NCBI GenBank assembly: GCA_963797095.1 | Contig: CAWCNY010000003.1 | Span: forward strand, 736,001-800,000 | Source: an uncultured Chloroflexia bacterium | GTDB taxonomy: Bacteria > Chloroflexota > Chloroflexia > QHBQ01 > JADMIH01 | DNA length: 64,000 bases | Direction of reading: 5' to 3' | Part shown: positions 1-64,000 of the stretch, in pieces | Layout: each line of letters starts with the position of its first letter | How positions within the stretch are numbered: the first letter of the stretch is position 1 | Notes under the pieces: generated by a model | The model's database searches: none | Told to the model about the DNA's origin: nothing | The model's input: only the letters and a program-made list of their open reading frames with translations | Position numbers and translations under genes: made by a program

Positions 1-15
1 TCCCCTATTTGACCT

Positions 16-1413
16 TCAAGTTCCCATGCGCGAGGGTCGCTGGTGGGCCTGGGCTGCACGGCGGTAGTATTCCATCGCCTGCTTGTGATCGCCCCGCTCT
101 TCCAGCACCTGAGCATAGCTGAACGTGAGTGCGTACACCGCTTCCTCAAACGGAGTTTGCTCGATGGCCTCAAGCGCCTGGTGGAACAATCGATCTGCTT
201 CTTTGGTGTTGCCCCGCTTTTCCTCGATCAAGGCCGCAACCTGGAGGGCCTCGGCATGTGTGCGCTGGGCGTTCCCGCGTGTTTGCTTGCCGGTACCTTC
301 ACTCTGCTTGCTGAGTGCCTCGCTCAGTTTGACGCTCTCCTCTGCATATTTGGCTGCCTCGTCCAGGTTGCCCCGCTGCCTTGCCAGGTCGGCGTAGTTG
401 TGATACAGGCTGCTGAGCAACACCTGGTCTCCCGCATTGGCAAGCAGGCCCTCCGCCTTCTTCAGCAGATCTTCGGCCTCCGAGTACTTCTGTTCGCCCA
501 TCATTAGCTCGGCCAGATTCATACTGATAGCTGCGGCTTCTGCCCGGTTGTCGGCGGCCTCATAGATGTGGAGGGCACGCGTTGCATATAACTTGGCTCT
601 GGCCCAATCGCCCTTGGCCTTATAGCCTGTCGCTATACCCCAGAAGATATTTGCCTGGCGTTGCAGATCGTACACATCATCGAGCATTTTGAGGGCATTC
701 TGATATGTGCTGATGGCGTGCGGCAGATCGTTCGCCGCCCAGTAATCATTCGCAAGGTTGCGATATACGCTCAGGTGTAGGTTTACATCCTTGGCTTCGT
801 TCTTCTGGACCGCACGCAAGCATTGCAAATGGTATTCCAATGCCAGTTGCGGCTGGCTCTGTTGATAAAGTGCTACGCCGAGCATGTTGCGAACGGTGGT
901 AGTAGCTTCCGCATCACCATCTTTCTCAGCGATCTCAAGGGCCTTTTCCAATTCAGGGCGCGCAAGGTCCGGCTCCGATTTTTGCAAATAGGCCAGCCCG
1001 CGCAGGAATGGGATGCGGTAACGAATACGGGCGGGTAGTTTTGGCATATATAACTCGGCGCTTGCTTCAGCATCCGCCAGGAGCTTGAGCGCTTCGTCCG
1101 AATTATCGGTACGGATCAGCATTTTGGCATAATTGAACTGGTATGTCAGGTCTTCTTGGAGTGCGTCAACTTCTGGCGGAGTCTCTGTATCGAGCCGAGC
1201 AACCAGGAAATCAGCAATGGGGATATTCAATCTCCTGGCAAAAACGTCCAGGGCTTTGAGCGATGGCCTTACCGCCCCACGCTCCAGAGCGCTTACATAC
1301 CCCTTGGTAAATTCGGGGCCGGCAAGCACTTCCTGTGTCATGCCCCGCTCTAACCGTGCCTTGCGAATCCTCATTCCAAGCGCGGCTAGCGTATTCTTAG
1401 TAGAGACATCCAT
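16..1413 (-). CDS. XRE-family HTH + TPR transcriptional regulator (RRNPP/NprR-like architecture)
   Basis: N-terminal LGMRIRKARLERGMTQEVLA...YVSALERG...PS Cro/C1 HTH followed by ~380 aa of TPR-like helices; GGGGAG RBS upstream. Confidence 0.85.
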   Translation of the reverse strand: MDVSTKNTLAALGMRIRKARLERGMTQEVLAGPEFTKGYVSALERGAVRPSLKALDVFARRLNIPIADFLVARLDTETPPEVDALQEDLTYQFNYAKMLIRTDNSDEALKLLADAEASAELYMPKLPARIRYRIPFLRGLAYLQKSEPDLARPELEKALEIAEKDGDAEATTTVRNMLGVALYQQSQPQLALEYHLQCLRAVQKNEAKDVNLHLSVYRNLANDYWAANDLPHAISTYQNALKMLDDVYDLQRQANIFWGIATGYKAKGDWARAKLYATRALHIYEAADNRAEAAAISMNLAELMMGEQKYSEAEDLLKKAEGLLANAGDQVLLSSLYHNYADLARQRGNLDEAAKYAEESVKLSEALSKQSEGTGKQTRGNAQRTHAEALQVAALIEEKRGNTKEADRLFHQALEAIEQTPFEEAVYALTFSYAQVLEERGDHKQAMEYYRRAAQAHQRPSRMGT

Positions 1414-1456
1414 AGGTTACTCCCCCTTGTGGGTGTAGGTTTAGATTTAACCGCGT

Positions 1457-1481
1457 ATCTATGTTTCATAATAACATAGAT
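1457..1481. promoter_or_regulatory. Perfect 9-7-9 inverted repeat, candidate operator of the XRE-TPR gene
   Basis: ATCTATGTT-TCATAAT-AACATAGAT, about 45 bp upstream of the start at 1413. Confidence 0.5.
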
Positions 1482-1670
1482 CGACCTGCAAGCAAAGGAT
1501 TAGGACTGACTGTAAACTGCAACTTCTTTTATGCCATCAATTACCCTCCTGTTCTTAGACATCCATCTAAGTAGGGGAACGACAACATGCGTAGAGCTAG
1601 CTGCACGCATAGGCCGCCTGCCAAAGTGAACTGCATTATACTAGATAATATGGCCTGGTGCAAATTCCTT

Positions 1671-1774
1671 TCCATATCGTCCATATCGTCCATATCGTCC
1701 ACTACAATGGTGCGAAGATAATGCGTACAAAGCCCCACCACGATATCAAGTCTGCCCCACCACGATATCAAGTC
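1671..1774. repeat. Short tandem repeats: TCCATATCG x3 and GCCCCACCACGATATCAAGTC x2
   Basis: 9-mers at 1671-1697; 21-mers at 1732-1752 and 1754-1774. Confidence 0.85.
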
Positions 1775-1847
1775 GCTAGATGCTACATGTAACATCTGAT
1801 ATTGCCTATCCTACTATTCAGTCGCTATCAGGTTCGGTCATCATCAG

Positions 1848-4235
1848 CTACTCGTCGCACTCAGAAAGAAATGTGTTGGACACGATCTTGGTCACCTGCC
1901 CTCTCGTTGCGTTGTTGCTTGGGCGGAAATATGGTAGATCGCTCGGAGGTACGCACGGCTCCGGGTTGCTACAGGGATAGCCGCTCACTACACCCCGGTT
2001 AGCAAGTTGCTGGGTGAAAGTATAGAAAGTCGAGCCTGGAGGCATATCCTCGAATAACTGCGTGCCTGGCGGATCTATGATATTTGCTGCCAGCGCCACA
2101 ATCTTCGAGATCTGCCCGCGTGTCGCGTTGCTATTCGGCCTGAAGTAGGGCAAATTGAGAGGACCTACACAGGGCTCGCCCACACCTCCACATGGATAGC
2201 CGCTCATTATGCCCCTGCTCGCCAGCCTCTGTATGAAGGTATAGAAAGTTGAGCCGGGGAGCACATCCTCGAAGCTCTGACCGCTGGCGGGTTCTACAAA
2301 TCCTGCGGCGCTTGCCACCACGCTTGAGAGCTGCCCCCTGGTGATGTTCATACCGGGCCGGAAGTATGGATCGTCAGTTGGATCGCAAGGCTCACCAACC
2401 CCGCCGCAGGGATACCCCGACAGAATGCCTCTGCATGCCAGGCACCTCGCAAACGCGTAGAATGTGCTTCCCTCCGGCACATCCGCGAATTGCATGCTGC
2501 AAGTAGTCGGGCTAGGGCTTGCGGTCGGTCCACCTGTAGATGTAACTATTGGTGTGAGTGCAGCGCTAGCAGTGGGAGTAGTGGTCGCAGTGTCGGTAGT
2601 GGTCGCGGTGTCGGTAGCGCTAGCGGTGGGGGTAAACGTGGGGGTGGATGTAGGCGTCGCTGTGGGAGTGGACGATGGCGTAGATGTAGGGATCGGCGTC
2701 TGTACTCCCGGCCGGTCTCCTCTGTCCACGTAGAAGTCGCCCTCCCCCGCCCCATGCCTCGTATCTATCCACGAGGCCAGCGCATAGCTATTGTCCGGTG
2801 CGAACACCAGCGACTTGCGCACGCCCAGGTAATCCACCAGCTTGAGGTCTTGCACGTTGTCCGGGTTGTTCGATACGTCGGTGACGCGCACGTTGGAGCT
2901 CCAGGTCACCCCCCCATCGGTGGACTGCGAGTAAACCAGGTCATACATGTCGCCCGTGGGCTGGTAGCGCCTGTCGTACCATGTCACCCCTGTAGTGCCA
3001 TCTGGGGCTGTCGCTATCGAAGGTTGGAACTGGTCGATGTTGTTGCCTACCGGATCGTCGTTGATTCGCGTTGGCGTGCTCCACGTGACCCCACCGTCGG
3101 TGGTCCTGCTGAAAGCTATATCCCCGAACCTGCCGCTGCTGCCACACAGCTTATAGTCAGGCTCCCATCGCCCATCGTTCCACACCGCGTATACCGCTTC
3201 CGGGTCGGTAGGCGACACCGCGATCTGGGGGTAGTGATTAATACGCAGGTAGTTGCAACTTTCCTTCACCACCAGCACCAGCTCGTGATATTTGTAGTCC
3301 GGCCCGCCGGCCAGGGTCGCAGGCGTGCCACCGATCAGCCTGTCCGGCCCCCAGGTGGCCCCACCGTCCGTGCTCCGATCCAGGTATATATCTCTCGGCT
3401 CCAGCAACAGATTGTTCGGCTTGTACTCGAATGCTACATATACCGTGCCGTCCGAAGCCACCGCCGACGATGGCCCGAACGAGTAGTAGTGGTTCGCATC
3501 CGACACATCTACCTGCGAGCTCCAACTAACCCCTCCATCGGTGGAGCTACGCATTTTGACCCCCTGCCAGAACGGGTCCGTGTTGTTGATGTAAGTCCAG
3601 AAGGCGTACAGCTTGTTGGCGAGCGGTCCCTGGGTACGCCGGTCAATAGCCAGGCTTATGCCCGCCACGTACTCATACTGGCCCTGCACCACCACCGGCA
3701 CAGGCGAACTCCAATCCAACCCGTTGGTGGTGGTCAGCACAAATAGAGCGGTGGACACGGTGCTCGATATGGCGAGACCTGTAAGATAAGCCGTACCGCT
3801 ACCGTTGAACGCCACGTTCGTTTCACCCGGTATAGGTGTGAAGCCGTTGCCCCATACATCGGTGAAAACCCGCGTGACCCAGCTATTTCCTCCGTCGGTG
3901 CTGGTAGCATAAGCAGGTGCCGAGCCGTTCCTGTCAAAATGGTCGTATCCCGCTATGATCATCTGCGGATCGAGCGGATTGATCGCTATTACCTGGTTCT
4001 TATAATTGGTAGGCGTAACCACCAACAATGGGGTGACGGCGATATCGGTTCCCCATAGTGGTTTCACGCCTCCCACCTGTGTGTAAGTGTGCGCTGTGGT
4101 GCGTACGGCAAGCACCAGGAACAGAGCGGCGCTCGCCGCGAGCACGACAACAGATCGACCCGGGCCTGCCCTCCAGGTCTGGATGTGGGGTTTCAGCCCG
4201 CGACGTACGGAATGCGAAGTGCGATTATCGCTCAT
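1848..4235 (-). CDS. Secreted SLH-domain protein with BNR/Asp-box (sialidase-like) beta-propeller
   Basis: N-terminal hydrophobic segment, repeated STDGGxTW Asp-boxes, PT-rich linker, three C-terminal SLH repeats (FxDV..GSTFY...GYPC...FRP...TRGQ). Confidence 0.85.
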   Translation of the reverse strand: MSDNRTSHSVRRGLKPHIQTWRAGPGRSVVVLAASAALFLVLAVRTTAHTYTQVGGVKPLWGTDIAVTPLLVVTPTNYKNQVIAINPLDPQMIIAGYDHFDRNGSAPAYATSTDGGNSWVTRVFTDVWGNGFTPIPGETNVAFNGSGTAYLTGLAISSTVSTALFVLTTTNGLDWSSPVPVVVQGQYEYVAGISLAIDRRTQGPLANKLYAFWTYINNTDPFWQGVKMRSSTDGGVSWSSQVDVSDANHYYSFGPSSAVASDGTVYVAFEYKPNNLLLEPRDIYLDRSTDGGATWGPDRLIGGTPATLAGGPDYKYHELVLVVKESCNYLRINHYPQIAVSPTDPEAVYAVWNDGRWEPDYKLCGSSGRFGDIAFSRTTDGGVTWSTPTRINDDPVGNNIDQFQPSIATAPDGTTGVTWYDRRYQPTGDMYDLVYSQSTDGGVTWSSNVRVTDVSNNPDNVQDLKLVDYLGVRKSLVFAPDNSYALASWIDTRHGAGEGDFYVDRGDRPGVQTPIPTSTPSSTPTATPTSTPTFTPTASATDTATTTDTATTTPTASAALTPIVTSTGGPTASPSPTTCSMQFADVPEGSTFYAFARCLACRGILSGYPCGGVGEPCDPTDDPYFRPGMNITRGQLSSVVASAAGFVEPASGQSFEDVLPGSTFYTFIQRLASRGIMSGYPCGGVGEPCVGPLNLPYFRPNSNATRGQISKIVALAANIIDPPGTQLFEDMPPGSTFYTFTQQLANRGVVSGYPCSNPEPCVPPSDLPYFRPSNNATRGQVTKIVSNTFLSECDE

Positions 4236-4267
4236 AGGCCAGGAACCCGCAAAGCGTTAGAGCAAGC

Positions 4268-5488
4268 CTAAAGCCTTCTCAACTGCGGCTTATAAACCCC
4301 TGTGATACGCTCGTAGTTGGGACGATAGCGCTCGGTGTTGTAATCGGCGGGATCAACTCTGCGCGCCGGGTACTCTTTGCCCGGTATGTCTGTGTAGATG
4401 AATTCGCCCTCTCGGTGCCCCGCCATTACGCCCTCAACACCTTTCTCTATGAGTCCCATCACCAGGTTGGCATAGAAGTTCGCCATACGCTTGTCATACA
4501 CGTCAGGCTCCCCGCTACGCAGTATATAAGTGAGATCTACCGGCAGGAAACGCACCCCTGGCAGCAGTCTCCTAAGCTCCTCTGCCAGGAACTCGGCTAC
4601 GTTTGTCTTTTTGCGGTGCCCATAAGCATCAGGCGCTCCCACTTCGGGCACAGTCACGCCCAGGTTTGCGCCCTCAGACATTATCACAATCGAGTAGCCG
4701 GAAGGATTGTGGCGATCACCCTTTACCAGGTCGGCCAGCTTCTCAATATCGACGGGTATCTCCGGGATGAGAAGGCGGTCGGCCCAGGTTGCTATGGCCG
4801 TTTCCAGGGCGGTGAAGCCCGCATCGCGGCCAAACAGGCGGAACAGTACCGTCTCTCGATGTGAGCCTGCCGTTGAACGGATGCGCTCGACGCTTTCGGA
4901 CGCCCGGTTGATCGCCGTTTGGAATCCGATACAATAGTCGGTGCCCGGCACGTCGTTGTCCATCGTCTTGGGTATCCCCCAGGTCGATACACCGTGCTTC
5001 TTCAGGACCGACCCGTAACTCAGCGTATCGTCGCCCCCGATCACGATCAGGCCATCCAGGCCCAGGAATTCGATATTCGCCAGAACCTCTTGAGTGAGGT
5101 CAACCCGCTCATCAGCGCTGTGTCCCTCCCCGTACTTGCGCAGGTGGGGCGGCAGATCCCCCACACTTATGCGCGCCGGGTTGGTGCGGGTTGATTGGAG
5201 GATCGTGCCTCCCGTGCGGTCGATTGTACGCGTGTTCAACCTGTTGAGCGGCAGCAAGTAACCTGCTTCCCACGTAGACTCGTTGTCGGCGCGAAAGCAA
5301 AGTGCATCGATGCCCCGCGCCCTGTCCATGTAAGTGATCCCTTCCCACCCGGCACGTAAGCCCATAACCTCCCAGCCCAGCGTATACGCCCTGTACACTA
5401 TTGCCTTAATAGCGGCATTGAGGCCGGGTACATCACCGCCCCCAGTCAATACCCCCAACTTCTTCATTCTCTGTGTGGTTTGTGTCAT
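4268..5488 (-). CDS. pfkA: 6-phosphofructokinase (PfkA family), probably PPi-dependent
   Basis: LTGGGDVPGLN, GGTIL, GGDDT, PKTMDND, GRDAG motifs. Confidence 0.9.
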   Translation of the reverse strand: MTQTTQRMKKLGVLTGGGDVPGLNAAIKAIVYRAYTLGWEVMGLRAGWEGITYMDRARGIDALCFRADNESTWEAGYLLPLNRLNTRTIDRTGGTILQSTRTNPARISVGDLPPHLRKYGEGHSADERVDLTQEVLANIEFLGLDGLIVIGGDDTLSYGSVLKKHGVSTWGIPKTMDNDVPGTDYCIGFQTAINRASESVERIRSTAGSHRETVLFRLFGRDAGFTALETAIATWADRLLIPEIPVDIEKLADLVKGDRHNPSGYSIVIMSEGANLGVTVPEVGAPDAYGHRKKTNVAEFLAEELRRLLPGVRFLPVDLTYILRSGEPDVYDKRMANFYANLVMGLIEKGVEGVMAGHREGEFIYTDIPGKEYPARRVDPADYNTERYRPNYERITGVYKPQLRRL

Positions 5489-5904
5489 TCGCGAACTCTA
5501 CCTTCTCGTAAGTGTCGCTGAGAGCCACATCGCACCCAACCGATTCCAATCCAGGCACCTCAAGCCCGCCATGCTTGGTGTATCTATTCACTCTGCTCTA
5601 CATTGCACAGAGTGTCTGCACGTCGAAATGTCTATATCTATTCTGCCCTGCGATACAAGCACATACTCCCGCAACAATGCCAGCTTGAGATAGTGAGCAA
5701 CCTACGACCATTATACAACAGCCACCGCGGATTAATATACCGGGTTCTTCCAGCAAGCATTCTGAACGGGCTGGGCGGGCGTAAGACCCGCCATACCAGA
5801 TCCCCGCCGGCCCCACATGACAGTTATTATCCCAACTAATGTGATTAGAACTGTATGCTAACAAACTCTGTTTACATTGACATCTATCTACGTCATTATG
5901 GGTA

Positions 5905-5932
5905 TTGATACTTCGTAAACTCATGGTATAAT
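5905..5932 (+). promoter_or_regulatory. Sigma70-type promoter for the second XRE-TPR gene
   Basis: TTGATA-16 bp-TATAAT with extended -10 TG. Confidence 0.55.
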
Positions 5933-6070
5933 AGCGGCGTTATGTATGGATCAGCATCCTGACATGCTAGATGCCTCTGGTTCGCGTATTGGAACCTGGG
6001 TCCTAAACCGTGCGGTGTATCTTTTCAACATAGCTACCTTCCATAATCATAATCAAGAGGGGCACATACC

Positions 6071-7582
6071 ATGACTATGCCACATCCGAAGAGACGTACC
6101 CGCAGAGCACCTGTCCGAACGGTCGGTCTGCGCATCCGCAAGCTAAGGCGTGCACGAGGGATGGGTCCCCTTGCCCTTGCCGGGCCGGAGTTTACCAAGC
6201 GATACCTGCGCGCCGTTGAACGCTGCAATCTTATTCCATCCCTTCGAGTGCTAGAGCTTTTTGCCCATCGCCTTGATGTTCCGGTACAGCAGATCCTGAG
6301 GGCTAACAGCGCGCAATACACAAGCTCCGGCCTGACGAGCGACACCGAGTTGGGCGCCTTGCATGAAGACCTTAACTATCAACTCAACTATGCCAAAATG
6401 CTCATTAAGGACGGCAAACTGGAGGAGGCCCTCGATTCCATCCGCTTGGCGCAAACCTATCTTGAATCGGCTCGCCCTCACAACGCCAAGCTGCCGCCCC
6501 ACCTCCTTTATCGCATCCCGATGTTGCGTGGTATGACCTATCTGCAAAGCTATAAGCCCGATACTGCCTTGCCTGAGCTGGATAAGGCGCTCGTATTCGT
6601 TCAGGGAGACGAAGAGAAAGCCGCCACAGTGCATAATCTGATCGGCGTGGCCTACTACCTCAAGGAACGCCCGGAACTGGCTATCAGGGAGCACCTGATT
6701 GCTTTCCATGCCGTCCAAAACAATGTCGTGCGCGACTTAAGCTCCCGTTTCAGCATCTACCGTAACCTGGCTAACGACTACGTCACGCTGGGTGATACCA
6801 AACAAGCGGTTGCTACTTACAAACTTGCGCTGCCCATCCTCCAGGACCTGAACGACCCGGCTCGCAAGGCTGCGATCTTCTCAGGATTAGGCATTGCTTA
6901 CGCGGATATCAACGATACTGTCAATGCCATACTCTGGTCCAGCCGCGCGCTGGAGATCTATACGGAGACCGGATTGCACCTCAAGGCCGCGGAAGTATCC
7001 CTCAATCTCGCCGAGCTACTGGTAAGCGAGCAGAGATTTGACGAGGCCGAGCCGTTCCTTCGGGAAGCGCATGCTATCCTGGCCGACCCCCGGCAGGAGG
7101 GAAATAACCTGCTCCTGTGCCAGCTCAACAGGGTCCGCGCGCTGTCAGCACTCTATCAAGGGCAGATTGGTGCGGCTGACGAGCATATTCAGGCAAGTCT
7201 CACGTTCGGAAAAGAGGCCGCCGTGGAGGCAAGCGACGCGTGCGCCATCGTGGCCGGTTCGTATAGAGGCACCGACAAGAAGATTCGCCCTGGAAGCGCC
7301 TGCTACCCCATACGGGCCTATGTGGAGTCCCTGCACCTGGCGGCCAAAATAGCAGAGATCAGGGGTAACCTCCCCACCGCGGACGAGATGTTTGGCAGAG
7401 CCCTTGAGTGGGCGGAGAAAACCGGCTCGCATGAAACCATCCGTACCATCACTCTCGGTTATGGCTCGACTATGGAAATGCGTGGAGCACTCGAGCCTGC
7501 TATGGTTTACTACAAAGCCGCTGCTCAGGCCAATCAACCATTGAAGCGAAAGAATGCTGGGCCGGCTGTATTGGTAGGGTGA
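6071..7582 (+). CDS. XRE-family HTH + TPR regulator, paralog of 16..1413
   Basis: Shares LAGPEFTK, EDLxYQxNYAKMLI, YRIPxLRG and YRNLANDY with the first regulator; GAGGGG RBS. Confidence 0.85.
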   Translation: MTMPHPKRRTRRAPVRTVGLRIRKLRRARGMGPLALAGPEFTKRYLRAVERCNLIPSLRVLELFAHRLDVPVQQILRANSAQYTSSGLTSDTELGALHEDLNYQLNYAKMLIKDGKLEEALDSIRLAQTYLESARPHNAKLPPHLLYRIPMLRGMTYLQSYKPDTALPELDKALVFVQGDEEKAATVHNLIGVAYYLKERPELAIREHLIAFHAVQNNVVRDLSSRFSIYRNLANDYVTLGDTKQAVATYKLALPILQDLNDPARKAAIFSGLGIAYADINDTVNAILWSSRALEIYTETGLHLKAAEVSLNLAELLVSEQRFDEAEPFLREAHAILADPRQEGNNLLLCQLNRVRALSALYQGQIGAADEHIQASLTFGKEAAVEASDACAIVAGSYRGTDKKIRPGSACYPIRAYVESLHLAAKIAEIRGNLPTADEMFGRALEWAEKTGSHETIRTITLGYGSTMEMRGALEPAMVYYKAAAQANQPLKRKNAGPAVLVG

Positions 7583-7639
7583 AAGAAGCCTTTGTAAAGC
7601 AGTCGCCAAGTAGTATGGCGGCTCCATCAATTTACTAAT

Positions 7640-7683
7640 AAGTGGTAGATATGCCGCGTATATACGCGGCATATCTACCACTT
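7640..7683. repeat. 44-bp perfect palindrome between convergent genes (possible bidirectional terminator)
   Basis: AAGTGGTAGATATGCCGCGTAT|ATACGCGGCATATCTACCACTT is its own reverse complement. Confidence 0.85.
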
Positions 7684-7724
7684 GCCTGTCATCGGTAAGA
7701 ATAACTGGTATGACGAAAGAGACT

Positions 7725-7958
7725 CTAGTGACCAGGATCAGGAGTAGGTGTGGCCGTGGGCGTTGGCGTCGGATCGTCCGGACAGTCGATGTCCGGGTCG
7801 GGCCTCCCCACGCCATCGCAGTCCGAAGCGTAGGTTACTCGCACGTTGTTGCTTTGTATCGAAGGCAGGATCACCGATCCGGCGACAGTGGAACCGGCCA
7901 ACAACATCGCCAGTAACACTCGCTTCGGCGCCTTTTGCCTTGGGGTCTTGACTTCCAT
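7725..7958 (-). CDS. Small secreted peptide (77 aa): signal peptide, acidic two-Cys segment, PT tail
   Basis: GAGGAG RBS 6 nt before ATG; basic n-region, hydrophobic VLLAMLLAGSTVAG, TYA-S possible cleavage site; C-terminus SDCDGVGRPDPDIDCPDDPTPTPTATPTPDPGH. Confidence 0.7.
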   Translation of the reverse strand: MEVKTPRQKAPKRVLLAMLLAGSTVAGSVILPSIQSNNVRVTYASDCDGVGRPDPDIDCPDDPTPTPTATPTPDPGH

Positions 7959-8100
7959 CGCATTCTCCTCTCAATGTGTGGTTGCGCACCTGCCCTGAGG
8001 CGCTTCTCTGGTCGGCGCCGGGCAGAGTACCTGTTTCGATGAGAGGAGTTTGCGGTTGCATCGGTGCAACCTCAACGGCTATTCTTGACAACCATTTGTC

Positions 8101-9510
8101 ATGTTTATCGTCAAATGCGTTGCTGACCCTGCAATATTGTCAAGACCGGCAACCAGGGCCACCGGCAAAGCGCACCCGGCCCAACAAGAGGTTATGGTTA
8201 TGGTTATGGTCAGCCTGCACAGGACGCATCCTTTCGGTGATCTCGTCACCCGGTATCGCGCCCGAAAACATGGCCTGAGCCAGGCAAAGCTCGCCGACTT
8301 GAGCGAGCTTGATTCCACCGTGTTGAGCCACATGTGCAACGGCAGGCGGCTGGAGGGCAGCCACGCTCGCGAGCGAGTGCTCAAGGTGATAACAGGGTTC
8401 TACAGGGCGGGCGCGCTCAAAACCGTGGAAGAGGCCAACAGCCTCCTGAGGACTGCCAGGCTGGCCGACCTCGACAACTCCGACCCCGATGACGCGCGCT
8501 TGCTCGCCCTCCTGGAAGCGGAGCGCGCCCCAATCCCGATCAATCCCCCACAGCAGCCTTCACAAGTGCAGTCCGAGAGGTCGCCAGGGACCAGCCTTCC
8601 ACCTCAAAGTGATAACCAGAAGAATAGGCCCGACCTTATAGGGCGGCATATCATAGGCGCTGCCGCGATCGATGTGCCTTTGGACGATTCGCATCCGTTC
8701 ACGGTCGGCACGCCTGTGATCTACCCTCGCTTCTTCTTTGGCCGCTCAAAAGAGCTTGATAGGCTGTTTCGGTTATTGCGCGGGCCGCAGTTGCAAAATG
8801 GGGCCGTGATCGGCCCGCGCCATATCGGCAAGACCTCCCTGCTGCGCCACATGGCCGCTATCACCCTTGTGGACGCAGACTCCCTACGGCCCGGCCAGCG
8901 GCACAACTGGTTGCCCCACCCCGATGGATATGTATGGGCTTACGTCGACCTCCGAGACTCGCGGCTGAATACGCCCAAACTCCTCCTCTCGCACATCCTC
9001 CATCAATTCGGCCTGCCAATACAGAGGAAATGCACAATCGAGGTGTTCGGCCAGGTTGTACGCGACAGTCTGCGGCTCCCTTCGGTGATCCTGCTCGACA
9101 ATATAGACGTGGCGGTGGAACACTACAGCAGGCTCGATTACGAGTTCTGGGTGGGTCTTAGCTCGATTGCTCTCAACGACGCCGAGGGGCGGCTGAGCTT
9201 CATAGTTAGCTCCCAGGAACCCCTCGCCCACATGGCGAGCCACCCGGTGGTGGGGTCATCCTTCTTTACGTCAATTGTCACAAGCACTGAACTGGGGCCA
9301 CTAGAGGAAAGCGAGGCCCTGGAATTGATAGATGCCTCCCCACTCCCGTTTCCCCTGCGCGACGTTGCGTGGATCCTGGTGCAGAGCAACCTGGAGCCGA
9401 TGCCCCTACAATTCTTGTGCCGCGAGTGCCTCCACTCGCTGGAAGCCGGGCAACGCGACGATAACTGGCGCGATGAAGCCCTCCGCCAGATCGATGCCTG
9501 GCCTAAGTGA
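8101..9510 (+). CDS. XRE-like HTH fused to STAND-like P-loop ATPase (start probably ~8200)
   Basis: HGLSQAKLA HTH; FFGRSKEL; Walker A GPRHIGKTS; Walker B-like VILLDN. Confidence 0.75.
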   Translation: MFIVKCVADPAILSRPATRATGKAHPAQQEVMVMVMVSLHRTHPFGDLVTRYRARKHGLSQAKLADLSELDSTVLSHMCNGRRLEGSHARERVLKVITGFYRAGALKTVEEANSLLRTARLADLDNSDPDDARLLALLEAERAPIPINPPQQPSQVQSERSPGTSLPPQSDNQKNRPDLIGRHIIGAAAIDVPLDDSHPFTVGTPVIYPRFFFGRSKELDRLFRLLRGPQLQNGAVIGPRHIGKTSLLRHMAAITLVDADSLRPGQRHNWLPHPDGYVWAYVDLRDSRLNTPKLLLSHILHQFGLPIQRKCTIEVFGQVVRDSLRLPSVILLDNIDVAVEHYSRLDYEFWVGLSSIALNDAEGRLSFIVSSQEPLAHMASHPVVGSSFFTSIVTSTELGPLEESEALELIDASPLPFPLRDVAWILVQSNLEPMPLQFLCRECLHSLEAGQRDDNWRDEALRQIDAWPK

Positions 9511-9759
9511 CACCAAAAACGGTACTTGAGTACACCCCAAGACCTGTCCAGTTTTGTCCCACCAATGCCCTTTAGTTAATGGGGGCAAGTCTAGCCACCC
9601 TCAAATCAACATACCAAAAACCGGATCACAGGCTTCATCTCACATTTCTGTCACCGATCTGTAACCTGCTCATACTCTATATTTCACTGACCGGTGCTAT
9701 CCTCGGATGGGAGTGATGATCTCATATGTAGCTGTTGCCGGTAGAAGGAGACCAAGCAA

Positions 9760-10041
9760 ATGCAGGATTGCCTGATCGCGCTTAACGGGAGAAACCAATC
9801 AATCATTGCGGGCACAGATGTAACCGTTGCCTATATCCTGGAGAGACTAAGTTCGGGAGATAGCATCGACGATATTTGTCGCGACAAAAGACTCACCCCA
9901 GAGCAGGTACGAGCAGCCGTCTTGTTTGCTGAGTTGGATATACCCCATTACGCCCTCGACAGGATACTTCATCCCGAATTGAACCCGTCCGCGCCGGATC
10001 GAGAATTGGATTACAGCCTGCTTAGCGCGTATATGTCTTGA
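9760..10041 (+). CDS. DUF433 domain protein (antitoxin-like)
   Basis: IIAGTDVTVAYILERLSSGDSIDDI...LTPEQVRAAV pattern; AGGAG RBS. Confidence 0.75.
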   Translation: MQDCLIALNGRNQSIIAGTDVTVAYILERLSSGDSIDDICRDKRLTPEQVRAAVLFAELDIPHYALDRILHPELNPSAPDRELDYSLLSAYMS

Positions 10042-10192
10042 GGTCGCTGCCATAAAGCAGCGTGAGATCGCCAGCCATATAAGAAGCGGTCCTGCGAGAG
10101 ATCGGTGAATCGGGCGGTGGTTTGACCTTCCCGTTGTCCGCACCGGTTGCGGTACGCATGTGCTCCCAATCAAATAACAAGCAGCCAGAGAG

Positions 10193-11110
10193 GTGAGTGA
10201 CATGACAGCGCACATCCTGGTACCCTTGGACGGCTCTGCGCTGGCAGAAAGCATACTCTCGCTGGATGTCGCGCTGGCCCGCCTGACGTCCAGCGGAATT
10301 ACCCTGCTGATGGCCGTGCCCCCGCCGCAATCGACCCAATCTTCTCCTGAGAAGGCCTCTACCCCGAAGGATCTGGTCGAGGCACAAGCTTACCTGAATA
10401 ACATCGTGAAGCGTCTCGAAGAAACCGGCCTGCAGGTGCACACCGAGATAATAGAAGGTTCACCCACCACCGCCATCACAGAATATGCCGAGCAAGACCC
10501 CGGCGTGTGGCTGGTATCGCTGGCAATTCGCAGGCACGAACGGCCCAGGGCATGGGCGTTGGGGAGTGTTATAGAGCGGGTACTTCACACGGCATCCAAA
10601 CCGGTCTTGCTTACCCGCCCAACAATAGAAGAAACAGGCAAGCTGGTATTCGAAGAACCGGTCCTGCACATCATCATCGTGCCGCTCGATGGCTCGAAAT
10701 TCGCTGAAGAAGCGCTGCTCGTAGCCGGCCGCCTGGCCGACATCACGGGTGCCATCCTGACGCTTGTCACCGTGATCCCGCCGGGCAACAACTCAGCAAT
10801 CGATCAGGGGGAGTTTTCGCGTATGTCGTCGGACATGGCTCGCGGGCGCGAGATGCGGCGTGTGTTACGCTACCTGAATAGCGTCGCCGAGCGTTTGCAG
10901 GCCGAAGGGCTTGAAGTGAACACCGAACTGGTGTATGGCCACCCGGCTGAGATGATTCTCCTGACCGCCCGCCGGCTACACGGCGACATGATCGTGATGG
11001 CGGCTCACGGCCGCAGAGACCGCGAGCGCGTCTGGTTGGGAGGTATCGCTCAAAAGGTGGTACAGGGTTCGGCCTTGCCCGTGCTACTTATAAGGGAGAG
11101 CGAGCACTGA
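10193..11110 (+). CDS. Tandem universal stress protein
   Basis: Two ILVPLDGS...AE repeats, GHPAEMIL, DMIVMAAHGR, LGSV/LGGI...PVLL. Confidence 0.9.
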   Translation: MSDMTAHILVPLDGSALAESILSLDVALARLTSSGITLLMAVPPPQSTQSSPEKASTPKDLVEAQAYLNNIVKRLEETGLQVHTEIIEGSPTTAITEYAEQDPGVWLVSLAIRRHERPRAWALGSVIERVLHTASKPVLLTRPTIEETGKLVFEEPVLHIIIVPLDGSKFAEEALLVAGRLADITGAILTLVTVIPPGNNSAIDQGEFSRMSSDMARGREMRRVLRYLNSVAERLQAEGLEVNTELVYGHPAEMILLTARRLHGDMIVMAAHGRRDRERVWLGGIAQKVVQGSALPVLLIRESEH

Positions 11111-13235
11111 CGCGTAACCGTGCATCAACAGCCAACGCGCCCTCTCCCTGCGCCATAACGATGAGCGGGTTGACCTCTATCTCTTGAATTTCCGGCCGGT
11201 CAAGGGCGATCTGAGCCAGGCGCAGGATCACGTTCGCGGCGGCACTACGGTCGGCGGGCGTTGCTCCCCGAAATCCGTCCAGCAGGCGGCCTGCAGGGGT
11301 GCGATCCAGAAGGTCATTAGCCTGTTTGGCCGTTAAAGGGGCAAGCTCGAAAGCCACGTTGCGCCTCAACTCAACCTCAGTACCGCCGATACCGGCCATC
11401 ACAAGCGGGCCGAACTGAGGATCGCGTGTGACGCCGACGATTAGCTCGGCCAATCCCTTCACCATTCGCTGAACATGCGCGCCCTGTATGGCAAGCCCAT
11501 TCACGTTGGACCTGGCACTTTGCATCATGGCCTCATAGGCGCTCCGAAGCTGTTCAGGTGTTTGAATGTTCAGGACCACCCCACCGACGTCTGTTTTGTG
11601 CGTCACGCCCGAAGCCGCCAGCTTAAGCACCACAGGGTAACCGATCTTCTCGGCCAGGACCACCGCGCCCTCGGCGTCCATCGCAAGGCCACTCCCTGGC
11701 ACCGGGATATGGTAGGCGGCCATTAGCGCTTCTACGGATTCGGGCGAAGCCCACCCACTTGTATTGGCCAGGGTTGCCTCGATGGCCCTCTGTGCGATCT
11801 CGGAATTGACATCCTCAAGAGGGGCTGGAGGCGCTTGAGTCTCAAGCTCGTCAAGCCATTGTTTGCGAGCCCACATCGCGCCCAGGGTGCTCCCGACACG
11901 TTCGGGGAAGGCGTAGTTAGGCACATGGCGGCGGTGCAGTATCTGTGTGGCCTCGCTGGTGGAGGCGAGGCCCATGATGACGGTGAGGATAGGCTTCCTA
12001 TGGGCCGACGGGCGATTCGCCACCTCTCCCGCGACCTCCGCCAGGCTCACAGGCTTGAACCAATCCTGTGGGGCCTGGATTACCACCACGGCATCCACCG
12101 TTTCATCGGCAAGGAGCGCATCCAGGCAGAGAGCGTAGGTTGCCGGACCTGCCCCCGCGAGAATATCAACTGGGTTCTCGACGCTGGCGGCGGCGAATAC
12201 CCGCTGTCGCAGGAAGGCTTTGGTGTCGCCGGTGAGGGGCGCAAGCTGCATCCCCGCCTGTTCAAGCGCGTCGGTGGCGAGGATGGCCGGTCCCCCGGCA
12301 TTGGTGAGGATCGCCACCCGGCTGCCCTTGGGCAGCGGCTGCCACGCCAGCGCCCGGCTGCAATCCACCAACTCTTCCATCGTGTTCGCCCACAGCACCC
12401 CCGCCCTCCTGAACGCGGCCTGGTAGGCGGTGAGGTCGCCCGCCAGCGCGCCTGTGTGGCTGGCGGCTGCCTTGGTGCCGCTTGCTCCGCGTCCTGCCTT
12501 GAGGAAGACGACAGGCAGCTTGCGCGCGGCCTGTTCGGCCGCCTCTATGAAGGCGCGCCCGCTGTCTACTCCCTCCATATAGCCCATGATCACGCGGGTG
12601 TGGTTATCGAGGCCGATCTGCCCGAGCATCTCGGCGGTGCTCACATCCACCTGGTTGCCCAGGCTGACGATCCGGCTGAAGCCAACCCCTGAGCCTACAG
12701 CCCAGTCCATGACAGCGGCGGCCATAGCCCCCGACTGCGACACGAAAGCTATGTCGCCGGGGCGCGGCATTCCTGTCACAAAGGTCGTGTTGAGGGGGGT
12801 GTGAGCGTCAATGGTGCCGATGCAATTCGGGCCAATGACTCGAATACCGTACTTGTCGGCTATACGCTTGATTTCGCGCTCGCGTTCCGCGCCCACCCCA
12901 CCATCGCTCGCGCCCATCTCGCGGAAACCACCGCTGACGACGATGGCACCCTTTATACCACGCTTGCCGCAGGCCTCCATCTGCATAGCGACGGCCTGCG
13001 CCGGCACAACTATTACAGCCAGATCTACAGGATCGGGCACGTCTGCAATGCTTGGATAAGCCTTATAGCCCAGGATTTCATCTTCGTGCGAGTTTACCGG
13101 GTAGATCGGACCCTCGTAGCGGACACTACGGAGGTTGCGCACAACTCCATGGCCGAGTTTCTCCTCATCATTGGAAGCACCGATCACGGCGACGCCGTTT
13201 GGCCGGAAGAATACCGAGAGATCAGATTCGGGCAT
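11088..13235 (-). CDS. ADP-forming acetate/acyl-CoA ligase (CoA-binding + ligase + ATP-grasp)
   Basis: VAVIGAS, GPNCIG, SQSG, SLGN, phospho-His ASHTGAL, HKTDVGGV, DPQFGP, EVNPL. Confidence 0.9.
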   Translation of the reverse strand: MPESDLSVFFRPNGVAVIGASNDEEKLGHGVVRNLRSVRYEGPIYPVNSHEDEILGYKAYPSIADVPDPVDLAVIVVPAQAVAMQMEACGKRGIKGAIVVSGGFREMGASDGGVGAEREREIKRIADKYGIRVIGPNCIGTIDAHTPLNTTFVTGMPRPGDIAFVSQSGAMAAAVMDWAVGSGVGFSRIVSLGNQVDVSTAEMLGQIGLDNHTRVIMGYMEGVDSGRAFIEAAEQAARKLPVVFLKAGRGASGTKAAASHTGALAGDLTAYQAAFRRAGVLWANTMEELVDCSRALAWQPLPKGSRVAILTNAGGPAILATDALEQAGMQLAPLTGDTKAFLRQRVFAAASVENPVDILAGAGPATYALCLDALLADETVDAVVVIQAPQDWFKPVSLAEVAGEVANRPSAHRKPILTVIMGLASTSEATQILHRRHVPNYAFPERVGSTLGAMWARKQWLDELETQAPPAPLEDVNSEIAQRAIEATLANTSGWASPESVEALMAAYHIPVPGSGLAMDAEGAVVLAEKIGYPVVLKLAASGVTHKTDVGGVVLNIQTPEQLRSAYEAMMQSARSNVNGLAIQGAHVQRMVKGLAELIVGVTRDPQFGPLVMAGIGGTEVELRRNVAFELAPLTAKQANDLLDRTPAGRLLDGFRGATPADRSAAANVILRLAQIALDRPEIQEIEVNPLIVMAQGEGALAVDARLRVSARSPL

Positions 13236-13507
13236 AATGTTCTCTTATAGAAGGATCGGCACTGTTCAATATAAGTGCCTGTCCCGCACCGGGCATAATC
13301 TGCCCAAAAGATGGCAATACCGGTAAAGACATAGCAAGTCAAGCGCATCCATACCGACATATCGGCACCTTGAGAGCTATCGCCATCATCAGTATAACAC
13401 CAACGGATCGATCGTTGCATATTCGTAAGGGGTCGAACAGGGTGCTATACTTTATCCTACAAAGCATGTTTGAGCGTGAGATCTTACATACGCCAGGGGA
13501 ATGAGTT

Positions 13508-15037
13508 TTGAACGCATTTATTGGCAATGGCAAGCCGTCAGATCGCTACATCCTGGCCCTCGACCAGGGCACTACCAGCTCGCGCGCCATCGTATTCGAC
13601 CATGATGGGCAAGTAGTTGGTGCGCGCAACCGCGAGTTCCCGCAGATATTCCCCCGTCCGGGCTGGGTAGAGCACAACCCTGAGGATATCTGGGCGAGCC
13701 AGCTTGAGGTGGCGAAAGAGGTGTTGCGCGATTGCAGGCTGAGCGCGAATGACATAGCCGCCATAGGGATCACGAACCAGCGAGAAACAACCCTGGTGTG
13801 GGACAGAAACACCGGACAGCCGGTCTGTAACGCCATCGTATGGCAAGATCGCAGGACAGCCGGACTGTGCGATGCTCTTAAGGAGAGGGGTTGGAGCCGG
13901 CGGATCCAGGAGAAGACCGGGCTTGTGATCGACCCCTATTTCAGCGGCACCAAACTCAAGTGGATACTGGAAAACGTGCCGGGCGCGGCCCAGAAAGCCG
14001 CTTCGGGCGATCTGTTGTTCGGTACCGTCGACACGTTCCTGGTGTGGAGGCTGACCGAGGGCGAAGTCTACATTACCGACCTCTCGAACGCCTCACGTAC
14101 CATGCTTTACAACATCAACGAATTGAGATGGGACGACGAAATCCTGGCCGAACTGGGGATAGCTGCCTCGATGCTTCCCACCGTGCTGCCCAGCAGCGCG
14201 AGCGAGGTGTATGGCTATTCGTCGGAGCGATTGTTGGGAGGCAAGATACCCATCGCTGGCATAGCGGGCGACCAGCAGGCGGCAACGTTTGGGCAGGCTT
14301 GCTATACCCCCGGCATGGCGAAGAACACCTATGGCACAGGCTGCTTCATGTTGATGAACACCGGGCAAGCACCCCGGTTGAGCAAGCACAACCTGCTGGC
14401 GACCATCGGCTGGGGCATAAACGGCCAGACCACATACTGCCTGGAGGGATCGGTATTCAGCGCGGGAGCGGCCATACAGTACCTGCGCGATAGCCTGCAA
14501 ATAATCAATAGCGCGGCTCAGAGCGAGGAGATCGCTACTTCTGTTGAGAGCAGCGCCGGGGTCTATTTCGTGCCTGCTTTTGCCGGGATGGGCGCGCCAT
14601 ACTGGGACCCCTACGCGAGGGGCGCGATCCTGGGGTTGACACGAGGCAGTGGCCGTGCCGAGATCGTGCGAGCCACGCTCGAATCGGTCGCTTACCAAAC
14701 GCGCGACGTGCTTGAGGCGATGGTTGCCGACAGCGGCACAGACCTGAAAGAGCTACGTGTAGACGGCGGAATGGTCGCCAATAACTTCTTGATGCAATTC
14801 CAGGCCGATATTCTGGGCGTGCAGGTCGTGCGCCCCCAGGTCACTGAAACTACCGCCCTCGGCGCTGCCTACCTGGCCGGATTAGCCGTCGGCTACTGGC
14901 AGAACCTGGAAGAGATCGCCCGCAACTGGTCGGTCGAGCGAGTATTCGAGCCAACCATAGACGAAGCCCGAAGGGACGAGCTTTACCACGGCTGGGGTCG
15001 TGCAGTGGAGCGAGCGCTCCGCTGGAGCAGCGAGTGA
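13508..15037 (+). CDS. glpK: Glycerol kinase
   Basis: [59 protein letters not shown]. Confidence 0.97.
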
Positions 15038-15062
15038 CGAGTGACCAACTGCTACCTTCTCG

Positions 15063-18000
15063 TCACTCGCCACCCGTCACTCGCCACTCGTCATTCTTCA
15101 CATCCTCATAGATCCGCGTGGTGCTGGGGAGCGGTTCTATATCCAGGTATTCGCGTAGATTCCGCACGCAACGCTCATAAGTCGCCAGCGCCATCCGCCT
15201 CTGCCCTTGCCGGGCGTAGGCGCGCATCAGGACACAATAAGCGTCCTCCCAACCGGGGTCGCGGACCAGCACCGATTCGCAGAGGCGAATTGCTTCAGTC
15301 AACTCATTCCTGCCGAGTAATGCTTCGGCCAGCAAGGTCGCCGCCTCCATGTACCGTGCTTCCAGGCGCTCGCGCTCGTCGCGGGCCCAATCTTCGTACA
15401 GCCAATCGCTCAGGTACGCCCCTTGATGTAGCTCTACTGCCCTCTCCAACTCCTCGTAATAAGCCCAGGCTCGATCTGCGCCATCTGAGTTGGCTTCATC
15501 CCGAATTCCGTATTCCGTGTTCCGCACTCGCAATGCCCTGGCGCTGTCCAGCCTGGCCTCGAACTCCTCCACGTCTAGCCACACCCCACCGGGCGGGCAG
15601 AAGCGGTAGGCCCCGCCCTGCCTGCGCACGTAGAAGGGCGGCGTGCGGGGCGGGCGCAACGGCTCAAGGGCGGCGTTGAGGCCGTTAAGAGTCACCTTGA
15701 ACTGCGCCTCGGTCTCCGATTGCCCTTCTTCGGGCCACAGCATGTCGCAGATCTGCTCACGCAGGAGCCATCGCTCGCGGTTAGTGACCAGCAGTGCAAG
15801 CATCTGCTGTGCTTTCTTGCGCTGCCATTCGTGCGGCCCAAGCTCCTCGCTGCCGCGCCAAACGCGCAAAGGGCCAAGCGTTTGGATCTTCAGGGTCACG
15901 CCGGGGTTGTACGTTTGTGTGGCATCATCGGCGGCAACAGCGGGAAAGGCCCGGTTGAGGAGCGCTTGCGCTTCCACGCGCCACCTGGGGTGCTCGCGGG
16001 CAGCCAGCAGCACGGGCACAAGCATCATCTGGTCTCGCGGGCCGAACAGCGTTCGGTTACTCAGCAGACCCCTATATCCGTGGCGCTGTGCAAGCTCGAA
16101 CGCCTGGATCGCAAAGAGCGCGGCCTGTTTCGGGTCGCCTTTGCGATAGTACCTGATAGATCTCCAGAGATGCACCACCGCCTGGCCATACGTATCCCTG
16201 CCCGCCCGGTACCGCTTGAGAGCTTCGTCCAGATAGCCCTCTGCATCCGGAGCGCCGTTGGCCGTAGCTACCGCCCCCAGGGCAGTCCACAGTTGAGCGG
16301 CGGTCCATTCGTCGCCGCTGCGCTCCACTATAGACAGACCTTCGCGGGCAGCGTCCTGCGCGGCGGCAAGGTCGCCCCGAAAGCCATGCAGCAACGCCAA
16401 CCCCAGGTAGGCCTCTGCTTTGGGGTGCTGGACATGGAGGCTATCGGCGAGCACCATGGCCTGAAGGTAATGCTCGTTTATCGCTCTGTATTCGTCCGGA
16501 TGCGCCGGTTGCGTAGCGTGGCCTGCACAGATGCGCGCTTCAGCCTCGAACAGGATGGAACCAAGGCGGCGCGATGCATCAAGGCCCGCCTGCGCGTAAC
16601 TCAGGGCGCTAGCGGGATCGCCCTCCATGATGCCTACCAGCGACAGGAGCAGAGTGACCTCACGATGGGCTTCGAACGGACGGTTCCCCGGTAACGATTC
16701 GTGTTCCCGATCCATTTCCGCTTGAAGTTTGGAGCGGGCCTCGGCCAGGCGTCCCAGTCGCACCAAAGCTCTAGCCTCAATCCTGGACGCTTGCGATGTG
16801 TCGCGCTGGCCGAAATCGAGCAGGCGCAACGCCTGGTCGGCTCTGCCCCGGTTGAGGCGATTCTCAGCGATCAGGACGAGCAATTCGGTTCGTGCGGCTT
16901 GCTCGGCCTGTGGCAGCATCCTGAAGGCCTGCCTCAGTAAAGACTCCGCCGGTGCGGGCTGCACCGTGTCGATGTACACCATGGCCTGGCCTTTGAGGGC
17001 TAGAGCTTGGCCTGTTGGATCTCCTTGTGCCTGGTAGATCCTGGCCGCTTGCTCGTAGGCCCGCCGGGCGCTGTCAAAGCGCGCCAGCAGGCGTGCGGCA
17101 TCCCCACGGGCGATCAGAAGTTGAGGGTGGGCTTTGATCTCATCTGCGGGAATCTGATCTATCCATGAGAGCACAGTCATCAAACGGCCACTTCCCAGCC
17201 AGGATGGCGTCCAGTGCTCAAGCTCAAGGGCTGCGCCCTTTACGTCGCCTGTTGCCAGCAGGTGATACATGACCTGTTCGCCTGAGCGTATTTCTCTGTA
17301 GTACTCCGCTGCCTGAGTGTGCAGGGCGTCCCATTCGGGGAGCGTCGCCGCTGCATGCTCTTGAAGGAAAGCATGGAACAGCGGGTGATAGCGGTATGCG
17401 CCACTACCCGACGCCGTCAGGAACAGCCCCTGGCGGTAGAGCGCCTCCAGTTGTGACGCGGAGTCATTGGTCCCTAACACGCGGTCGCAGGCGGCAGGCT
17501 CCAACTCCGACAACACTGACGAGCGCAGCAGGAAGGTTCGGATCTTCGCGGGCTGGCGGGCAAGTACCTCCCGTGCAAGATAGGCAAATAGGGCGTCCCT
17601 GCTCCGGGCTCCAAGAACCGACCCCTCGCTATCAGCCTGCTGTGTGTCAACGCTTGCCTGCTTGCTCTGCCAGACGAGTTGGAGCGCAATCGCCCAACCG
17701 CCCGTCTGCTCGCTGACCTGGGGCGCTTCTTCCTCAGCCAGCCCCTGGCCGTAAACCGAGGTGAATAGCCGGGAGGTCTCGTCCACGGTGAAGGCGAGCT
17801 GCTCCTCCCCAATCTCAAGCAACTCCCCACGGATTCGCAGGGTAGGCAAGCAGTCCAGTTGGGGACGGCGGCGCGTGGACAATACAATGTGCAGCAACGG
17901 TGGTAGGGTTTCGATAAGGCGCTCGATCAAGGCGCGAATATCCGGGTGCTCACCAACCTTGTGGTAATCGTCGAGCACCAGGATCGTTTCGCGGTCGAGC

Positions 18001-18389
18001 GCCGGAACAAGGTCGTTGACCAGTGAGTCCAACGCGTGGCCCCACACCTGTTGCCCGCTGCCCCCATGCTGCAATATGGCGAGAGCGTTGCTGCCCGCTT
18101 CGGCGCTCGCCGCGAGACTCCGGCACGCGTGAACGAGGTGCACAAGAAACACCACCGGGTCATCGCACGCCATCTCGCCAACGGTATACCAGATGGTGGG
18201 GTAGCGGTCCTGTGCGGCAAAGGCGGCCAGCGCCGTGCTCTTGCCATAGCCCGCGCTTGCACTAACCACCGTCAGAGGATATTCGACAACGCTGGAGAGG
18301 AGATTGTCTAGCCGGTCACGTGCCAGCCAGCGCCGAGGCAGCCGAGGAGGCAGGAGCAGAGAACGAATCAGAATATCATCGCCATACAT
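15063..18389 (-). CDS. MalT-like STAND ATPase-TPR activator with C-terminal SARP wHTH/BTAD
   Basis: ASAGYGKST Walker A, LVLDDYH, YRYHPLF; C-terminal TLGPLRV...WQRKKA...LWPE...LDVEEFE...EDAY..LMRAY. Confidence 0.9.
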   Translation of the reverse strand: MYGDDILIRSLLLPPRLPRRWLARDRLDNLLSSVVEYPLTVVSASAGYGKSTALAAFAAQDRYPTIWYTVGEMACDDPVVFLVHLVHACRSLAASAEAGSNALAILQHGGSGQQVWGHALDSLVNDLVPALDRETILVLDDYHKVGEHPDIRALIERLIETLPPLLHIVLSTRRRPQLDCLPTLRIRGELLEIGEEQLAFTVDETSRLFTSVYGQGLAEEEAPQVSEQTGGWAIALQLVWQSKQASVDTQQADSEGSVLGARSRDALFAYLAREVLARQPAKIRTFLLRSSVLSELEPAACDRVLGTNDSASQLEALYRQGLFLTASGSGAYRYHPLFHAFLQEHAAATLPEWDALHTQAAEYYREIRSGEQVMYHLLATGDVKGAALELEHWTPSWLGSGRLMTVLSWIDQIPADEIKAHPQLLIARGDAARLLARFDSARRAYEQAARIYQAQGDPTGQALALKGQAMVYIDTVQPAPAESLLRQAFRMLPQAEQAARTELLVLIAENRLNRGRADQALRLLDFGQRDTSQASRIEARALVRLGRLAEARSKLQAEMDREHESLPGNRPFEAHREVTLLLSLVGIMEGDPASALSYAQAGLDASRRLGSILFEAEARICAGHATQPAHPDEYRAINEHYLQAMVLADSLHVQHPKAEAYLGLALLHGFRGDLAAAQDAAREGLSIVERSGDEWTAAQLWTALGAVATANGAPDAEGYLDEALKRYRAGRDTYGQAVVHLWRSIRYYRKGDPKQAALFAIQAFELAQRHGYRGLLSNRTLFGPRDQMMLVPVLLAAREHPRWRVEAQALLNRAFPAVAADDATQTYNPGVTLKIQTLGPLRVWRGSEELGPHEWQRKKAQQMLALLVTNRERWLLREQICDMLWPEEGQSETEAQFKVTLNGLNAALEPLRPPRTPPFYVRRQGGAYRFCPPGGVWLDVEEFEARLDSARALRVRNTEYGIRDEANSDGADRAWAYYEELERAVELHQGAYLSDWLYEDWARDERERLEARYMEAATLLAEALLGRNELTEAIRLCESVLVRDPGWEDAYCVLMRAYARQGQRRMALATYERCVRNLREYLDIEPLPSTTRIYEDVKNDEWRVTGGE

Positions 18390-18493
18390 GGCATCGTGCT
18401 CCCGATAACCTTTACACTACGAGTTTATCAGAGGCTCCACCGGTTGTCAAAAGCTGAACTGATTTGTAACTGCCATCGGGTAACCTGAACGAG

Positions 18494-18874
18494 GTGGATA
18501 GGATACATAATCCGCAGGATGGAATAATGCCAGGAACCGACCAGACAACGGACTACCCTAAGCTCGACATCTATTTCATGCCGCAGCAATTGATGCTGCA
18601 AGCCTTCCAGGACTGGCAGCAGATTGTCAACCGGTACGCGCAGGACCTGCTGAGTAACCCGCAATTGCTGGACACCGGCGGAAAGACCCTGGAGAGCCTT
18701 GCGCAACTCAAGCGCCAGGCGGATCAGGCTATGGAAATGGCTCTCTCCTCCATGCACATCCCTACGCGAAGCGATATAGACCTGCTTCTTCAAAAGCTCA
18801 GCACACTGGAGAACCTCGTGCGCGACCTGAGCGATAAGGTGGACCAGGCGCTGGAGAAGGAGCTGGCGCTGTAA
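18494..18874 (+). CDS. PHA synthase partner subunit (PhaR class IV / PhaE-like), copy 1; start may be 18528
   Basis: IPTRSDIDLLLQKLSTLENLV coiled-coil motif; TAATG coupling to the downstream phaC-like gene. Confidence 0.65.
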   Translation: MDRIHNPQDGIMPGTDQTTDYPKLDIYFMPQQLMLQAFQDWQQIVNRYAQDLLSNPQLLDTGGKTLESLAQLKRQADQAMEMALSSMHIPTRSDIDLLLQKLSTLENLVRDLSDKVDQALEKELAL

Positions 18875-19896
18875 TGGCCGCGAGCTTCGACGCCGCGTTC
18901 AGGGAGATGTTGGAAGCCAGGTCCGCTTCGGTCGGACATACTCCCGCTGAGGTTGTGTACGCAGAGAACAAACTGCGCCTGCTCCACTACATGCCTGTGG
19001 TTGAGCAACTCGCGCCTGTGCCTTTGCTGATCGTGCCGTCGCTCCTCTACCGCTACTCGATCCTCGATCTCATGCCGGGCGCGAGCCTTGTCGCCTACCT
19101 TGTGGAGCATGGGATCGATGTCTACCTGCTCGACTGGGGCACGCCCGGACGCGAAGACCGCTACGTGACCTTCGACCAGTACATCAGCGGCTACTTGCGC
19201 CGCATAGTGCATCGTGTCCGGAGGTTTGCCCAGCAAGACCAGGTCAATCTACTGGGCTATGGGCTTGGCGGCACGCTGACCGCTATCTTCACCGCCCTCT
19301 TTGGGCGATACGTCGCCAACCTGGTGCAATTGGTGGCCCCGGTCAACTTCCATGACGAAGGTCTCATGTCACAGTGGACCCGCAAAGGCCGTTTCAACGT
19401 TGACCTCGTAGTGGATACGCTTGGCAGTATGCCGGTCGACCTGATGCGCGCCAGTTTCCGCATGCTCAAGCCCTCCACACAGATCGTGCAGAAGATAGCC
19501 CTGGCTACCCGCTTCGGCGACATGGATGGCGTCCAGGACTTCATGGCGCTGCAAAGCTGGCTGACCGACGATATGCCATACCTGGGGGAAGCCTATCGAA
19601 AATACATCAAGGACTGCTACCAGCAGAACTACCTAGTGCAAGGCAAGCTTCTCATAGATGGCGAGCGCGTGGATCTGTCGCGGGTCGCTTGCCCTGTGCT
19701 TACTATCGTAGCTTCCGGCGATCCCATTTGCCCACCTGCCTCGGCTGCTGTGCTGAACGATCTTGTTTCCAGCACGGATAAACAATTGCTCGAACTTCCA
19801 GGTGGGCATATCAGCGCGATAGCCGGGCGAAATGCGGCCCTGCATCTGTGGCCCAAACTTACAGAGTGGCTGCTTGCTCGCTCCCAAAGCGAGTAG
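18874..19896 (+). CDS. PhaC class III/IV-like protein, copy 1, catalytic Cys replaced by Gly
   Basis: TPAEVV, PLLIVPSL..RYSILDL, DVYLLDWG; lipase box GYGLGG; Asp (GDPI) and His (GGHI) retained. Confidence 0.85.
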   Translation: MAASFDAAFREMLEARSASVGHTPAEVVYAENKLRLLHYMPVVEQLAPVPLLIVPSLLYRYSILDLMPGASLVAYLVEHGIDVYLLDWGTPGREDRYVTFDQYISGYLRRIVHRVRRFAQQDQVNLLGYGLGGTLTAIFTALFGRYVANLVQLVAPVNFHDEGLMSQWTRKGRFNVDLVVDTLGSMPVDLMRASFRMLKPSTQIVQKIALATRFGDMDGVQDFMALQSWLTDDMPYLGEAYRKYIKDCYQQNYLVQGKLLIDGERVDLSRVACPVLTIVASGDPICPPASAAVLNDLVSSTDKQLLELPGGHISAIAGRNAALHLWPKLTEWLLARSQSE

Positions 19897-20073
19897 CCCA
19901 GAAAGGACCAAACTTTTACCCATTTTTGCAATATTCACCCATTTGTAACCCAGGTCAACCGGACTCTACACGCTCCTTTGCTACAGTTATCTTGAAATGC
20001 CCTGCAAGAGTTCGGTGCAGTAGCGCTCCGGTTGACTTGATGTTTTCAATAGCAACGAACAAGGAGGTTCGGG

Positions 20074-21261
20074 ATGGCAGAAGAACGAGAAGTTGTCGTG
20101 CTGAGTGGTGTTCGCACTCCGGTCGGCAAGTATGGTGGCAGTCTCAAAGACTTTTCGCCCAGCGACCTGGGTGCGATGGTCACGAAGGAGGCCGTGAAGC
20201 GCTCAGGCCTGGAGCTTAGCGAGATCGAGCATTCGATCTTCGGTAATATCCTCCACACCGAGGGCGGCGATATGTACATGGGGCGCATAATCGGGCTTAA
20301 GGCCGGTTTGCCGCTCGAGACGCCCGGCCTGACGGTCAACAGATTATGTGGAAGCGGCCTGCAAGCCATCGTCAGCGCATCTCATTACATCAGATTGGGC
20401 GATGCGACCACGGCAGTGGCGGGCGGGACCGAGGTGATGAGCCGTTCCCAGTACTGGCTCCCGGCCATGCGCTGGGGCGCTCGTATGAACGACAGCGCGG
20501 CGGTCGACTCCATGCTCGCTGTATTGACCGATCCGCTCGACGGCTGCCACATGGGCATCACCGCCGAGAGAATAGCAACAAAGTACAGCATCACCCGCGA
20601 AGAGCAGGATGCGCTGGCAGCCGAGAGCCATCGCCGGGCCGTCAATGCCATCGACAACGGCTATTTTAGAGAGCAAATCCTGCCTGTAGAGCTAAAGACC
20701 AAGGCGGGAGTAACCCTATTTGACACCGACGAAGGTCCGCGCCGCGAAGTCGATCCTATCGCTATGGCGAAGCTTCGCCCCGCCTTTGACCCGCAGGGCA
20801 CCGTTACAGCCGGCAATGCCTCCAGCATCAACGACGCCGCGGCTGCCGTGGTGCTGATGGAGCGCAAAGCGGCGGAGCAGAGAGGTCTCAGGCATATGGG
20901 CCGCCTCCTTGGGTCAGCAGTAGTGGGCGTAGACCCGAAATATATGGGCCTGGGCCCCGTGGAGGCAATTCGCAAAGTCCTCGACCGCACAGGGCTGACC
21001 ATAAAGGAAATGGACGTAATCGAGCTGAACGAGGCCTTTGCAGCACAGGCGCTCGGCGTGATTAAGGAGCTTGACCTGCCGATGGACAGGACGAACCCCA
21101 ATGGAAGCGGCGTCTCGCTCGGCCATCCGGTCGGCGCTAGCGGCGCAATCCTGACGATCAAAGCGCTCTACGAGTTGCACCGGATCGGCGGGCGATATGC
21201 TCTTGTTACTCTGTGCATAGGCGGCGGACAGGGTATCGCCGCGATTTTCGAGCGTAACTAA
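20074..21261 (+). CDS. phaA: Acetyl-CoA acetyltransferase (beta-ketothiolase, BktB/PhaA-like)
   Basis: RTPVG, NRLCGSG, ELNEAFA, GHPVGASG, LCIGGGQG; AGGAGG RBS. Confidence 0.92.
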   Translation: MAEEREVVVLSGVRTPVGKYGGSLKDFSPSDLGAMVTKEAVKRSGLELSEIEHSIFGNILHTEGGDMYMGRIIGLKAGLPLETPGLTVNRLCGSGLQAIVSASHYIRLGDATTAVAGGTEVMSRSQYWLPAMRWGARMNDSAAVDSMLAVLTDPLDGCHMGITAERIATKYSITREEQDALAAESHRRAVNAIDNGYFREQILPVELKTKAGVTLFDTDEGPRREVDPIAMAKLRPAFDPQGTVTAGNASSINDAAAAVVLMERKAAEQRGLRHMGRLLGSAVVGVDPKYMGLGPVEAIRKVLDRTGLTIKEMDVIELNEAFAAQALGVIKELDLPMDRTNPNGSGVSLGHPVGASGAILTIKALYELHRIGGRYALVTLCIGGGQGIAAIFERN

Positions 21262-21327
21262 CCCTATACGCATTGCGGGCCAACAGTGATCCGCAATGCG
21301 TGATTTAACAAAAGGAGAACCAAGAAG

Positions 21328-21930
21328 ATGAGTCAAGCTCCTACTGATGGGTTGGGTCTTCTGGACCCATTTGGATTCTGGAAAACGGCACGCGATACCA
21401 ACCTGGAAGCCTGGTCCAAGTTTATGATCGATCTCGTAAACTCGGACGAGTATGCCCAGGCAACCGGCCTCGCTTTGGAACAGGCCCTGGCTACCTCTCA
21501 GCCTCTGAGGGATGCCATGGAGAGAACTATGACCCAGACGCTGAGCATGTTGAACATGCCCAGCCGCGCCGAGGTGATCAGCCTTGCTGATCGCTTGGTC
21601 AATGTCGAAATGCGCCTTGATGACCTGGACGCCAAGCTGACCACAGTTCAGAAGGCGCTGCAGGAAACAATCAAGAAGGCGATCCATGAGGCTATGCCGG
21701 CGCAAAACCCGCAGTTGAACAGCATAGAGGCCAAACTTGAGGCGATGGACGTCAAACATGATGCGCTCAAGAAAGTCGAGGCGCACCTGGTTGAGTTGAG
21801 CGCTAAGCTCGATGCGTTGCGGGTCCCCGTTGCCGCCGCCCCGGTAAACCGGCCTTCGGAAGCCCCCAAACCTGAGCCTAAACCCCGGCCCACCCAGCCT
21901 GCCGCCAGGAAAGACCAGGAGGCCAAGTGA
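21328..21930 (+). CDS. PHA synthase partner subunit (PhaR class IV / PhaE-like), copy 2
   Basis: DPFGFWK...AWSK...NSDEYAQ...LNMPSRAEVISLADRLVNVEMRLDDL resembles Bacillus PhaR; overlaps phaC start. Confidence 0.75.
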   Translation: MSQAPTDGLGLLDPFGFWKTARDTNLEAWSKFMIDLVNSDEYAQATGLALEQALATSQPLRDAMERTMTQTLSMLNMPSRAEVISLADRLVNVEMRLDDLDAKLTTVQKALQETIKKAIHEAMPAQNPQLNSIEAKLEAMDVKHDALKKVEAHLVELSAKLDALRVPVAAAPVNRPSEAPKPEPKPRPTQPAARKDQEAK

Positions 21931-23012
21931 TGGCTACCCACACACCTACACCCGACACCGAGACAATGAACTCCGATATCCAGCGGTTCATGAACAACTA
22001 CAGGACGCTGCTCCGAGTGAGCACAACCCGCTACCCGGTGGGCCAGACACCCAAAGAAACCGTCTGGACGCTCAACAAGGCCAAGCTATACAGGTATCTC
22101 CCGACAGTTCCCGTTACGAAGAAGCACAAGACACCCCTCTTGCTGGTGTTCGCTCTGATGAGCCGGGCATACATCCTCGACCTGAGACCGGGGGCCAGCT
22201 TCGTCGAATACATGGCGAACAAGGGGTACGACGTGTACTTGCTTGACTGGGGCGAGCCTGGTCACGAGGACAGGAACCTCAAGTTCGATGATTATGTGCT
22301 CGAATATCTGCCCCGCGCCGTCCGCAAGCTCAAGGAAGTGTCGGGGTCGGAGGAGTTTAGCATGCTTGGGTGGTGCATTGGCGCTATCCTCACCACATGC
22401 TACGCTTCATTGCGCCCTGATGATGGCTTGAAGAACATGGTGTTGCTTACAGCCCCCCTCGACTTCACCGCAAAGGATATAAGCGGCTTCAGTAAGTGGG
22501 TTGCCGAGGACTATTTGGACGTCGAAAGCATTATCACCGCCTTCGGCAATATGCCCCCTGACATGCTTGACGCAGGCGCAAAGCTCCTCAAGCCGGTCGA
22601 AAACTACGTCAGCAACTATATCCGCTTGCTCGACAACCTGGAGAACGAGAAGGTGGTTGATTCCTGGCATGCAATGGACACCTGGGTCAACGACCCGATC
22701 CCGATGCCCGGTGGCGTATTCCGCCAGCTTGTGAACGATTTCTTCCGTGGTAACCGCCTGGTAAAAGGCACGCTGACCATGCGTGGTGAGAGGGTGGACC
22801 TGGCGAATGTGAAGGCCAACCTCATCAATATCATCGCCGACGCAGACCACATAACACCTCCGTGCCATTCCGAGAACCTGTTGCCGGCATTCGGCAGCGA
22901 GGACAAAGAGATGGTGAGGATGAAGGCGGGGCACATTGGCCTTATGCTCAGCAGCACAGCCAACAGGATCACCTGGCCCCTGATCGAGGGCTGGCTCGAC
23001 AAGCGCGACTAA
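21927..23012 (+). CDS. phaC: Polyhydroxyalkanoate synthase PhaC (class III/IV), intact triad
   Basis: GQTPKETVW, YILDLRPG, GWCIGA lipase box, ADHI, GHIGL. Confidence 0.9.
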   Translation: MMATHTPTPDTETMNSDIQRFMNNYRTLLRVSTTRYPVGQTPKETVWTLNKAKLYRYLPTVPVTKKHKTPLLLVFALMSRAYILDLRPGASFVEYMANKGYDVYLLDWGEPGHEDRNLKFDDYVLEYLPRAVRKLKEVSGSEEFSMLGWCIGAILTTCYASLRPDDGLKNMVLLTAPLDFTAKDISGFSKWVAEDYLDVESIITAFGNMPPDMLDAGAKLLKPVENYVSNYIRLLDNLENEKVVDSWHAMDTWVNDPIPMPGGVFRQLVNDFFRGNRLVKGTLTMRGERVDLANVKANLINIIADADHITPPCHSENLLPAFGSEDKEMVRMKAGHIGLMLSSTANRITWPLIEGWLDKRD

Positions 23013-23080
23013 CAAGCTAAAGTGACCACAGATTACGAATTCTTGCTTCAAATTCGTGGTCCATGAGGGGAGTGTGAAAA

Positions 23081-23860
23081 ATGGGAATTAAGCTAGACAA
23101 CAAAGTAGCCGTAGTCACCGGTGGTGCTCTTGGCATCGGACGTGCCACGGTTATGGCCTTCGCCAAAGCAGGCGCTAAAGTAGCCATCTGGGACCTTGCC
23201 GAGAACGCGGGGCAGGCCCTGGTGGCCGAGATTCGCGACGAGGGCGGTAAAGCAGCTTTCTTCAAAGTCAATGTGGCCTCCCAGGCCGACGTGGAAGCCG
23301 CGGTCACTGCCACCATATTGCAGTTTGGCAAGGTAGATATCCTTGTGAATAACGCCGGCATCACGCGCGATGCTCAACTGGTCAGGATCAAAGACGGCCA
23401 GCTTATCGGCAAGATGAGCGAAGCCGAGTTCGACTCGGTCATAGCGGTAAACCTGAAAGGCGTATTCAACTGCACGCAGGCCGTGGTTCCTGCCATGATC
23501 GCGCAGGGCTACGGGCGCATCATCAGCGCTTCGTCGGTGGTCGGTCTGTACGGGAACTTCGGACAAACCAACTATGTGGCAGCGAAAGCTGGCGTTATCG
23601 GCATGACCAAAGTATGGTCACGAGAACTTGGTAAACGAGGTATCACCGTCAATGCTGTTGCGCCTGGCTATATAGTCACCGATATGACCAGGGCAATACC
23701 TGAGCAGGCCCAGCAGAAGCTGATTGCCTCTACACCCGTCGGACGCCCCGGCCAGCCGGAGGACGTGGCAAACGCGTACCTCTTCCTCGCCTCAGATGAG
23801 GCAAGCTTCATCAACGGCACAGTGCTGAACGTGGACGGCGGTATGGTTGCGGGAACCTGA
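23081..23860 (+). CDS. phaB: SDR, acetoacetyl-CoA/3-oxoacyl reductase (PhaB/FabG-like)
   Basis: TGGALGIG, NNAGITRD, GNFGQTNYVAAKAG; last gene of the PHA cluster. Confidence 0.8.
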   Translation: MGIKLDNKVAVVTGGALGIGRATVMAFAKAGAKVAIWDLAENAGQALVAEIRDEGGKAAFFKVNVASQADVEAAVTATILQFGKVDILVNNAGITRDAQLVRIKDGQLIGKMSEAEFDSVIAVNLKGVFNCTQAVVPAMIAQGYGRIISASSVVGLYGNFGQTNYVAAKAGVIGMTKVWSRELGKRGITVNAVAPGYIVTDMTRAIPEQAQQKLIASTPVGRPGQPEDVANAYLFLASDEASFINGTVLNVDGGMVAGT

Positions 23861-23988
23861 TCTGCACAGAATATGTGAGAACCGGTAGGTCTCGTTCCTG
23901 AGTTATGACCGGATATGGGTCACAATCACGAAGAACTAACATAAAACATCCCAAATTTTAGATGCAGCTTCGCATGCGTGCAATCTAC

Positions 23989-24041
23989 TTCTAAAACAGG
24001 CAAAAATGGCGGCAATGCCGCCATTTTTGCCTGTTTTAGAA
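23989..24041. repeat. 53-bp palindrome (26-bp perfect arms, 1-nt centre) between convergent genes
   Basis: TTCTAAAACAGGCAAAAATGGCGGCA-A-TGCCGCCATTTTTGCCTGTTTTAGAA. Confidence 0.85.
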
Positions 24042-24084
24042 TGCCCCTCCCCAGATTTTTGGGCTTACAAGGGTAGGTTTCTGC

Positions 24085-24300
24085 AAAAGGGGGTGCAGGG
24101 GTACTCCCCTGACAGGGGGTTTGGGGGTGTCCCTCACACTTCCCCCACTATTTACTCTCCCCTCTCCCCGTATTCGGGGTGCCGACGAAGGAGGCGGAGG
24201 GCAGGGGGTGAGGGGTGTTAGCCTGTGCTCACCAGCGGCTCTTAAAGGAAAACCTACCCTTGAGAGTGTCAGGGGAGGGGTTGGGATGGGGTCTCGGGGC
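24085..24300. repeat. Cluster of G/C-rich REP-like hairpin elements
   Basis: CAGGGG-TACT-CCCCTG, CCCCG-TATT-CGGGG, GGGGGTGAGGGG and GGGGAGGGGTTGGG motifs typical of intergenic REP-like repeats. Confidence 0.5.
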
Positions 24301-24413
24301 ATCCTGATGCTCTCCTACGCACGATTTCAAGATTTGGGATTACTCATGTTTAAGTATGGGAAATTGTGTATTGTTATGAGCATTGAGGAGGCCACATCCT
24401 ACCGAGCGCCGGG

Positions 24414-25298
24414 TTATTGCAGGTCCTGGCGAATAGCCTCGAACCATATTTGCGCTACCAGATCGTAGCCACTCGGATTGGGGTGGATACCGTCCTCGGC
24501 CAGGGTAGAGGGGTCGGTGAAGATAGTGGTATTGTAAAAATCAACCGTAGTGGCCCCATACTCCGCTGCCTTGGCGCGGATGACATCGTTGAAGGCGAGG
24601 GCGAGGTGCGACATGTGCGCTAAATCCTCCGGGGAGTAGCCGGCCCCATTAGGGTTCGTTGCGTAAGGGCGCAGCGACTGGTCGTCCAGCAGTGCGATGT
24701 AGACCCTGGCCCCCACCCCCGTCAACGAACGCAGGGTCGTATCGATATTGTTCGTGTACGTGGTCAGGTCCGAATCTTCCTGGTCGGGACCGTTGTTGTA
24801 CCAGAGGTCGTTACTGCCTATCCAGACAAGGGCGATCTGGGGGTTGGCCTGCAGGGCGGGGGGCAACTGGCCCTCGACCATCTGCTGAGAACTCCAACCC
24901 GACAAACCAAGGTTGAGGATTTGTGAGTTGGGCCTTATCTCATTGATAGACTTTTGGAGACGCGCCGGATACCCGCCCCCATCTCCAGGGTAGTCGCCAT
25001 CCCCCTGGGTCAGGCTGTCACCCAGCGCAACGATTGTGAGCGGCCCGTCCGGTATCGGAGCTGGAGTGGCAGGGGAAGACAAGGGTTGCGAGGGCGTAGA
25101 GGTCTCCTCAAGAGGGGGTAGGGTGGGTTCAATGGTGCTCTCAGGCGTAGGTTCGCCAGGCTCGGCGGGAGTTGAGGTTGCAGAAAGGTCAGGGGATGGG
25201 GTTGCGAGAGGAGGGTTAGTGGCAGGTACGGGTACGCTATCAGAGCAAGCCACGAGAAGCCCGCAGAGCAGGACAATAAGTATGGCACATGCGCGCAT
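24414..25298 (-). CDS. SGNH/GDSL hydrolase lipoprotein
   Basis: Lipobox LVAC, PT linker, GDSLT, NLGLSG, IGSND, DGIHP. Confidence 0.9.
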   Translation of the reverse strand: MRACAILIVLLCGLLVACSDSVPVPATNPPLATPSPDLSATSTPAEPGEPTPESTIEPTLPPLEETSTPSQPLSSPATPAPIPDGPLTIVALGDSLTQGDGDYPGDGGGYPARLQKSINEIRPNSQILNLGLSGWSSQQMVEGQLPPALQANPQIALVWIGSNDLWYNNGPDQEDSDLTTYTNNIDTTLRSLTGVGARVYIALLDDQSLRPYATNPNGAGYSPEDLAHMSHLALAFNDVIRAKAAEYGATTVDFYNTTIFTDPSTLAEDGIHPNPSGYDLVAQIWFEAIRQDLQ

Positions 25299-25739
25299 GA
25301 TTCACCTCCCGTTTACATAGGCGCAATATCGGACAGGATAGTAGGCAATACTACAGTCCGATTACCTCGCCACTTCCAATGAAATCGCAGGCTTCCCCAG
25401 GGCGTTTCATTGATGGGACCACATAAACGCTATATTATGAAGTAGCGTTGTATGAAGAAGCGTTCGCCTGATTATACACGACTAAGCTACAACGCGTGCT
25501 CCTGAAATGCCTTCCTCTGAGCTTTCTCGCCCAGGTTCTATCTACAAACTCCGAAAAGGATGTGTTCCTGATCTGGAGCACGCGCAATAGCAATTAAGGC
25601 CAGTTCCTTCAACCACCACTGACTGTGAACGTGGAACGTTGGTTCGAAAGTAGGAAGGATAAGTACTTCATTGGGCATGAGCTTGGGGAGCCTGGGGCGT
25701 AACAGGTTTGAGGTAACGGGTAAGATATAGATACACGCC

Positions 25740-26663
25740 ATGAGACAGAGCGCGCTTGCAACAAAGACGATTAGCCGGCTTAGGGGGCTGAAAGCCATGC
25801 CGGGAGCCATGCCTCCGGCAGGGCTGGTGGTGCTCGGCATTGTGTCAGTGCAGATAGGGGCGGCGTTCGCCAAGACGCTCTTCCCGGCTGTGGGGCCTTA
25901 TGGAACCGTTTTCCTGAGGCTGGTTTTCGCCGCGCTGATTCTAATGATAGCCTGGCGACCGCGGGTACGCAGGCATGAGCTTGGGGAGCCTGGGGGCGGA
26001 CGCGACTATCTCCTGGTATTGCTCTTTGGATTGATCTTCGCGGCGATGAATACGAGCTTTTATGCGGCCATCGACCGTCTGCCTCTCGGGGTCGCAGTGA
26101 CGGTGGAGTTTGTAGGACCATTAGGTGTAGCGGTGTTCGGCTCCCGGAGGCTTCTACACCTGCTGTGGGCGGTACTGGCTGCGGGAGGGATCGTCTTGCT
26201 CACTCCGCTCACCGGAGTGAGCGGCATCCAGATCGACTCGTTGGGCCTCGCTCTTGCCCTCCTGGCGGGGCTTTGCTGGGCCGTATATATAGTGACCAGC
26301 GTGCGGGTGGGGCGGTCCTTCCCAGGTGGGACCGGGCTGGCGCTCGGCACGGCGATTGGCGCGGTGCTGGTGGCACCCATCGGCATCTGGCAGGGAGGCG
26401 AAAAACTGCTCGATTGGCCACTCCTGGCGACGGCCGCGGCCGTCGCGCTGCTGTCCTCGGTGATACCTTATTCCTTGGAATTGGAAGCGCTTAGGAAGCT
26501 GCCCGCAAGGGTGTTCGGCGTGCTGATGAGCATCGAGCCGGCAATCGCGGCCATAGTGGGGTTCGTCGTGCTTGGTGAGGCCCTGGGCGAGCGGGAGTTG
26601 CTAGCTATTGGGCTAATTACCGCAGCCAGCATAGGCGCTACCAGATTCAGGGCGGAAAGTTAG
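25740..26663 (+). CDS. EamA/DMT transporter, RhtA-like
   Basis: SVQIGAAFAKTLF, RLPLGVAVTVEFVGPL, PYSLELEALRKLPARVFGVLMSIEPA. Confidence 0.9.
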   Translation: MRQSALATKTISRLRGLKAMPGAMPPAGLVVLGIVSVQIGAAFAKTLFPAVGPYGTVFLRLVFAALILMIAWRPRVRRHELGEPGGGRDYLLVLLFGLIFAAMNTSFYAAIDRLPLGVAVTVEFVGPLGVAVFGSRRLLHLLWAVLAAGGIVLLTPLTGVSGIQIDSLGLALALLAGLCWAVYIVTSVRVGRSFPGGTGLALGTAIGAVLVAPIGIWQGGEKLLDWPLLATAAAVALLSSVIPYSLELEALRKLPARVFGVLMSIEPAIAAIVGFVVLGEALGERELLAIGLITAASIGATRFRAES

Positions 26664-26900
26664 GGAAGAGAGAGCACTGTCTGGCTATGGTTTGCCGATA
26701 GAGCCTGGTGAGTGTTGTGAACTTGCAGCGGGGAGGCCAGACAACCCAATTGTGGTATGATATAGCTCACATATGTCGTTGTGCGACTGCCTCCGGTTCC
26801 TCGCAACCGAGGAATGTCACCGGCAATATCGTTGTGGATCAAGTGCCTTTCCGGTTACTGCCAGGTGTATTCGCCTGGTTGGGAACAAAGGAGATAGACG

Positions 26901-29546
26901 ATGAAAGTGCGCGCTACTCTGATCGCTGCGGTCCCGCTACTGGCGCTGGCGCTGGTGCTCTCGGCATGCGACCAGCAGGCCATTCCCACCGCCCCACCCG
27001 TCCCAACACAAGGCACAGCCACCACCCAGGATCTCCAGGCTACGATAGAGGCCCTGCAAACCGTGGTCGCTTCTACTGTGGTCGCGCAAGCTCCAACCCC
27101 GGAGGCTACAGCCGAGACCGCATCCGAGGCTACATCTGAAGCCACCACCGAGCCTGCCGCCGAAGCCACATCCGAGGCCATTCAGGAGCCGGAGGCCACC
27201 ACTGAAGCAGGTGTGGAGGGCTCTTCGGACGATGAAGTGCCACCAACGGATACGCCCGTTGCGCTCCCCGCAGGGCCTGCTGTGGTCCTCACCGGGCACC
27301 CCCGCCTGCTGGTAAGCGCCGAAGACCTGCCCCGGCTCCGCTCCTGGGCTGTGGACAGCAACCCGATCTACAAAAACGGCCTCCTGCCGGTCATAGAACA
27401 AGCTAAGGCCGATATGGACGCGGGCACGGTTGTGCAGCAGGACAACGCGGGCACCCGCTACTCGGATTACCCGAATGAGCTGTACGCCGAGCTGTTCGCT
27501 TTCGCGTCCCTCATCGCTAATGATCAGGCTACCCGCGACGATTACGCCCAGCGTGCCCGCACCCTCCTCATGCGCATTATGAACGAGGTTGTCAAAGGCT
27601 ATGCCGACAACGAGCCATACCGTGACCTCGCCTTCCCAACCAGCGACCGTTCAAGATGGCAGGGGGAGGCATACGGCCTGACGGTGGACTGGATATATCC
27701 GTACCTCTCCGCGGAGGACAAAGCTATTATCCACAAGGCATTCGTTCAGTGGTCCGACACAATAGTGACCAACGGTTATCACCACCCTGAGCCGATCGGC
27801 CTGGTCAATGACCCGCAACTGGTCGCCGATAAGTCCATCGCCCGTTGGGCAGCCAACAACTACTTCAACGGCAACATGCGGAACCTGGGCCTCATGGCCC
27901 TCTCTTTCGACACAGCAGACGACCAGGGCGGAGAACTGGGGAAGTATCTGAATAACGCTATAGGCGCGCGCCTCTACATGTCCGATTACATAATGCGCAA
28001 TGATGCCGCGGGGGGAATGCCCGCAGAAGGTTTCGAGTACGGCGGAGCGCAGCTCGGCTACATCTTGCAATTCCTCTATGCGTTGCACACTGCCGGCCAG
28101 TCTGACACCGCTGTGTGGGGTCCGCAGGTCTCGATAGACAACCCCTTCTGGAACAACTTCGTCAACGGGTTTTTGCACTCTTTCAGTCCCGCGCCCCTCG
28201 ATCATCCGGAGTTCGGGCAGGTATACCAGACTGCCTTCTACGGTGACGGAGAAAAATACCTACCACCTCCCGACTTCATGGAATCTTTTGGCCCTCTGGC
28301 CCTGTACGCCAGGTCGATGGGCAACACGGAACTGGTGGATAAGATACGCTGGATCGAGACGAACCTGGCCCCCGGAGGCGCGGATAAGCTAATGGAGCGG
28401 GCCGCTGACTCCCATATCTTCTTCGACGACATACTCTACTTCATGCTCTTCGATCCGAACGCAGGGCAGCCCGCCGACCCGCATCTATCGCAGCCACTCA
28501 ACTTCTACGCCCCTGGCACCGGCCACATCCTGTCGCGCACCGGTTGGGACCCCGGTGCGACCTGGTTCACCTACATGCTAAGCTGGATGTCTATAGACCA
28601 CCAGCAGGCCGACGGCAACAGCTTCGATTTCTACCGCGATGGGGAATGGCTCACTAAAGAGCGCGTTGGTTACGAGCTATTCAGCTCCGACTACCACAAT
28701 ACCCTGGCGTTGCAGAACGACAAGCCCGACCGGTACGTTGAGGGAGAGTATCTTGCCATCGAAAGTGATCGCGGCTCGCAGTACATATTGACAAACGATG
28801 AAGGCAAGTTGGTCGCTCACAGCTTCGGCCGGGGATTCACCTACGCACTCGGCGACGCGACGGGCCTGTACAACTCGCTTTACGAAGAAGTGACTGACAT
28901 TACCCACGTGAGCCGCTCCATCGTCTGGCTGCAACCCGACTACATTTTTGTTTACGACCGCGCTTCTTCCAAGACGGCTGGGCGCTTCAAGAGGTTCTGG
29001 CTGCAAACGCCGACCCAGGCTGCGGTCTCGGGAAAGCAAGCCACTATGACGACAGAGAAGGGACAACAACTGTTCGTTACGACGTTGCTGCCCCAGGATG
29101 CCATCGTTGCCTCGGAGCCTGTAGATACCTATGGAGAGGAAAACACCGCTCAGGAAGAGCCAATGAAGTATCGCCTCAGGGTTGAGGCTCCGGGCGGGCC
29201 GCAGAATGTGCGCTTCCTCAACGTGTTGCAGGGCGCGGATGCCGGTGCTAGCCCCGACCCTGCAACCCTCATAGAGAGCACGGGCGGCACACCCTACGCA
29301 GGGGCGGTGGCGCACGGCGTGGCCGTGATGTTCCCCGTTGATCTTGGCGACAACTTCTCCAGCCTTACATACACTGCCCCATCAGACGCGACCGCGCACC
29401 TGATCACCGGGCTAACTCCCAACGCGGGCTATGACGCCGAAGTGACGAGCACAGGAGGGAGTGTGCAGGTAAGTGTGAAGCCGGGCAGCAAGTACACGGC
29501 GGACGACGGTGGCGTGCTGGTGCTGGGCACATTGCCGCGCAACTGA
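26901..29546 (+). CDS. Lipoprotein with heparinase II/III-like (alpha-toroid + beta-sandwich) region
   Basis: Lipobox LSAC, EAT-rich linker, HPRLL, EGFEY, SRTGW, DHQQADGNSF, HNTL. Confidence 0.65.
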   Translation: MKVRATLIAAVPLLALALVLSACDQQAIPTAPPVPTQGTATTQDLQATIEALQTVVASTVVAQAPTPEATAETASEATSEATTEPAAEATSEAIQEPEATTEAGVEGSSDDEVPPTDTPVALPAGPAVVLTGHPRLLVSAEDLPRLRSWAVDSNPIYKNGLLPVIEQAKADMDAGTVVQQDNAGTRYSDYPNELYAELFAFASLIANDQATRDDYAQRARTLLMRIMNEVVKGYADNEPYRDLAFPTSDRSRWQGEAYGLTVDWIYPYLSAEDKAIIHKAFVQWSDTIVTNGYHHPEPIGLVNDPQLVADKSIARWAANNYFNGNMRNLGLMALSFDTADDQGGELGKYLNNAIGARLYMSDYIMRNDAAGGMPAEGFEYGGAQLGYILQFLYALHTAGQSDTAVWGPQVSIDNPFWNNFVNGFLHSFSPAPLDHPEFGQVYQTAFYGDGEKYLPPPDFMESFGPLALYARSMGNTELVDKIRWIETNLAPGGADKLMERAADSHIFFDDILYFMLFDPNAGQPADPHLSQPLNFYAPGTGHILSRTGWDPGATWFTYMLSWMSIDHQQADGNSFDFYRDGEWLTKERVGYELFSSDYHNTLALQNDKPDRYVEGEYLAIESDRGSQYILTNDEGKLVAHSFGRGFTYALGDATGLYNSLYEEVTDITHVSRSIVWLQPDYIFVYDRASSKTAGRFKRFWLQTPTQAAVSGKQATMTTEKGQQLFVTTLLPQDAIVASEPVDTYGEENTAQEEPMKYRLRVEAPGGPQNVRFLNVLQGADAGASPDPATLIESTGGTPYAGAVAHGVAVMFPVDLGDNFSSLTYTAPSDATAHLITGLTPNAGYDAEVTSTGGSVQVSVKPGSKYTADDGGVLVLGTLPRN

Positions 29547-29602
29547 GCCATCTCCCCTATGGCGCTTTGGGGGTCTTGGCCATAGCTGAACTACAACGCG
29601 GG

Positions 29603-29785
29603 CTACTTCTCTCCCACAACTGACGGGCAGTAGGAGGAGAAGGTGTTGGAGACGATCTTGGCGGCCTGCCCCCTCGTTACGTTGTTCCCTGGCCGGAAGT
29701 ACGGCCTGTTCTCAGGTCCTACGCACGGCTCACCCTCTCCTCCACATGGGTAGCCGTTGACTATGCCCCTGCTGCTCAGTCGCTC
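29603..29785 (-). pseudogene. 3' remnant of an SLH-domain gene truncated by IS6
   Basis: ERLSSRGIVNGYPCGGEGEPC...[16 protein letters not shown] begins directly at the IS inverted repeat. Confidence 0.8.
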
Positions 29786-29871
29786 GGAAGCGTCAGGACT
29801 CAGTACTCGCAATTCTCTCTGTCGCGCTTTGGGTGTCTTAGCCAAGCCTCAACCACGATCATAGTCTGCCG

Positions 29872-30099
29872 TTAGGCCACCATCAGTAGATATTGTAGGG
29901 CACCAAGTCTCTCCCTGAACAGGCGGCGTTGTTCGGCCAAGGGCACGGTTTGTTTCTGCTTGGTTCGGTATCGGAAGTGGTCTCGCTGCTCATCATACGC
30001 CCGGCAAAATCGAGATGCCGACTCGAAAGAGCCGAACCCACGCATTGGGTAGTATCTCTGTTTGATGCCACGATGATCGTGTTCCAGCCTATTTTTCAA
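29872..30099 (-). CDS. IS6 transposase, exon 2 (C-terminus)
   Basis: LKNRLEHDHRGIKQRYYPMRGF; begins immediately after the intron 3' end ...CCTAC. Confidence 0.8.
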   Translation of the reverse strand: MKNRLEHDHRGIKQRYYPMRGFGSFESASRFCRAYDEQRDHFRYRTKQKQTVPLAEQRRLFRERLGALQYLLMVA

Positions 30100-31034
30100 G
30101 TAGGATAGGCGGCCAGCGAGTTACCTTTGCAGGCACTTTTCCAACCGCCCTCCCCCGAGCCCTGCGTGCCCGTTTCCGTATCACGTGGCCCTCCGGTGAC
30201 CTATCTCGGCGAGTGCTCGCCCATCATAGCGCCCGTATTGAATGTCATGGTGGCATTTCTGGCAGACTATCAAGGTTTTGCGCTGTCGTGCTGCCATTAT
30301 TCGCATCCATCTTGGTCGTTCTGCGTGACCCTTTTGCTCAACGTCTGCTAACTTCCGTATGGGGTGAACTTCGATTTGCTCCGTTGCACCACATAGCTCA
30401 CAGCGTTGCGCCAGTAGTCGTTCGACCAACTCGCTACGGTCGCTCCAGATGGAGATGTTCAGGACTGTTTCGGCGTTTCGCATCACGCGTACCTCACAGC
30501 TACCGACCATCAGGTCACTTGTGCTCCTTCGCGCTGTGAGCGGACTTCCCGCTCTCCCTGGTGGGTCGTTACTCCCACGACTACTATGAGCTACTCCGTC
30601 ACCATTGGCCCGAAGGCCAACCCTAGGGCTCGAGCCCCTTAGGTGGTCCCATGTTCCGTCACAGAGGAACGTGCTAGAGCGACTTAGGTTCCCCACTCAT
30701 ATCCTTAAATGAGTCATTACTCATCATTCCTGTGTGCAAGGTGTACTACGCACGAAAGTGGATTACGTAGTTCATACAGGCATCGGTGTACAAACGTGCT
30801 ACCGACGTGCGTGCCTTTACGCTACTGGACATTGGGGTTCAGGTAGTTTAGCTTTAACCATATTGCTCAGGTGTTGCAGGGCCACAGTGTACACGTCTTC
30901 GACTGCTCCCCGCTTCACGACATGCTCTTGTTCCCTTTCCCTTTCGGATCCAGGTAAGTATGTTCACCTCGAAGTCATTACCCTGAACTTCGGCCATCTA
31001 CGATGGCGATTCCTCTATGCGTGACATGGCGCAC
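30100..31034 (-). mobile_element. Inner group II intron (ML/IIA-like) with internally deleted ORF, plus the only DV 3' strand and DVI
   Basis: 5' GTGCGCCATGTCACG at 31034; DV-like GAGGGCCACGTGATACGGAAACGGGCACGCAGGGCTC; 3' end ...GCCTATCCTAC. Confidence 0.8.
30181..30483 (-). pseudogene. Intron-encoded protein remnant: RT N-terminus fused in frame to the HNH/En domain
   Basis: MRNAETVLNI joined to ELVERLLAQRCELCG...EVHPIRKL...RKTLIVCQKCH; RT and X domains absent. Confidence 0.8.
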
Positions 31035-31608
31035 GCTTTCCAGGCACGAGGCTCTCCAGTGGTAACTCTATCGATAACTACTCAGTTTCGGCATTCTGCA
31101 TCTCGCATACCTATCTGGCTGGCTATCTGTACCACCTGTGCCCCTTCCCCTTGTACTGGGCGTTACCCCAATCATTTGAGTAGTGTGGGCACTCCGTTAC
31201 CTTAGGCCTCTCGACCCTTAGGCAATCCCGCATTTACCCTTGTCAGACGTTTAGCTCGTTTAGGTGCCTCTCTCGTCCCCTTCCTCCTGTTCGTTACAGG
31301 TCGTTCACCGCGTAGAGCGTTCCATCAGCCGCTATTTTACTGACGTATTGCGGTGACGCCGATTACAAGTATGCTACGGCGGGTCACCAATTCGACCACT
31401 GGAGACTAAGGTTCAGCCAATACAGGTTTCACTATGTGAGCAGGACTTGCGGTGCATCGTGCTACATACTTTCACACTTATCCGCTTTAGTGCCATGCTG
31501 TTTTCCCCTTTGCCTTTCGACGCCAGGTAGGGCAGTTGTCCTTAGGGTCATATGCTCTCAACCCTATCGTCCTGAGAACGAAATCTGATAAGAGCCGAAA
31601 CGGCGCAC
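31035..31608 (-). mobile_element. Outer, ORF-less group II intron (5' part up to the DV loop)
   Basis: 5' GTGCGCCG at 31608; micro-ORF MQNAETE* at 31078-31101; DV 5' strand GAGAGCCTCGTGCCTGGAAAGC ends at the inner intron start. Confidence 0.75.
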
Positions 31609-32199
31609 AGAGCGGTTGGTCCGGCGCTCGACCTTGCGGCCCAGTATCCGGCGTATGGCTCTTGGATAGGCATTATGTCCGTCGGTGGTCACCTTGGCCG
31701 GTCTGTGGCCAACCACTTCTCTGGCCTGCGTGAAGAACTTCTTGGCCGCCTCCATGTCTCGCTTCTCCGAGAGCATCGAGTCCACCAGATTGCCATCACA
31801 GTCTACGGCTCTGTACAGATAACACCATTTTCCGCCAACCTTGACGTACGTCTCGTCTGTGAACCACGATCCACCAGCTTTGCCTTTGCGCCTGGAGCGC
31901 AGTTGCTCGGTGACCAGCGGAGCGAACCGGCTTTCCCAATCTCTCACCGCTTCGTGGGTGAACTCGAAGCCTCGCTCCAGGAACATCTCAGCAAGATCTC
32001 GCAGGCTCAACTCGTAGCGTAGTCTCCACAAGACTACCGGGAACACTATGTCCGTGGGGAACTGGAGATGATTGCAAATGGTGCCTGTTCGCTCGTTGAA
32101 GACGCGAGTACACACTCTACAACGGAACACGTTGTAGCCGAGGGAGGTTTTCCTGGAGAGAAGGGTAGTGAAAGAGGGGGAGCAGTGAAGGCAATTCGT
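31609..32199 (-). CDS. IS6 transposase, exon 1 (Zn ribbon + DDE); the expected start codon reads ACG
   Basis: NCLHC...CRVC...FNERTGT, LSLRDLAEMF, DETYVKV, YLYRAVD, TTDGH..YPRAI. Confidence 0.8.
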
Positions 32200-32364
32200 C
32201 GGAAGTCCTTGGGTATTCCTTGCTAGGAGATGGCTGGAGTTGGGTAAGCATACTCTATAATCGTCATCATCGCCACCACCTGTTCTCATTTCTGACGCTT
32301 CCTAGCTCTCAGGCAAATACTGGAACTGCTTGGATTACCGGTTGAAGATCCCGGATAATACTCT

Positions 32365-34791
32365 CTACGCCAGGGTCTTGGTGGCTTCCGCCAGGTTCAG
32401 TCTGTTGATGCGCCGGATGGCGGGGAGGGTGGCAACTTCCATTGTCAGGAGGATGCCCAGGGAAGCCAGCACGTAGCTCAGCGGAGCGATCACGATCTTG
32501 AATTGAATCAGGTCCGAGGAGAAAGCCGCTCCCATCTGGGCTGCTGCTAATGTTCCCAGCAAGATGCCCGGTATCAGCACCACAATCCAGGTAATGACGT
32601 TCTCAATGCTCATCTGCCAGGTAATCGGGCCGCCCCCCATACCCACGGCGCGCATCGTGGCGAACTCCCGTTGGCGCTCCAGCACGTTCACAGTCATGGA
32701 GTTGAACAGCAGCGCGAAAGACATCGCCACAGCGAAGGCCAGCACCACTCCCATGAAGAGATAGAAGAACCCCATAAGCGAGTTCCAGTCGCTCTCCACC
32801 TCCGACTTGAGCCGCACGCTTGCCGCGCCCGGCAGATGATACAAATTGGCCTTGATAGCCTGAGCCTGGGACGGGTCCACGGTGAGGTACAGCCCATTGA
32901 AGATAGCCCCGGACCCGGCAGGCACGCCCGCCAGTTGCAGGGCGGTGCCAACAGAGATAAAAGCGGACGAGCCGCTCAGTTCGTCGGACGTGCCCCCCAG
33001 CGTGAAGTCCTCCTTGCCCAGGGGAGTGCTCACCTGGAGGGTATTGCCTATGGAGAGCTGCAGCTTGTCGGCCAGATCGGGCGTGAGCACCATGCGGTTG
33101 CCTGCCAACGCCGGCTCGGGCGTCGCGCCTGCAGAGGACCCACCTGAGAGCTGCAGCACGTGCATCTTCTGGGCTGGATTGAACGCCGTGAGAAAGGCAT
33201 CCACGCTGTGGCCATTGGCCTGCAGGCTGACCGGTAGCTGGATTATCGGCTCGACCTGCCGCACGCCCGTCCAGCCCTTCACCTGATCGAGGGTTGGCTG
33301 CTGCTGGGGGTCATTGAACGTGACCGAAACGTCCCAGCGCTCCACATCATTGAAGTTGTGGCTCAGCAGGTATGACATGGAGTCGAACATACCCCAGCTC
33401 ACGAGCACGAGAATGAAGGCCAATACTATACCCAGCCCGGTGCTGAGGGAACGAGCGCGCACGCGAAACACGTTGCGCAGCGGCAATCGCAGCCAGATAG
33501 AGGGGTGCAGCCCCCGCAGCACCCGCTCCAACCAGGATACTCGCCCATGCACCAGGGCCAGAGCGGGGTCCATGCGCATTGCGTCGGCGGGGGCCATGCG
33601 CATTGCGGCGCGGGCTGGCCCCGCGCAGGCAAGCAGTGAGAAGAGCAGGCTGAGGCCCACTCCGATGATCACCACGTCAGCATAGAAACGCGACTCCACC
33701 AACGGGATGCCCAGCTCGGCCGCGTATTCGCTCGTGACCACGTTCGATAGTAACAGGCCGCCCGGAATGCCAACGATCGCCCCGCCAAGAGCGATCAACA
33801 ACCCGAAGGTCAGGTAGTGCGCCATCACCGCCCCGTTGCTGTAGCCTATCGCTTTCATCAGCCCGATCTGGGGCTGCTGAGATCGCACGGTGCGCCCGAG
33901 CATCGCGTACATAGCAATCGCCGACACGATGAGGATCAGGCCGGGCATCAGGGTGGAAAGTTCGCGATATCCGTCGAGGTCGAGGCTGAGAGCTTCGTTG
34001 GACGGCTGGGTCGAGCGCGGGGTGACGGCCGTCACCCCGTACGGCGCGAGCACGGCCTGGACGTCGCTTTGCACCTTCTGTGCATTTACGCCGGGGGCGT
34101 AGCGCACGACTATATCGTTGATAGCGCCTGCGCCGACTGCGGGGCTGCTCGCCGTTCCCTGGCCGGCTTGCGCTTGCAGCTGTTGCAACTCCGGAAGGGG
34201 CACGAACAACACGGCGAACGTGCGCGCCGAGGGGAGAATATCCTGCCTGCTTGGTGTGACTACCAGATATTCTGGGCTGGCAGCTATGCCGTCCACCGTG
34301 AAATCTGTTCGTTGGCCGTTTATGATAGGGCTCACCATGCCGCCGGGCTGGATCCCGTAAATGTCCGCAAAGTGCTTTTCAACGAGGGCCGAGGTGGTAT
34401 CGCCCGCCGACAGGTAATGACCCTGTGTGACCAGAACATCGTTCACCGAAGGGTGCTGGCCCGCCGGCAGCCCGATGAGGCGAGCGCGTATCTGCGCGCC
34501 GCTTGAAAGCTGGAAACCTGTATCAACTACGAGCCGGCCCGTGGCGGCCTCCACGCCGGGCACCTGGGCCACGGCGTCAGCAGCGCTCTCGGGCGCGGAC
34601 TGCAAGGAGAATGTGGCGTCGGCGAATTTGAGAAGGTCGTAGGTGCGGTTGTATGAGCTCGACAGGTCACGGTATGCTCCGACCAGCGCGATGAAGCTGG
34701 CGATCCCGAGCGCCACGATCAGGACCAGCGCACCCGTCTGGGCGAGGGCAGCTCGAAGGTCACGGTATGTCTTGTGCAGGAGAGTGTTCAT
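32365..34791 (-). CDS. ABC transporter permease, duplicated FtsX/MacB-type
   Basis: Two FtsX-like TM blocks (QIGLMKAIGY; ERQREFATMRAVG) with large extracytoplasmic domains. Confidence 0.9.
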   Translation of the reverse strand: MNTLLHKTYRDLRAALAQTGALVLIVALGIASFIALVGAYRDLSSSYNRTYDLLKFADATFSLQSAPESAADAVAQVPGVEAATGRLVVDTGFQLSSGAQIRARLIGLPAGQHPSVNDVLVTQGHYLSAGDTTSALVEKHFADIYGIQPGGMVSPIINGQRTDFTVDGIAASPEYLVVTPSRQDILPSARTFAVLFVPLPELQQLQAQAGQGTASSPAVGAGAINDIVVRYAPGVNAQKVQSDVQAVLAPYGVTAVTPRSTQPSNEALSLDLDGYRELSTLMPGLILIVSAIAMYAMLGRTVRSQQPQIGLMKAIGYSNGAVMAHYLTFGLLIALGGAIVGIPGGLLLSNVVTSEYAAELGIPLVESRFYADVVIIGVGLSLLFSLLACAGPARAAMRMAPADAMRMDPALALVHGRVSWLERVLRGLHPSIWLRLPLRNVFRVRARSLSTGLGIVLAFILVLVSWGMFDSMSYLLSHNFNDVERWDVSVTFNDPQQQPTLDQVKGWTGVRQVEPIIQLPVSLQANGHSVDAFLTAFNPAQKMHVLQLSGGSSAGATPEPALAGNRMVLTPDLADKLQLSIGNTLQVSTPLGKEDFTLGGTSDELSGSSAFISVGTALQLAGVPAGSGAIFNGLYLTVDPSQAQAIKANLYHLPGAASVRLKSEVESDWNSLMGFFYLFMGVVLAFAVAMSFALLFNSMTVNVLERQREFATMRAVGMGGGPITWQMSIENVITWIVVLIPGILLGTLAAAQMGAAFSSDLIQFKIVIAPLSYVLASLGILLTMEVATLPAIRRINRLNLAEATKTLA

Positions 34792-34818
34792 GGCAGGAAA
34801 CCTCCGAGAAACATACGG

Positions 34819-35553
34819 CTACCAGACGAGCTCGGCCACGGGGATCGGGTGAGCATTGGCCTCTACGTGGTCGATCATGCCGTCCCGCAGCCTTACTACT
34901 CGATCCGCGATGGGTGCGATCGCGGTATTGTGAGTAACCAGTAACACAGTCGAGCCTTCCTGCTTGTTGAGATTGCGAATCACCTGCAAAACCTGCTGGC
35001 CGGTAGCTACGTCCAGATTCCCGGTGGGCTCGTCGCATAATATCAGGGGTGGGTGCGTGGCGAGGGCGCGAGCGATGGCCACGCGTTGTTGCTCGCCGCC
35101 GGATAGTTGCGATGGGAAGTGGCTTGCGCGCTCCTCCAGGCCCACCATGCCGAGAAGCTCGACCGCTTCGTGCCGCTGCTTGCTTCCGTCTCCTTCTACG
35201 AGAGCCAGGGCAAGCTCCACGTTCTCCGCGGCAGTGAGAGTGGGGATCAGGTTGAAGAACTGGAAAATAAAGCCGACTTTGCGGCGCCGGTATGCGGTCA
35301 GTTCTCGCTCGTCATAGCGAGCAATATTCTCCCCATCCACGATCACCGAGCCGCCGGTCGGCCTGTCCAGCCCGCCAAGCAGATTGAGAGTGGTGGTCTT
35401 GCCGCAACCCGAAGGGCCAAGAAGCACTACGAATTCTCCGCGGTTGATGAGCAGGTTAAGTCCCCGCAACGCGTGGACCGTGACGTCGCCCATCTTGTAA
35501 TCGCGCGTCAGCCCTCTCAATTCGATCAATGGCTCGGGTGATTCGATAGACAT
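34819..35553 (-). CDS. ABC transporter ATP-binding protein (LolD/MacB-like)
   Basis: GPSGCGKT, LSGGEQQRVAIARA, DEPTGNLD, VTH. Confidence 0.95.
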   Translation of the reverse strand: MSIESPEPLIELRGLTRDYKMGDVTVHALRGLNLLINRGEFVVLLGPSGCGKTTTLNLLGGLDRPTGGSVIVDGENIARYDERELTAYRRRKVGFIFQFFNLIPTLTAAENVELALALVEGDGSKQRHEAVELLGMVGLEERASHFPSQLSGGEQQRVAIARALATHPPLILCDEPTGNLDVATGQQVLQVIRNLNKQEGSTVLLVTHNTAIAPIADRVVRLRDGMIDHVEANAHPIPVAELVW

Positions 35554-35563
35554 TGCACTTTCC

Positions 35564-36238
35564 TTATGAAGAGGCCGGGGACCAGGGGCTGGTAGCCTGA
35601 ACAGATCCTAGCCTCTGGCCCCTGGCCCCTGGCCCCTTTGGTTCTTCCATGATACCTTCCAGCATCAGCCTCATCGAAGCTTCAATGCTCCGCCGTAGCG
35701 GTACCGTTTCCGGGTCGACCAGCCATAGCAGCCCCAGGCCCTCATACATGCCCGTCATGGCGGTGGCCGCAGCCTGGGGGTCTACGTTGCGAAACTCGCC
35801 GCTGTCTATGCCCTGCCGGATGATCTCGCCCAGCCCCTCCTGGAATCGCCTGAGGTATTGCTTTACGGACTGCTTCACGACGTTGTGCCGGCTGATCAGC
35901 CCATAGAACTCGAGGGCGATCGGGACGAACCAGGTCATGCGCTCCAAGTCCGCGGCACTGCGCCTGGCATAGGTGATGAGCCTCTCGCCAGCGGGACCTT
36001 CGGTATGTATCAAGGTATGCAGTTCGGCGAATTCTATGTCGAAAATGCGGTTGAGCAACGCCTCGATGACGGCGTCCTTGCTCCGGAAATACCAGTAAAG
36101 CGCTCCTTTACTCAGGTGCGCCTCCTCCACGATGTCGTCCATCCGCGCCTTGTGGAAGCCAAGGCGGGCGAACACGGTGGTGGCCGCTTCGAGTATCTGA
36201 TTCTTGCGCTCTTCGCTTACGTCGGGTCGGGGGGCCAT
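35564..36238 (-). CDS. TetR/AcrR family regulator
   Basis: ILEAATTVFARLGF...MDDIVEEAHLSKGALYWYFRSK. Confidence 0.93.
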   Translation of the reverse strand: MAPRPDVSEERKNQILEAATTVFARLGFHKARMDDIVEEAHLSKGALYWYFRSKDAVIEALLNRIFDIEFAELHTLIHTEGPAGERLITYARRSAADLERMTWFVPIALEFYGLISRHNVVKQSVKQYLRRFQEGLGEIIRQGIDSGEFRNVDPQAAATAMTGMYEGLGLLWLVDPETVPLRRSIEASMRLMLEGIMEEPKGPGARGQRLGSVQATSPWSPASS

Positions 36239-36257
36239 AGGCTATAGCACCTTCGCA

Positions 36258-36316
36258 AATAACTGACCGCCCAGTCGGTCAGTTATTATTATGGGTTACG
36301 AATCGAAAATTGTCAA
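36258..36316 (-). promoter_or_regulatory. Sigma70 promoter plus 12-6-12 TetR operator
   Basis: Minus-strand TTGACA-17-CATAAT (36316-36288) immediately followed by AATAACTGACCG-N6-CGGTCAGTTATT (36258-36287). Confidence 0.8.
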
Positions 36317-36519
36317 TACCTTTGTCAGCAACTGATCACAAATTCGGTGGCCGTACGCTGTAAATCACAGAATTATCTGGCGGGAATTAGCCAGCAATAT
36401 GTGACGCACTCTCGCTGCTAGTTTTCAGATAATTCGGGTAATTAGGGCACCCCTATCTTCCTCTTCTTAGTGCAAACCCCTTCTCGGTCTCTTCGGCAGT
36501 AATAGACTCGACCCAAAAT

Positions 36520-37387
36520 GGTTGTGTTGCAGAAATAAGGACGCTCTGGTTGCAAGTAAAAGAGGGTATGCGGCGGCCAGAAGCCTATGGATCAAGCAGT
36601 CAAGCCGAAGGCCCGGTCGATGAACCGCACCTGACTAACAATATCGCCTTTGCTTGTTCCTTGTACCTGTCCCTTTCTCAGTTGGTTCATCGCCTCGTAG
36701 CCATCGATGGTTCGCCATGCTGTCATACAGGACCAGAATCCTAGACCCGGTCGTACACGCCCTTGATAAAGCGATGATCCTGTTCTACTATGTTGTTCAA
36801 GTACTTAATAGGTCGCAGTTTGCACGCAGGATCAAGCGTACCTTCGGCCTGCAACACCTCAACAGCTGGTGGATAGGCGGCATTCTTGTCAACATTCACC
36901 ACTCGGGGCATAACAATGTGTGCTTGGCCCAACGCTTTACGGAAAAAGCACTCCGCCGCGCCAGCATGGCGGTGGGGACTTAGCATGAACTCCAGAGTGT
37001 CGCCGGCAGAATCCACAGCACGATAGAGATACATCCATGTACCGCGCACTTTGATGTAGGATTCGTCAACTCGCCAAGAGTCATTGGTGGCTTTGAGTTG
37101 GGCACGAACACGCTTTTCGAGTTGTGGGGCATAATGCTGTACCCAGCGGTAGACCCAGCGGTAGATTGTAGTGTGGTCTGCGTGGAGGCCACGCTCAGTC
37201 ATTATTTCTTCCAGATCACGGTAGCTTAATGAGTAGCGCAAGTACCAGCGGACACAAAGCAGGATGACTTCGAGTTGATAATGTCGCCATTTGAAGGGAT
37301 TGTCCTGGTTCAAAGCTTCGCCTCCGCCATCAATAACTACACTTGCTCGATGATTTATCAGGCTTGCTGAATTTTCGCAACAAAGCC
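36520..37387 (-). mobile_element. IS6-family element (868 bp) with frameshifted transposase
   Basis: IRs GGTTGTGTTGCAGAAAT / GGCTTTGTTGCGAAAAT; FKWRHY...YLYRAVD...YLNNIVEQDHRFIK, frameshift near 36760; YRWV duplicated. Confidence 0.85.
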
Positions 37388-37640
37388 CCAAGGAGGGAAC
37401 GCACCGATTATTGCAGGTGCGTATCCAGGTATTAGACGAGGAGTTGAGGCGAAGCTTCGAGCGATGGTATCCAGGCATGAGGGCAGCGATTCCAGAGCCA
37501 GGAGTAGAGCGGAAAACCGAACTGGAGGCGTATGCAGTTTATCAAGCCACTACAGCCAATGCAGCCCGACTTCGCCGGATCGAAGGGCACAAGATGGCCC
37601 GGGTGGGCTACACCATGCCCCCGGGGTTTGAATGGCCTCC
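37388..37640 (+). pseudogene. C-terminal remnant of a probable ISKra4-family transposase
   Basis: GTHRLLQVRIQVLDEELRRSFERWYPGM resembles the ISKra4 C-terminus; cut off by IS6. Confidence 0.5.
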
Positions 37641-37695
37641 ATATTCACCTCCTATTCACCTTGTGTTACCCCGATATTAGCCTCTTCCTCCTATA

Positions 37696-38775
37696 ATGGC
37701 CGTGCTGCCTGTAGTGCGGCCGGTAGCACTGTGTCGGACACGTGATCGGAGCGCGGAGGCTATGGATTTGTTTCCTGCCATCTTACTATTGTGCGGAGCG
37801 GCTGTTACCGGCGCCAGCGTGCTAGTCCTGCGATGGACCGGGCATCTTGTGCGGCGCATGGGCCGCCGAGCACAACTGGGCCTCGGCATTGTTGCGTGGA
37901 TCGTTGAAGCGGTCTTTTTGGCCGCGGTGCTCCTGCTCGTGAGCGGGGCATTCGTGCCAAGCGCGGTGCTGGCTCCCGGCACCTTGAACAAGGCCTGGGT
38001 GGAGGTGACTATTGCGCTGGCTCTGCTGGCGGCGCTGGCCCTCCTCGCTCGACTGTGGGGGGTGCCAACCCTGGCCGAAGTAGGGCTCTCCGTGCCGGTG
38101 AAGGGACGGTGGGGCTACACCCTGCGAGATCTCGGCTTCGGGCTGGCGCTCGGCCTGCTCGCCGCCGGGGTTATTCCTGCAGCGGGGGCTATCGGGGGCT
38201 GGGAGCACCTGACCGGGCTGGCCCCACTCGACCAGGTTGCCCCGGACCTGCTCCTCGCGGCGGTCTTCTTCATAGCCACAGGGCTCTTCGAGGAGTTGCT
38301 GTTTCGCGGCTGCGCCTTCGCCCTGGTGGCGCGGCTGGGGGGATTGCCCGCGGCGTGGGTGATCAGCGTCCTCGTATTCAGCCTGGCGCACGGCGCGAAC
38401 CCGGGCGCGTCCGTGATGGCGGTGGTGGGCGTGGCGGTGGCATCCATCGCGCTCGCCCTGGGTCTGTTGAGGGCGGGTGCGCTCTGGCTGCCCATAGCAT
38501 TCCACGCGAGCTGGAACTGGGCTCTGGGAAGCCTGTACGGATACGCGGTCAGCGGTATCGGGCTGGGTGGTCTGATGCAGAGGGAGATCGATCCCACCGC
38601 GCCCGCCTGGGCCACCGGAGGCGGCTTTGGTCCCGAGGCTGGCCTCTTCGGAATCCTCGCATTCGCGCTGGCGGGCGTCGCCATCTGGCTATACACGGGG
38701 CAGGCGCACACGCAAGCGGGTGCGGCCCGCCTATTCGCCGCGGGCACACCGGAGAGAAGCGCCCAGGCGCGATGA
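37696..38775 (+). CDS. CPBP (Abi/CAAX) intramembrane glutamic protease
   Basis: EELLFRG, FSLAH, HASWN motifs; TGGGFGPEAG. Confidence 0.9.
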   Translation: MAVLPVVRPVALCRTRDRSAEAMDLFPAILLLCGAAVTGASVLVLRWTGHLVRRMGRRAQLGLGIVAWIVEAVFLAAVLLLVSGAFVPSAVLAPGTLNKAWVEVTIALALLAALALLARLWGVPTLAEVGLSVPVKGRWGYTLRDLGFGLALGLLAAGVIPAAGAIGGWEHLTGLAPLDQVAPDLLLAAVFFIATGLFEELLFRGCAFALVARLGGLPAAWVISVLVFSLAHGANPGASVMAVVGVAVASIALALGLLRAGALWLPIAFHASWNWALGSLYGYAVSGIGLGGLMQREIDPTAPAWATGGGFGPEAGLFGILAFALAGVAIWLYTGQAHTQAGAARLFAAGTPERSAQAR

Positions 38776-38789
38776 AGCGGCCTGCGAAG

Positions 38790-40003
38790 CCCGTAGTGTG
38801 CGGAAACACTATCCACGGCAGTGACAGCTTCATGCAGCTTGGTAATTGTCATGGTAGTAGTCATGGATGATGCCTCCGAGAACATCCCGCCTACATATGG
38901 GAGCTGATAAGGAAACGGGTTCTTCTGCCAGCCGAACTGGGATCTGCTGGCTTATACCTTGATGTGCTCGGCGGTGATTGTAATAGTCAATGTACTTGGC
39001 CAGCACTCGCCGCAGGTGCTTTTCACTGATGATAAGCAGGTGATCGAGGCATTCCTCTCGTACTGTCCGAACCCATCGTTCCGCATATGCATTTGCGTTG
39101 GGTGCCAGGTAGGGGGTGAGTATAGTTTCAACGCCTCCAGAGACGAAAACTGTCCCGAAGGAAGAAGCGAACTTGGCATTCCGGTCGTGGATAAGGAAGC
39201 GTATGGGTAACTTTCCATCCCGGATATGCTGAGTATTCCACAGATCCCAGGCGAGATTGCGTGCTTGTTGGGTGACCCACTCGGACGTAGGGTGAGGCGT
39301 ACAACCGGCCAAGCGCACTCTGCGAGTGCCCACCTCTATGAAAAAGAGCATGTACAGCGTCTGCAAGCGTATCGTCTCCACTGTGAAGAAATCGCAAGCA
39401 AGCATCTGGCCAGCATAGTGGCCCAGGAAGGTGCGCCAACTGCTGCTGTTCTTACTGCGCTGGGTCGAGGGTGGAATACGGTTGCGTTTGAGGATGTCTC
39501 GTACAGTGGAACGCCCAATGGAGTAACCGAGTTTGAGCAGCTCACCTTGTATCCTGCATAGCCCCATCGCGGGTTCTCCCTGGCTAATCGCACGACTAGC
39601 TCGTTGATTTCTGGCCCAACAGAGGGTTTGCCAGGCCGACCTTCTCTCCGATAAGTCCACTTACGTCTCACCAGTTCTCTGTGCCACCTGAGGACGGTGT
39701 CAGGTTTGAACAGCAGGACAGCCTCGTCCAGCCTTCTGCCGACATCTGTGGCATCTCTGCTCAAGGCTTTGAGCCGAACAGCAAGGACAGCGAGCGCGCA
39801 TTTCTCCCAACGGGAAGAGCGAGGTGGCTTGGAGTTAGAGAGCTTGCGCTGTAGGATACGGAGTTGCTGACGCAGCAGTAGTATTTGGAGATCCTTGTAA
39901 CCATCGGAGGGGCGGGTGGAGACGAACAGGTCCAACAGCAGGCCAAAGATATGCGCGAAAACTAGGTGAGGCGTGGTCATAAATAAAGAGCCGCACTCAA
40001 GGG
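38790..40003 (-). mobile_element. IS-like element with frameshifted rve integrase-core transposase
   Basis: ORF 39980->38830 broken at ENPRWGY|RIQGEL; ACDFFTVET, LIHDR, NAYAERWVRTVREECLD; imperfect ends CCCGTAGTGTGCGG / CCCTTGAGTGCGG. Confidence 0.75.
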
Positions 40004-40068
40004 TTGCCTGAGCGCGGCAACCTCCGTACCATTGTGGTTGCGACACCAAACAAGGGGAGGCAACCACA

Positions 40069-40225
40069 ATGGTACAACACAATACTCTGCTTGTCATGTT
40101 GGTGCAGTTGGTGGACCACATACCAACTCCGCCACAGGTCAAGCAGGGAAGGGGCAGGCCGACTATCTATCCGGAGCGGCTCTTTCTCAAAGCATTGGTC
40201 ATTATGATCGTGAAGCATCTACATA
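40069..40225 (+). pseudogene. N-terminal fragment of an IS4/IS5-like transposase
   Basis: LLVMLVQLVDHIP...GRGRPTIYPERLFLKALVIMIV; similarity stops at the intron remnant. Confidence 0.55.
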
Positions 40226-40643
40226 GTAGGGTAAGAGGCCGGGTCTTGGTCGCCCAAGAACACCAACCCCTCCTTCGATCCATATCCCGGTGGTGAACCA
40301 CTGAGAGCGCCTATTTCCTGAACGCGAAGTATTGGACTATAGGACCCGAACCCCTTCAATTCACGGCCAGGTGGAGTGTAAACGAAGAAGCGTTCCCAGG
40401 TCGTTCCCTCAGGTCACATGCCACCCTTGATTGTTCCCTTTACTTGGCTTTTGCATAGCTGGTTCTTTGATTCGTACTCATGCAGAGTCCTCCATAGCGT
40501 ATCGAATGACCAGAACCCCATGCCCTTGTTGCATCAGAACCGTATAAGCTATTGCGCTCGAATCATCCACGGGACTGCTACTCGCGTATACCTCGTTGTT
40601 TACCTTTCAGTGCCACACTAAATTGGGCGAGTTTGCCTCGCAC
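40226..40643 (-). mobile_element. Internally deleted group II intron remnant (418 nt)
   Basis: 5' GTGCGAGGCAAACTCGC; 3' GGATCGAAGGAGGGG...TCTTGGGCGACCAAGA...CTTACCCTAC (end of DV + DVI). Confidence 0.6.
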
Positions 40644-40799
40644 ACAACACGCAGGCTGGTCAGATAGCGCGTAGAGCGCTGACGTTGCCGTGTTCGCCTG
40701 GCTGTTGATGGACACCGTGGTGGAGTTGCCTAATGGCCTGGTGGCGTACAGCATGCCAACTGCCGGCAGCACCGGGCAACTTGTATGAGGAGGTTGGAA

Positions 40800-41621
40800 A
40801 TGGCGGTCCTGAGTGCACGAAGACCTTCGAGAGAGGCTTTGGGAGAAGAAGATACGGATCCAGGCTCATCATGGAAGGGTCTCTATCGAGTGGGAGCTGT
40901 TTCGGCTGCTCTCTATGTTCTTCTGATAATAGTACCGGTCGTGCTCCTCAACATAGCGCCACAGCCTCCGCTATCGGGTGGGGCAGCCGTACTCCAGTAC
41001 ATTGCCTCAAACAAGACGGTCTACATAATAGAGTTGGTCTCATTCGTGGGGCTCAGTCTGCCTGCCATGATCGTCTTCCTGGCCCTCTATGCGGCGCTCA
41101 AGCATCTGAACAGCAGCTACGCGGCGCTGGGTGCTTTGGTAGGTATCGCCTCCGAGGTTATCGCCCTGGCCTACAGTAGCAGTCCTCCATCGCTCCATGT
41201 CGGTCTGGTGAACCTGAGCGACCGGTACGCGGCACTCACAACCGAAGCCCAACGTGCATCGTTGGCGTCTGCCGCCGAGGGACTGATCGCGATCAGCAAC
41301 GCGGTGAATAGTGCCGGCATCTTGACCGCCCTGGGTATCCTGATCATCTCGCTGGCTATGCTGATGGGCGTCTTCTCCAAAGGTGTTGCCTATCTGGGCA
41401 TAGCGACAGGTGCGCTGGGCATAGTGTGTGAGACCTTCCGGGATGTTATAGGCCCTGGCTACTATATCTACGGTCTCCTCCTCCCCACCTGGTTTATTGC
41501 GGTTGGCTGGAAACTCTACCGGCTCGGATCGAGCAGTTCACACTTGGGGAGAACCACCCTCAGCGGTCGCGGCTTTTCGGCGACAAGACGCTTCCTCGGC
41601 AAGAGTGAGGAAGAACGGTAG
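40800..41621 (+). CDS. DUF4386-like membrane protein
   Basis: GAGGAGG RBS before ATG 40800; multiple TM segments; WKGLYRVG...FLALYAAL...FSKGVAYLG. Confidence 0.65.
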   Translation: MAVLSARRPSREALGEEDTDPGSSWKGLYRVGAVSAALYVLLIIVPVVLLNIAPQPPLSGGAAVLQYIASNKTVYIIELVSFVGLSLPAMIVFLALYAALKHLNSSYAALGALVGIASEVIALAYSSSPPSLHVGLVNLSDRYAALTTEAQRASLASAAEGLIAISNAVNSAGILTALGILIISLAMLMGVFSKGVAYLGIATGALGIVCETFRDVIGPGYYIYGLLLPTWFIAVGWKLYRLGSSSSHLGRTTLSGRGFSATRRFLGKSEEER

Positions 41622-41639
41622 AAAGATAGGAACACAGCT

Positions 41640-42143
41640 ATGAAGACGCCAGACAAGATACCCTCGCCCACATCTCCAGGCAATCAAACTCCCATATCCC
41701 CTATGCCGGCCTACCGGCAATCGCCCTGGTCGATACTGCACCTGGTCAACCCGCTGACACGTTTGCTGGTGGGAAGATTGGGTCTGGGCAACGACGGGGT
41801 GCGCATACTCGAGGTGAAAGGCCGGAAGAGCGCCATGTGGCATTCCACTCCGGTGAGAATGCTCGAAGTAGATGGGAGGCGGTATCTGGTCGCGCTACAG
41901 GGCGAAACCCAGTGGGTTAGAAACCTCAGGGTCCAGGGAGGCGGACGGCTCCGACTTGGCAAGAATGTTATGCAGTTCCAGGCTAGAGAACTACCCGACG
42001 AACGGAAGTCACCGGTTCTACGTGCATACTTCAAGCGTTGGTGGTCCCAGAGCGCGCCGCTAACTACTGTGAAATCGTCCGAGGCATCAGACGCAGAGAT
42101 CGCAACGGCAGCCCCAACGCACCCGGTATTTGCGCTTGAGTGA
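41640..42143 (+). CDS. Deazaflavin (F420)-dependent nitroreductase family protein
   Basis: LEVKGRKS...STPV...GETQWVRNLR...HPVF. Confidence 0.8.
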   Translation: MKTPDKIPSPTSPGNQTPISPMPAYRQSPWSILHLVNPLTRLLVGRLGLGNDGVRILEVKGRKSAMWHSTPVRMLEVDGRRYLVALQGETQWVRNLRVQGGGRLRLGKNVMQFQARELPDERKSPVLRAYFKRWWSQSAPLTTVKSSEASDAEIATAAPTHPVFALE

Positions 42144-42278
42144 TAGGAATATGCCGGGCCAGGCACGCAAGATGGTCAGCGAGTAGCAACTCGCCTGGAG
42201 CCTGGGAGCAAAGCCAGGTAACGCATAGAACGCGGTGGAGCACAGCACCGTGGAGACAGCACATCAGGAGGTAATACC

Positions 42279-42806
42279 ATGAGCAACACATCTTTATCAC
42301 AGGAGAGGCCAAAAGTTGGGTCGGTCGTAGAGCTGGCCCGCGAGGTCGCGGGAATACAAGCACCCGCAGGCAGGTCTGGCATACGTGCGAAGCTCGGCCC
42401 CGGCGTGGTACAAGAGATCGGTATGGATGGCGTGATCGGCGAGGTTCGAGTACACTGGCCCTCTGCTGAGCTCGATACGTGGGTCGCCGTCGAGGATCTA
42501 GAGCCGACCGGCCCACAAGCACGCCTGGTGGCGATATACAGGTACGGTGCAGGTGGGCATCGCATATTGGACAGGTGCAAGGTAGTCAGTGACAGGGGTC
42601 TCAACTACAACTGGACAGTTGAGCTTTTCCCCGGAAACATAGTAAGGACGGTGCGCTCGGACGGGCTGGCCTGGACGTTCGATTGGAATCCGATGGTCGA
42701 AAGAGCCCAACCACACGGCACGATCATAGAAGATGAACTGAAGAACGCGCTGGCGGAAGACGAGCAGGCTGAAGCCCTTACCGTGGCGGAGCTTTCGACC
42801 ACCTGA
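42279..42806 (+). CDS. Hypothetical protein
   Basis: AGGAGG RBS, 175-aa ORF with globular composition. Confidence 0.65.
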   Translation: MSNTSLSQERPKVGSVVELAREVAGIQAPAGRSGIRAKLGPGVVQEIGMDGVIGEVRVHWPSAELDTWVAVEDLEPTGPQARLVAIYRYGAGGHRILDRCKVVSDRGLNYNWTVELFPGNIVRTVRSDGLAWTFDWNPMVERAQPHGTIIEDELKNALAEDEQAEALTVAELSTT

Positions 42807-42911
42807 CTTAGGGCCAAGCAGTGCTGACGATGAGCGCGGCGTCCAGGCACCGCACATCTCTCGTTACTCGCCAAGCCGAGGATAATGATGCCCGATGTTG
42901 CGCGTCGAGGT

Positions 42912-43367
42912 TCAGCGTGTCCCTGGTTTTGAATCACCCTCGAGAATCTCCTTCATCCGTATGAGGCTCTGCTGATTCTCTGCCGGAACCTGCTCCTTCC
43001 GCATCAACAGTATCTGCTCTCCCAAAGTACCAATCGGTTCAAAGCGGACGCGCTGCACGAGATGCGTGCCGCCGTTTCGCGGGCTTAGGGCAAAAGACCA
43101 ACGCGTCCGAAAGACCTGGTGATCGGTGGACTCCCAACCGATCAGGGAGGGGGCTTCGAGCGCGGTGATGCGTGCGAAGCTCACAAGTTCCTGCGGCAAC
43201 GTTTCGCTGGCTTTGAATTCGGTGCCAACCCCAACCGGTCCTGGCGTAACTTGCTCCAGCACCGCCACGCTCATAGACCATTCAGCGTGCCGGCCGAAAT
43301 CCGCCAGATAACGATACACTTCGTCAGGCGGCGCGTCTATGTCGATACTTTCTTCATGTTCCCACAT
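42912..43367 (-). CDS. SRPBCC (START/polyketide cyclase) family protein
   Basis: ESIDIDAPPDEVYRYLADF...W...GPVGVGTEF...GGTHL. Confidence 0.85.
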   Translation of the reverse strand: MWEHEESIDIDAPPDEVYRYLADFGRHAEWSMSVAVLEQVTPGPVGVGTEFKASETLPQELVSFARITALEAPSLIGWESTDHQVFRTRWSFALSPRNGGTHLVQRVRFEPIGTLGEQILLMRKEQVPAENQQSLIRMKEILEGDSKPGTR

Positions 43368-43368
43368 G

Positions 43369-45141
43369 TTATCCCCCTCCGATGATATTTCGTACTTGAG
43401 CTAAAGCCAGGAACGAATCGCGCAGTGCCTGCAAGGGCACCTGCTCCGCGATACGTGTTATGATGTCGCGCGCCTGGTCGCGGCAGGCATCTGCATCGAG
43501 CGCATTTCCAAGCTCGCTTTCGATCTCCGCCAGTGCGCCGAGGATTTGCCACAAATCCCAACGCGCTCCCAGCGCTTCAGCTTCGACACGCCCCTGTCTC
43601 AAGCTCTCACGTGCGGCTTCAGTTTGTCCGAGCGCTCGCTGCGCCAGCGCCAGAATGTATAGCACCTCAGGAACGAGCGGGCGTGCACCGAAAGTGCGCA
43701 ACCGGTCGAGCCACGGCGGCGCGAGATCTATGACGCCTGAATAGTCATTTTGCGCGTTGATAAGCTGGATCTTCCCGAAAGTTATGTAGGCCGAAAAGAG
43801 CGGATCGTAGTTTTGTTCCTTGCCTTCATACGATCCCATGTGAGATGCAGCTTGATCCAATTTACCAGCCAGCAAAAGGGTTTGGACGAGCGACACTGCC
43901 GCATAAGGGCTAAGTGCCTCATAATTCGCAACTGCAAACTCAAGCGCGCGCTCCGCTAAGTCTATACCATGCTCGGTTGCGCCCAGCCTGGCGTAAACTA
44001 CTGCTAGGTCAGAGCGCGTCATCACTTGCGGGATTAGATAACCCGACACTTCGCTCAAGCGTAGCGTTTCCTCCATCGACGCGATCGCTCGTCCCGGATC
44101 GCCCCATGCCCAATAAACAATGCCCAGCGTGGATAGACTGTAGGTTTGCCCCCACAGATTGCCTATCTCTTGACTGATTTTGAGGGCTTCTTCGCCCGCC
44201 TGGAGCGTCATCTGGTAATCGCCGCGAAAGCTCTCACTTTGTGCCATCGTCGCGAGGCTATCCGCGAGCATGGGGAGGTTGTCGAGTTCGCGCCACAGAC
44301 GGCTCGCTTCCTCGATGGTTACTTTTGCCTGGTCGAAATCCCCGATAAAGGTATAGACATGGGAGGCATCGTTGAGGGTGAACGCCAATTGCTCGCGCAG
44401 GTCCAGATCGCGCGCGATGGCCGCCGACTGTTCACCGGCGGTAAGGGCTTCAGCCAATCGATTCGTAAAACGGTAAAGATTGAGCAGGTCCCAGAAAACT
44501 TTGGCCTCGACCGCGCGGTCTCCCAACTCCCGCGCCAGATGTGCTGTGCGGTTTGCCAGGTCCTCCCCCAGGTCTGGATTGAACTCCGGATTCGGTGTGC
44601 AGCGGATCTGGCACTGCGCCGCCAGGGCCGCCAACTCCAGGCCGCGATCACCGCGCGTCCGGGCGAGTGCTTGCATCTCCTCATAGTAGTCCAGCGCAGC
44701 TTTAAACTGCGAGGATAATTCCAGTACGCGCCCACGGCGCAGGAGTAGATCGCACAGCAATTGGCTGCTCGCGTCCGGGTCACGCCGTACAAGATCCAGG
44801 GCGCGGGTGTAATGAGCTAAGGCCTCGATGTTGGCATTGACGCGCATGGCTACATCGCCTGCTCGCATCGAGAACTCCACGGCCTTCGCCTCATTGCCGG
44901 CCTCGGCATGGTGCTGCGCCAACACCGGGGCGTACTCGTCCAATTGATCGGCATAGATCTGCTCTATCGCTTCTGCCACGTGGCGATAAATCCTGCGCCT
45001 CGTTTGTTTCAACAACGTGGCGTACGCCGTCTCTTGTGTGAGCGCGTGCTTGAATATGTAGGCCGGGTCAGGATCGTGAGTGCGGCGCACCAGTTGTGCG
45101 GTTTCAAGTTGGGTGAGTTGCTTTTCAATTGATGGTGTCAT
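43369..45141 (-). CDS. wHTH+TPR protein, C-terminal half of a split cyclase-STAND-TPR
   Basis: YIFKHALTQETAYATLL...LAQHH...AG followed by TPRs; ATGA overlap with the upstream gene. Confidence 0.85.
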   Translation of the reverse strand: MTPSIEKQLTQLETAQLVRRTHDPDPAYIFKHALTQETAYATLLKQTRRRIYRHVAEAIEQIYADQLDEYAPVLAQHHAEAGNEAKAVEFSMRAGDVAMRVNANIEALAHYTRALDLVRRDPDASSQLLCDLLLRRGRVLELSSQFKAALDYYEEMQALARTRGDRGLELAALAAQCQIRCTPNPEFNPDLGEDLANRTAHLARELGDRAVEAKVFWDLLNLYRFTNRLAEALTAGEQSAAIARDLDLREQLAFTLNDASHVYTFIGDFDQAKVTIEEASRLWRELDNLPMLADSLATMAQSESFRGDYQMTLQAGEEALKISQEIGNLWGQTYSLSTLGIVYWAWGDPGRAIASMEETLRLSEVSGYLIPQVMTRSDLAVVYARLGATEHGIDLAERALEFAVANYEALSPYAAVSLVQTLLLAGKLDQAASHMGSYEGKEQNYDPLFSAYITFGKIQLINAQNDYSGVIDLAPPWLDRLRTFGARPLVPEVLYILALAQRALGQTEAARESLRQGRVEAEALGARWDLWQILGALAEIESELGNALDADACRDQARDIITRIAEQVPLQALRDSFLALAQVRNIIGGG

Positions 45142-47051
45142 TCTCGCGCCGCCTGCATTTCCAAAACACGCTCCAGCACTTTGACGTTGAATTTGCGCCC
45201 GATCACCGCCGCGATTTGCAGGGTGCGTTTCGCCACTTCGGACAGTTGATCCATGCGAGCAGTCAACACACCTTGCAGGGTGTCGGGGATTTCGACGCTC
45301 ATTTCACGCGTAACCGTCCACTGACCGGATTGGAACGTAATGCCGCCGCGATCAATCAGCATCCGCAAAACTTCTTCCACGAAGAACGGATTGCCTTCAG
45401 CTTTGGCGAGAATCAACTGCCGCAGCAATTCGGGCAGCGCTTCGAAATTGAGCAAGTTGTTGATAAGCTGCTGGCTGTCCTTCTCCGAAAGGGGTGCGAG
45501 GTATAGCTCGGTGGCGCCTATGCCCGCGATTTCGCGCGCCTGCGTTATCAATTTCCAGCCCGCCGATGTTTGGTCGTTGCGCGTGACAAAGACAAAAACG
45601 ACCGGGGCGCTCGCCGCGAGTGGAGTAATTTGCGTGCAGAGTTCAATCGATGAGGGGTCTGCCCAGTGTATATCCTCGCACACAATGACGAGTGGCGCGG
45701 TGTGCGACAGCGTTTGCAGGAATCTTTTGTAGGCGGCGATGTACTGCGCTTGCAGGGCGGGGCCTTCGAGGTATTTCACCCGTGCCGCCGCGTCGTCTTC
45801 CAATCTCAATCCGAGCAAATGCCCCAGGAAAGGATAGATTTCTCTACCGTCGGGACCCAAAGAGTTGAGGGTGTGCCGGAGCGCGGCGTGTGTCTCTTCT
45901 TCCGACGAGCCTGCCGGAGCGCCGATCAGCGCGCGCAAAATCTCGGTGCTGAGGTGGTGGGCAATCGACGCGGCATACGAGAGACAGCGTGCTTCTATCC
46001 AGCGCACCGGGGCTTCCGGCTCGGTGAAAGCGGCTTTGCGCCATTCGGCGATCAGACGTGACTTACCCAGTCCGGCCTCGCCAATCACAGCGATAATCGA
46101 GCCACGTCCCAGGCGCGCGTCCGAAATGACTTGCAACAATGTCGAGAATTCTCGCTGGCGACCGACCATCGGCGAATCCAGCCCCGCGATACCGCGCCTC
46201 TGAGTGACGCCCTTGCGCTCACCGATCGGTCGATACGTTTGGATCGGTTCTTCTTTGCCTTTAACGGCGATCTTGCCGCAATCCTCGAATTCAAACAATG
46301 GCGCGATCAGCCTCTGCGTGCTCTCTGAGATGAGGATCGTGTTCGGTTCGGCGGCGGTCTGCATCCGCGAGGCGAGGTTGATTGCATCGCCCATCGCGGT
46401 GTACTCCGATTTCAAGTCGCTGCCGATATTGCCTACAACGACGAGTCCGGTGTTAAGACCGATGCGAACGCCGAAGTCCAGACCTCTTTCCGATTGCAGT
46501 TTTTCGCGGTACCGGTTCATCCCGGAGAGAATAGCCAGCGCGGCCAGCACTCCGCGCTGTGGGTCGTCTTCGTGCGCAATCGGTGCGCCGAAGAAGGCCA
46601 GGATAGCATCACCCATTAGCCGTGCGACTATGCCTTCGTAACGGTAAATAGGCTCGATAAGAAATTCGAACGCGCTGTTCATAATCTCGGCCCAGTCTTC
46701 CGGGTCGAGTTTCTCCGCCAGCGCTGTCGAGCCTTTGATATCGGCAAAGAGAATCGTGACGATGCGGCGCTCGCCTTCGATACTGCCTGTGAGCGCGGCG
46801 GCGATCTTCGACGCTATCTCTTTTATCACATAGCGGTCGATTAACGCTTGGGGTGAAGCGGCGGCGCGAGCGGACGTGGGTGCGGGCGCGGCCTGCGCGG
46901 CTTGCAGCGTGTAGCCGCAGTTCTTGCAAAAGCGAGCACCCTGCGAAACGAGCTTGCCGCAGTTAGGGCATTTCATCTCCAACGGCTTACCACAGTTCTC
47001 GCAGAACTTAGCGTCACCGGGATTTTCAAAAGAGCAGTTGAAGCACTTCAT
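45138..47051 (-). CDS. Double zinc ribbon + class III adenylate/guanylate cyclase + STAND ATPase
   Basis: CxxC x4, FADIKGST, GDAILAFFGAP, GDAINLASRMQ, GEAGLGKSRL, EDIHWAD, GNPFFVEE. Confidence 0.92.
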   Translation of the reverse strand: MKCFNCSFENPGDAKFCENCGKPLEMKCPNCGKLVSQGARFCKNCGYTLQAAQAAPAPTSARAAASPQALIDRYVIKEIASKIAAALTGSIEGERRIVTILFADIKGSTALAEKLDPEDWAEIMNSAFEFLIEPIYRYEGIVARLMGDAILAFFGAPIAHEDDPQRGVLAALAILSGMNRYREKLQSERGLDFGVRIGLNTGLVVVGNIGSDLKSEYTAMGDAINLASRMQTAAEPNTILISESTQRLIAPLFEFEDCGKIAVKGKEEPIQTYRPIGERKGVTQRRGIAGLDSPMVGRQREFSTLLQVISDARLGRGSIIAVIGEAGLGKSRLIAEWRKAAFTEPEAPVRWIEARCLSYAASIAHHLSTEILRALIGAPAGSSEEETHAALRHTLNSLGPDGREIYPFLGHLLGLRLEDDAAARVKYLEGPALQAQYIAAYKRFLQTLSHTAPLVIVCEDIHWADPSSIELCTQITPLAASAPVVFVFVTRNDQTSAGWKLITQAREIAGIGATELYLAPLSEKDSQQLINNLLNFEALPELLRQLILAKAEGNPFFVEEVLRMLIDRGGITFQSGQWTVTREMSVEIPDTLQGVLTARMDQLSEVAKRTLQIAAVIGRKFNVKVLERVLEMQAARE

Positions 47052-47360
47052 CGAAAACTCTTTACCGGTCAGCTTCGGCAGACCACACGAGCCTTATACA
47101 CGGCGGTTAATACTCGCCGAGCACGCCCCTCAGTGTATTACATATTTCGCCTAATGTCACGGTGTCTTTGACGCACGCCAGGATACCGAGCAACAAATTC
47201 TCAGTCTATCTGGCGGCTACTCACCCACTCACCTTTGGAAAAAAGTAACGCTGATATGAAGCGTCAGAGCTCAGCGCAGCAGGTCGTGTGCGCTGAGGTT
47301 GGATCGCCACTGTGCTTCTCGGCCAGCTGGCCCGCACCATCCAAATCGCTTGCTCCCTTC

Positions 47361-50102
47361 TCACGAAGCAATGCCCTCTGAGATGGCATCCTCCAGGCTC
47401 AGATTTGTGCCATAGCCATACGCCTGCTCGTAAACAGCCTGCCCCAGGCACGAACGAACCGTCGAGGTCAACCTGTCTCGGACGGTAGCCCGGACAGGAA
47501 CAATCCTGGAGTTAAGTTCGACGCGGGCAGTCTCTGCGGCACCGAGTAAGGTAGCTGCGCGTCGAAGTCGGTCTTGGTTGCCTATTTCTCGCCTTTTGCT
47601 CCCGCTCGGAGCGTGCTCTTCGGCTTTGCCATCTTTGCCATCGCTCAGGCCGCTCAGAGCCAGCTCTATTTCCGCCAATCCTTCCAGGCTGTCCGCCACC
47701 CTGTGCATGGCTCCGCTCCTCGCCAACTTCAGACTTTCCCGGAAGAGCGCTGCAGCCCTGGCGTAGTCGCCCAATCCCATCGTCGCGAACGCCAGGGCAG
47801 AGATGCTCCAACTTGGGGTCAACCGCAACTTGGCACGCTTCGCGAGCGCGATTGATTCCTCAAGGCAGCGAGCGGCGCGGGCGTACTCTCCCCGGTAGCA
47901 TAGCATCGCGCCCAGGTCGCGAAGCGCTCCATGGGTGACATACGTGTCCCCTAACCGCTTGCCTATGCCGAGACCCTCTTCCAGCAAAGACACCGCCCGC
48001 TCTAAATCTCCGCCGTCGCCTGATGCATTTCCAAGCGCCCACAGCGAGTTGGCGAGAAACAACTCTTGCCCGCGCGCTCGGCTGGTCCGCACGCATTCCT
48101 CGTATAAGGACCGCGCCCTGGCGTAGTCCCCCTGCATTCTGGCTACATTTCCCAGGTAAAGGCGGGCATGTTGTGCTACACTCTCCAGGTCAAACTTTTC
48201 TGATATCGAGAAGGCCTCTTCCAGTCGTGCCCGGGCCGTCAGGTAATCGCACATGTAGACACTCATCATAGCGGCGCTCATGAGCAGTTCCGCTTGCTTG
48301 GCCGCCCGCTCAGGATCTGCCCTGGCCGCCTCGGCTTGCGCCGAAATAACCTGCAACAGCCAGTCGCGGCTCTCTCTAAAATAGCCTCGCAGGTGCCAGT
48401 AGCGAGACAGGGCGATGCCGAGCCGGGAAGCCATGTCCAACCGCTGGTTGTCGATAGTCCAGGTCAGCACGGCCCTCAGGTTGTCGTAGTCAGCGTCCAG
48501 GCGGCTATAGACCCCTATTTCGCTTTCACCGAAGGAGGCAAGAGGGATGCTTGAGGCTATTGCAAGGTAATACTCGGCGTGCAGCAGCCTCAGGTCGTCC
48601 AGTTCGTCGCTCTCCGCCAGACGTTCCAGGGCGTATTCGCGAATCGTTTCCAGCATGGTAAATCGCGGCTCGTCGCCTGCCATCTCGGAGTGGCTGAGCT
48701 CTTTCTTCAGCAGGTTCTTGTGCAATAGCTGCGACACTCCTTCAAACATCCCGAAGCTGAGATCTGAACGAGCGTTGCATACAGCATCCGCCCCCGCCAG
48801 CGTGAAACTCCCTCGAAATACCCCCAACCGTCTGAACAACACCTGCTCGTCGCCGCTCAACAGGCTGTAGCTCCAACCAATGGCGTCCCGCAGGGTTTTG
48901 TGCCTTTCGGGAAGATCACGCGCCCCACCCGCGAGCAGGTCCAACGGCCCGTGATGCTCTTGCCGTTCTTGCATGCTTGCCGCATGCACATGCGCGTCCT
49001 GCAGCCGAGCCAGCAGCGATTTCAGCGGCAGCATCTTCGTGCGAGCCGCCACCAATTCGATAGCCAGCGGCAGCCCATCCAGCCGGGCGCAGATAGCGGC
49101 CACCAGCAGAACTGTCTCACGTGTGAGCTTGAAGAGCCTCTCGATCGCCCGGGCGCGCTCAACGAAGAGGGCCACAGCCGGGATTTCAGCCAGCGCCTCT
49201 GCGGTCATGCGGTCGATCTGGTCCGCACCCGGCACAGGCAGAGGCAACACGCTGAACTCCTGCTCCCCCCGCAACTTCAGCGCCTCCCGGCTCGTGACCA
49301 CGATCTTGAGGTGCTGGCAAGCCGCCAGCAAAGAGGCGATATCGGGAGCCGCTTGCACCACCTGCTCAAAATTGTCGAGCAGCAGCAGAGTGCGCCTGTG
49401 CCTCAGGAATCGCTTGAGAGTATCGATCAAGGGCTGAGCGCCCGTCTCTTGCAGGTCGAGGGCCCGCGCTATCGCCGGTATGACCATCTCGGGGTCGCTC
49501 AGGGAAGCAAGAGGCACCCAGAATATCCCATCCTCGATCTCACGAGCAGCCAGCGAGAGATCGTACTCCCCCGGCAATGCTTCGCCGTCCGCCAATGCAA
49601 GTTGCGCACCTACTTGCAGGGCCAGGCTGGTCTTACCGATGCCGGGCGGGCCGGTCAGCGTTAGCAGGCGTGTATCACCTCGGAGCAGCATTTCCCGAAC
49701 AGCAGCCAGTTCCTCGCCGCGCCCAATAAGCGGAGTGGGCTGAACGGGAAGATTGTTCGGACCTGTGATGGGTGACCGGTGACCCGCGTCCAACGACCGG
49801 TCGTCGCCCGTCGCCCGTCGCCCGTTGATGTGTCGGGCGGGCGAGGTTCCCCTGGCAAGTGTTACGAACGATTCGCGCTCACCCTCCGCTATGCGCAGGC
49901 ACCCTGCCAGCAACTCGGCCACCTGTCTTGAAGCTCTGCGCTGCCCGTGTTCGATCAGCCGGATTGTTGTGGCCGTGCAACCCACGCAGTAAGCGAGTTG
50001 CTCCTGGGTCAGGTCCAGTTCCTTGCGGCGCTCCTTGAGCCACCGCCCGAAAGATTGAGCGTCAGCCATGAGTGCGTTCCATGCCCGTATCTTGAGCGAC
50101 AT
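47361..50102 (-). CDS. XRE HTH + NB-ARC ATPase + TPR regulator (start probably 50069)
   Basis: [20 protein letters not shown]; GPPGIGKT; LLLDNFEQ; [14 protein letters not shown]; [12 protein letters not shown]. Confidence 0.92.
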
Positions 50103-50118
50103 ACATCGCGCGAATCAG

Positions 50119-50143
50119 GTTCGGTTTTTGTTCGGTTTTTGTT
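50119..50143. promoter_or_regulatory. 11-bp direct repeat in a divergent promoter region
   Basis: GTTCGGTTTTT x2 + GTT. Confidence 0.45.
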
Positions 50144-50278
50144 GTGACCATTATAGCCTCACTCGCGCTTTAATGTAAGTGCCGGGACCCCGCCCGCCTC
50201 CGAGCGCCGGAGCCCGTAATCTATGCGAGGCGTGACGCTAAACGAAACGCTTAAGAGGCCCGGCGAGGGAGGCTTCAA

Positions 50279-50536
50279 GTGGAAGAAGGCAAAGATATGA
50301 GTTCATCACATCTATTCCTGGTGCGGTTGTGGCTGGAAGGGGGAGATGCTGAACGCAGTCCCTGGAAGTTTCGGGTGCAGCACGTCAATACTGGGAAGAC
50401 AGGCACATCCGATGGGGAGACATCGCTTATGGACCTGCTCGTTTCGATGGTACCCCACTCGAATCCCACACTTGCACCGCCAAAACCTGAGTACAACTCT
50501 GACCACGTGCGCGAGAGCGGACAATCCGGTAGTTGA
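50279..50536 (+). CDS. Small hypothetical protein (FLVRLWxE...W...VQHVxTG family)
   Basis: GGAGG RBS; compact beta-rich motif; directly upstream of the large SLH gene. Confidence 0.6.
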   Translation: MEEGKDMSSSHLFLVRLWLEGGDAERSPWKFRVQHVNTGKTGTSDGETSLMDLLVSMVPHSNPTLAPPKPEYNSDHVRESGQSGS

Positions 50537-50616
50537 ACCGCCAGTAATAATGTCTCCTGACGCACAGTGATGCCGAGGGCAAATGATAAACAGCATGGTA
50601 AACAGGAGGAACGGAC

Positions 50617-53600
50617 ATGCCCACAAACAACCACACCAAGCACAGAGCCGGGATCTTGGTGACTTTCATCGCCACGTTCGCGGCCCTGATCGTCCTGGGA
50701 GCGGTCATCGCGGCCGCGGACGCGGAGGGGCAAGCGTTTGCCTCGCTGCCCGCCGGCCAGGGGGATCCAGTTCACCCCCAGCAGCCCGCCCTGGCAGTGG
50801 TGTGCGTGGACAACGCACATGGCATGTATAATCCCGGCGCGCCATGCTCCAACACGACTATCACAACCACAATCGAGGCCGCCCTGGCCCTGGTGGACAG
50901 CGGCGGCGAAATTCGCGTGGCGGCCGGCAACTACGATGCAGCGGCCACCGCCACCCAGCCAGTCAGCATTGTGGGTGGGTATGCTGGGGGTGCGGGTGGC
51001 TTCGTTAGTTCCGATCCGACGACTAATGTCTCTCAACTGGGCCAAGTCACAGTGAACAGTATCATGCAGGCCTCTAACTTTACCCTTGTAGATTCGATCG
51101 CCGGTACAGGCACCCTCAACCTGGCAGGCGTTGTCACGTGGTCCAACGGACAGATGACCGGTTCCGGCAGCACCACCATACAGTCGGGAGCCGTGCTTAG
51201 CGCCACCTGGGGTAATAATCTCGTGGGCCTGTACGGGCGCAACCTCAACAACCAGGGCACCATAGTCTTCAGCACTACTCGCGCTCTCGACCTGGCTAAT
51301 GGCTCTGTGCTCACTAACAGCGGCACATTTAGCCTGCTTTCCGATATGCTCCTGAACAAAGACGGAGGGGCTACGCCTACCTTTAGCAACAATGGCGTGC
51401 TACGCAAGCCCACAGGCACACCCGACATCGCCATCACCAACAACACCAACGGCATAGACTTCCACAACACCGGTCAGATAGACATACAGTCGGGCAAACT
51501 GAGCGTGGCAGGTGGCAGCATCTACCTCGACACAGGTACAACCGTGACGGGTATGGGCTTCTTCAGCTTGCCCGACGGCACTGCCAACTTCAGCAGCGCC
51601 TCTCCTATCAGCATATCTCGTCTTGAGCTTGGTTTGAGCGGGCTTATCACAGGCACGGGCGACTTGCAGGTGACAAGCGTGTTCAGCTGGACCGGTGGCA
51701 CGATGATGGGTCCGGGCAGCATGACGATACAGTCGGGCGCTAATCTCAATGCTATTTTCAATGTGAACGGGGTAGGCACATATGGGCGCACAATCAACAA
51801 CCAGGGCACTACCGTTTACAGCACAGGCGGCAGAACGCTGGACATCGGCACAGGCACAGCTTTCAATAACAACGGCCAGTTTCAGGCCGTGAGCAATTTC
51901 CCCATAAGCAATAGCACGGGGGGCGGCAACTCCTTCTTCAACAATAACGGTTCGTTCGTGGCGCAGTCTTCCACAATCACCACGGTTGGCGCCAACGTGC
52001 AATTCACCAACAGCGGTACGGTAGATTTGCAGGTATGCACCCTCACCCTGAACGGCACATATGTCCAGGCCGCGGGTCTCACGCACCTGGATAACGCCAT
52101 CGTCGGTGGGGGGAGTACGATGACCCTGAACGGGGGCGTGCTGTCGGGCACAGGCACGATCGGCAATCCTGTTACCAATACCAACGTTAGCAACAACGGC
52201 GGCTATGTCAGCCCAGGGGATAGTCCGGGCACGCTGACCATTTACGGGGTATACACCCAGGGGGCGGGTGCGACGCTCAACATCGAGCTTGGCGGCACCA
52301 CGCCGGGCACCGGCTATGACCAACTTGCGGTGCATGGAGCGGTCACGCTGGCGGGCACCCTCAACGTGAGCGCTATCAATGGCTTTGTGCCCCTGAACGG
52401 CAACCAGTTCACGGTGTTGACATATAACTCGCGCACGGGCATGTTCACGCAAATAACGGGCGGGCAGTTCAGCGCAGCTTACAACGCCAACGACCTCACT
52501 TTGACTGTGACGGGACCTGTGGGGACGGCCACCAGCACCCCTGGCGCGACTAACACACGCACAAACACACCCACTCCTACCCGCACACCCACGACCGGGT
52601 CCACGCCCACTCACACCCCCACGAGAACGAACACGCCAACCAACGCCCCCACCAACACGCCCACCAGAACATCTACCAATGTACCCAGCGCAACAAGTAC
52701 AAATACATCCAGCGTAACACCAACCAATTTCCCGAGTGCAACTTATACAAATATCCCGACCAATACACCCACACGTACTGCTACACCTTGCCCAGAAGCC
52801 TGGAACGTGGTTACCAACCCTAATCCAGGTATTTCTAGTGCATTAAACAGCGTAGCAGTAGTGGGGCCAACCAATATATGGGCTGTTGGTAACTACTCTA
52901 ACGATGGTACTAATTACCAAACTCTGATAGAACACTGGGATGGCTCAGTATGGAGCGTAATTGCCAGCCCCAGCTTTGGTCTCTTTGATGGGCTTGAGAG
53001 TGTGGCGGCAGCGGCGGCGAACGATGTGTGGGCTGTGGGCTCCTACACAAACGATGGCACTAATTACCAAACTCTGATAGAACACTGGGATGGCTCAGCT
53101 TGGAGCGTAGTTGCCAGCCCTGGTCCCGGCACGTATTGCAATCTACGAGGAGTTGCAGTAGCAGGGGCAAACGACGTGTGGGCCGTTGGCTACTGCAGTA
53201 ATGGTAGCACTAATTACCAGACATTGATGGAGCACTGGGATGGCTCAGCTTGGAGTGTTGTTGCCAGCCCCAATCTGGGTACTTCAGATATTCTGGACAG
53301 TGTAGCAGTAGCAGCGCCGAACGACGTGTGGGCCGTTGGCTACTACGGTAACGGCGGCTCCGACCTGACGTTGGTAGAACACTGGGATGGCTCAGCATGG
53401 AGTGTTGTTGCCAGCCCCAATCCCGCTGCATCAAATTTGCTGAACGATGTGGCGGTGGCCGCGCCGAACGACGTGTGGGCCGTTGGCAATTCTAGTGGCG
53501 GAACATTGATAGAACACTGGAACGGTTCGGCGTGGGTCGTCAGCGATACCGGTGGTGGTGGCCTAGGAGGGGTAGCGGTAGCAGCGCCGAACGATGTGTG

Positions 53601-56337
53601 GGCCGCTGGCTCTAATGGCGGGACATTGATAGAACATTGGAACGGTTCGGCATGGAGTGTTGTTGCCAGCCCCAATCCCGGTCCTACTAGTAGCCTACGA
53701 GGGGTGGCGGTAGCAGCGCCGAACGACGTGTGGGCCGTCGGTCTTTCAATAAACGGTGCCAACTCAAGCACATTGGTTGAGAGGTATAGCAGCACTTGCG
53801 GCATGACCGGCTCACCGACTTCAACGTCTACCATAATTCCAAGCGCCAGCATCACTCGTACAGCCACTGGCACCCCTACTCAAACACCACATCTCAGCCC
53901 GACCAGCACCCGAACTAATACGCGCACCAGCACACCAACATATACCCCTACACCTTGCCCGTTATCATACTGGACGCTCGACACATCCCTACCAGGTGCG
54001 CGAATGGGCGCGGCAGTAGCCACTCTTGGGAGTTTCCTGTATGAAGCTGGTGGCTACGCACCAAGTGGCAGTGCAGCTCCACAGGGCGACATAAAAGGCG
54101 ACTCACCAGAGGTAACCCAAGGTGCCACAGCAAGCCTGGATAATCCTCTCATGAACGTGACTCTCACTAACGCGGCAGGCCGCTTCAACGGGACCGGATG
54201 GTCATCGATAGCCAATCTACCTATTGCCGTAGAAGATGGCACAGGAGTAAGTAACGGTTCGCGCTTTTACGTCATGGGCGGGTATGCTGCTAGCAGCGTT
54301 GAAACCGCCGTGCAGATATTCGATCCAGGTAACAATTCATGGTCGCAGGGTGCGAGGATGCCTTCGGCGGCAGCGGGGGCAGCGGGAGTCTACTATAACG
54401 GTCGAATCTACTTGTTTGGAGGGTGTGCTAATCTACCGTGCACCGTTGCCCTCAACACCGTCCAGATATACAACATTGCCTCTAACTCATGGTCGATGGG
54501 CGCTGCAATACCGCAGAATTTGGACTTCGCATCGGCCCAGGTGATAGGCTCGTACATCTATCTGGCCGGAGGGGTAGGCCCATACCCAGCACCCGCCTCA
54601 GCCAAGGCGTACCGCTATGACCCTGCCACCAACTCCTGGAACGATCCAATCATGGCCGACCTGCCTCAGACCTGGTGGGGAGCCGCCTCGGCGGTGTATA
54701 GCGGTAAGTTCTACATGTACGGAGGGATATTGAATGGATATGACACGCTAACAAACCACACTGTCATCTATGATCCGGTATCGAATAGATGGAGTTACGG
54801 GCCGGATATGCACGTAGCCTCCTATCGCCAGCAGGGCGATACCTATCAGGGCACACCGCACATAGTGGGTGGGTCAATGGGCGTATTCATTCCAAGCAGT
54901 CACGTGGAGAAGCTTACAGCACCATACTGCGCAACGCCTTTACCCACCGCCACGATCCCGCCCGGCTCGACCAGCACCCGCACACCTACCCATACAACAA
55001 CCAGTACAGTAACCATCACCCGCACCCCAACCCGCACAATTACCCCCGGCGGTCCGACCAACACGCGTGGCCCCAGTCCTACTCCTACTCAAGACGATTA
55101 TCAGATCATCAGGGGCACGGCAACCATCGTACCCGGCACAGTAGATCTGGGTAGCCACTGCAATGATTGTTACACGACTATCTGGCTTCCGTTTACAGTA
55201 CAGTTGTATGGCCGCTCATTCTCATGGGTCTCCTCTGCATCCTCTAATGGCTTAGTCATCTTCGTGTCGGGTTCCGGTGATCCCAGGAACGTTTGTCTAC
55301 CGGTGAACTTTACCTACGACACCATCTTTGCGTTCTGGGATGACCTGACAACGGCATGCACAGGCTGCGGCATATACGAGTCGATATCCGGCGTGGCGCC
55401 CAACCGTATTCTCAATCTGGAGTGGCGAGCCCAGCTCGTTGGGGGTACCAGGCCCGTAAACTTCGAGGTCCGCCTGCATGAGAACAGTAGCCGGTTCGAC
55501 CTCATATATGGCGAGATAGACGGCAACGGCAGCAGTGCCACTATTGGCGTAGAGCACGACAATGCTGTGTACACACAATATTTGTGCAATCCATCCACGC
55601 CCGGCGATAGCGCGCACAATCCTGATGACTTGATACAGACAGGTGACATGCTCACTTTCCAGCAGCCTGATACCGGAGAGCCGTCACCCACCCCCACCGC
55701 CTGCGCGATCCAATTCTCCGACGTGCCAGATGGGTCCACTTTTTACTCATACATACGCTGCCTGGCCTGCCGTGCCATCCTGAGCGGCTACTCCGACGGC
55801 ACCTTCCGACCCAACAACCCCATCACGCGCGGTCAGCTCGCCAAAATAGCCTCCAATGCGGTTGGCCTGAACGAAGCGCACACCGAGCAGTCGTTCCAGG
55901 ATGTGGAGGTGGGCAGCACCTTTTACGACTTCATAGCCAGGCTATCGGTGCGTGGCTACATAAGCGGCTACGCGTGCGGCAGCCCTGGCGAACCATGCGG
56001 ACCCAATAACCTGCCTTACTTCCGGCCCAACAACAACGTCACGCGAGGGCAAGCGTCCAAGATCGTGGCAAACGCGGCGCTTCTTAGCCCCATCCTCCCG
56101 CCCGGCCCCCCGTCCAGCCTGCAAACGTTCCAGGATGTGCCGGAAGGGAGCACTTTCTGGGAGTGGATCGAAGAGATGGCAGGCAACGGCATAATCAACG
56201 GCTATCCCTGCGGAGGGCCAGGCGAGCCGTGCGGCCCCGACAACCTGCCTTACTTCCGGCCCAACAACAACGTGACAAGAGGCCAGGCAGCCAAGATCAT
56301 CGCCAACACCTTCTTCCCCGACTGCGAGACACCCTAG
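50617..56337 (+). CDS. 1906-aa SLH surface protein: beta-helix-like passenger region, WAVG/EHWDG repeats, Kelch repeats
   Basis: AGGAGG RBS, signal peptide, [12 protein letters not shown] block, ~7 VWAVG...[12 protein letters not shown] repeats, Kelch IYLFGG/YDP..N.W, PT linkers, three SLH repeats. Confidence 0.9.
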
Positions 56338-56444
56338 ATGGACGTGTTGCAACAACATTTGAGTTATAAAGCACACAGCACCAATCGCAGCCAGGCTCGT
56401 CCTCGTCGATGATGCGGCTCAAGTCGCAGTAGAAAGCTCGCGTA

Positions 56445-56813
56445 GTGACGGGGCAGGTTCGAGCTATATCCAGCGCCGGGGCCTGGCAGCACGTGCCTAC
56501 CACCCTGGGACCCGGTACTCCGGTCGGAGATATCGCGTTGCTGGCGGGTGGGCCGTCAACTTCTACCTTCGAAGTTGCTATCAATGCCGATCTATTGGCC
56601 CGCTCCAGCGAAGATTTCGAATATGCCTTGCACCGGCACCCCGCAATAGCTAACAATCTCTCCCGGATCATGGCGCGACGCTCGCGCGATTTGGACTCCC
56701 GGAGGATTGATGCGTTCGTCAAGCGAGGTGAGGAAGCAGCCCGCACCGCCATACCCAGGATCACGGAACTACTCAAACCGGGCACGCAGGAGACTACTGG
56801 CGAGACCCAATAA
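56445..56813 (+). pseudogene. Cyclic-nucleotide-binding (Crp-like) domain fragment
   Basis: LGPGTPVGDIALLAGGPST...FEYALHRHPAIA; 5' end unclear. Confidence 0.5.
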
Positions 56814-56974
56814 GGATTGAATATGCTATGATAAAGAACCAAGGTTAGCATAACCATAAAGCGGCCTGCCCACGAAGTATTCGCCTATGTAACTCGCGTG
56901 GTAGGTCCTCTCCTGGTGGGTCGCCTCAGGCAACAGGCCGAAACAAACCTTGCCAATCTCAAGCCCGAATTGGG

Positions 56975-57003
56975 GCAGCGCGTAGCGCTCCCTGCGGAGC
57001 AGC
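56975..57003 (+). repeat. 24-bp mini repeat, single copy upstream of fabF
   Basis: GCAGC-GCGTAGCGCTCCCTGCGGA-GCAGC. Confidence 0.85.
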
Positions 57004-57043
57004 AGCCATAACCCTGGCGTTGTCTCCGGCGTTAAACGTGTGA

Positions 57044-58330
57044 ATGACTGAGCGGGAGTTAGATGAAACTATGATATCTTCACAGAAACAGACAAGACGC
57101 GTGGTAGTAACCGGTATGGGGGCCGTATCACCGCTGGGCAATGACGTAGAAAGCACCTGGAAGGCTGCGGTCCAGGGTCGTTCGGGCATTTTCAACATTA
57201 CCCGCTTCGACGCAACTCCATATGAGACACGCTTCGCCGGTGAAGTCAAAGGCTTCAGGGCCGAGGAATACGTGCCTCCAAAGAACATCAGGCGAATGGA
57301 TCGCTTCATTCATTACGCGATGGCGGTGTGCAAGCAGGCAGCGGGCCAGGCGCAACTCGTTATCAATGAAGATAATGCGGACGACATTGGCGTGATTATC
57401 GGCTCGGCCATAGGTGGCATCGAGACCTTGACGGAGGCGGTGCGCACGCTCGATAGGGAAGGCCCCTATAAGTTGAGCCCGTTCGCCGTACTGATGATGC
57501 TGACAGACCTGGCAGCCGGGCAAGTATCTATCGAAATGGGCATGCGAGGGCCTAATCTTGCTATTGTCTCGGCTTGCGCCTCCTCTGCGCATGCCATCGG
57601 CGAATCGGTTGAGATAATCCGCCGGGGGCAGGCGCAAGTCATGTTCGCGGGCGGTGCTGAGGCCACAGTTTGCCCCGTGGGATTATCGGTGTTCGGGGTC
57701 ATGCGTGCCCTCTCTACCCACAACGATGAACCTCAAAGGGCCTCGCGCCCTTTTGATAAGCTGAGGGACGGCTTCGTGCTATCAGAAGGGGCTGCGGTGC
57801 TGATCCTGGAAGACCTCGAGTTTGCCCAGGCCAGGGGCGCATCCATTCTGGCAGAGATTGTAGGTTACGGATCTACCGCTGACGCCTCCCATGTTACAGC
57901 CCCTCTGGAGGGCGGAGTAGGTATGGCGCGAGCGATAGTTCGGGCTCTCAACAGCGCCGGACTCGAGCCGAAAGACATAGATTACATCAATGCACATGGC
58001 ACCAGCACGCCTCTCAATGATAAGAACGAGACGGCGGCCATAAAAACGGTCTTCGGTGAGGATGCCTACAGGATACCCGTTTCTTCAACGAAGAGCATGA
58101 CCGGACACATGGTAGGCGCGACGGGCGCTATTGAGATGATCTTTTGCATCAAAGCTATTCAGGAAGGTATAGTTCCGCCGACCATCAACCGGCAGGTGCC
58201 CGATCCTGAGTGTGATCTCGATATTGTGCCTGATGAGGCACGCCGAATCAAAGTAAGACGAGCGCTCTCGAACAGCATGGGATTCGGTGGGCATAATGCC
58301 GCCCTTATCGTGAAAAGTTTCGAAGACTAA
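57044..58330 (+). CDS. fabF: 3-oxoacyl-ACP synthase II
   Basis: RRVVVTGMG, SACASS, SRPFD..RDGFV, NAHGTST, KSMTGH, SNSMGFGGHN. Confidence 0.95.
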   Translation: MTERELDETMISSQKQTRRVVVTGMGAVSPLGNDVESTWKAAVQGRSGIFNITRFDATPYETRFAGEVKGFRAEEYVPPKNIRRMDRFIHYAMAVCKQAAGQAQLVINEDNADDIGVIIGSAIGGIETLTEAVRTLDREGPYKLSPFAVLMMLTDLAAGQVSIEMGMRGPNLAIVSACASSAHAIGESVEIIRRGQAQVMFAGGAEATVCPVGLSVFGVMRALSTHNDEPQRASRPFDKLRDGFVLSEGAAVLILEDLEFAQARGASILAEIVGYGSTADASHVTAPLEGGVGMARAIVRALNSAGLEPKDIDYINAHGTSTPLNDKNETAAIKTVFGEDAYRIPVSSTKSMTGHMVGATGAIEMIFCIKAIQEGIVPPTINRQVPDPECDLDIVPDEARRIKVRRALSNSMGFGGHNAALIVKSFED

Positions 58331-58570
58331 CCTCACTTCCAACTTTGGTACTCAATCAATTTCGGCAGGCTCAGCGTCTATGATCCCGCCCCATAGATAG
58401 CAGGCCTTTGGGTCGGTCGCTTTAGTAGTTGCAACACAGCCTCTATGGTATACTAGGGCATATTCGGAGATATTCGGACAGACTTGTACCTATTGATTAG
58501 GTACTTTGTCAGGTATATTACTTTAGATTATTAGTGCAGCCCTGCCGCTCTGGCTGCGAAAGGCGTCGGA

Positions 58571-61252
58571 TTGGGTACTGAACAGGGCTCTGATACTGAT
58601 GTCCAAAGGATCTCTCCTCATACCCATGATCCTGCTTCCCCGATGTTGGGCCCTCAGGGCGCGCTCCCTGCAACACCCAACCCATCGATCTACTCTCCGA
58701 CCCTTCTTAGCAACTCTATCCTGAATGGGCGTGGGAATGGCCCGGTGCGCATATCGCTGATCCAGCAAATGCAGCAATCGCACGGCAACCGCGCCGTACA
58801 GAAATTCCTCCAGAGATCCTCCACAGCAAACTCATATCCCAAGCACGACAGTAGGATAGCTCCGATAACTCCGATAACTCCGGCCCCGTTCACAAACCTC
58901 GCCGAATACGAAGCGGAAAACCTCAACTTATCTGCTCCTGAGCCCACATCCCTTCCTGAGCTCCACCAACCTCAAATTCATGGAAACCAGGAGATAGAGA
59001 CGGACAGGTACGGGCGGCTGGAGCAGCGCATAGCGCTCCCTGCGGAGCAGCGCGTAGATGGCCTGGTTCTTGTACAGCGCTGCGGTGCGGAGGTGCATGA
59101 AGGCTGTGCCTGCGCGGCGCATAAGGGAGCGTCCGCAAGTCCTGCTGACAAAGACAATAGCCAGTTACCTGTGCAAACGCGGCGCGGCTCAGATCATTTG
59201 CAGCGGGTGCCCGCCTCCACTTCAGGGACGCGCGCCTCTGGCGCAACAGGAATGCCTGTGCAGAGAGATGGTAAGACAGGCGCCCAACCTGCACCCACTG
59301 GAGGCATCCAGGCCCCATCCGGACCCCCACCATCCGCGGGCACCATAATTAAACTGCCGGGGGCAACACTCTTCAACGTCTCCAAGGCTATCGATGTGGG
59401 GAAAGGTACCGAGGGTTCGGTGCCCCTTTACGAGGGGCTTGTCGAAGTGCCCTACATCGGACCTGTGAAATTGGACGTGAAGGGCACAGGCAAACTGTCA
59501 CCCTCGCTCACGCTAAGTGCATCGGGCAGTCTGCATGATGCGCAAGTGCAAACCCCTTCTACTTTGGCGCAGACAGGTGCTAAGATGGAGGCGAGTTACG
59601 CGAAGGAGGGCACTACCGTAGGAGGCGCTGTTGGAGGCTTTGTACGCAATGTCACCGGCAGCGAAACGGCAGGCGGCCTTGCAGGGGGCGCTGTCGGGGC
59701 AATGGTAGGATCGGTTGGAGGAGGTGCCTATGGGGCATACAAAGGCGGCGAAGCCGGAATACGAGCCGGCGCCGGCCTGCCAACCGCGCCTGTCTCTTCC
59801 AGCGCGCCGATGCTCGGCTCAGCTAAACTCACCGCCGAAGGACAGGCCAAAGGTCGCCTGGACGGGGAGGTGGCTATTGAAGCCAGCGCTAACCCAACTC
59901 TGCTACCGGGCAAGGGCAAAATCAAGGTGGGGTTGAAGGGCGGCCTCGGCCTGGGAGCCACCGGGCAGGCCACAGTAGGCGCTCAAGTTGGTTACGACCC
60001 GGAATTCAAGGGTAAGGGCCGGGACAAAGAAGTACCGATCAAATTCCAGGATGGTAAGTTGACGCTGGAAAAGGCCAGCCTCGATTTGAAAGCCTCGATC
60101 AACCTCGACCTGAGGGCTATAGGCTTTGCTGAAGCCAGGCTTCTCCTGGGTATCGGCAGGTTCCATGACGATCGGGCAAAGGCCGGGACTGCCCAGGGAG
60201 CCGCCCCTGCGAGCGCACCGGGGAGCGCTTCTGCGGGTCCCTCTCCGAGCCCTTCAGCGGGTGGGGCTGGGAAGGGCGGCGCAGTCTGCAAGAAAGTTGA
60301 CGACAAAGAGGCGCTCCCCGACAAGGCCTGGGACGACATGACCAGTATCGAAAAGGTCTGGCGCAAAGAGTGGGACCTGCTTAATAAGGAGTGGAAGCTA
60401 TGGGAACTGGCTTTCTCCGTCTCCACTTCCAAACCCGGCGATAATATGGAGGCTCAGGTTGAGCAGAAGAACATAAAGGTAATAGATGCCAACGAATGGC
60501 TCAACACCATAAAGAAGGTGGGCACAGCGGTTGCAAATGCTCCCAAGGCGTTGGGGGCTGCAAAGAACGCCTTGGGCCTCAATACGCCTGCGAATGACAA
60601 CGACTGCATACCTGATGAGTCGCCCGGCGCTGTAGAGGAGGATGTTAAAAAGGCGAAGGCTGCTTTGGGAGATAGGCTATTCTGGCGCGAAGAACTTCAA
60701 AACGTCCTGGGCCTGGGCAAAACTGCGGCCTTATCGCGTATCACGAAGTGGAAAGCACAAGCCATACTCCACCAACTTGCGTCAACAACCTTCGACAGCG
60801 AAACTCAGTACTCTTTCGATTCAACCAAGGCCGGCCAGCGCGAGGTTTCGCCAGGCAACCGCGCTAAATACGGGTTTACAAACCCGGCGAAGACCTCGAC
60901 CGTAGGGTTGCAAATCCTGACCAAGGGGCTTAGATCCGATTCACCCCCACCCATTCAAAGTGGTAGCGCGGAGTACCACCAGACAAAAGCCAGATACGAT
61001 AGCAAGCGAGGTCCCGCTCATAAGAACTTCGGCTTTGATGTTGCAGTTCTCGGCCATGGTCCCGAAGGCGCTTCCACATATTGGAATAGGATTGGACACA
61101 CGCAGGCTAAGGCTGATAACAAAGCCTGGAACAATGATGCCGCCAACTATCATGGCCCCGAGCATGAGGCCGAGTCCGCTGCATCAGGAGGCAGCTCCGA
61201 GCGCTATCGCGTGCCGTCCCAACTCATTGGAAGCCACTCTGACTGGTTGTAA
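58571..61252 (+). CDS. Putative polymorphic toxin: GNRAVQ/VQR leader, glycine zipper, C-terminal HNH/EndoVII (GH-E-like) nuclease
   Basis: MQQSHGNRAVQKFLQR, VQRCG...CAC, LQR/VQR motifs; GGLAGGAVGA; LGH...YWN..GH...WNNDAANY..EH; followed by SMI1/KNR4 gene; start uncertain. Confidence 0.7.
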   Translation: MGTEQGSDTDVQRISPHTHDPASPMLGPQGALPATPNPSIYSPTLLSNSILNGRGNGPVRISLIQQMQQSHGNRAVQKFLQRSSTANSYPKHDSRIAPITPITPAPFTNLAEYEAENLNLSAPEPTSLPELHQPQIHGNQEIETDRYGRLEQRIALPAEQRVDGLVLVQRCGAEVHEGCACAAHKGASASPADKDNSQLPVQTRRGSDHLQRVPASTSGTRASGATGMPVQRDGKTGAQPAPTGGIQAPSGPPPSAGTIIKLPGATLFNVSKAIDVGKGTEGSVPLYEGLVEVPYIGPVKLDVKGTGKLSPSLTLSASGSLHDAQVQTPSTLAQTGAKMEASYAKEGTTVGGAVGGFVRNVTGSETAGGLAGGAVGAMVGSVGGGAYGAYKGGEAGIRAGAGLPTAPVSSSAPMLGSAKLTAEGQAKGRLDGEVAIEASANPTLLPGKGKIKVGLKGGLGLGATGQATVGAQVGYDPEFKGKGRDKEVPIKFQDGKLTLEKASLDLKASINLDLRAIGFAEARLLLGIGRFHDDRAKAGTAQGAAPASAPGSASAGPSPSPSAGGAGKGGAVCKKVDDKEALPDKAWDDMTSIEKVWRKEWDLLNKEWKLWELAFSVSTSKPGDNMEAQVEQKNIKVIDANEWLNTIKKVGTAVANAPKALGAAKNALGLNTPANDNDCIPDESPGAVEEDVKKAKAALGDRLFWREELQNVLGLGKTAALSRITKWKAQAILHQLASTTFDSETQYSFDSTKAGQREVSPGNRAKYGFTNPAKTSTVGLQILTKGLRSDSPPPIQSGSAEYHQTKARYDSKRGPAHKNFGFDVAVLGHGPEGASTYWNRIGHTQAKADNKAWNNDAANYHGPEHEAESAASGGSSERYRVPSQLIGSHSDWL
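59021..59057 (+). repeat. 24-bp mini repeat (~1.5 copies) inside the toxin ORF
   Basis: GAGCAGCGCATAGCGCTCCCTGCG-GAGCAGCGCGTAG, read as EQRIALPAEQRV. Confidence 0.8.
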
Positions 61253-61303
61253 CTTAGTTGCTACATATTGCGAATTATAGAGTGCTCCAGGATAACGTTG
61301 CTT

Positions 61304-61406
61304 GAGCAGCGCGTAGCGCTCCCTGCGGAGCAGCGCGTAGCGCTCCCTGCGGAGCAGCGCGTAGCGCTCCCTGCGGAGCAGCGCGTAGCGCTCCCTGCGG
61401 AGCAGC
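61304..61406 (+). repeat. Tandem array of the 24-bp unit GAGCAGCGCGTAGCGCTCCCTGCG x4
   Basis: Four exact copies plus GAGCAGC, no spacers. Confidence 0.95.
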
Positions 61407-61640
61407 TTACTGCCTATGGCGCTCGGAATTGGCGGACCCTGCTGGAGAGTGTAGTCCGGCAGACGTCCATTATAGCACATATGTGCTGTTATGCTGTCAG
61501 GACTAGAGATAGTACACACTGTGCAAACGCGAATATGAGCAACCACACACTTGACCCACCTTATTCGCGCCTGACCACAGCCCATGAATGGGCATGGCTT
61601 TAGCCATTCTATTGTAAGTTCAACCGGGAGGGAAATGCAG

Positions 61641-62234
61641 ATGTCGAATAAGGGTGTAGCAGCGCGTAGCGCTCCCGGCGGAGCAGCCAGAATGCGCGAA
61701 GTCTGGGACGATATTGAAGCATGGTACAAGGAGAACGCGCCTCGCCTCTACAATGACTTAGACGAGGGTGCTTCCGAAGAAGAAATAGAAGATGCAGAAA
61801 GGCAACTCGGCCTGACCTTGCCCGAAGATTACAAAGCGTCATTGAAGATACATAATGGCGATGTATACCTGCACGACTATAACTATCTAAGCCTGAAGGG
61901 CGCCCTTCGCAAGTGGTCGCTCATGGTGCGCCTCGGCAAAGAAGGCACGTTTGAGGGCAGAGAGGTTGTGGGTGCAAGCGATGGCAAGATACAGGACAGA
62001 TGGTGGCACGAAGGTTGGATACCCTTCGCGGAAGATGGTGGGGGTAACATGCTCTACATAGACATGGCCCCGGGCGAAAAGGGCAACAAAGGCCAAATAC
62101 TACAGATGGAGCTTGATTCAGGACCATTCAGCACTGAATACAAGTCCTTCCTCGAGTACATGGAGCATTACAGGGACGCGCTACAACGTGGCGTTTACGA
62201 GGTCAATTCAGACGGCATGCTTTCCGAAGCGTGA
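61641..62234 (+). CDS. SMI1/KNR4 (SUKH) immunity protein
   Basis: GGAGG RBS; GASEEEIEDAERQLGLTLPEDYKASLKIHNG...WIPFAEDGGGN...IDMAPG...GQI; one 24-bp repeat in frame at 61659-61687. Confidence 0.9.
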   Translation: MSNKGVAARSAPGGAARMREVWDDIEAWYKENAPRLYNDLDEGASEEEIEDAERQLGLTLPEDYKASLKIHNGDVYLHDYNYLSLKGALRKWSLMVRLGKEGTFEGREVVGASDGKIQDRWWHEGWIPFAEDGGGNMLYIDMAPGEKGNKGQILQMELDSGPFSTEYKSFLEYMEHYRDALQRGVYEVNSDGMLSEA

Positions 62235-62452
62235 CACATGCGATGGTGCATACAACCGAGCGACACAATGTTGATGTGGGGGCGATAAACCGGGTGTGAA
62301 CTTTGCAGCCCCGAGGCAGTAAATCGGAGGGGTGCTTCACTGAGCGAACAACGCGGCATGTTCCGGCAGCGATTGAGTGCCCTGCAGAACGCACTCATAT
62401 ACGCCCCTGAGCACGAGAGCAGACAAGCCTGGACGCCACGTATGATGTATAA

Positions 62453-63112
62453 TTGGGCATGGGCAATATGGGCACCATGGGAAGAGCATACCATCGCCGC
62501 AGACGGTCTGGCTACCTTGTCTATTACGACAGGCCGAGCAACTCCACCCCATTTCGCTCCCTGGTACGCTATGCGCGACGGCTGGACCGGACTCACGTCA
62601 GTTCTTCCCTGATGGCGGTGCTGGTGGGGTTTGCACTGACCATGATCTGCCAGGGCCACTTCGTTGACGGCCGGTTCACCGGCCCGCACCTGATGATCCT
62701 GGGCGGATCCATGCACCACGATGCATTTGCCCATCAAGACTTTCCTGAGGACGGCACCTGGGATCCCGCCCAACCGGATGGCATAGGTATAGACGATCCA
62801 GCCACACTCGATCATCACAGCCATGCCGGTGTCTACCCCCAAACCCAGGCATTTACCTCGACAACCCCCACAACGCCCACAGGAAATTCAATCGGCGCTA
62901 ACTCAGCCAAGGCTGCCCTCAACCCCCTGGTGGAATCGGGAAGCAGCGTCGCCCTGAGCTACCTGATCACTCTGTTGCTACTGGGGTTTGCCCTCAGTCT
63001 GCGACGCGGCGAGATAGGAGAGACCAACCAGCACAGGTCACAGGTCAACTCCCCGCCCGACCCTCCCCCGCCGCGCCCTTATTCTACCGGCGCTCTTGTA
63101 TTAGCGCCCTAA
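62453..63112 (+). CDS. His-rich membrane protein with C-terminal PPDPPPPR (DUF2946-like)
   Basis: Two hydrophobic segments, C/H-rich loop (ICQGH, MHH, HHSH), polyproline end, upstream of copC. Confidence 0.5.
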   Translation: MGMGNMGTMGRAYHRRRRSGYLVYYDRPSNSTPFRSLVRYARRLDRTHVSSSLMAVLVGFALTMICQGHFVDGRFTGPHLMILGGSMHHDAFAHQDFPEDGTWDPAQPDGIGIDDPATLDHHSHAGVYPQTQAFTSTTPTTPTGNSIGANSAKAALNPLVESGSSVALSYLITLLLLGFALSLRRGEIGETNQHRSQVNSPPDPPPPRPYSTGALVLAP

Positions 63113-63246
63113 TCCTCCCACGATCACGACCACAATTGTAGGTCGAACCAATCCAAAAATATCTGACCCTGAGCACGCGGACCTGGACCAGGTGCCTGGC
63201 ACTTGTGCCTTGATCCGGCTATCATTGATGAAAGGGAGTTCTAACT

Positions 63247-63822
63247 GTGCAACGACTAAATCGCGCTTCAATGCGCATCCTGATAACTTGCAGCGCCGTG
63301 CTGCTCATGAGCATCCTCTTTGTGACTGCCGCTAGCGCCCACGCTCACATCGAAAGCTCGACCCCCAGCGACGGGGAAGTGCTCACCGCCGAACCCTCCA
63401 CCGTCAGCGCAGTGTACGGCGAGGAAACGTCCCTCACCGGCACCAAATTCGAGGTTTCCTATGCCAAAGACGCCTCCTCCACTGCCCAGGTAGTGGCGCA
63501 GGGTGCGGTAGATGTCAACGACCGCACCAAAGTAAGCGCATCGCTCCCGGCTGGCCTGGGCGATGGCATATACTCGGTCAAATGGCACACTCTCACCGAG
63601 GACGACAACGGGCAGGTGGACGGCACGTTCAGCTTCACCGTAGCCAGCGGTGGGACGGCATCCGGCTCCACAGGCCAGACAGGCAGCGAGCAAGAGCAGC
63701 CTGAGGCAAGCGAGTTGCCAGCTACCGGCCAGCCCGACGGGGTATCGTGGCTGGGAGTGCTGCTGGTAGGGGTCGCCCTGCTGGGCAGCGGCCTTGTCGT
63801 GCGTCGCCGGGCGGCGCGCTAA
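63247..63822 (+). CDS. copC: CopC-family copper-binding protein with LPxTG sorting signal
   Basis: Signal peptide ASA-HAHIESSTP, GxYxVxW...GTFSFTV, LPATG + TM + RRRAAR. Confidence 0.8.
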   Translation: MQRLNRASMRILITCSAVLLMSILFVTAASAHAHIESSTPSDGEVLTAEPSTVSAVYGEETSLTGTKFEVSYAKDASSTAQVVAQGAVDVNDRTKVSASLPAGLGDGIYSVKWHTLTEDDNGQVDGTFSFTVASGGTASGSTGQTGSEQEQPEASELPATGQPDGVSWLGVLLVGVALLGSGLVVRRRAAR

Positions 63823-63842
63823 CCGCCTGCAAGACCTTGACC

Positions 63843-63896
63843 GCGCAGGTCGCGCCGCCCCTCGCCCTGGGAAGCTGAGAACGGCGCGACCTGCGC
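63843..63896 (+). terminator. GC-rich stem-loop downstream of copC
   Basis: 15-bp perfect arms GCGCAGGTCGCGCCG / CGGCGCGACCTGCGC; no clear U-tract. Confidence 0.4.
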
Positions 63897-64000
63897 AGGT
63901 TCCAATTCCGTGGTAATACTATTTATCAACCGGTCATGACCTCTGGCCTTGCGATCCTGGCTCTGCGGGTGAGCGGCTCCCCCTGGAAAGACCCCCGAAA

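Follow-up and report, generated by a model that had tools for sequence, protein, structure and literature searches.

A gene for a soluble regulator and a gene for a small, putatively secreted peptide lie tail to tail in the genome of an uncultured Chloroflexia bacterium, and this pair recurs across the order to which the bacterium belongs. The constant partner of the peptide gene is a soluble protein made of an XRE-type HTH and about nine TPRs, and the convergent layout with an intervening hairpin has been kept through speciation and cassette duplication. We interpret the pair as a two-gene signalling cassette of an RRNPP-like receptor and its pro-peptide, a reading to which we give a probability of about 45%. 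The features of the locus are listed below; the window denotes the whole stretch of 64,000 nucleotides that was analysed.

5905..5932, + strand: TTGATA-16-TATAAT sequence with TG that resembles a promoter, some 140 nt 5' of the regulator start, scoring 11/12 in a consensus scan; a pattern match, with 4 such sites in the region against 2.3 expected from shuffles
6071..7582, + strand: cytoplasmic regulator gene, 503 aa, XRE-type HTH and TPR superhelix
7640..7683, no strand: perfect 44-nt palindrome with 22-nt arms (inverted repeat, 100% complementary) between the convergent genes
7725..7958, - strand: pre-peptide ORF, 77 aa, tail to tail with the regulator
7827..7958, - strand: codons 1-44 of the pre-peptide, with a K/R-rich start, a hydrophobic core, a linker of about 12 residues and AxA (T-Y-A) closing the leader
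7725..7826, - strand: codons 45-77 and stop, the putative released part, with an acidic, Pro-rich loop between C47 and C59 and, after it, a (PT)n tail that closes with DPGH
7959..8054, - strand: 5' leader of the peptide mRNA, whose SD region (7959-7973) is predicted to pair with an upstream anti-SD (8040-8054)
8055..8205, no strand: conserved, putative control region that separates the divergent peptide and HTH-ATPase genes and carries inverted repeats of the TTGACAA/TTGTCA type
8101..9510, + strand: HTH_31 and AAA_22/nSTAND-like ATPase (Pfam), a neighbour that is not constantly associated with the cassette

The small gene and its peptide family

Both ORFs were found as the initial annotation had described them, separated tail to tail by a spacer of 142 nt (7583-7724). 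The small ORF carries SDCDGVGRPDPDIDC and a PT tail. The strong RBS, the two Cys and the tail that had been ascribed to it were all seen, with the Shine-Dalgarno sequence GAGGAG about 7 nt 5' of the ATG. A signal peptide had also been proposed and was recognized by eye and by hydropathy: residues 4-13 are rich in K and R, and a hydrophobic stretch covers residues 14-31. We regard the N-terminus as a putative Sec-type signal peptide that would direct secretion, and AxA as a candidate cut site. About 12 residues separate AxA from the hydrophobic core, more than one would expect of a plain signal-peptidase site.

In the family alignment, the leader has an invariant A44, and its G27 is conserved at 90% or more. 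Within the putative released part, P55, T66 and T68 are invariant, and C47, P53, C59, P65, P67 and P71 are conserved at 90% or more. This part is the most conserved region of the family, with a mean p-distance of 0.45 vs. 0.74 for the leader. The dN/dS of the ORF was 0.13, 0.25 and 0.18 in three orthologue pairs, and an RBS with ATG was present in 18 of the 20 family members listed. Because of these dN/dS values, the conserved RBS, the 79 homologous representatives of the same length and the recurrent convergent position (16 of 30 genes), the small ORF is, as judged from its sequence, a real gene under selection. That it is a chance frame or a mis-call, and its adjacency to the regulator an accident, would agree with its matching no Pfam or NCBIfam family, but the same observations leave this explanation practically no room.

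The peptide family is unannotated. A profile search of 1.84 billion proteins yielded 79 representatives at E<=1e-3, 54 of which passed the stricter limit of E<=1e-10, and 72 of the 79 are shorter than 100 aa. The profile was needed to see the family; a word search with the single peptide sequence returned 2 relatives alone, and the ESM Atlas gave no usable match for the peptide. The consensus consists of a signal peptide, a linker, AxA, an acidic/Pro loop of the form Cys-x9-12-Cys and a (PT)n tail. The disulfide-looped peptide suggested initially holds insofar as the two Cys are present in the window ORF and in the consensus, but one subfamily lacks the Cys pair, so a disulfide loop is not universal. 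PT-rich tails also serve as linkers in surface proteins of this genome, for example in the BNR/SLH protein at 1848-4235.

The spacer, the mRNA leader and the divergent neighbour

The palindrome between the two genes is probably a bidirectional terminator hairpin. A strong hairpin was found in the spacers of all 15 convergent pairs that were folded, and the sequences of these hairpins are unrelated. A match of the palindrome to Rfam mir-4536 (37.5 bits vs. a cut-off of 76) was rejected as a chance match. On the other side of the peptide gene, the SD and anti-SD arms form an inverted repeat of 15 nt with 87% complementarity, and both arms are kept in the orthologue. The leader has an MFE of -63 kcal/mol (z = -5.1), none of 200 shuffles folded equally well, and both G000 and the orthologue have a predicted SD-pairing probability of 1.00.

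The divergent control region was compared with the orthologous locus and showed a mean column identity of 84% over 328 columns, despite saturation of synonymous sites (dS 1.1-2.05). This conservation suggests that the region may act as an operator or promoter. The initial annotation had noted that the peptide gene could instead belong with the XRE-ATPase at 8101, whose true start is probably at 8194-8206, where the orthologue alignment has a conserved ATG. A functional tie of this kind would account for the 240-nt control region that the two genes have in common, 84% identical in the orthologue, and the divergent neighbour is an HTH protein at L031, L045, L109 and L110 as well. However, tblastn against all loci compared found the ATPase only in the window and at the orthologous locus, so it is not a constant partner of the peptide. 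The other peptide loci have unrelated divergent neighbours, and over all loci the neighbours vary among HTH-ATPase, HTH_3, sigma-70 region 2, PAS-kinase, TPR and unknown proteins. We therefore abandoned the ATPase as the partner, a pairing that is now very improbable.

The regulator was the only constant neighbour found at the peptide loci; genes for transport, immunity or modification are not conserved there. Another explanation is that a membrane-bound sensor encoded elsewhere reads the peptide as an extracellular signal, while the HTH-TPR protein only regulates peptide production. A product of 25-33 residues, possibly disulfide-bonded, is generally more like surface-sensed than imported peptides, and at one locus (L015) the divergent neighbour is a PAS/HisKA_3 kinase. 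Against this, the pair is not accompanied by any conserved sensor kinase and a cytoplasmic regulator is the sole constant partner, and we consider this explanation improbable.

The regulator

The initial annotation had called an HTH-TPR regulator containing HNLIG, RNLAND and LNLAE. These strings are present in the protein, the TPRs are recognized by Pfam (TPR_12, E=1.2e-22; TPR_MalT, E=9.4e-12), and the HTH is supported through homologues and the model. The HTH of the window regulator itself was below Pfam detection at E<=0.1. The protein aligns with homologues that match HTH families, and five N-terminal helices are modelled at residues 16-76. Among the 53 aligned homologues, HTH_31 was matched by 46, HTH_3 by 43 and TPR_12 by all 53. 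The AF2 model (pLDDT 89.0, pTM 0.84) is all-helical and places the HTH at about residues 16-76, a low-confidence linker at 79-85 and the TPR region at about 91-487, with 19 helices and about 9 TPRs. The regulator has no hydrophobic segment. No NTPase family (NB-ARC/AAA_16) was matched, and the model consists of HTH and TPR alone. The dN/dS of the regulator was 0.12 against the orthologue.

Linkage of the two genes across the order

We found 30 genes of the peptide family in 19 of 40 genomes of the window's order. Sixteen of them are convergent with and adjacent to a regulator homologue, 110-250 nt behind it, and these 16 loci are distributed over 13 genomes. Five further peptide genes lie upstream of a regulator homologue on the same strand, one adjacent and four at about 2.4 kb. 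A conserved small ORF adjoining regulator homologues, on whose presence the initial annotation had staked its proposal, thus exists in both arrangements. There are up to 4 cassette copies per genome. Peptides are also paired with HTH-less regulator paralogues of about 385 aa (G005:C52 and G012:C95). A search for related loci with the single regulator returned one true relative and 7 weak, TPR-only matches.

From the regulator side, a convergent peptide accompanies 14 of 57 matches and an upstream peptide 5 of 57; for 35 of 57 no family peptide lies within 3.5 kb, a group that includes at least 4 matches at contig ends. Mapped on the regulator tree, the linkage label changes 9 times, and at least 5 of the changes are forced by well-supported branches. 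The window genome's own regulator paralogue (16-1413) and the C8 pseudogene are without a family peptide, and no convincing small secreted ORF was seen by eye next to the former. Filtering for RBS, hydrophobic core and K/R residues gave no convincing candidate for another small secreted ORF beside the at least 39 peptide-less regulator homologues, in a screen that covered ORFs of 35 codons and longer systematically. No regulator homologue was found within 1.5 kb of four peptide genes. Convergent ORFs of 403-472 aa beside three orphan peptides were considered as remote regulator homologues and rejected (hhalign probability 0.1% and 1.5%; no Pfam family).

We also compared the divergence of the two partners in 12 pairs. 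In Mantel tests, the receptor correlated with the peptide leader (r=0.44, p=0.004), and with the mature part at r=0.15 and p=0.15, for a small sample and a short region. The co-divergence of leader and regulator fits duplication as a unit. The p-distance of the putative mature part (0.45) is lower than that of the receptor (0.61), and co-diversification of receptor and mature peptide, as for cognate specificity, was not found in the 12 pairs. The co-variation of small secreted ORFs with homologous regulators, for which the initial annotation had proposed to look, was thus seen for the leader and not for the mature part.

These results must be weighed against the explanation that the two genes are a regulator and its target without any sensing. 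The HTH-TPR protein would control transcription of the small gene, or convergent transcription would let the small gene control the regulator, and the TPRs would never bind the peptide. The peptide would then have an extracellular role of its own, for instance as an envelope or matrix component, a binder of metal or Ca through its acidic Cys loop, an antimicrobial or a developmental factor. The mature core is strongly conserved among paralogues and shows no co-variation with the regulator, as would be expected if it acted on a common target other than the receptor. The majority of regulator homologues do without such a peptide, some peptide genes are without a regulator, and PT-rich tails occur as linkers in surface proteins as noted above. 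On the other hand, regulator/target pairs are usually divergent or co-directional, whereas here the convergent layout with a probable terminator between the genes means that there is no shared control region. Nor is any transporter, immunity or modification gene kept next to the pair, and this explanation assigns no ligand to the TPR domain. We judge this explanation somewhat unlikely, though it is the most serious competitor of the signalling cassette.

Comparison with known receptor systems

Foldseek alone gave generic TPR matches, with PlcR (3u3w_A) at rank 27 (E=1.6e-6), and the structures were re-ranked by VIA-align. The regulator model aligned with apo NprR (5dbk_A) at Z 25.4 and rmsd 4.9 over 352 of 355 residues, with the NprR-NprX complex (4gpk_I) at Z 22.9, with RapI (4i1a_B) at Z 24.5 over 350 residues and with phi3T Rap at Z 23.4-23.8. 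The values were 27.7 for LGN (3ro2_A, 309 residues aligned) and 20.6 for MalT domain III (1hz4). Because the eukaryotic LGN/Pins TPRs score equally or higher, the fold does not single out RRNPP. None of RNPP_C, Rgg_C and ComR_TPR, which we take to be the Pfam families of RRNPP receptors, was among the 16 families matched by the window regulator at E<=0.1. Rgg_C was weakly matched by 6 of 53 homologues, with a best E of 0.0017, below any cut-off. In a phmmer search of the PDB, the regulator matched Rap at E=0.35, ComR at E=0.73 and 6hc2_A at E=8e-10. The complex of TPR residues 88-503 with peptide residues 45-77, predicted without controls, reached scores of 0.11 and 0.22, where the mark is 0.32; this counts neither for nor against binding.

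The pair resembles NprR-NprX in having a cytoplasmic receptor with an N-terminal XRE-type HTH and a superhelix of about 9 TPRs of similar size, an adjacent small gene for a putative secreted pro-peptide, and several cassettes per genome. It differs in its phylum, Chloroflexota, and in that the window regulator has no sequence-level membership. The NprX gene is co-directional and downstream of NprR, and NprX has 7-8 residues; here the peptide gene is convergent and the putative released part has a Cys loop and a PT tail. RRNPP pheromones are 5-10 residues long, and a released part of about 25-33 residues with a possible disulfide is much longer than those known.

Rap-Phr systems likewise occur as many paralogous cassettes of TPR-only receptors (about 360-380 aa) and small secreted pro-peptides, of which the HTH-less paralogues with peptides are reminiscent. 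However, Rap acts on response regulators through an N-terminal 3-helix bundle. In Phr it is the mature parts that diverge, giving specificity; in the present family the mature core is the most conserved part. Phr genes are co-directional and often overlap. Rgg/SHP and PlcR/PapR share the HTH-TPR receptor with a short secreted-peptide gene alongside, and some Rgg/SHP pairs are convergent; their receptors have about 280-310 aa and 5 TPRs instead of 503 aa and about 9, and their peptides are short and hydrophobic.

In both structure (3ro2_A) and sequence (6hc2_A), the TPR region is matched best by TPRs of the LGN/Pins and kinesin-light-chain kind, which have TPR_12-type repeats with an Asn ladder. 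The Asn ladder of LGN/Pins-type TPRs binds extended peptides. Those proteins have neither an HTH nor a paired peptide gene, and the match probably reflects the repeat type, not a common function. The TPR_MalT match and the alignment with MalT domain III recall the MalT/AfsR STAND proteins. Such architectures have a C-terminal LuxR HTH or an N-terminal SARP, whereas the window regulator has an N-terminal HTH of XRE type and no NTPase domain.

Proposed mechanism and significance

The idea of an RRNPP-like signalling module outside Bacillota, with which the initial annotation began, is upheld by the architecture and by the recurrence of the pair, and weakened by the absence of an RRNPP Pfam match and of co-variation in the mature part. 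If the pair is such a signalling cassette, the pre-peptide would be exported, cut at or before AxA and possibly trimmed further. It would accumulate outside the cell and then be taken up by an Opp/Dpp-type transporter; the 12 SBP_bac_5 (OppA/DppA-type) matches in the genome would permit, and no more than permit, such an uptake route. Inside the cell, the peptide may bind the concave, Asn-lined groove of the TPRs and alter DNA binding by the HTH. Likely targets would be the conserved region upstream of the peptide gene, giving auto-induction, and the variable neighbouring regulator genes. The SD-sequestering leader may additionally gate translation of the pre-peptide.

In its full form, the proposal is that the exported peptides, specific to this lineage and closed into a disulfide loop ahead of a Pro/Thr tail, are cognate pheromones both of HTH-9TPR receptors like NprR and of HTH-less paralogues like Rap. 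It would combine import and binding, a long structured ligand, scaffold cross-talk to orphan paralogues and an SD-gated output. We put this forward tentatively, as a possible account that may well need revision.

Peptide-based quorum sensing is assigned to the Bacillota/Firmicutes phylum in PMC10075063. The literature examined presents RRNPP-type peptide signalling as a property of Bacillota and of the mobile elements that these bacteria carry. A literature search found no relevant report of RRNPP in Chloroflexi/Chloroflexota; the supplements of PMC10075063, PMC9765709 and bioRxiv 10.1101/2023.09.19.558401 could list non-Firmicute matches. The authors of the last of these state that rooting the family would be easier with an RRNPP outgroup found by remote structural homology.

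Even if the TPRs do not bind the peptide, the analysis defines a new, unannotated family of small, putatively secreted peptides with a fixed regulatory partner. If the signalling cassette is real, RRNPP-type quorum sensing by import and binding would exist outside Bacillota, and the receptor/pro-peptide cassette of Chloroflexota would supply an RRNPP outgroup. The known signal chemistry would be extended to a long, looped, PT-tailed peptide, and there would be a handle on the social behaviour of abundant uncultured soil bacteria.

A convergent regulator and peptide gene

The two open reading frames of the initial annotation lie tail-to-tail as it had described, with their stop codons facing each other 142 nt apart.

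6071-7582 (+): regulator gene, 503-aa product
7640-7683: perfect palindrome of 44 nt, in the spacer between the regulator and peptide genes
7725-7958 (-): peptide gene, 77-aa product
8101-9510 (+): HTH-ATPase gene, the divergent neighbour

The strings HNLIG, RNLAND and LNLAE were found, as were the PT tail and the acidic stretch with its two Cys, and the strong ribosome-binding site claimed for the small frame is a GAGGAG Shine-Dalgarno (SD) sequence 5' of its ATG. In Pfam the regulator matched TPR_12 (E=1.2e-22) and TPR_MalT and the 77-aa protein matched nothing; NCBIfam has no name for either. The regulator's own HTH is too divergent for Pfam detection. Its presence is deduced indirectly, because HTH_31 and HTH_3 occur in 46 and 43, respectively, of 53 aligned homologues, the regulator aligns with these homologues, and five helices form the N-terminal domain of its model.

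The window's genome (G000) contains one intact pair, one unpaired regulator paralogue (16-1413 of the window, 43% identical) and one probable regulator pseudogene. The last is a third paralogue, at G000:C8:115643-117085 on contig 8 (extracted loci L003 and L004), whose frame contains TAG stops. Three tandem copies of the 9-nt unit CCATATCGT (1674-1700) lie between the unpaired paralogue and a BNR/SLH surface protein gene (1848-4235). The window also contains other large TPR-containing signal-transduction regulators (15063-18389 and 43369-50102), and a mobile-element cluster (30181-39660) flanks a TetR/ABC/FtsX-MacB export operon (32365-36238).

15063-18389: 1108-aa TPR + BTAD protein
30181-30696: HNH endonuclease, group-II-intron type
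31564-32289 and 36741-37478: two DDE_Tnp_IS240 transposases
38830-39660: rve_3 integrase
43369-45141: TPR protein, next to the following gene
45138-47051: zinc-ribbon + adenylate/guanylate cyclase + AAA_16 protein
47361-50102: HTH_31 + NB-ARC/AAA_16 + TPR regulator

The peptide family

With the 77-aa protein as query, homologous small frames were recovered from the window's relatives, and 20 distinct members taken from the extracted loci were aligned. The small frame is a real gene, the founder of a family. An AGGA(G)/GAGG-type site shortly precedes the chosen start, usually ATG, in 18 of the 20. The shared plan runs from a K/R-rich start through a hydrophobic core closed by the conserved Gly G27, a variable linker of ~12 residues, a (V/P)-A-(Y/H)-A motif with an invariant Ala and an acidic residue pair to two Cys that enclose an acidic, Pro-rich loop of 9-12 residues; it is completed by a (PT)n run and a variable end of 2-5 residues, frequently with a final His. 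Three orthologue pairs gave dN/dS of 0.13, 0.25 and 0.18 (dS 0.85-1.27). Against 1.84 billion representative proteins, the alignment profile had 79 matches at E<=1e-3 (54 at E<=1e-10), and 72 of the 79 are shorter than 100 aa with the same plan; at least one (P0079) resembles a PT-rich false positive.

The family is taxonomically narrow. Apart from the window's genome, an even sample of 401 genomes across the phylum yielded a single weak match, within a 401-aa frame. Within the window's order it occurs in 19 of 40 genomes (30 matches), namely the window's genome, 13 of 25 in taxonomic family f1, 5 of 9 in f3 and 0 of 5 in f2.

Linkage of peptide and regulator

Conserved small ORFs stand beside regulator homologues in other loci too; with the window's own pair counted, 16 of the 30 peptide matches are convergent and 5 upstream.

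Positions of the 30 peptide matches, from search coordinates combined with extracted loci (G, genome; C, contig)
Convergent, immediately behind a regulator homologue (16): G000:C3, G017:C555, G012:C9 twice, G012:C84, G012:C95, G039:C96, G025:C28, G003:C8, G036:C149, G020:C178, G002:C97, G019:C276, G005:C52, G038:C534, G022:C551
Directly upstream of the regulator, same strand (1): G023:C224
About 2.4 kb upstream, same strand, short-chain dehydrogenase gene between (4): G007:C84, G009:C239, G021:C68, G022:C110
Peptide-dehydrogenase layout, extracted flank ending before a possible regulator (1): G019:C559
No regulator homologue within 1.5 kb (4): G005:C88, G031:C10, G033:C800, G003:C8:174101 (3.6 kb from another pair)
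Contig end, neighbourhood cannot be judged (3): G039:C244, G017:C660, G017:C97
Degenerate match (1): G017:C253

The constant partner of the peptide gene is the HTH-TPR regulator. The XRE-ATPase at 8101 had been named as an alternative partner. The divergent neighbour is variable: among the loci compared the HTH-ATPase recurs in the orthologous locus only, and its place elsewhere is taken by an HTH_3 protein, a sigma-70-region-2 protein, a PAS/HisKA_3 kinase, a TPR protein, CheB or an unnamed product. We therefore rejected it as the peptide's partner. Three ORFs convergent to orphan peptides had no Pfam family, and profile comparison excluded two of them as remote regulator homologues.

A Cys-less subfamily of peptides upstream of the regulator has the co-directional order peptide, short-chain dehydrogenase and, ~2.4 kb downstream, regulator, with a divergent CheB methylesterase gene (L101, L102, L104, L105, L111, L112; one regulator clade). 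Another clade consists of HTH-less, TPR-only regulators of ~385 aa (L052 in G005:C52, 1495-2649; L049 in G012:C95, 4941-6083; L053; L056), two of the four being paired with longer pre-peptides (~100-125 aa) that also belong to the family, an arrangement resembling Rap-Phr.

From the regulator side, linkage is patchy. Among 57 regulator matches (E up to about 1e-39), 14 have a convergent and 5 an upstream peptide, 3 are second regulators ~3 kb from a pair, and 35 have no peptide within 3.5 kb, at least 4 of these being at contig ends. A filtered screen of ORFs of at least 35 codons found no other type of small secreted ORF beside unpaired regulators. A quick maximum-likelihood tree was built for 58 distinct regulators (16 linked, 39 unlinked, 3 unlabelled; midpoint-rooted, SH-aLRT support only, two rows from unpublished genomes). 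On it linkage changes 9 times, compared with 14.1 in shuffles, and well-supported branches force at least 5 changes. Given the homology among the peptides, an old pairing, duplicated as a unit and lost repeatedly, is the most economical history.

Unpublished genomes entered the regulator and peptide counts (G016, G021, G022, G033) and the 401-genome sample (G327). Resting on them are the pairs at G022:C551 (convergent), G022:C110 and G021:C68 (upstream), the orphan at G033:C800 and one peptide alignment row (G033); the principal conclusions do not depend on them.

Control of the peptide gene

In 15 convergent pairs examined, every spacer (110-213 nt) contains a strong hairpin of unrelated sequence, formed in the window by the 44-nt palindrome and most simply read as a shared bidirectional terminator. 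The 240-nt region between the peptide and ATPase genes is 84% identical to the orthologous locus (328 aligned columns, the ATPase gene's first codons included). In the genes on either side, synonymous sites are saturated (dS 1.1 and 2.05), which places the region under constraint. Inverted repeats TTGACAA/TTGTCA within the conserved stretch 8055-8205 could be operators. At its annotated 5' end, the ATPase ORF carries a threefold GGTTAT repeat (encoding VMVMVM), and its true start is probably at 8194-8206.

The peptide-strand leader (7959-8054, -) folds with z = -5.1, and the predicted fold pairs the SD stretch (7959-7973) with an anti-SD (8040-8054). By our reading of the alignment and folds, a C-G pair of the inner stem seems to be replaced by a compensatory U-A pair in the orthologue. 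Folding predicts that the peptide mRNA leader sequesters its own SD in a stable, conserved helix. The median probability of SD pairing with upstream sequence was 0.72 in 17 peptide genes vs. 0.49 in 45 control genes of the same loci, and exceeded 0.8 in 7 of 17 vs. 16% of controls (Mann-Whitney p=0.015, overstated because the loci are kin).

Structure of the regulator

A confident AF2 model built on the 53 homologues (pLDDT 89.0, pTM 0.84) has five helices (16-76), a floppy linker (79-85) and 19 helices (91-487), approximately nine TPR-like pairs and a cap. Foldseek matches were re-ranked with VIA-align.

Structural matches of the regulator model
LGN TPR domain, eukaryotic (3ro2_A): Z 27.7, 309 residues aligned
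NprR apo (5dbk_A): Z 25.4, 352/355 aligned, rmsd 4.9
RapI (4i1a_B): Z 24.5, 350 aligned
phi3T Rap: Z 23.4-23.8, 349-354 aligned
NprR-NprX complex (4gpk_I): Z 22.9, 342 aligned
MalT domain III (1hz4): Z 20.6, 320 aligned

The model has the domain order and superhelix size of NprR, and receptors of RRNPP systems (peptide-receptor systems described mainly in Bacillota) are its bacterial matches of fullest coverage; the fold alone cannot set them apart from other peptide-binding TPRs. Pfam, PDB sequence search and the 53 homologues gave no sequence-level membership in RRNPP families. The HTH+TPR architecture of the initial annotation stood. The Asn residues which that annotation had singled out are ordinary for repeats of the TPR_12 type; across the family, conservation of N232 is at least 90%.

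The signalling reading

Several observations count for signalling. The cassette is a stand-alone set of two genes for a soluble HTH-TPR protein and a predicted exported peptide, and no conserved transporter, immunity or modification genes surround it. Duplication leaves the pair intact, one genome (G012) having as many as four cassettes, and HTH-less Rap-like paralogues are likewise peptide-paired. The 12 OppA/DppA-type binding-protein matches in the window's genome are only permissive for the predicted uptake.

Other results count against it. The two-Cys character claimed for the peptide holds for the window copy and the family plan, but the Cys pair is missing from the upstream-lying subfamily. 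Co-variation of small ORFs with their regulators had also been named as a check. Over 12 pairs, receptor divergence tracks that of the leader part (r=0.44, p=0.004) and shows no such relation to the putative mature part (r=0.15, p=0.15), and mean p-distance rises from the mature part (0.45) through the receptor (0.61) to the leader (0.74). Private pheromone channels usually show diverging mature peptides, and a conserved, non-co-varying mature part is the opposite. Two readings would fit this pattern: much cross-talk over a conserved scaffold in which a few positions set specificity, or a peptide whose target is not the neighbouring regulator.

The proposed RRNPP-like pair outside Bacillota is upheld in architecture and layout, but not in receptor sequence homology or mature-peptide co-variation. 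We found no literature joining RRNPP with Chloroflexi or Chloroflexota. By this comparison, the cassette's peptide family and receptor lineage would both be new, as would the phylum, and signalling is its putative function.

Follow-up and report, generated by a model that had tools for sequence, protein, structure and literature searches.

Twintrons, and group II introns that home into other mobile elements, are already known. In the chloroplast of Euglena gracilis, the psbF twintron of Copertino and Hallick (1991) reportedly has its internal group II intron in domain V of the external one, and its degenerate introns are said to be excised sequentially. From that system we know of no described lineage whose EBS pairs with domain V (DV), and of no loss of a 3' unit. 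In Methanosarcina acetivorans, homing is said to be into intron ORFs, not DV, going by the title of a 2003 paper by Dai and Zimmerly.

Several other studies describe further nested introns. The ORF-less introns of Thermosynechococcus elongatus use base pairing to enter IS elements and a conserved target in another mobile group II intron, and are mobilised by IEPs acting in trans (Mohr et al. 2010, PMC2882425). In M. acetivorans, repeated site-specific homing into group II introns is offset by deletions through homologous recombination (Zimmerly & Semper 2015, PMC4424553); the same paper mentions Clostridium tetani C.te.I1, which has tandem DV/DVI units at the intron 3' end. Plant mitochondria contain 'zombie' twintrons, in which an unspliced fossil inner intron lies inside an outer group II intron (Zumkeller, Gerke & Knoop 2020, PMC7049729), and a protein-coding gene of the bacterium Trichodesmium holds a group II twintron (Pfreundt & Hess 2015, PMC4649490). 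Twintrons appear solely as pipeline exceptions in the corresponding passages of PMC4028801 and PMC8919778.

Here we analysed a pair of nested group II introns, A and B, in an IS6 transposase gene within a 64,000-nt window (the whole stretch of DNA examined). The element is probably a decayed twintron whose two 3' ends have collapsed into one.

The interrupted transposase gene and its two introns

The transposase gene is split by 1509 nt (31608-30100, minus strand; Table 1). Exon 1 scored 156 bits against transpos_IS6 (NF033587; cut-off 125). DDE_Tnp_IS240 (PF13610) was found on both exons, with only exon 1 passing the cut-off; exon 2 covered model positions 96-132 at 21.6 bits (cut-off 27). 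Terminal inverted repeats of 25 nt, 80% complementary, flank the gene, as expected of an IS6 family element with an IS6-type DDE transposase. Deleting the 1509 nt gives the frame ...RRTNRS/LKNRLEHDHRGIKQRYYPMRGF..., which is collinear with the corresponding joint of intact IS6 paralogs in the same genome (...HRTNRY/LNNRLEQDHRGIKQRYYPMRGF...). Both exons remain open and their DDE-region motifs are collinear with those of the paralogs. The original prediction had exon 1 ending ...ACC AAC CGC TCT at 31609, an intron starting GTGCG at 31608 and a transposase that rejoins in frame once the 1509 nt are removed; the first two are present in the sequence, and the collinearity bears out the third. Separately, 30053 and 31611 are separated by 63 other letters in one contig of metagenome run X7; this contig, probably a diverged intron-free IS6, was left out of the analysis.

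Table 1. Features of the interrupted IS6 element. Coordinates, here and throughout, are positions within the 64,000-nt window; the element lies on the minus strand.
Feature	Position	Strand	Remarks
IS6 terminal inverted repeat, upstream end in transposase reading direction	32282..32306		partner 29782-29806
IS6 transposase exon 1	31609..32289	-	ORF; 227 codons counted from upstream in-frame ATG
Intron A, 5' part, 574 nt	31035..31608	-	GTGCG start, DI-DIII, DIV, DV 5' strand and loop
Intron A EBS2	31390-31386	-	TTGGT
Intron A EBS1	31335-31330	-	ATAGCG
Vestigial ORF in intron A DIV	31101-31078	-	MQNAETE, then stop
Intron A DV 5' strand and loop	31054-31035	-	
Intron B block, 863 nt	30172..31034	-	GTGCG start, DI-DIII, DIV ORF remnant, DV 5' strand
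Intron B EBS2	30816-30810	-	AGGCA(CG)
Intron B EBS1	30759-30754	-	ACTTTC
Intron B DIV ORF remnant	30483-30181	-	first 10 IEP codons fused in frame to HNH/En domain
Intron B DV 5' strand, GAAA and C	30191-30172	-	
Intron A, 3' part (as assigned here), 72 nt	30100..30171	-	DV 3' strand, DVI, ends CCTAC
DV 3' strand, sole copy in composite	30171-30157	-	
IS6 transposase exon 2	29872..30099	-	75 codons and stop
IS6 terminal inverted repeat, downstream end	29782..29806		partner 32282-32306

Intron A is ORF-less and about 646 nt long (31608-31035 plus 30171-30100). Its termini, GTGCG at 31608 and CCTAC at 30100, agree with the GUGYG/AY rule, and inspection of its DVI shows an unpaired A around 30106, 7 nt before the intron ends, within the 7-8 nt expected of a branch point. 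The two DV strands (31054-31041 and 30172-30157) form 8 of 9 plus 5 of 5 pairs with an AC bulge (-22.8 kcal/mol), as befits a DV. EBS2 pairs at 5 of 5 positions with exon -12 to -8 and EBS1 at 5 of 6 with exon -6 to -1, and covariation at these columns extends to five other introns.

The DV of intron A is interrupted by the 863-nt block of intron B. The 5' modules of the two are homologous, both beginning GTGCGCC and sharing 53% identity over 504 aligned columns. Intron B is also homologous to an RT-encoding intron of genome G033 (76.9% identity, 533 columns), whose 603-aa IEP has RVT_1, Intron_maturas2 and AI2M-like HNH domains and scores 281.6 bits against TIGR04416, slightly under the 300-bit cut-off. 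The B remnant matches the AI2M-like HNH family at 54 bits, with His-His replaced by His-Pro. Intron B has no DV 3' strand or DVI of its own, the last ~72 nt being absent.

A second GTGCG at 31034, the vestigial ORF, A's DV 5' strand, a lone DV 3' strand with DVI and the CCTAC end at 30100 had all been read from the sequence before, and we find each of them there. The reading built on them, nested group II introns with one remaining 3' end, holds in the light of the homologous 5' modules and of alleles with A alone. The inner intron had been placed in the DV loop of the outer one; it does lie in DV, at a point 2 nt 3' of the GAAA loop, within the 3' strand of the upper helix, and not in the loop itself.

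Rfam gave no matches in the whole window at gathering thresholds. In E-value mode, Intron_gpII (RF00029) matched 30100-30193 at 20.6 bits, under its gathering score of 40, in an alignment that included DVI; the DV/DVI of five intact related copies scored 43.7, 43.7, 46.6, 41.1 and 55.8 bits. A 12-bit match to the sR3 snoRNA in the same mode was due to chance. Two D1-D4 matches had been expected beside the DV/DVI, of which only the latter appeared, below threshold; the D1-D4 models matched neither the A module, nor the B module, nor the intact relatives of the lineage. Since they miss intact relatives too, these models cannot count 5' modules here, and the second module was counted by its homology to the full-length G033 intron. 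Folded as a whole, the 1509 nt had a minimum-free-energy structure in which the first bases of the intron pair with some of the DV 3' strand; this structure was given no weight.

A homing site in domain V

The EBS1 and EBS2 loops of B are complementary to A's DV 5' strand. Perfect complementarity over 7 nt between B and the preceding 20 nt also arose in 1091 of 2000 shuffles and hence is not rare alone; the EBS2 argument rests on the place of the complement in covarying EBS2 columns, not on its mere existence. When six related 5' modules were aligned, the EBS2 columns made 5, 5, 5, 3, 5 and 5 of 5 pairs with their own exon -12 to -8, while off-diagonal pairings (an intron against another's exon) mostly made 1-4. 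The EBS1 columns made 5-6 of 6 pairs with their own -6 to -1. The complementarity sought between B and the DV sequence preceding 31034 was found, and it covaries across the six modules.

B-like introns occupy the same DV position, two nt past the GAAA loop, in four other genomes (G027, G033, G030 and G330). The inner introns of G027 and G033 are preceded by a DV 5' strand that ends GAAAG(A/C); after them come the complementary DV 3' strand and a DVI-like hairpin. The flank duplexes (-15.6 and -15.4 kcal/mol, respectively) were reached by 14 and 4 of 500 shuffles. It is by this split DV and DVI that the two outer introns are identified; a Pfam search of the 42-aa frame upstream of the G033 inner intron gave only HNH, below cut-off (E = 0.065), and the 34-aa frame upstream of the G027 inner intron gave no Pfam match. 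G030 and G330 have intact twintrons, in which the B-like 3' end is directly followed by a second DV 3' strand and DVI. Their tandem 3' units are 77-86% alike to the window unit and were assembled uncollapsed.

Of the other IEP-related introns in a 401-genome sample of the phylum, 20 had a visible 5' flank, and none of these lay in such a DV context. The pattern of a DV strand plus GTGCGCC matched 4 of 401 class genomes, as did a reversed control, so the count alone is meaningless; one match (G127) was due to chance and the remaining three were already known by homology. The searched genomes included two unpublished ones (G022 and G032), on neither of which any claim depends.

By sequence logic, B belongs to a small lineage that uses the DV site of other host introns too. 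The lineage was seen in five genomes, inserted into host introns of three kinds, and its EBS2 follows the host helix. The original prediction that B targets the DV of related introns, the two 3' ends later collapsing, is supported by the joint of the A-only alleles, the EBS/IBS covariation, the intact twintrons of G030 and G330 and the flanks in G027 and G033.

The surviving 3' end and the fate of the composite

Intron A without B occurs at the same IS6 site in soil-metagenome contigs from two of four runs (X5 and X7, from different studies). The joint in these contigs is 30170/31034, which skips the 863 nt with 2 nt ambiguous, and IS6-like sequence lies on both sides at equal spacing. They are 95-96% identical to the 5' part of A (22 differences in 581 nt in X5, 9 in 180 nt in X7). 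The 3' unit is identical to theirs at 64-69 of 72 positions, figures that are bounds, positions being given for 8 of the 13 X5 differences in 30059-30170. As had been predicted, pairing of the surviving 3' strand is stronger with A's 5' strand than with B's (-22.8 v -12.1 kcal/mol), and B's triad reads GGC. The unit starts GGGC and with the preceding C forms CGGGC, making 5 of 5 pairs with A's GCCTG; B-like introns read CGGTC at the corresponding position (4 of 4). Compared by sequence in this way, the surviving 3' unit is best assigned to A.

That the unit is instead B's, with A's 3' part lost, seems very improbable. Such a state would have arisen by crossing over at the right-hand limit of the tandem pair, or by a composite lariat (A 5' and B 3') retrohoming into IS6. 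Its distal DVI stem is indeed close to that of the inner B-like DVI of G030 (62 of 72 columns over the whole unit), and BLAST similarity to the G030 B-like intron extends without interruption from the En domain through to the 3' end (80%, query 1159-1509). However, the A-only contigs have this DVI type too (30134, for instance, is the same as in G030), and CGGGC is the A-type sequence. A B relative that is otherwise 98% identical (X7 record 17) drops to about 88% over the 3' stretch, with 14 differences and one gap in the 116 nt across 30099-30214. Moreover, A-only alleles already occupy this IS6 site, which makes composite transposition superfluous.

With the surviving unit taken as A's, the following history is proposed. 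ORF-less A sits in the IS6 transposase gene at a site that matches its EBS1 and EBS2. The related B, by sequence logic, then retrohomed into A's DV 2 nt past the loop, with EBS1 paired to GAAAG and EBS2 to A's 5' strand in the upper DV helix. B's RT/X coding region is gone, presumably through an in-frame internal deletion. Its last ~72 nt (DV 3' strand and DVI) are gone as well, most likely through in-register recombination or replication slippage between the tandem 3' units, which is favoured because the units of B and A were tandem and alike; alternatively, a cDNA primer may have slipped onto B's own DV during insertion. Self-excision of B would thereby be abolished and A's DV held apart by 863 nt, leaving a local hybrid hairpin of B's 5' strand and A's 3' strand that would make a poor DV (local fold, -12.8 kcal/mol). 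Since B could not excise, A's DV is split and the hybrid hairpin is poor, the transposase gene of this IS copy would most likely be unexpressed.

Two changes in DV, at 30163 and 30159, are unique to this copy relative to both A-type and B-type contigs. They create a C.A mismatch, at a position that is paired in the A-only contigs, and turn the triad G.U into G-C. The inner 3' splice site is absent, because B is without its 3' unit, and with an incomplete inner intron the composite is not a serially spliced twintron. We saw no sign of splicing. The composite, judged from its sequence, is most likely a dead twintron relic, and the consequence for the IS6 copy is probably simple inactivation. Two observations run counter to a relic: open, collinear exons fit a recent event and equally a still-spliced gene, and A's DV strands could still pair across the 863-nt insert at -22.8 kcal/mol.

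We consider it unlikely that the composite is a zombie-type twintron, still spliced as one 1509-nt unit. A's DI-DIII would bind exon 1, DV would form from the long-range A strands or the local hybrid hairpin, and A's DVI would branch; the transposase would be made only after splicing, with the B remnant tolerated as a large insert. This would accord with the open exons collinear with paralogs and with the energy of the A5'/A3' duplex. Four full-length related IEPs are encoded in the same genome and could work in trans, and outer introns of plant mitochondria are documented to splice with a fossil inner intron still in place (PMC7049729). Against it, the insert lies in catalytic DV rather than DIV, the closed GAAA loop is now part of a weak hybrid hairpin (20.6 v 41-56 bits, Rfam), one of the two copy-unique DV changes breaks a pair, and the composite is single-copy in its own genome. 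The spliced joint 31609/30099 was absent from the four runs, which is weak evidence, since none of them holds the source organism (the largest share of its sampled words was 0.11). Contigs from X3, an RNA run, cover A's 5' module from 31081 to 31558 at 95-99% identity, and are no proof of transcription of this copy.

Quite unlikely, in our view, is a joint reading in which B-type introns are dedicated DV parasites, with an EBS1 that reads the near-universal GAAAG and a retuned EBS2, and the window composite is a zombie twintron that splices whole. The RNA on which IS6 transposase output would then depend would have a pair of 5' ribozyme modules and a single 3' end. The earlier suggestion of a shared-3'-end double ribozyme gating transposase expression is not supported by the sequence comparisons: the local DV/DVI is ~20-35 bits weaker than in intact relatives, both copy-unique changes fall in DV, the spliced joint was not seen in those four runs lacking the source organism, and besides the single copy of the composite there was no close match to the A 5' module among 41 relatives or 401 class genomes.

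An extremely improbable explanation is an assembly artefact, in which the two tandem ~72-nt 3' units of a complete twintron were merged. Tandem near-repeats are the expected substrate of such a collapse, and none of the runs holds the source organism (best run, 0.11 of sampled words). Yet this assembly of 8 contigs and 6.0 Mb tells apart four intron copies of 2.4 kb as well as several IS6 paralogs, the similar units of G030 and G330 stayed uncollapsed, and a collapse leaves the two unique DV substitutions unexplained. Counting against the decayed twintron, an intact A5'-B-A3' allele was not found: two metagenome contig scans, one with a 26-mer of A's DV 5' strand and the other with the initial 26 nt of B (two positions degenerate), gave 0 matches. 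A genome-contig scan with B's first 15 nt returned at least 119 chance matches in unrelated bacteria, none of them B-like. A decayed twintron with a genuine 3' collapse is the reading we retain.

Comparison with known nested introns

What is new here, as read from these sequences, is a bacterial intron lineage that homes into the catalytic DV of its host introns; this lineage is a more interesting result than the chimera in the window. No part of a group II intron is more conserved than DV, so a lineage that homes into it would always find targets. Each DV insertion ties host splicing to the invader's own splicing, and leads to tandem repeats, since target and invader share similar DV/DVI units. 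The second novelty is that collapse of the tandem units would weld both introns into an unsplittable chimera, as in the window. A full-text search, with most subscription journals outside its coverage, found no description of bacterial DV homing, nor do the passages of the papers cited here contain one; a search of PMC3534033 and PMC5572947 for DV insertion turned up nothing.

The described systems differ in site and outcome. The T. elongatus site is a point in DIV flanked by the first two ATGs of the IEP ORF, and outer and inner intron alike are complete (PMC2882425), whereas in the window B lies in catalytic DV and is missing its 3' end. The nested introns of M. acetivorans, as presented, are without coding exons, while the host in the window is an IS6 transposase gene. 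The Trichodesmium inner intron lies in domain I, and sequential splicing was demonstrated (PMC4649490). The zombie twintrons have insertions in DIV or DI, in contrast to DV here, and their outer splicing was shown by RT-PCR (PMC7049729), whereas splicing in the window appears doubtful with DV split. Finally, the repeats of C.te.I1 are given as alternative 3' splice sites of one intron (PMC4424553), while the tandem units of G030 and G330 are the 3' ends of two nested introns, of which the window keeps one.

The interrupted IS6 gene and its two intron modules

The IS6-family transposase gene, on the minus strand, is broken after codon 227. Exon 1 scored 156 bits against NF033587 (cut-off 125), and both exons matched PF13610, with only exon 1 exceeding the cut-off. 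Excision of the interruption in silico gave a 302-codon frame, the junction of which (...RRTNRS/LKNRLEHDHR...) was collinear, with no indel, with intact same-genome paralogs (...HRTNRY/LNNRLEQDHR...). Within the interruption GTGCGCC begins two stretches, the 5' modules of introns A (at 31608) and B (at 31034), and there is only one domain V (DV) 3' strand and one DVI. The sequence details of the original prediction (two GTGCG starts, a single DV 3' strand and DVI, in-frame rejoining) were all present.

Features of the interrupted IS6 transposase gene and its introns
Feature	Coordinates	Strand	Length	Remarks
IS6 inverted repeats	32282-32306 and 29782-29806		25 nt	flank transposase gene
Interruption	31608-30100	minus	1509 nt	GTGCG to CCTAC
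Intron A	31608-31035 + 30171-30100	minus	~646 nt	ORF-less
B insert in window copy of A	31034-30172	minus	863 nt	absent from A-only contigs
Sole DV 3' strand and DVI	30171-30100	minus
B ORF	30483-30181
B EBS1 (ACTTTC)	30759-30754
B EBS2, extended (AGGCACG)	30816-30810

At gathering thresholds Rfam matched nothing in the whole window; in E-value mode, a chance snoRNA match (sR3, 12 bits) aside, the one hit was DV/DVI (30100-30193), which reached 20.6 bits where gathering requires 40. The Rfam D1-D4 models matched neither the A nor the B module, which is uninformative because they also miss the lineage's intact relatives. Sequence comparison nevertheless indicates that both are genuine intron modules. 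They share 53% identity along DI-DIII (504 aligned columns), and B is 76-77% identical (533 columns) to introns in two other genomes, G027 and G033. The 603-aa protein of the G033 intron combines RVT_1, Intron_maturas2 and AI2M-like HNH domains and scored 281.6 bits against TIGR04416, slightly under that model's 300-bit cut-off. The B ORF fuses in frame the first 10 codons of such a protein to its last ~90; its HNH domain scored 54 bits and has His-Pro in place of G033's His-His. A resembles intron C of the same genome (G000:C6:302232-301502, minus), which is also ORF-less, shares A's DV 5' strand motif and has a complete DV/DVI (43.7 bits in Rfam). Intron C lies in an IS3-family orfB, between ...LDWHSR and YIVSWELS....

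Two observations concern the IS6 genes themselves. The paralogs' apparent start Met (...LPMNCPHC...) is Thr in the window copy (...LPTNCLHC..., minus strand 32190-32210), and an in-frame ATG upstream, at 32289, falls within the inverted repeat. The start codon of this copy may be defective irrespective of the intron. Elsewhere in the genome (G000:C1:58400-58113, minus), a 5'-truncated group II intron (DIII, DV, DVI) adjoins a 5'-truncated IS6 transposase copy at another site, before WYYIKVSGKW, with an integrase-like gene upstream. IS6 genes seem to be recurrent intron targets in this genome.

Intron A without B, and the remaining 3' unit

The most telling single finding came from contigs of four public soil runs, which we placed on window 29800-32300. 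In two runs from different studies, X5 and X7, contigs joined 30170 to 31034 with 863 nt absent (2 letters ambiguous). They differed from A's 5' part at 22 of 581 nt (X5) and 9 of 180 nt (X7), with IS6-like sequence on both sides, unchanged spacing and far more diverged exons. Thus, A is an intron of this IS6 site, and the window copy carries B as an insert. In the A-only contigs DV closes into a lower helix of 9 bp and an upper helix of 5 bp, separated by an AC bulge and capped by a GAAAG loop; the lower helix is paired at 9 of 9 positions because 30163 and 30159 are G and U (RNA strand), and its 3' strand is the same as intron C's. Contigs from X3, a soil metatranscriptome, matched A's 5' module (31081-31558) at 95-99%; the RNA library thus contains an A-type intron, but this is no demonstration that the window copy is transcribed.

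The evidence points to A as the owner of the surviving 3' unit, in keeping with the better fit that had been predicted. The calculated duplex of its 3' strand was -22.8 kcal/mol with A's 5' strand versus -12.1 with B's. The unit begins GGGC and, with the preceding C, forms CGGGC, pairing with A's GCCTG at 5 of 5 positions; the B-like introns compared, four in number, each read CGGTC, pairing with their own GA(T/C)ACG. A-only contigs differed from the unit at between 3 and 8 of 72 positions, and the B-type units compared were 77-86% identical. A relative of B in X7 (record 17), 98% identical over 30453-30583, departed from the window at 14 positions, plus one gap, across the 116 nt of 30099-30214. 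DVI itself is of a type common to both lineages and so not diagnostic. That the surviving 3' end derives from B is very improbable.

B itself extends only through its DV 5' strand, GAAA and a single C, lacking ~72 nt; the corresponding unit in another genome, G330, is 72 nt. A complete insertion would have set B's 3' unit immediately before A's, as two similar ~72-nt direct repeats, and such tandem units persist in G330 and G030. Recombination or slippage that removed one of them in register would yield the observed structure with the exon junction kept exact; the junction lies left of the first diagnostic position, so the surviving unit is A's throughout. Alternatively, a single step in target-primed reverse transcription could account for it: after cleavage the bottom strand, which is complementary to the DV 3' strand of A, could anneal to B's own similar DV 3' strand, and priming there would skip B's tail. 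A review describes deletion through homologous recombination in nested Methanosarcina introns (PMC4424553). The predicted collapse of two 3' ends agrees with a B lacking its tail, one A-type unit left, and intact tandem units elsewhere. An assembly collapse as the origin of the single 3' end is very improbable.

Homing into domain V

An alignment was made of the 5' modules of six related introns: A and B of the window, intron C, and those of G027, G033 and G288. In that order, a 5-nt block, read as EBS2, formed 5, 5, 5, 3, 5 and 5 pairs of 5 with each intron's own exon at -12 to -8, versus mostly 1-4 in cross-combinations; window B's loop also suits the G027 target, the five letters being identical. 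The EBS1 block formed 5-6 of 6 pairs with each intron's own -6 to -1. B's EBS1 pairs with GAAAG, position -1 being left unpaired in each of the three B-type cases, and its EBS2 (AGGCA), when extended, makes 7 contiguous pairs in A's upper DV helix, on the 5' strand. Chance readily supplies a 7-nt complement somewhere in B (1091 of 2000 shuffles), so the weight of this match lies in its location in covarying alignment columns, not in mere complementarity.

In G027 and G033, a B-like intron sits at the same DV position, preceded by a DV 5' strand ending GAAAG(A/C) and followed by the matching 3' strand and a DVI-like hairpin (flank duplexes -15.6 and -15.4 kcal/mol, reached by 14/500 and 4/500 shuffles). 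In G030 (L004/L159, G030:C70) and G330 (L157, G330:C154:1998-2212), a second DV 3' strand and DVI directly follow the B-like 3' end and are part of an outer intron, which interrupts an ISL3-type transposase gene just before ...YGRAK(L/F)DLL...; the G330 inner intron is 5'-truncated. Because the G027 and G033 introns (94% identical) count as one lineage and G030 and G330 share a host site, the DV cases, including the window, amount to three kinds of host intron and should not be counted as five independent events. The covariation and these recurrent positions uphold the proposal that B targets DV of other introns. By sequence comparison, B entered A by retrohoming, and DV insertion is a habit of its lineage.

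A 401-genome phylum sample held 24 loci with intron-encoded proteins 48-61% identical to G033's; among the 20 with a candidate 5' end, none had a DV strand upstream of it. The G288 relative (68% identical) lies in a tnpB-like gene, with EBS1/EBS2 altered to fit that site. DV homing is, on this comparative evidence, specific to B's sub-lineage.

Other nestings were also observed. Locus L156 (G033:C342, 1-5060) has three levels: the B-like intron (about 142-4964) divides the DV of an outer intron and has its own DVI divided in turn, at about 2520-4917, by an intron of a different class (Rfam group-II-D1D4-7, 97.5 bits; DV/DVI, 60.6 bits). In the source genome, three of four full-length group II introns (G000:C3 near 115831 and 569575, G000:C2 near 825811) lie inside another reverse-transcriptase gene, exactly after (Y/F)ADD codons (...RYADD/FVVMH... 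and ...RFADD/FIITA...), a second same-genome case of introns homing into other retroelements' most conserved motif. The protein of these full-length introns is 56% identical to G033's.

Splicing capacity and known systems

The window element is probably a relic. Self-excision of B is impossible in this copy; the sole closed DV hairpin is hybrid, pairing B's 5' strand with A's 3' strand (7/9 + 4/5 paired, triad GGC, -12.8 kcal/mol). The composite element is single-copy in the source genome, and searches of 41 relatives and of 401 class genomes gave no close match to A's 5' module. Intact related copies scored 43.7, 43.7, 46.6, 41.1 and 55.8 bits for DV/DVI in Rfam. The window substitutions at 30163 and 30159 occur in neither A-type nor B-type contigs; between them they cost one base pair and turn the triad G.U into G-C. 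Two changes within 16 nt of what is normally the most conserved domain fit relaxed constraint, albeit in a small sample. In favour of splicing of all 1509 nt as one unit, both transposase exons are intact, long-range A-A DV pairing is predicted to be stable, the source genome has four full-length related intron-encoded protein genes, and plant 'zombie' twintrons are a precedent for outer introns that splice despite a fossil insert (PMC7049729). However, the hybrid DV is weak (20.6 bits versus 41.1-55.8 in intact relatives) and carries the 30163/30159 changes, and we consider unit splicing unlikely.

That bacterial group II introns can home into other introns is already known. The window element is a degenerate product, and it is the lineage from which it came that deserves further attention. 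The Euglena psbF twintron reportedly has its inner intron in DV. Full-text literature, with most subscription journals outside it, yielded no description of a bacterial EBS-guided DV homing lineage or of a 3'-collapsed twintron. Homing into other introns is described for Methanosarcina (PMC4424553) and for Thermosynechococcus, where the site lies in DIV at the start of the intron-encoded ORF (PMC2882425), whereas B's site is in DV of A. The Trichodesmium twintron has its inner intron within DI (PMC4649490), unlike the window's B in DV.
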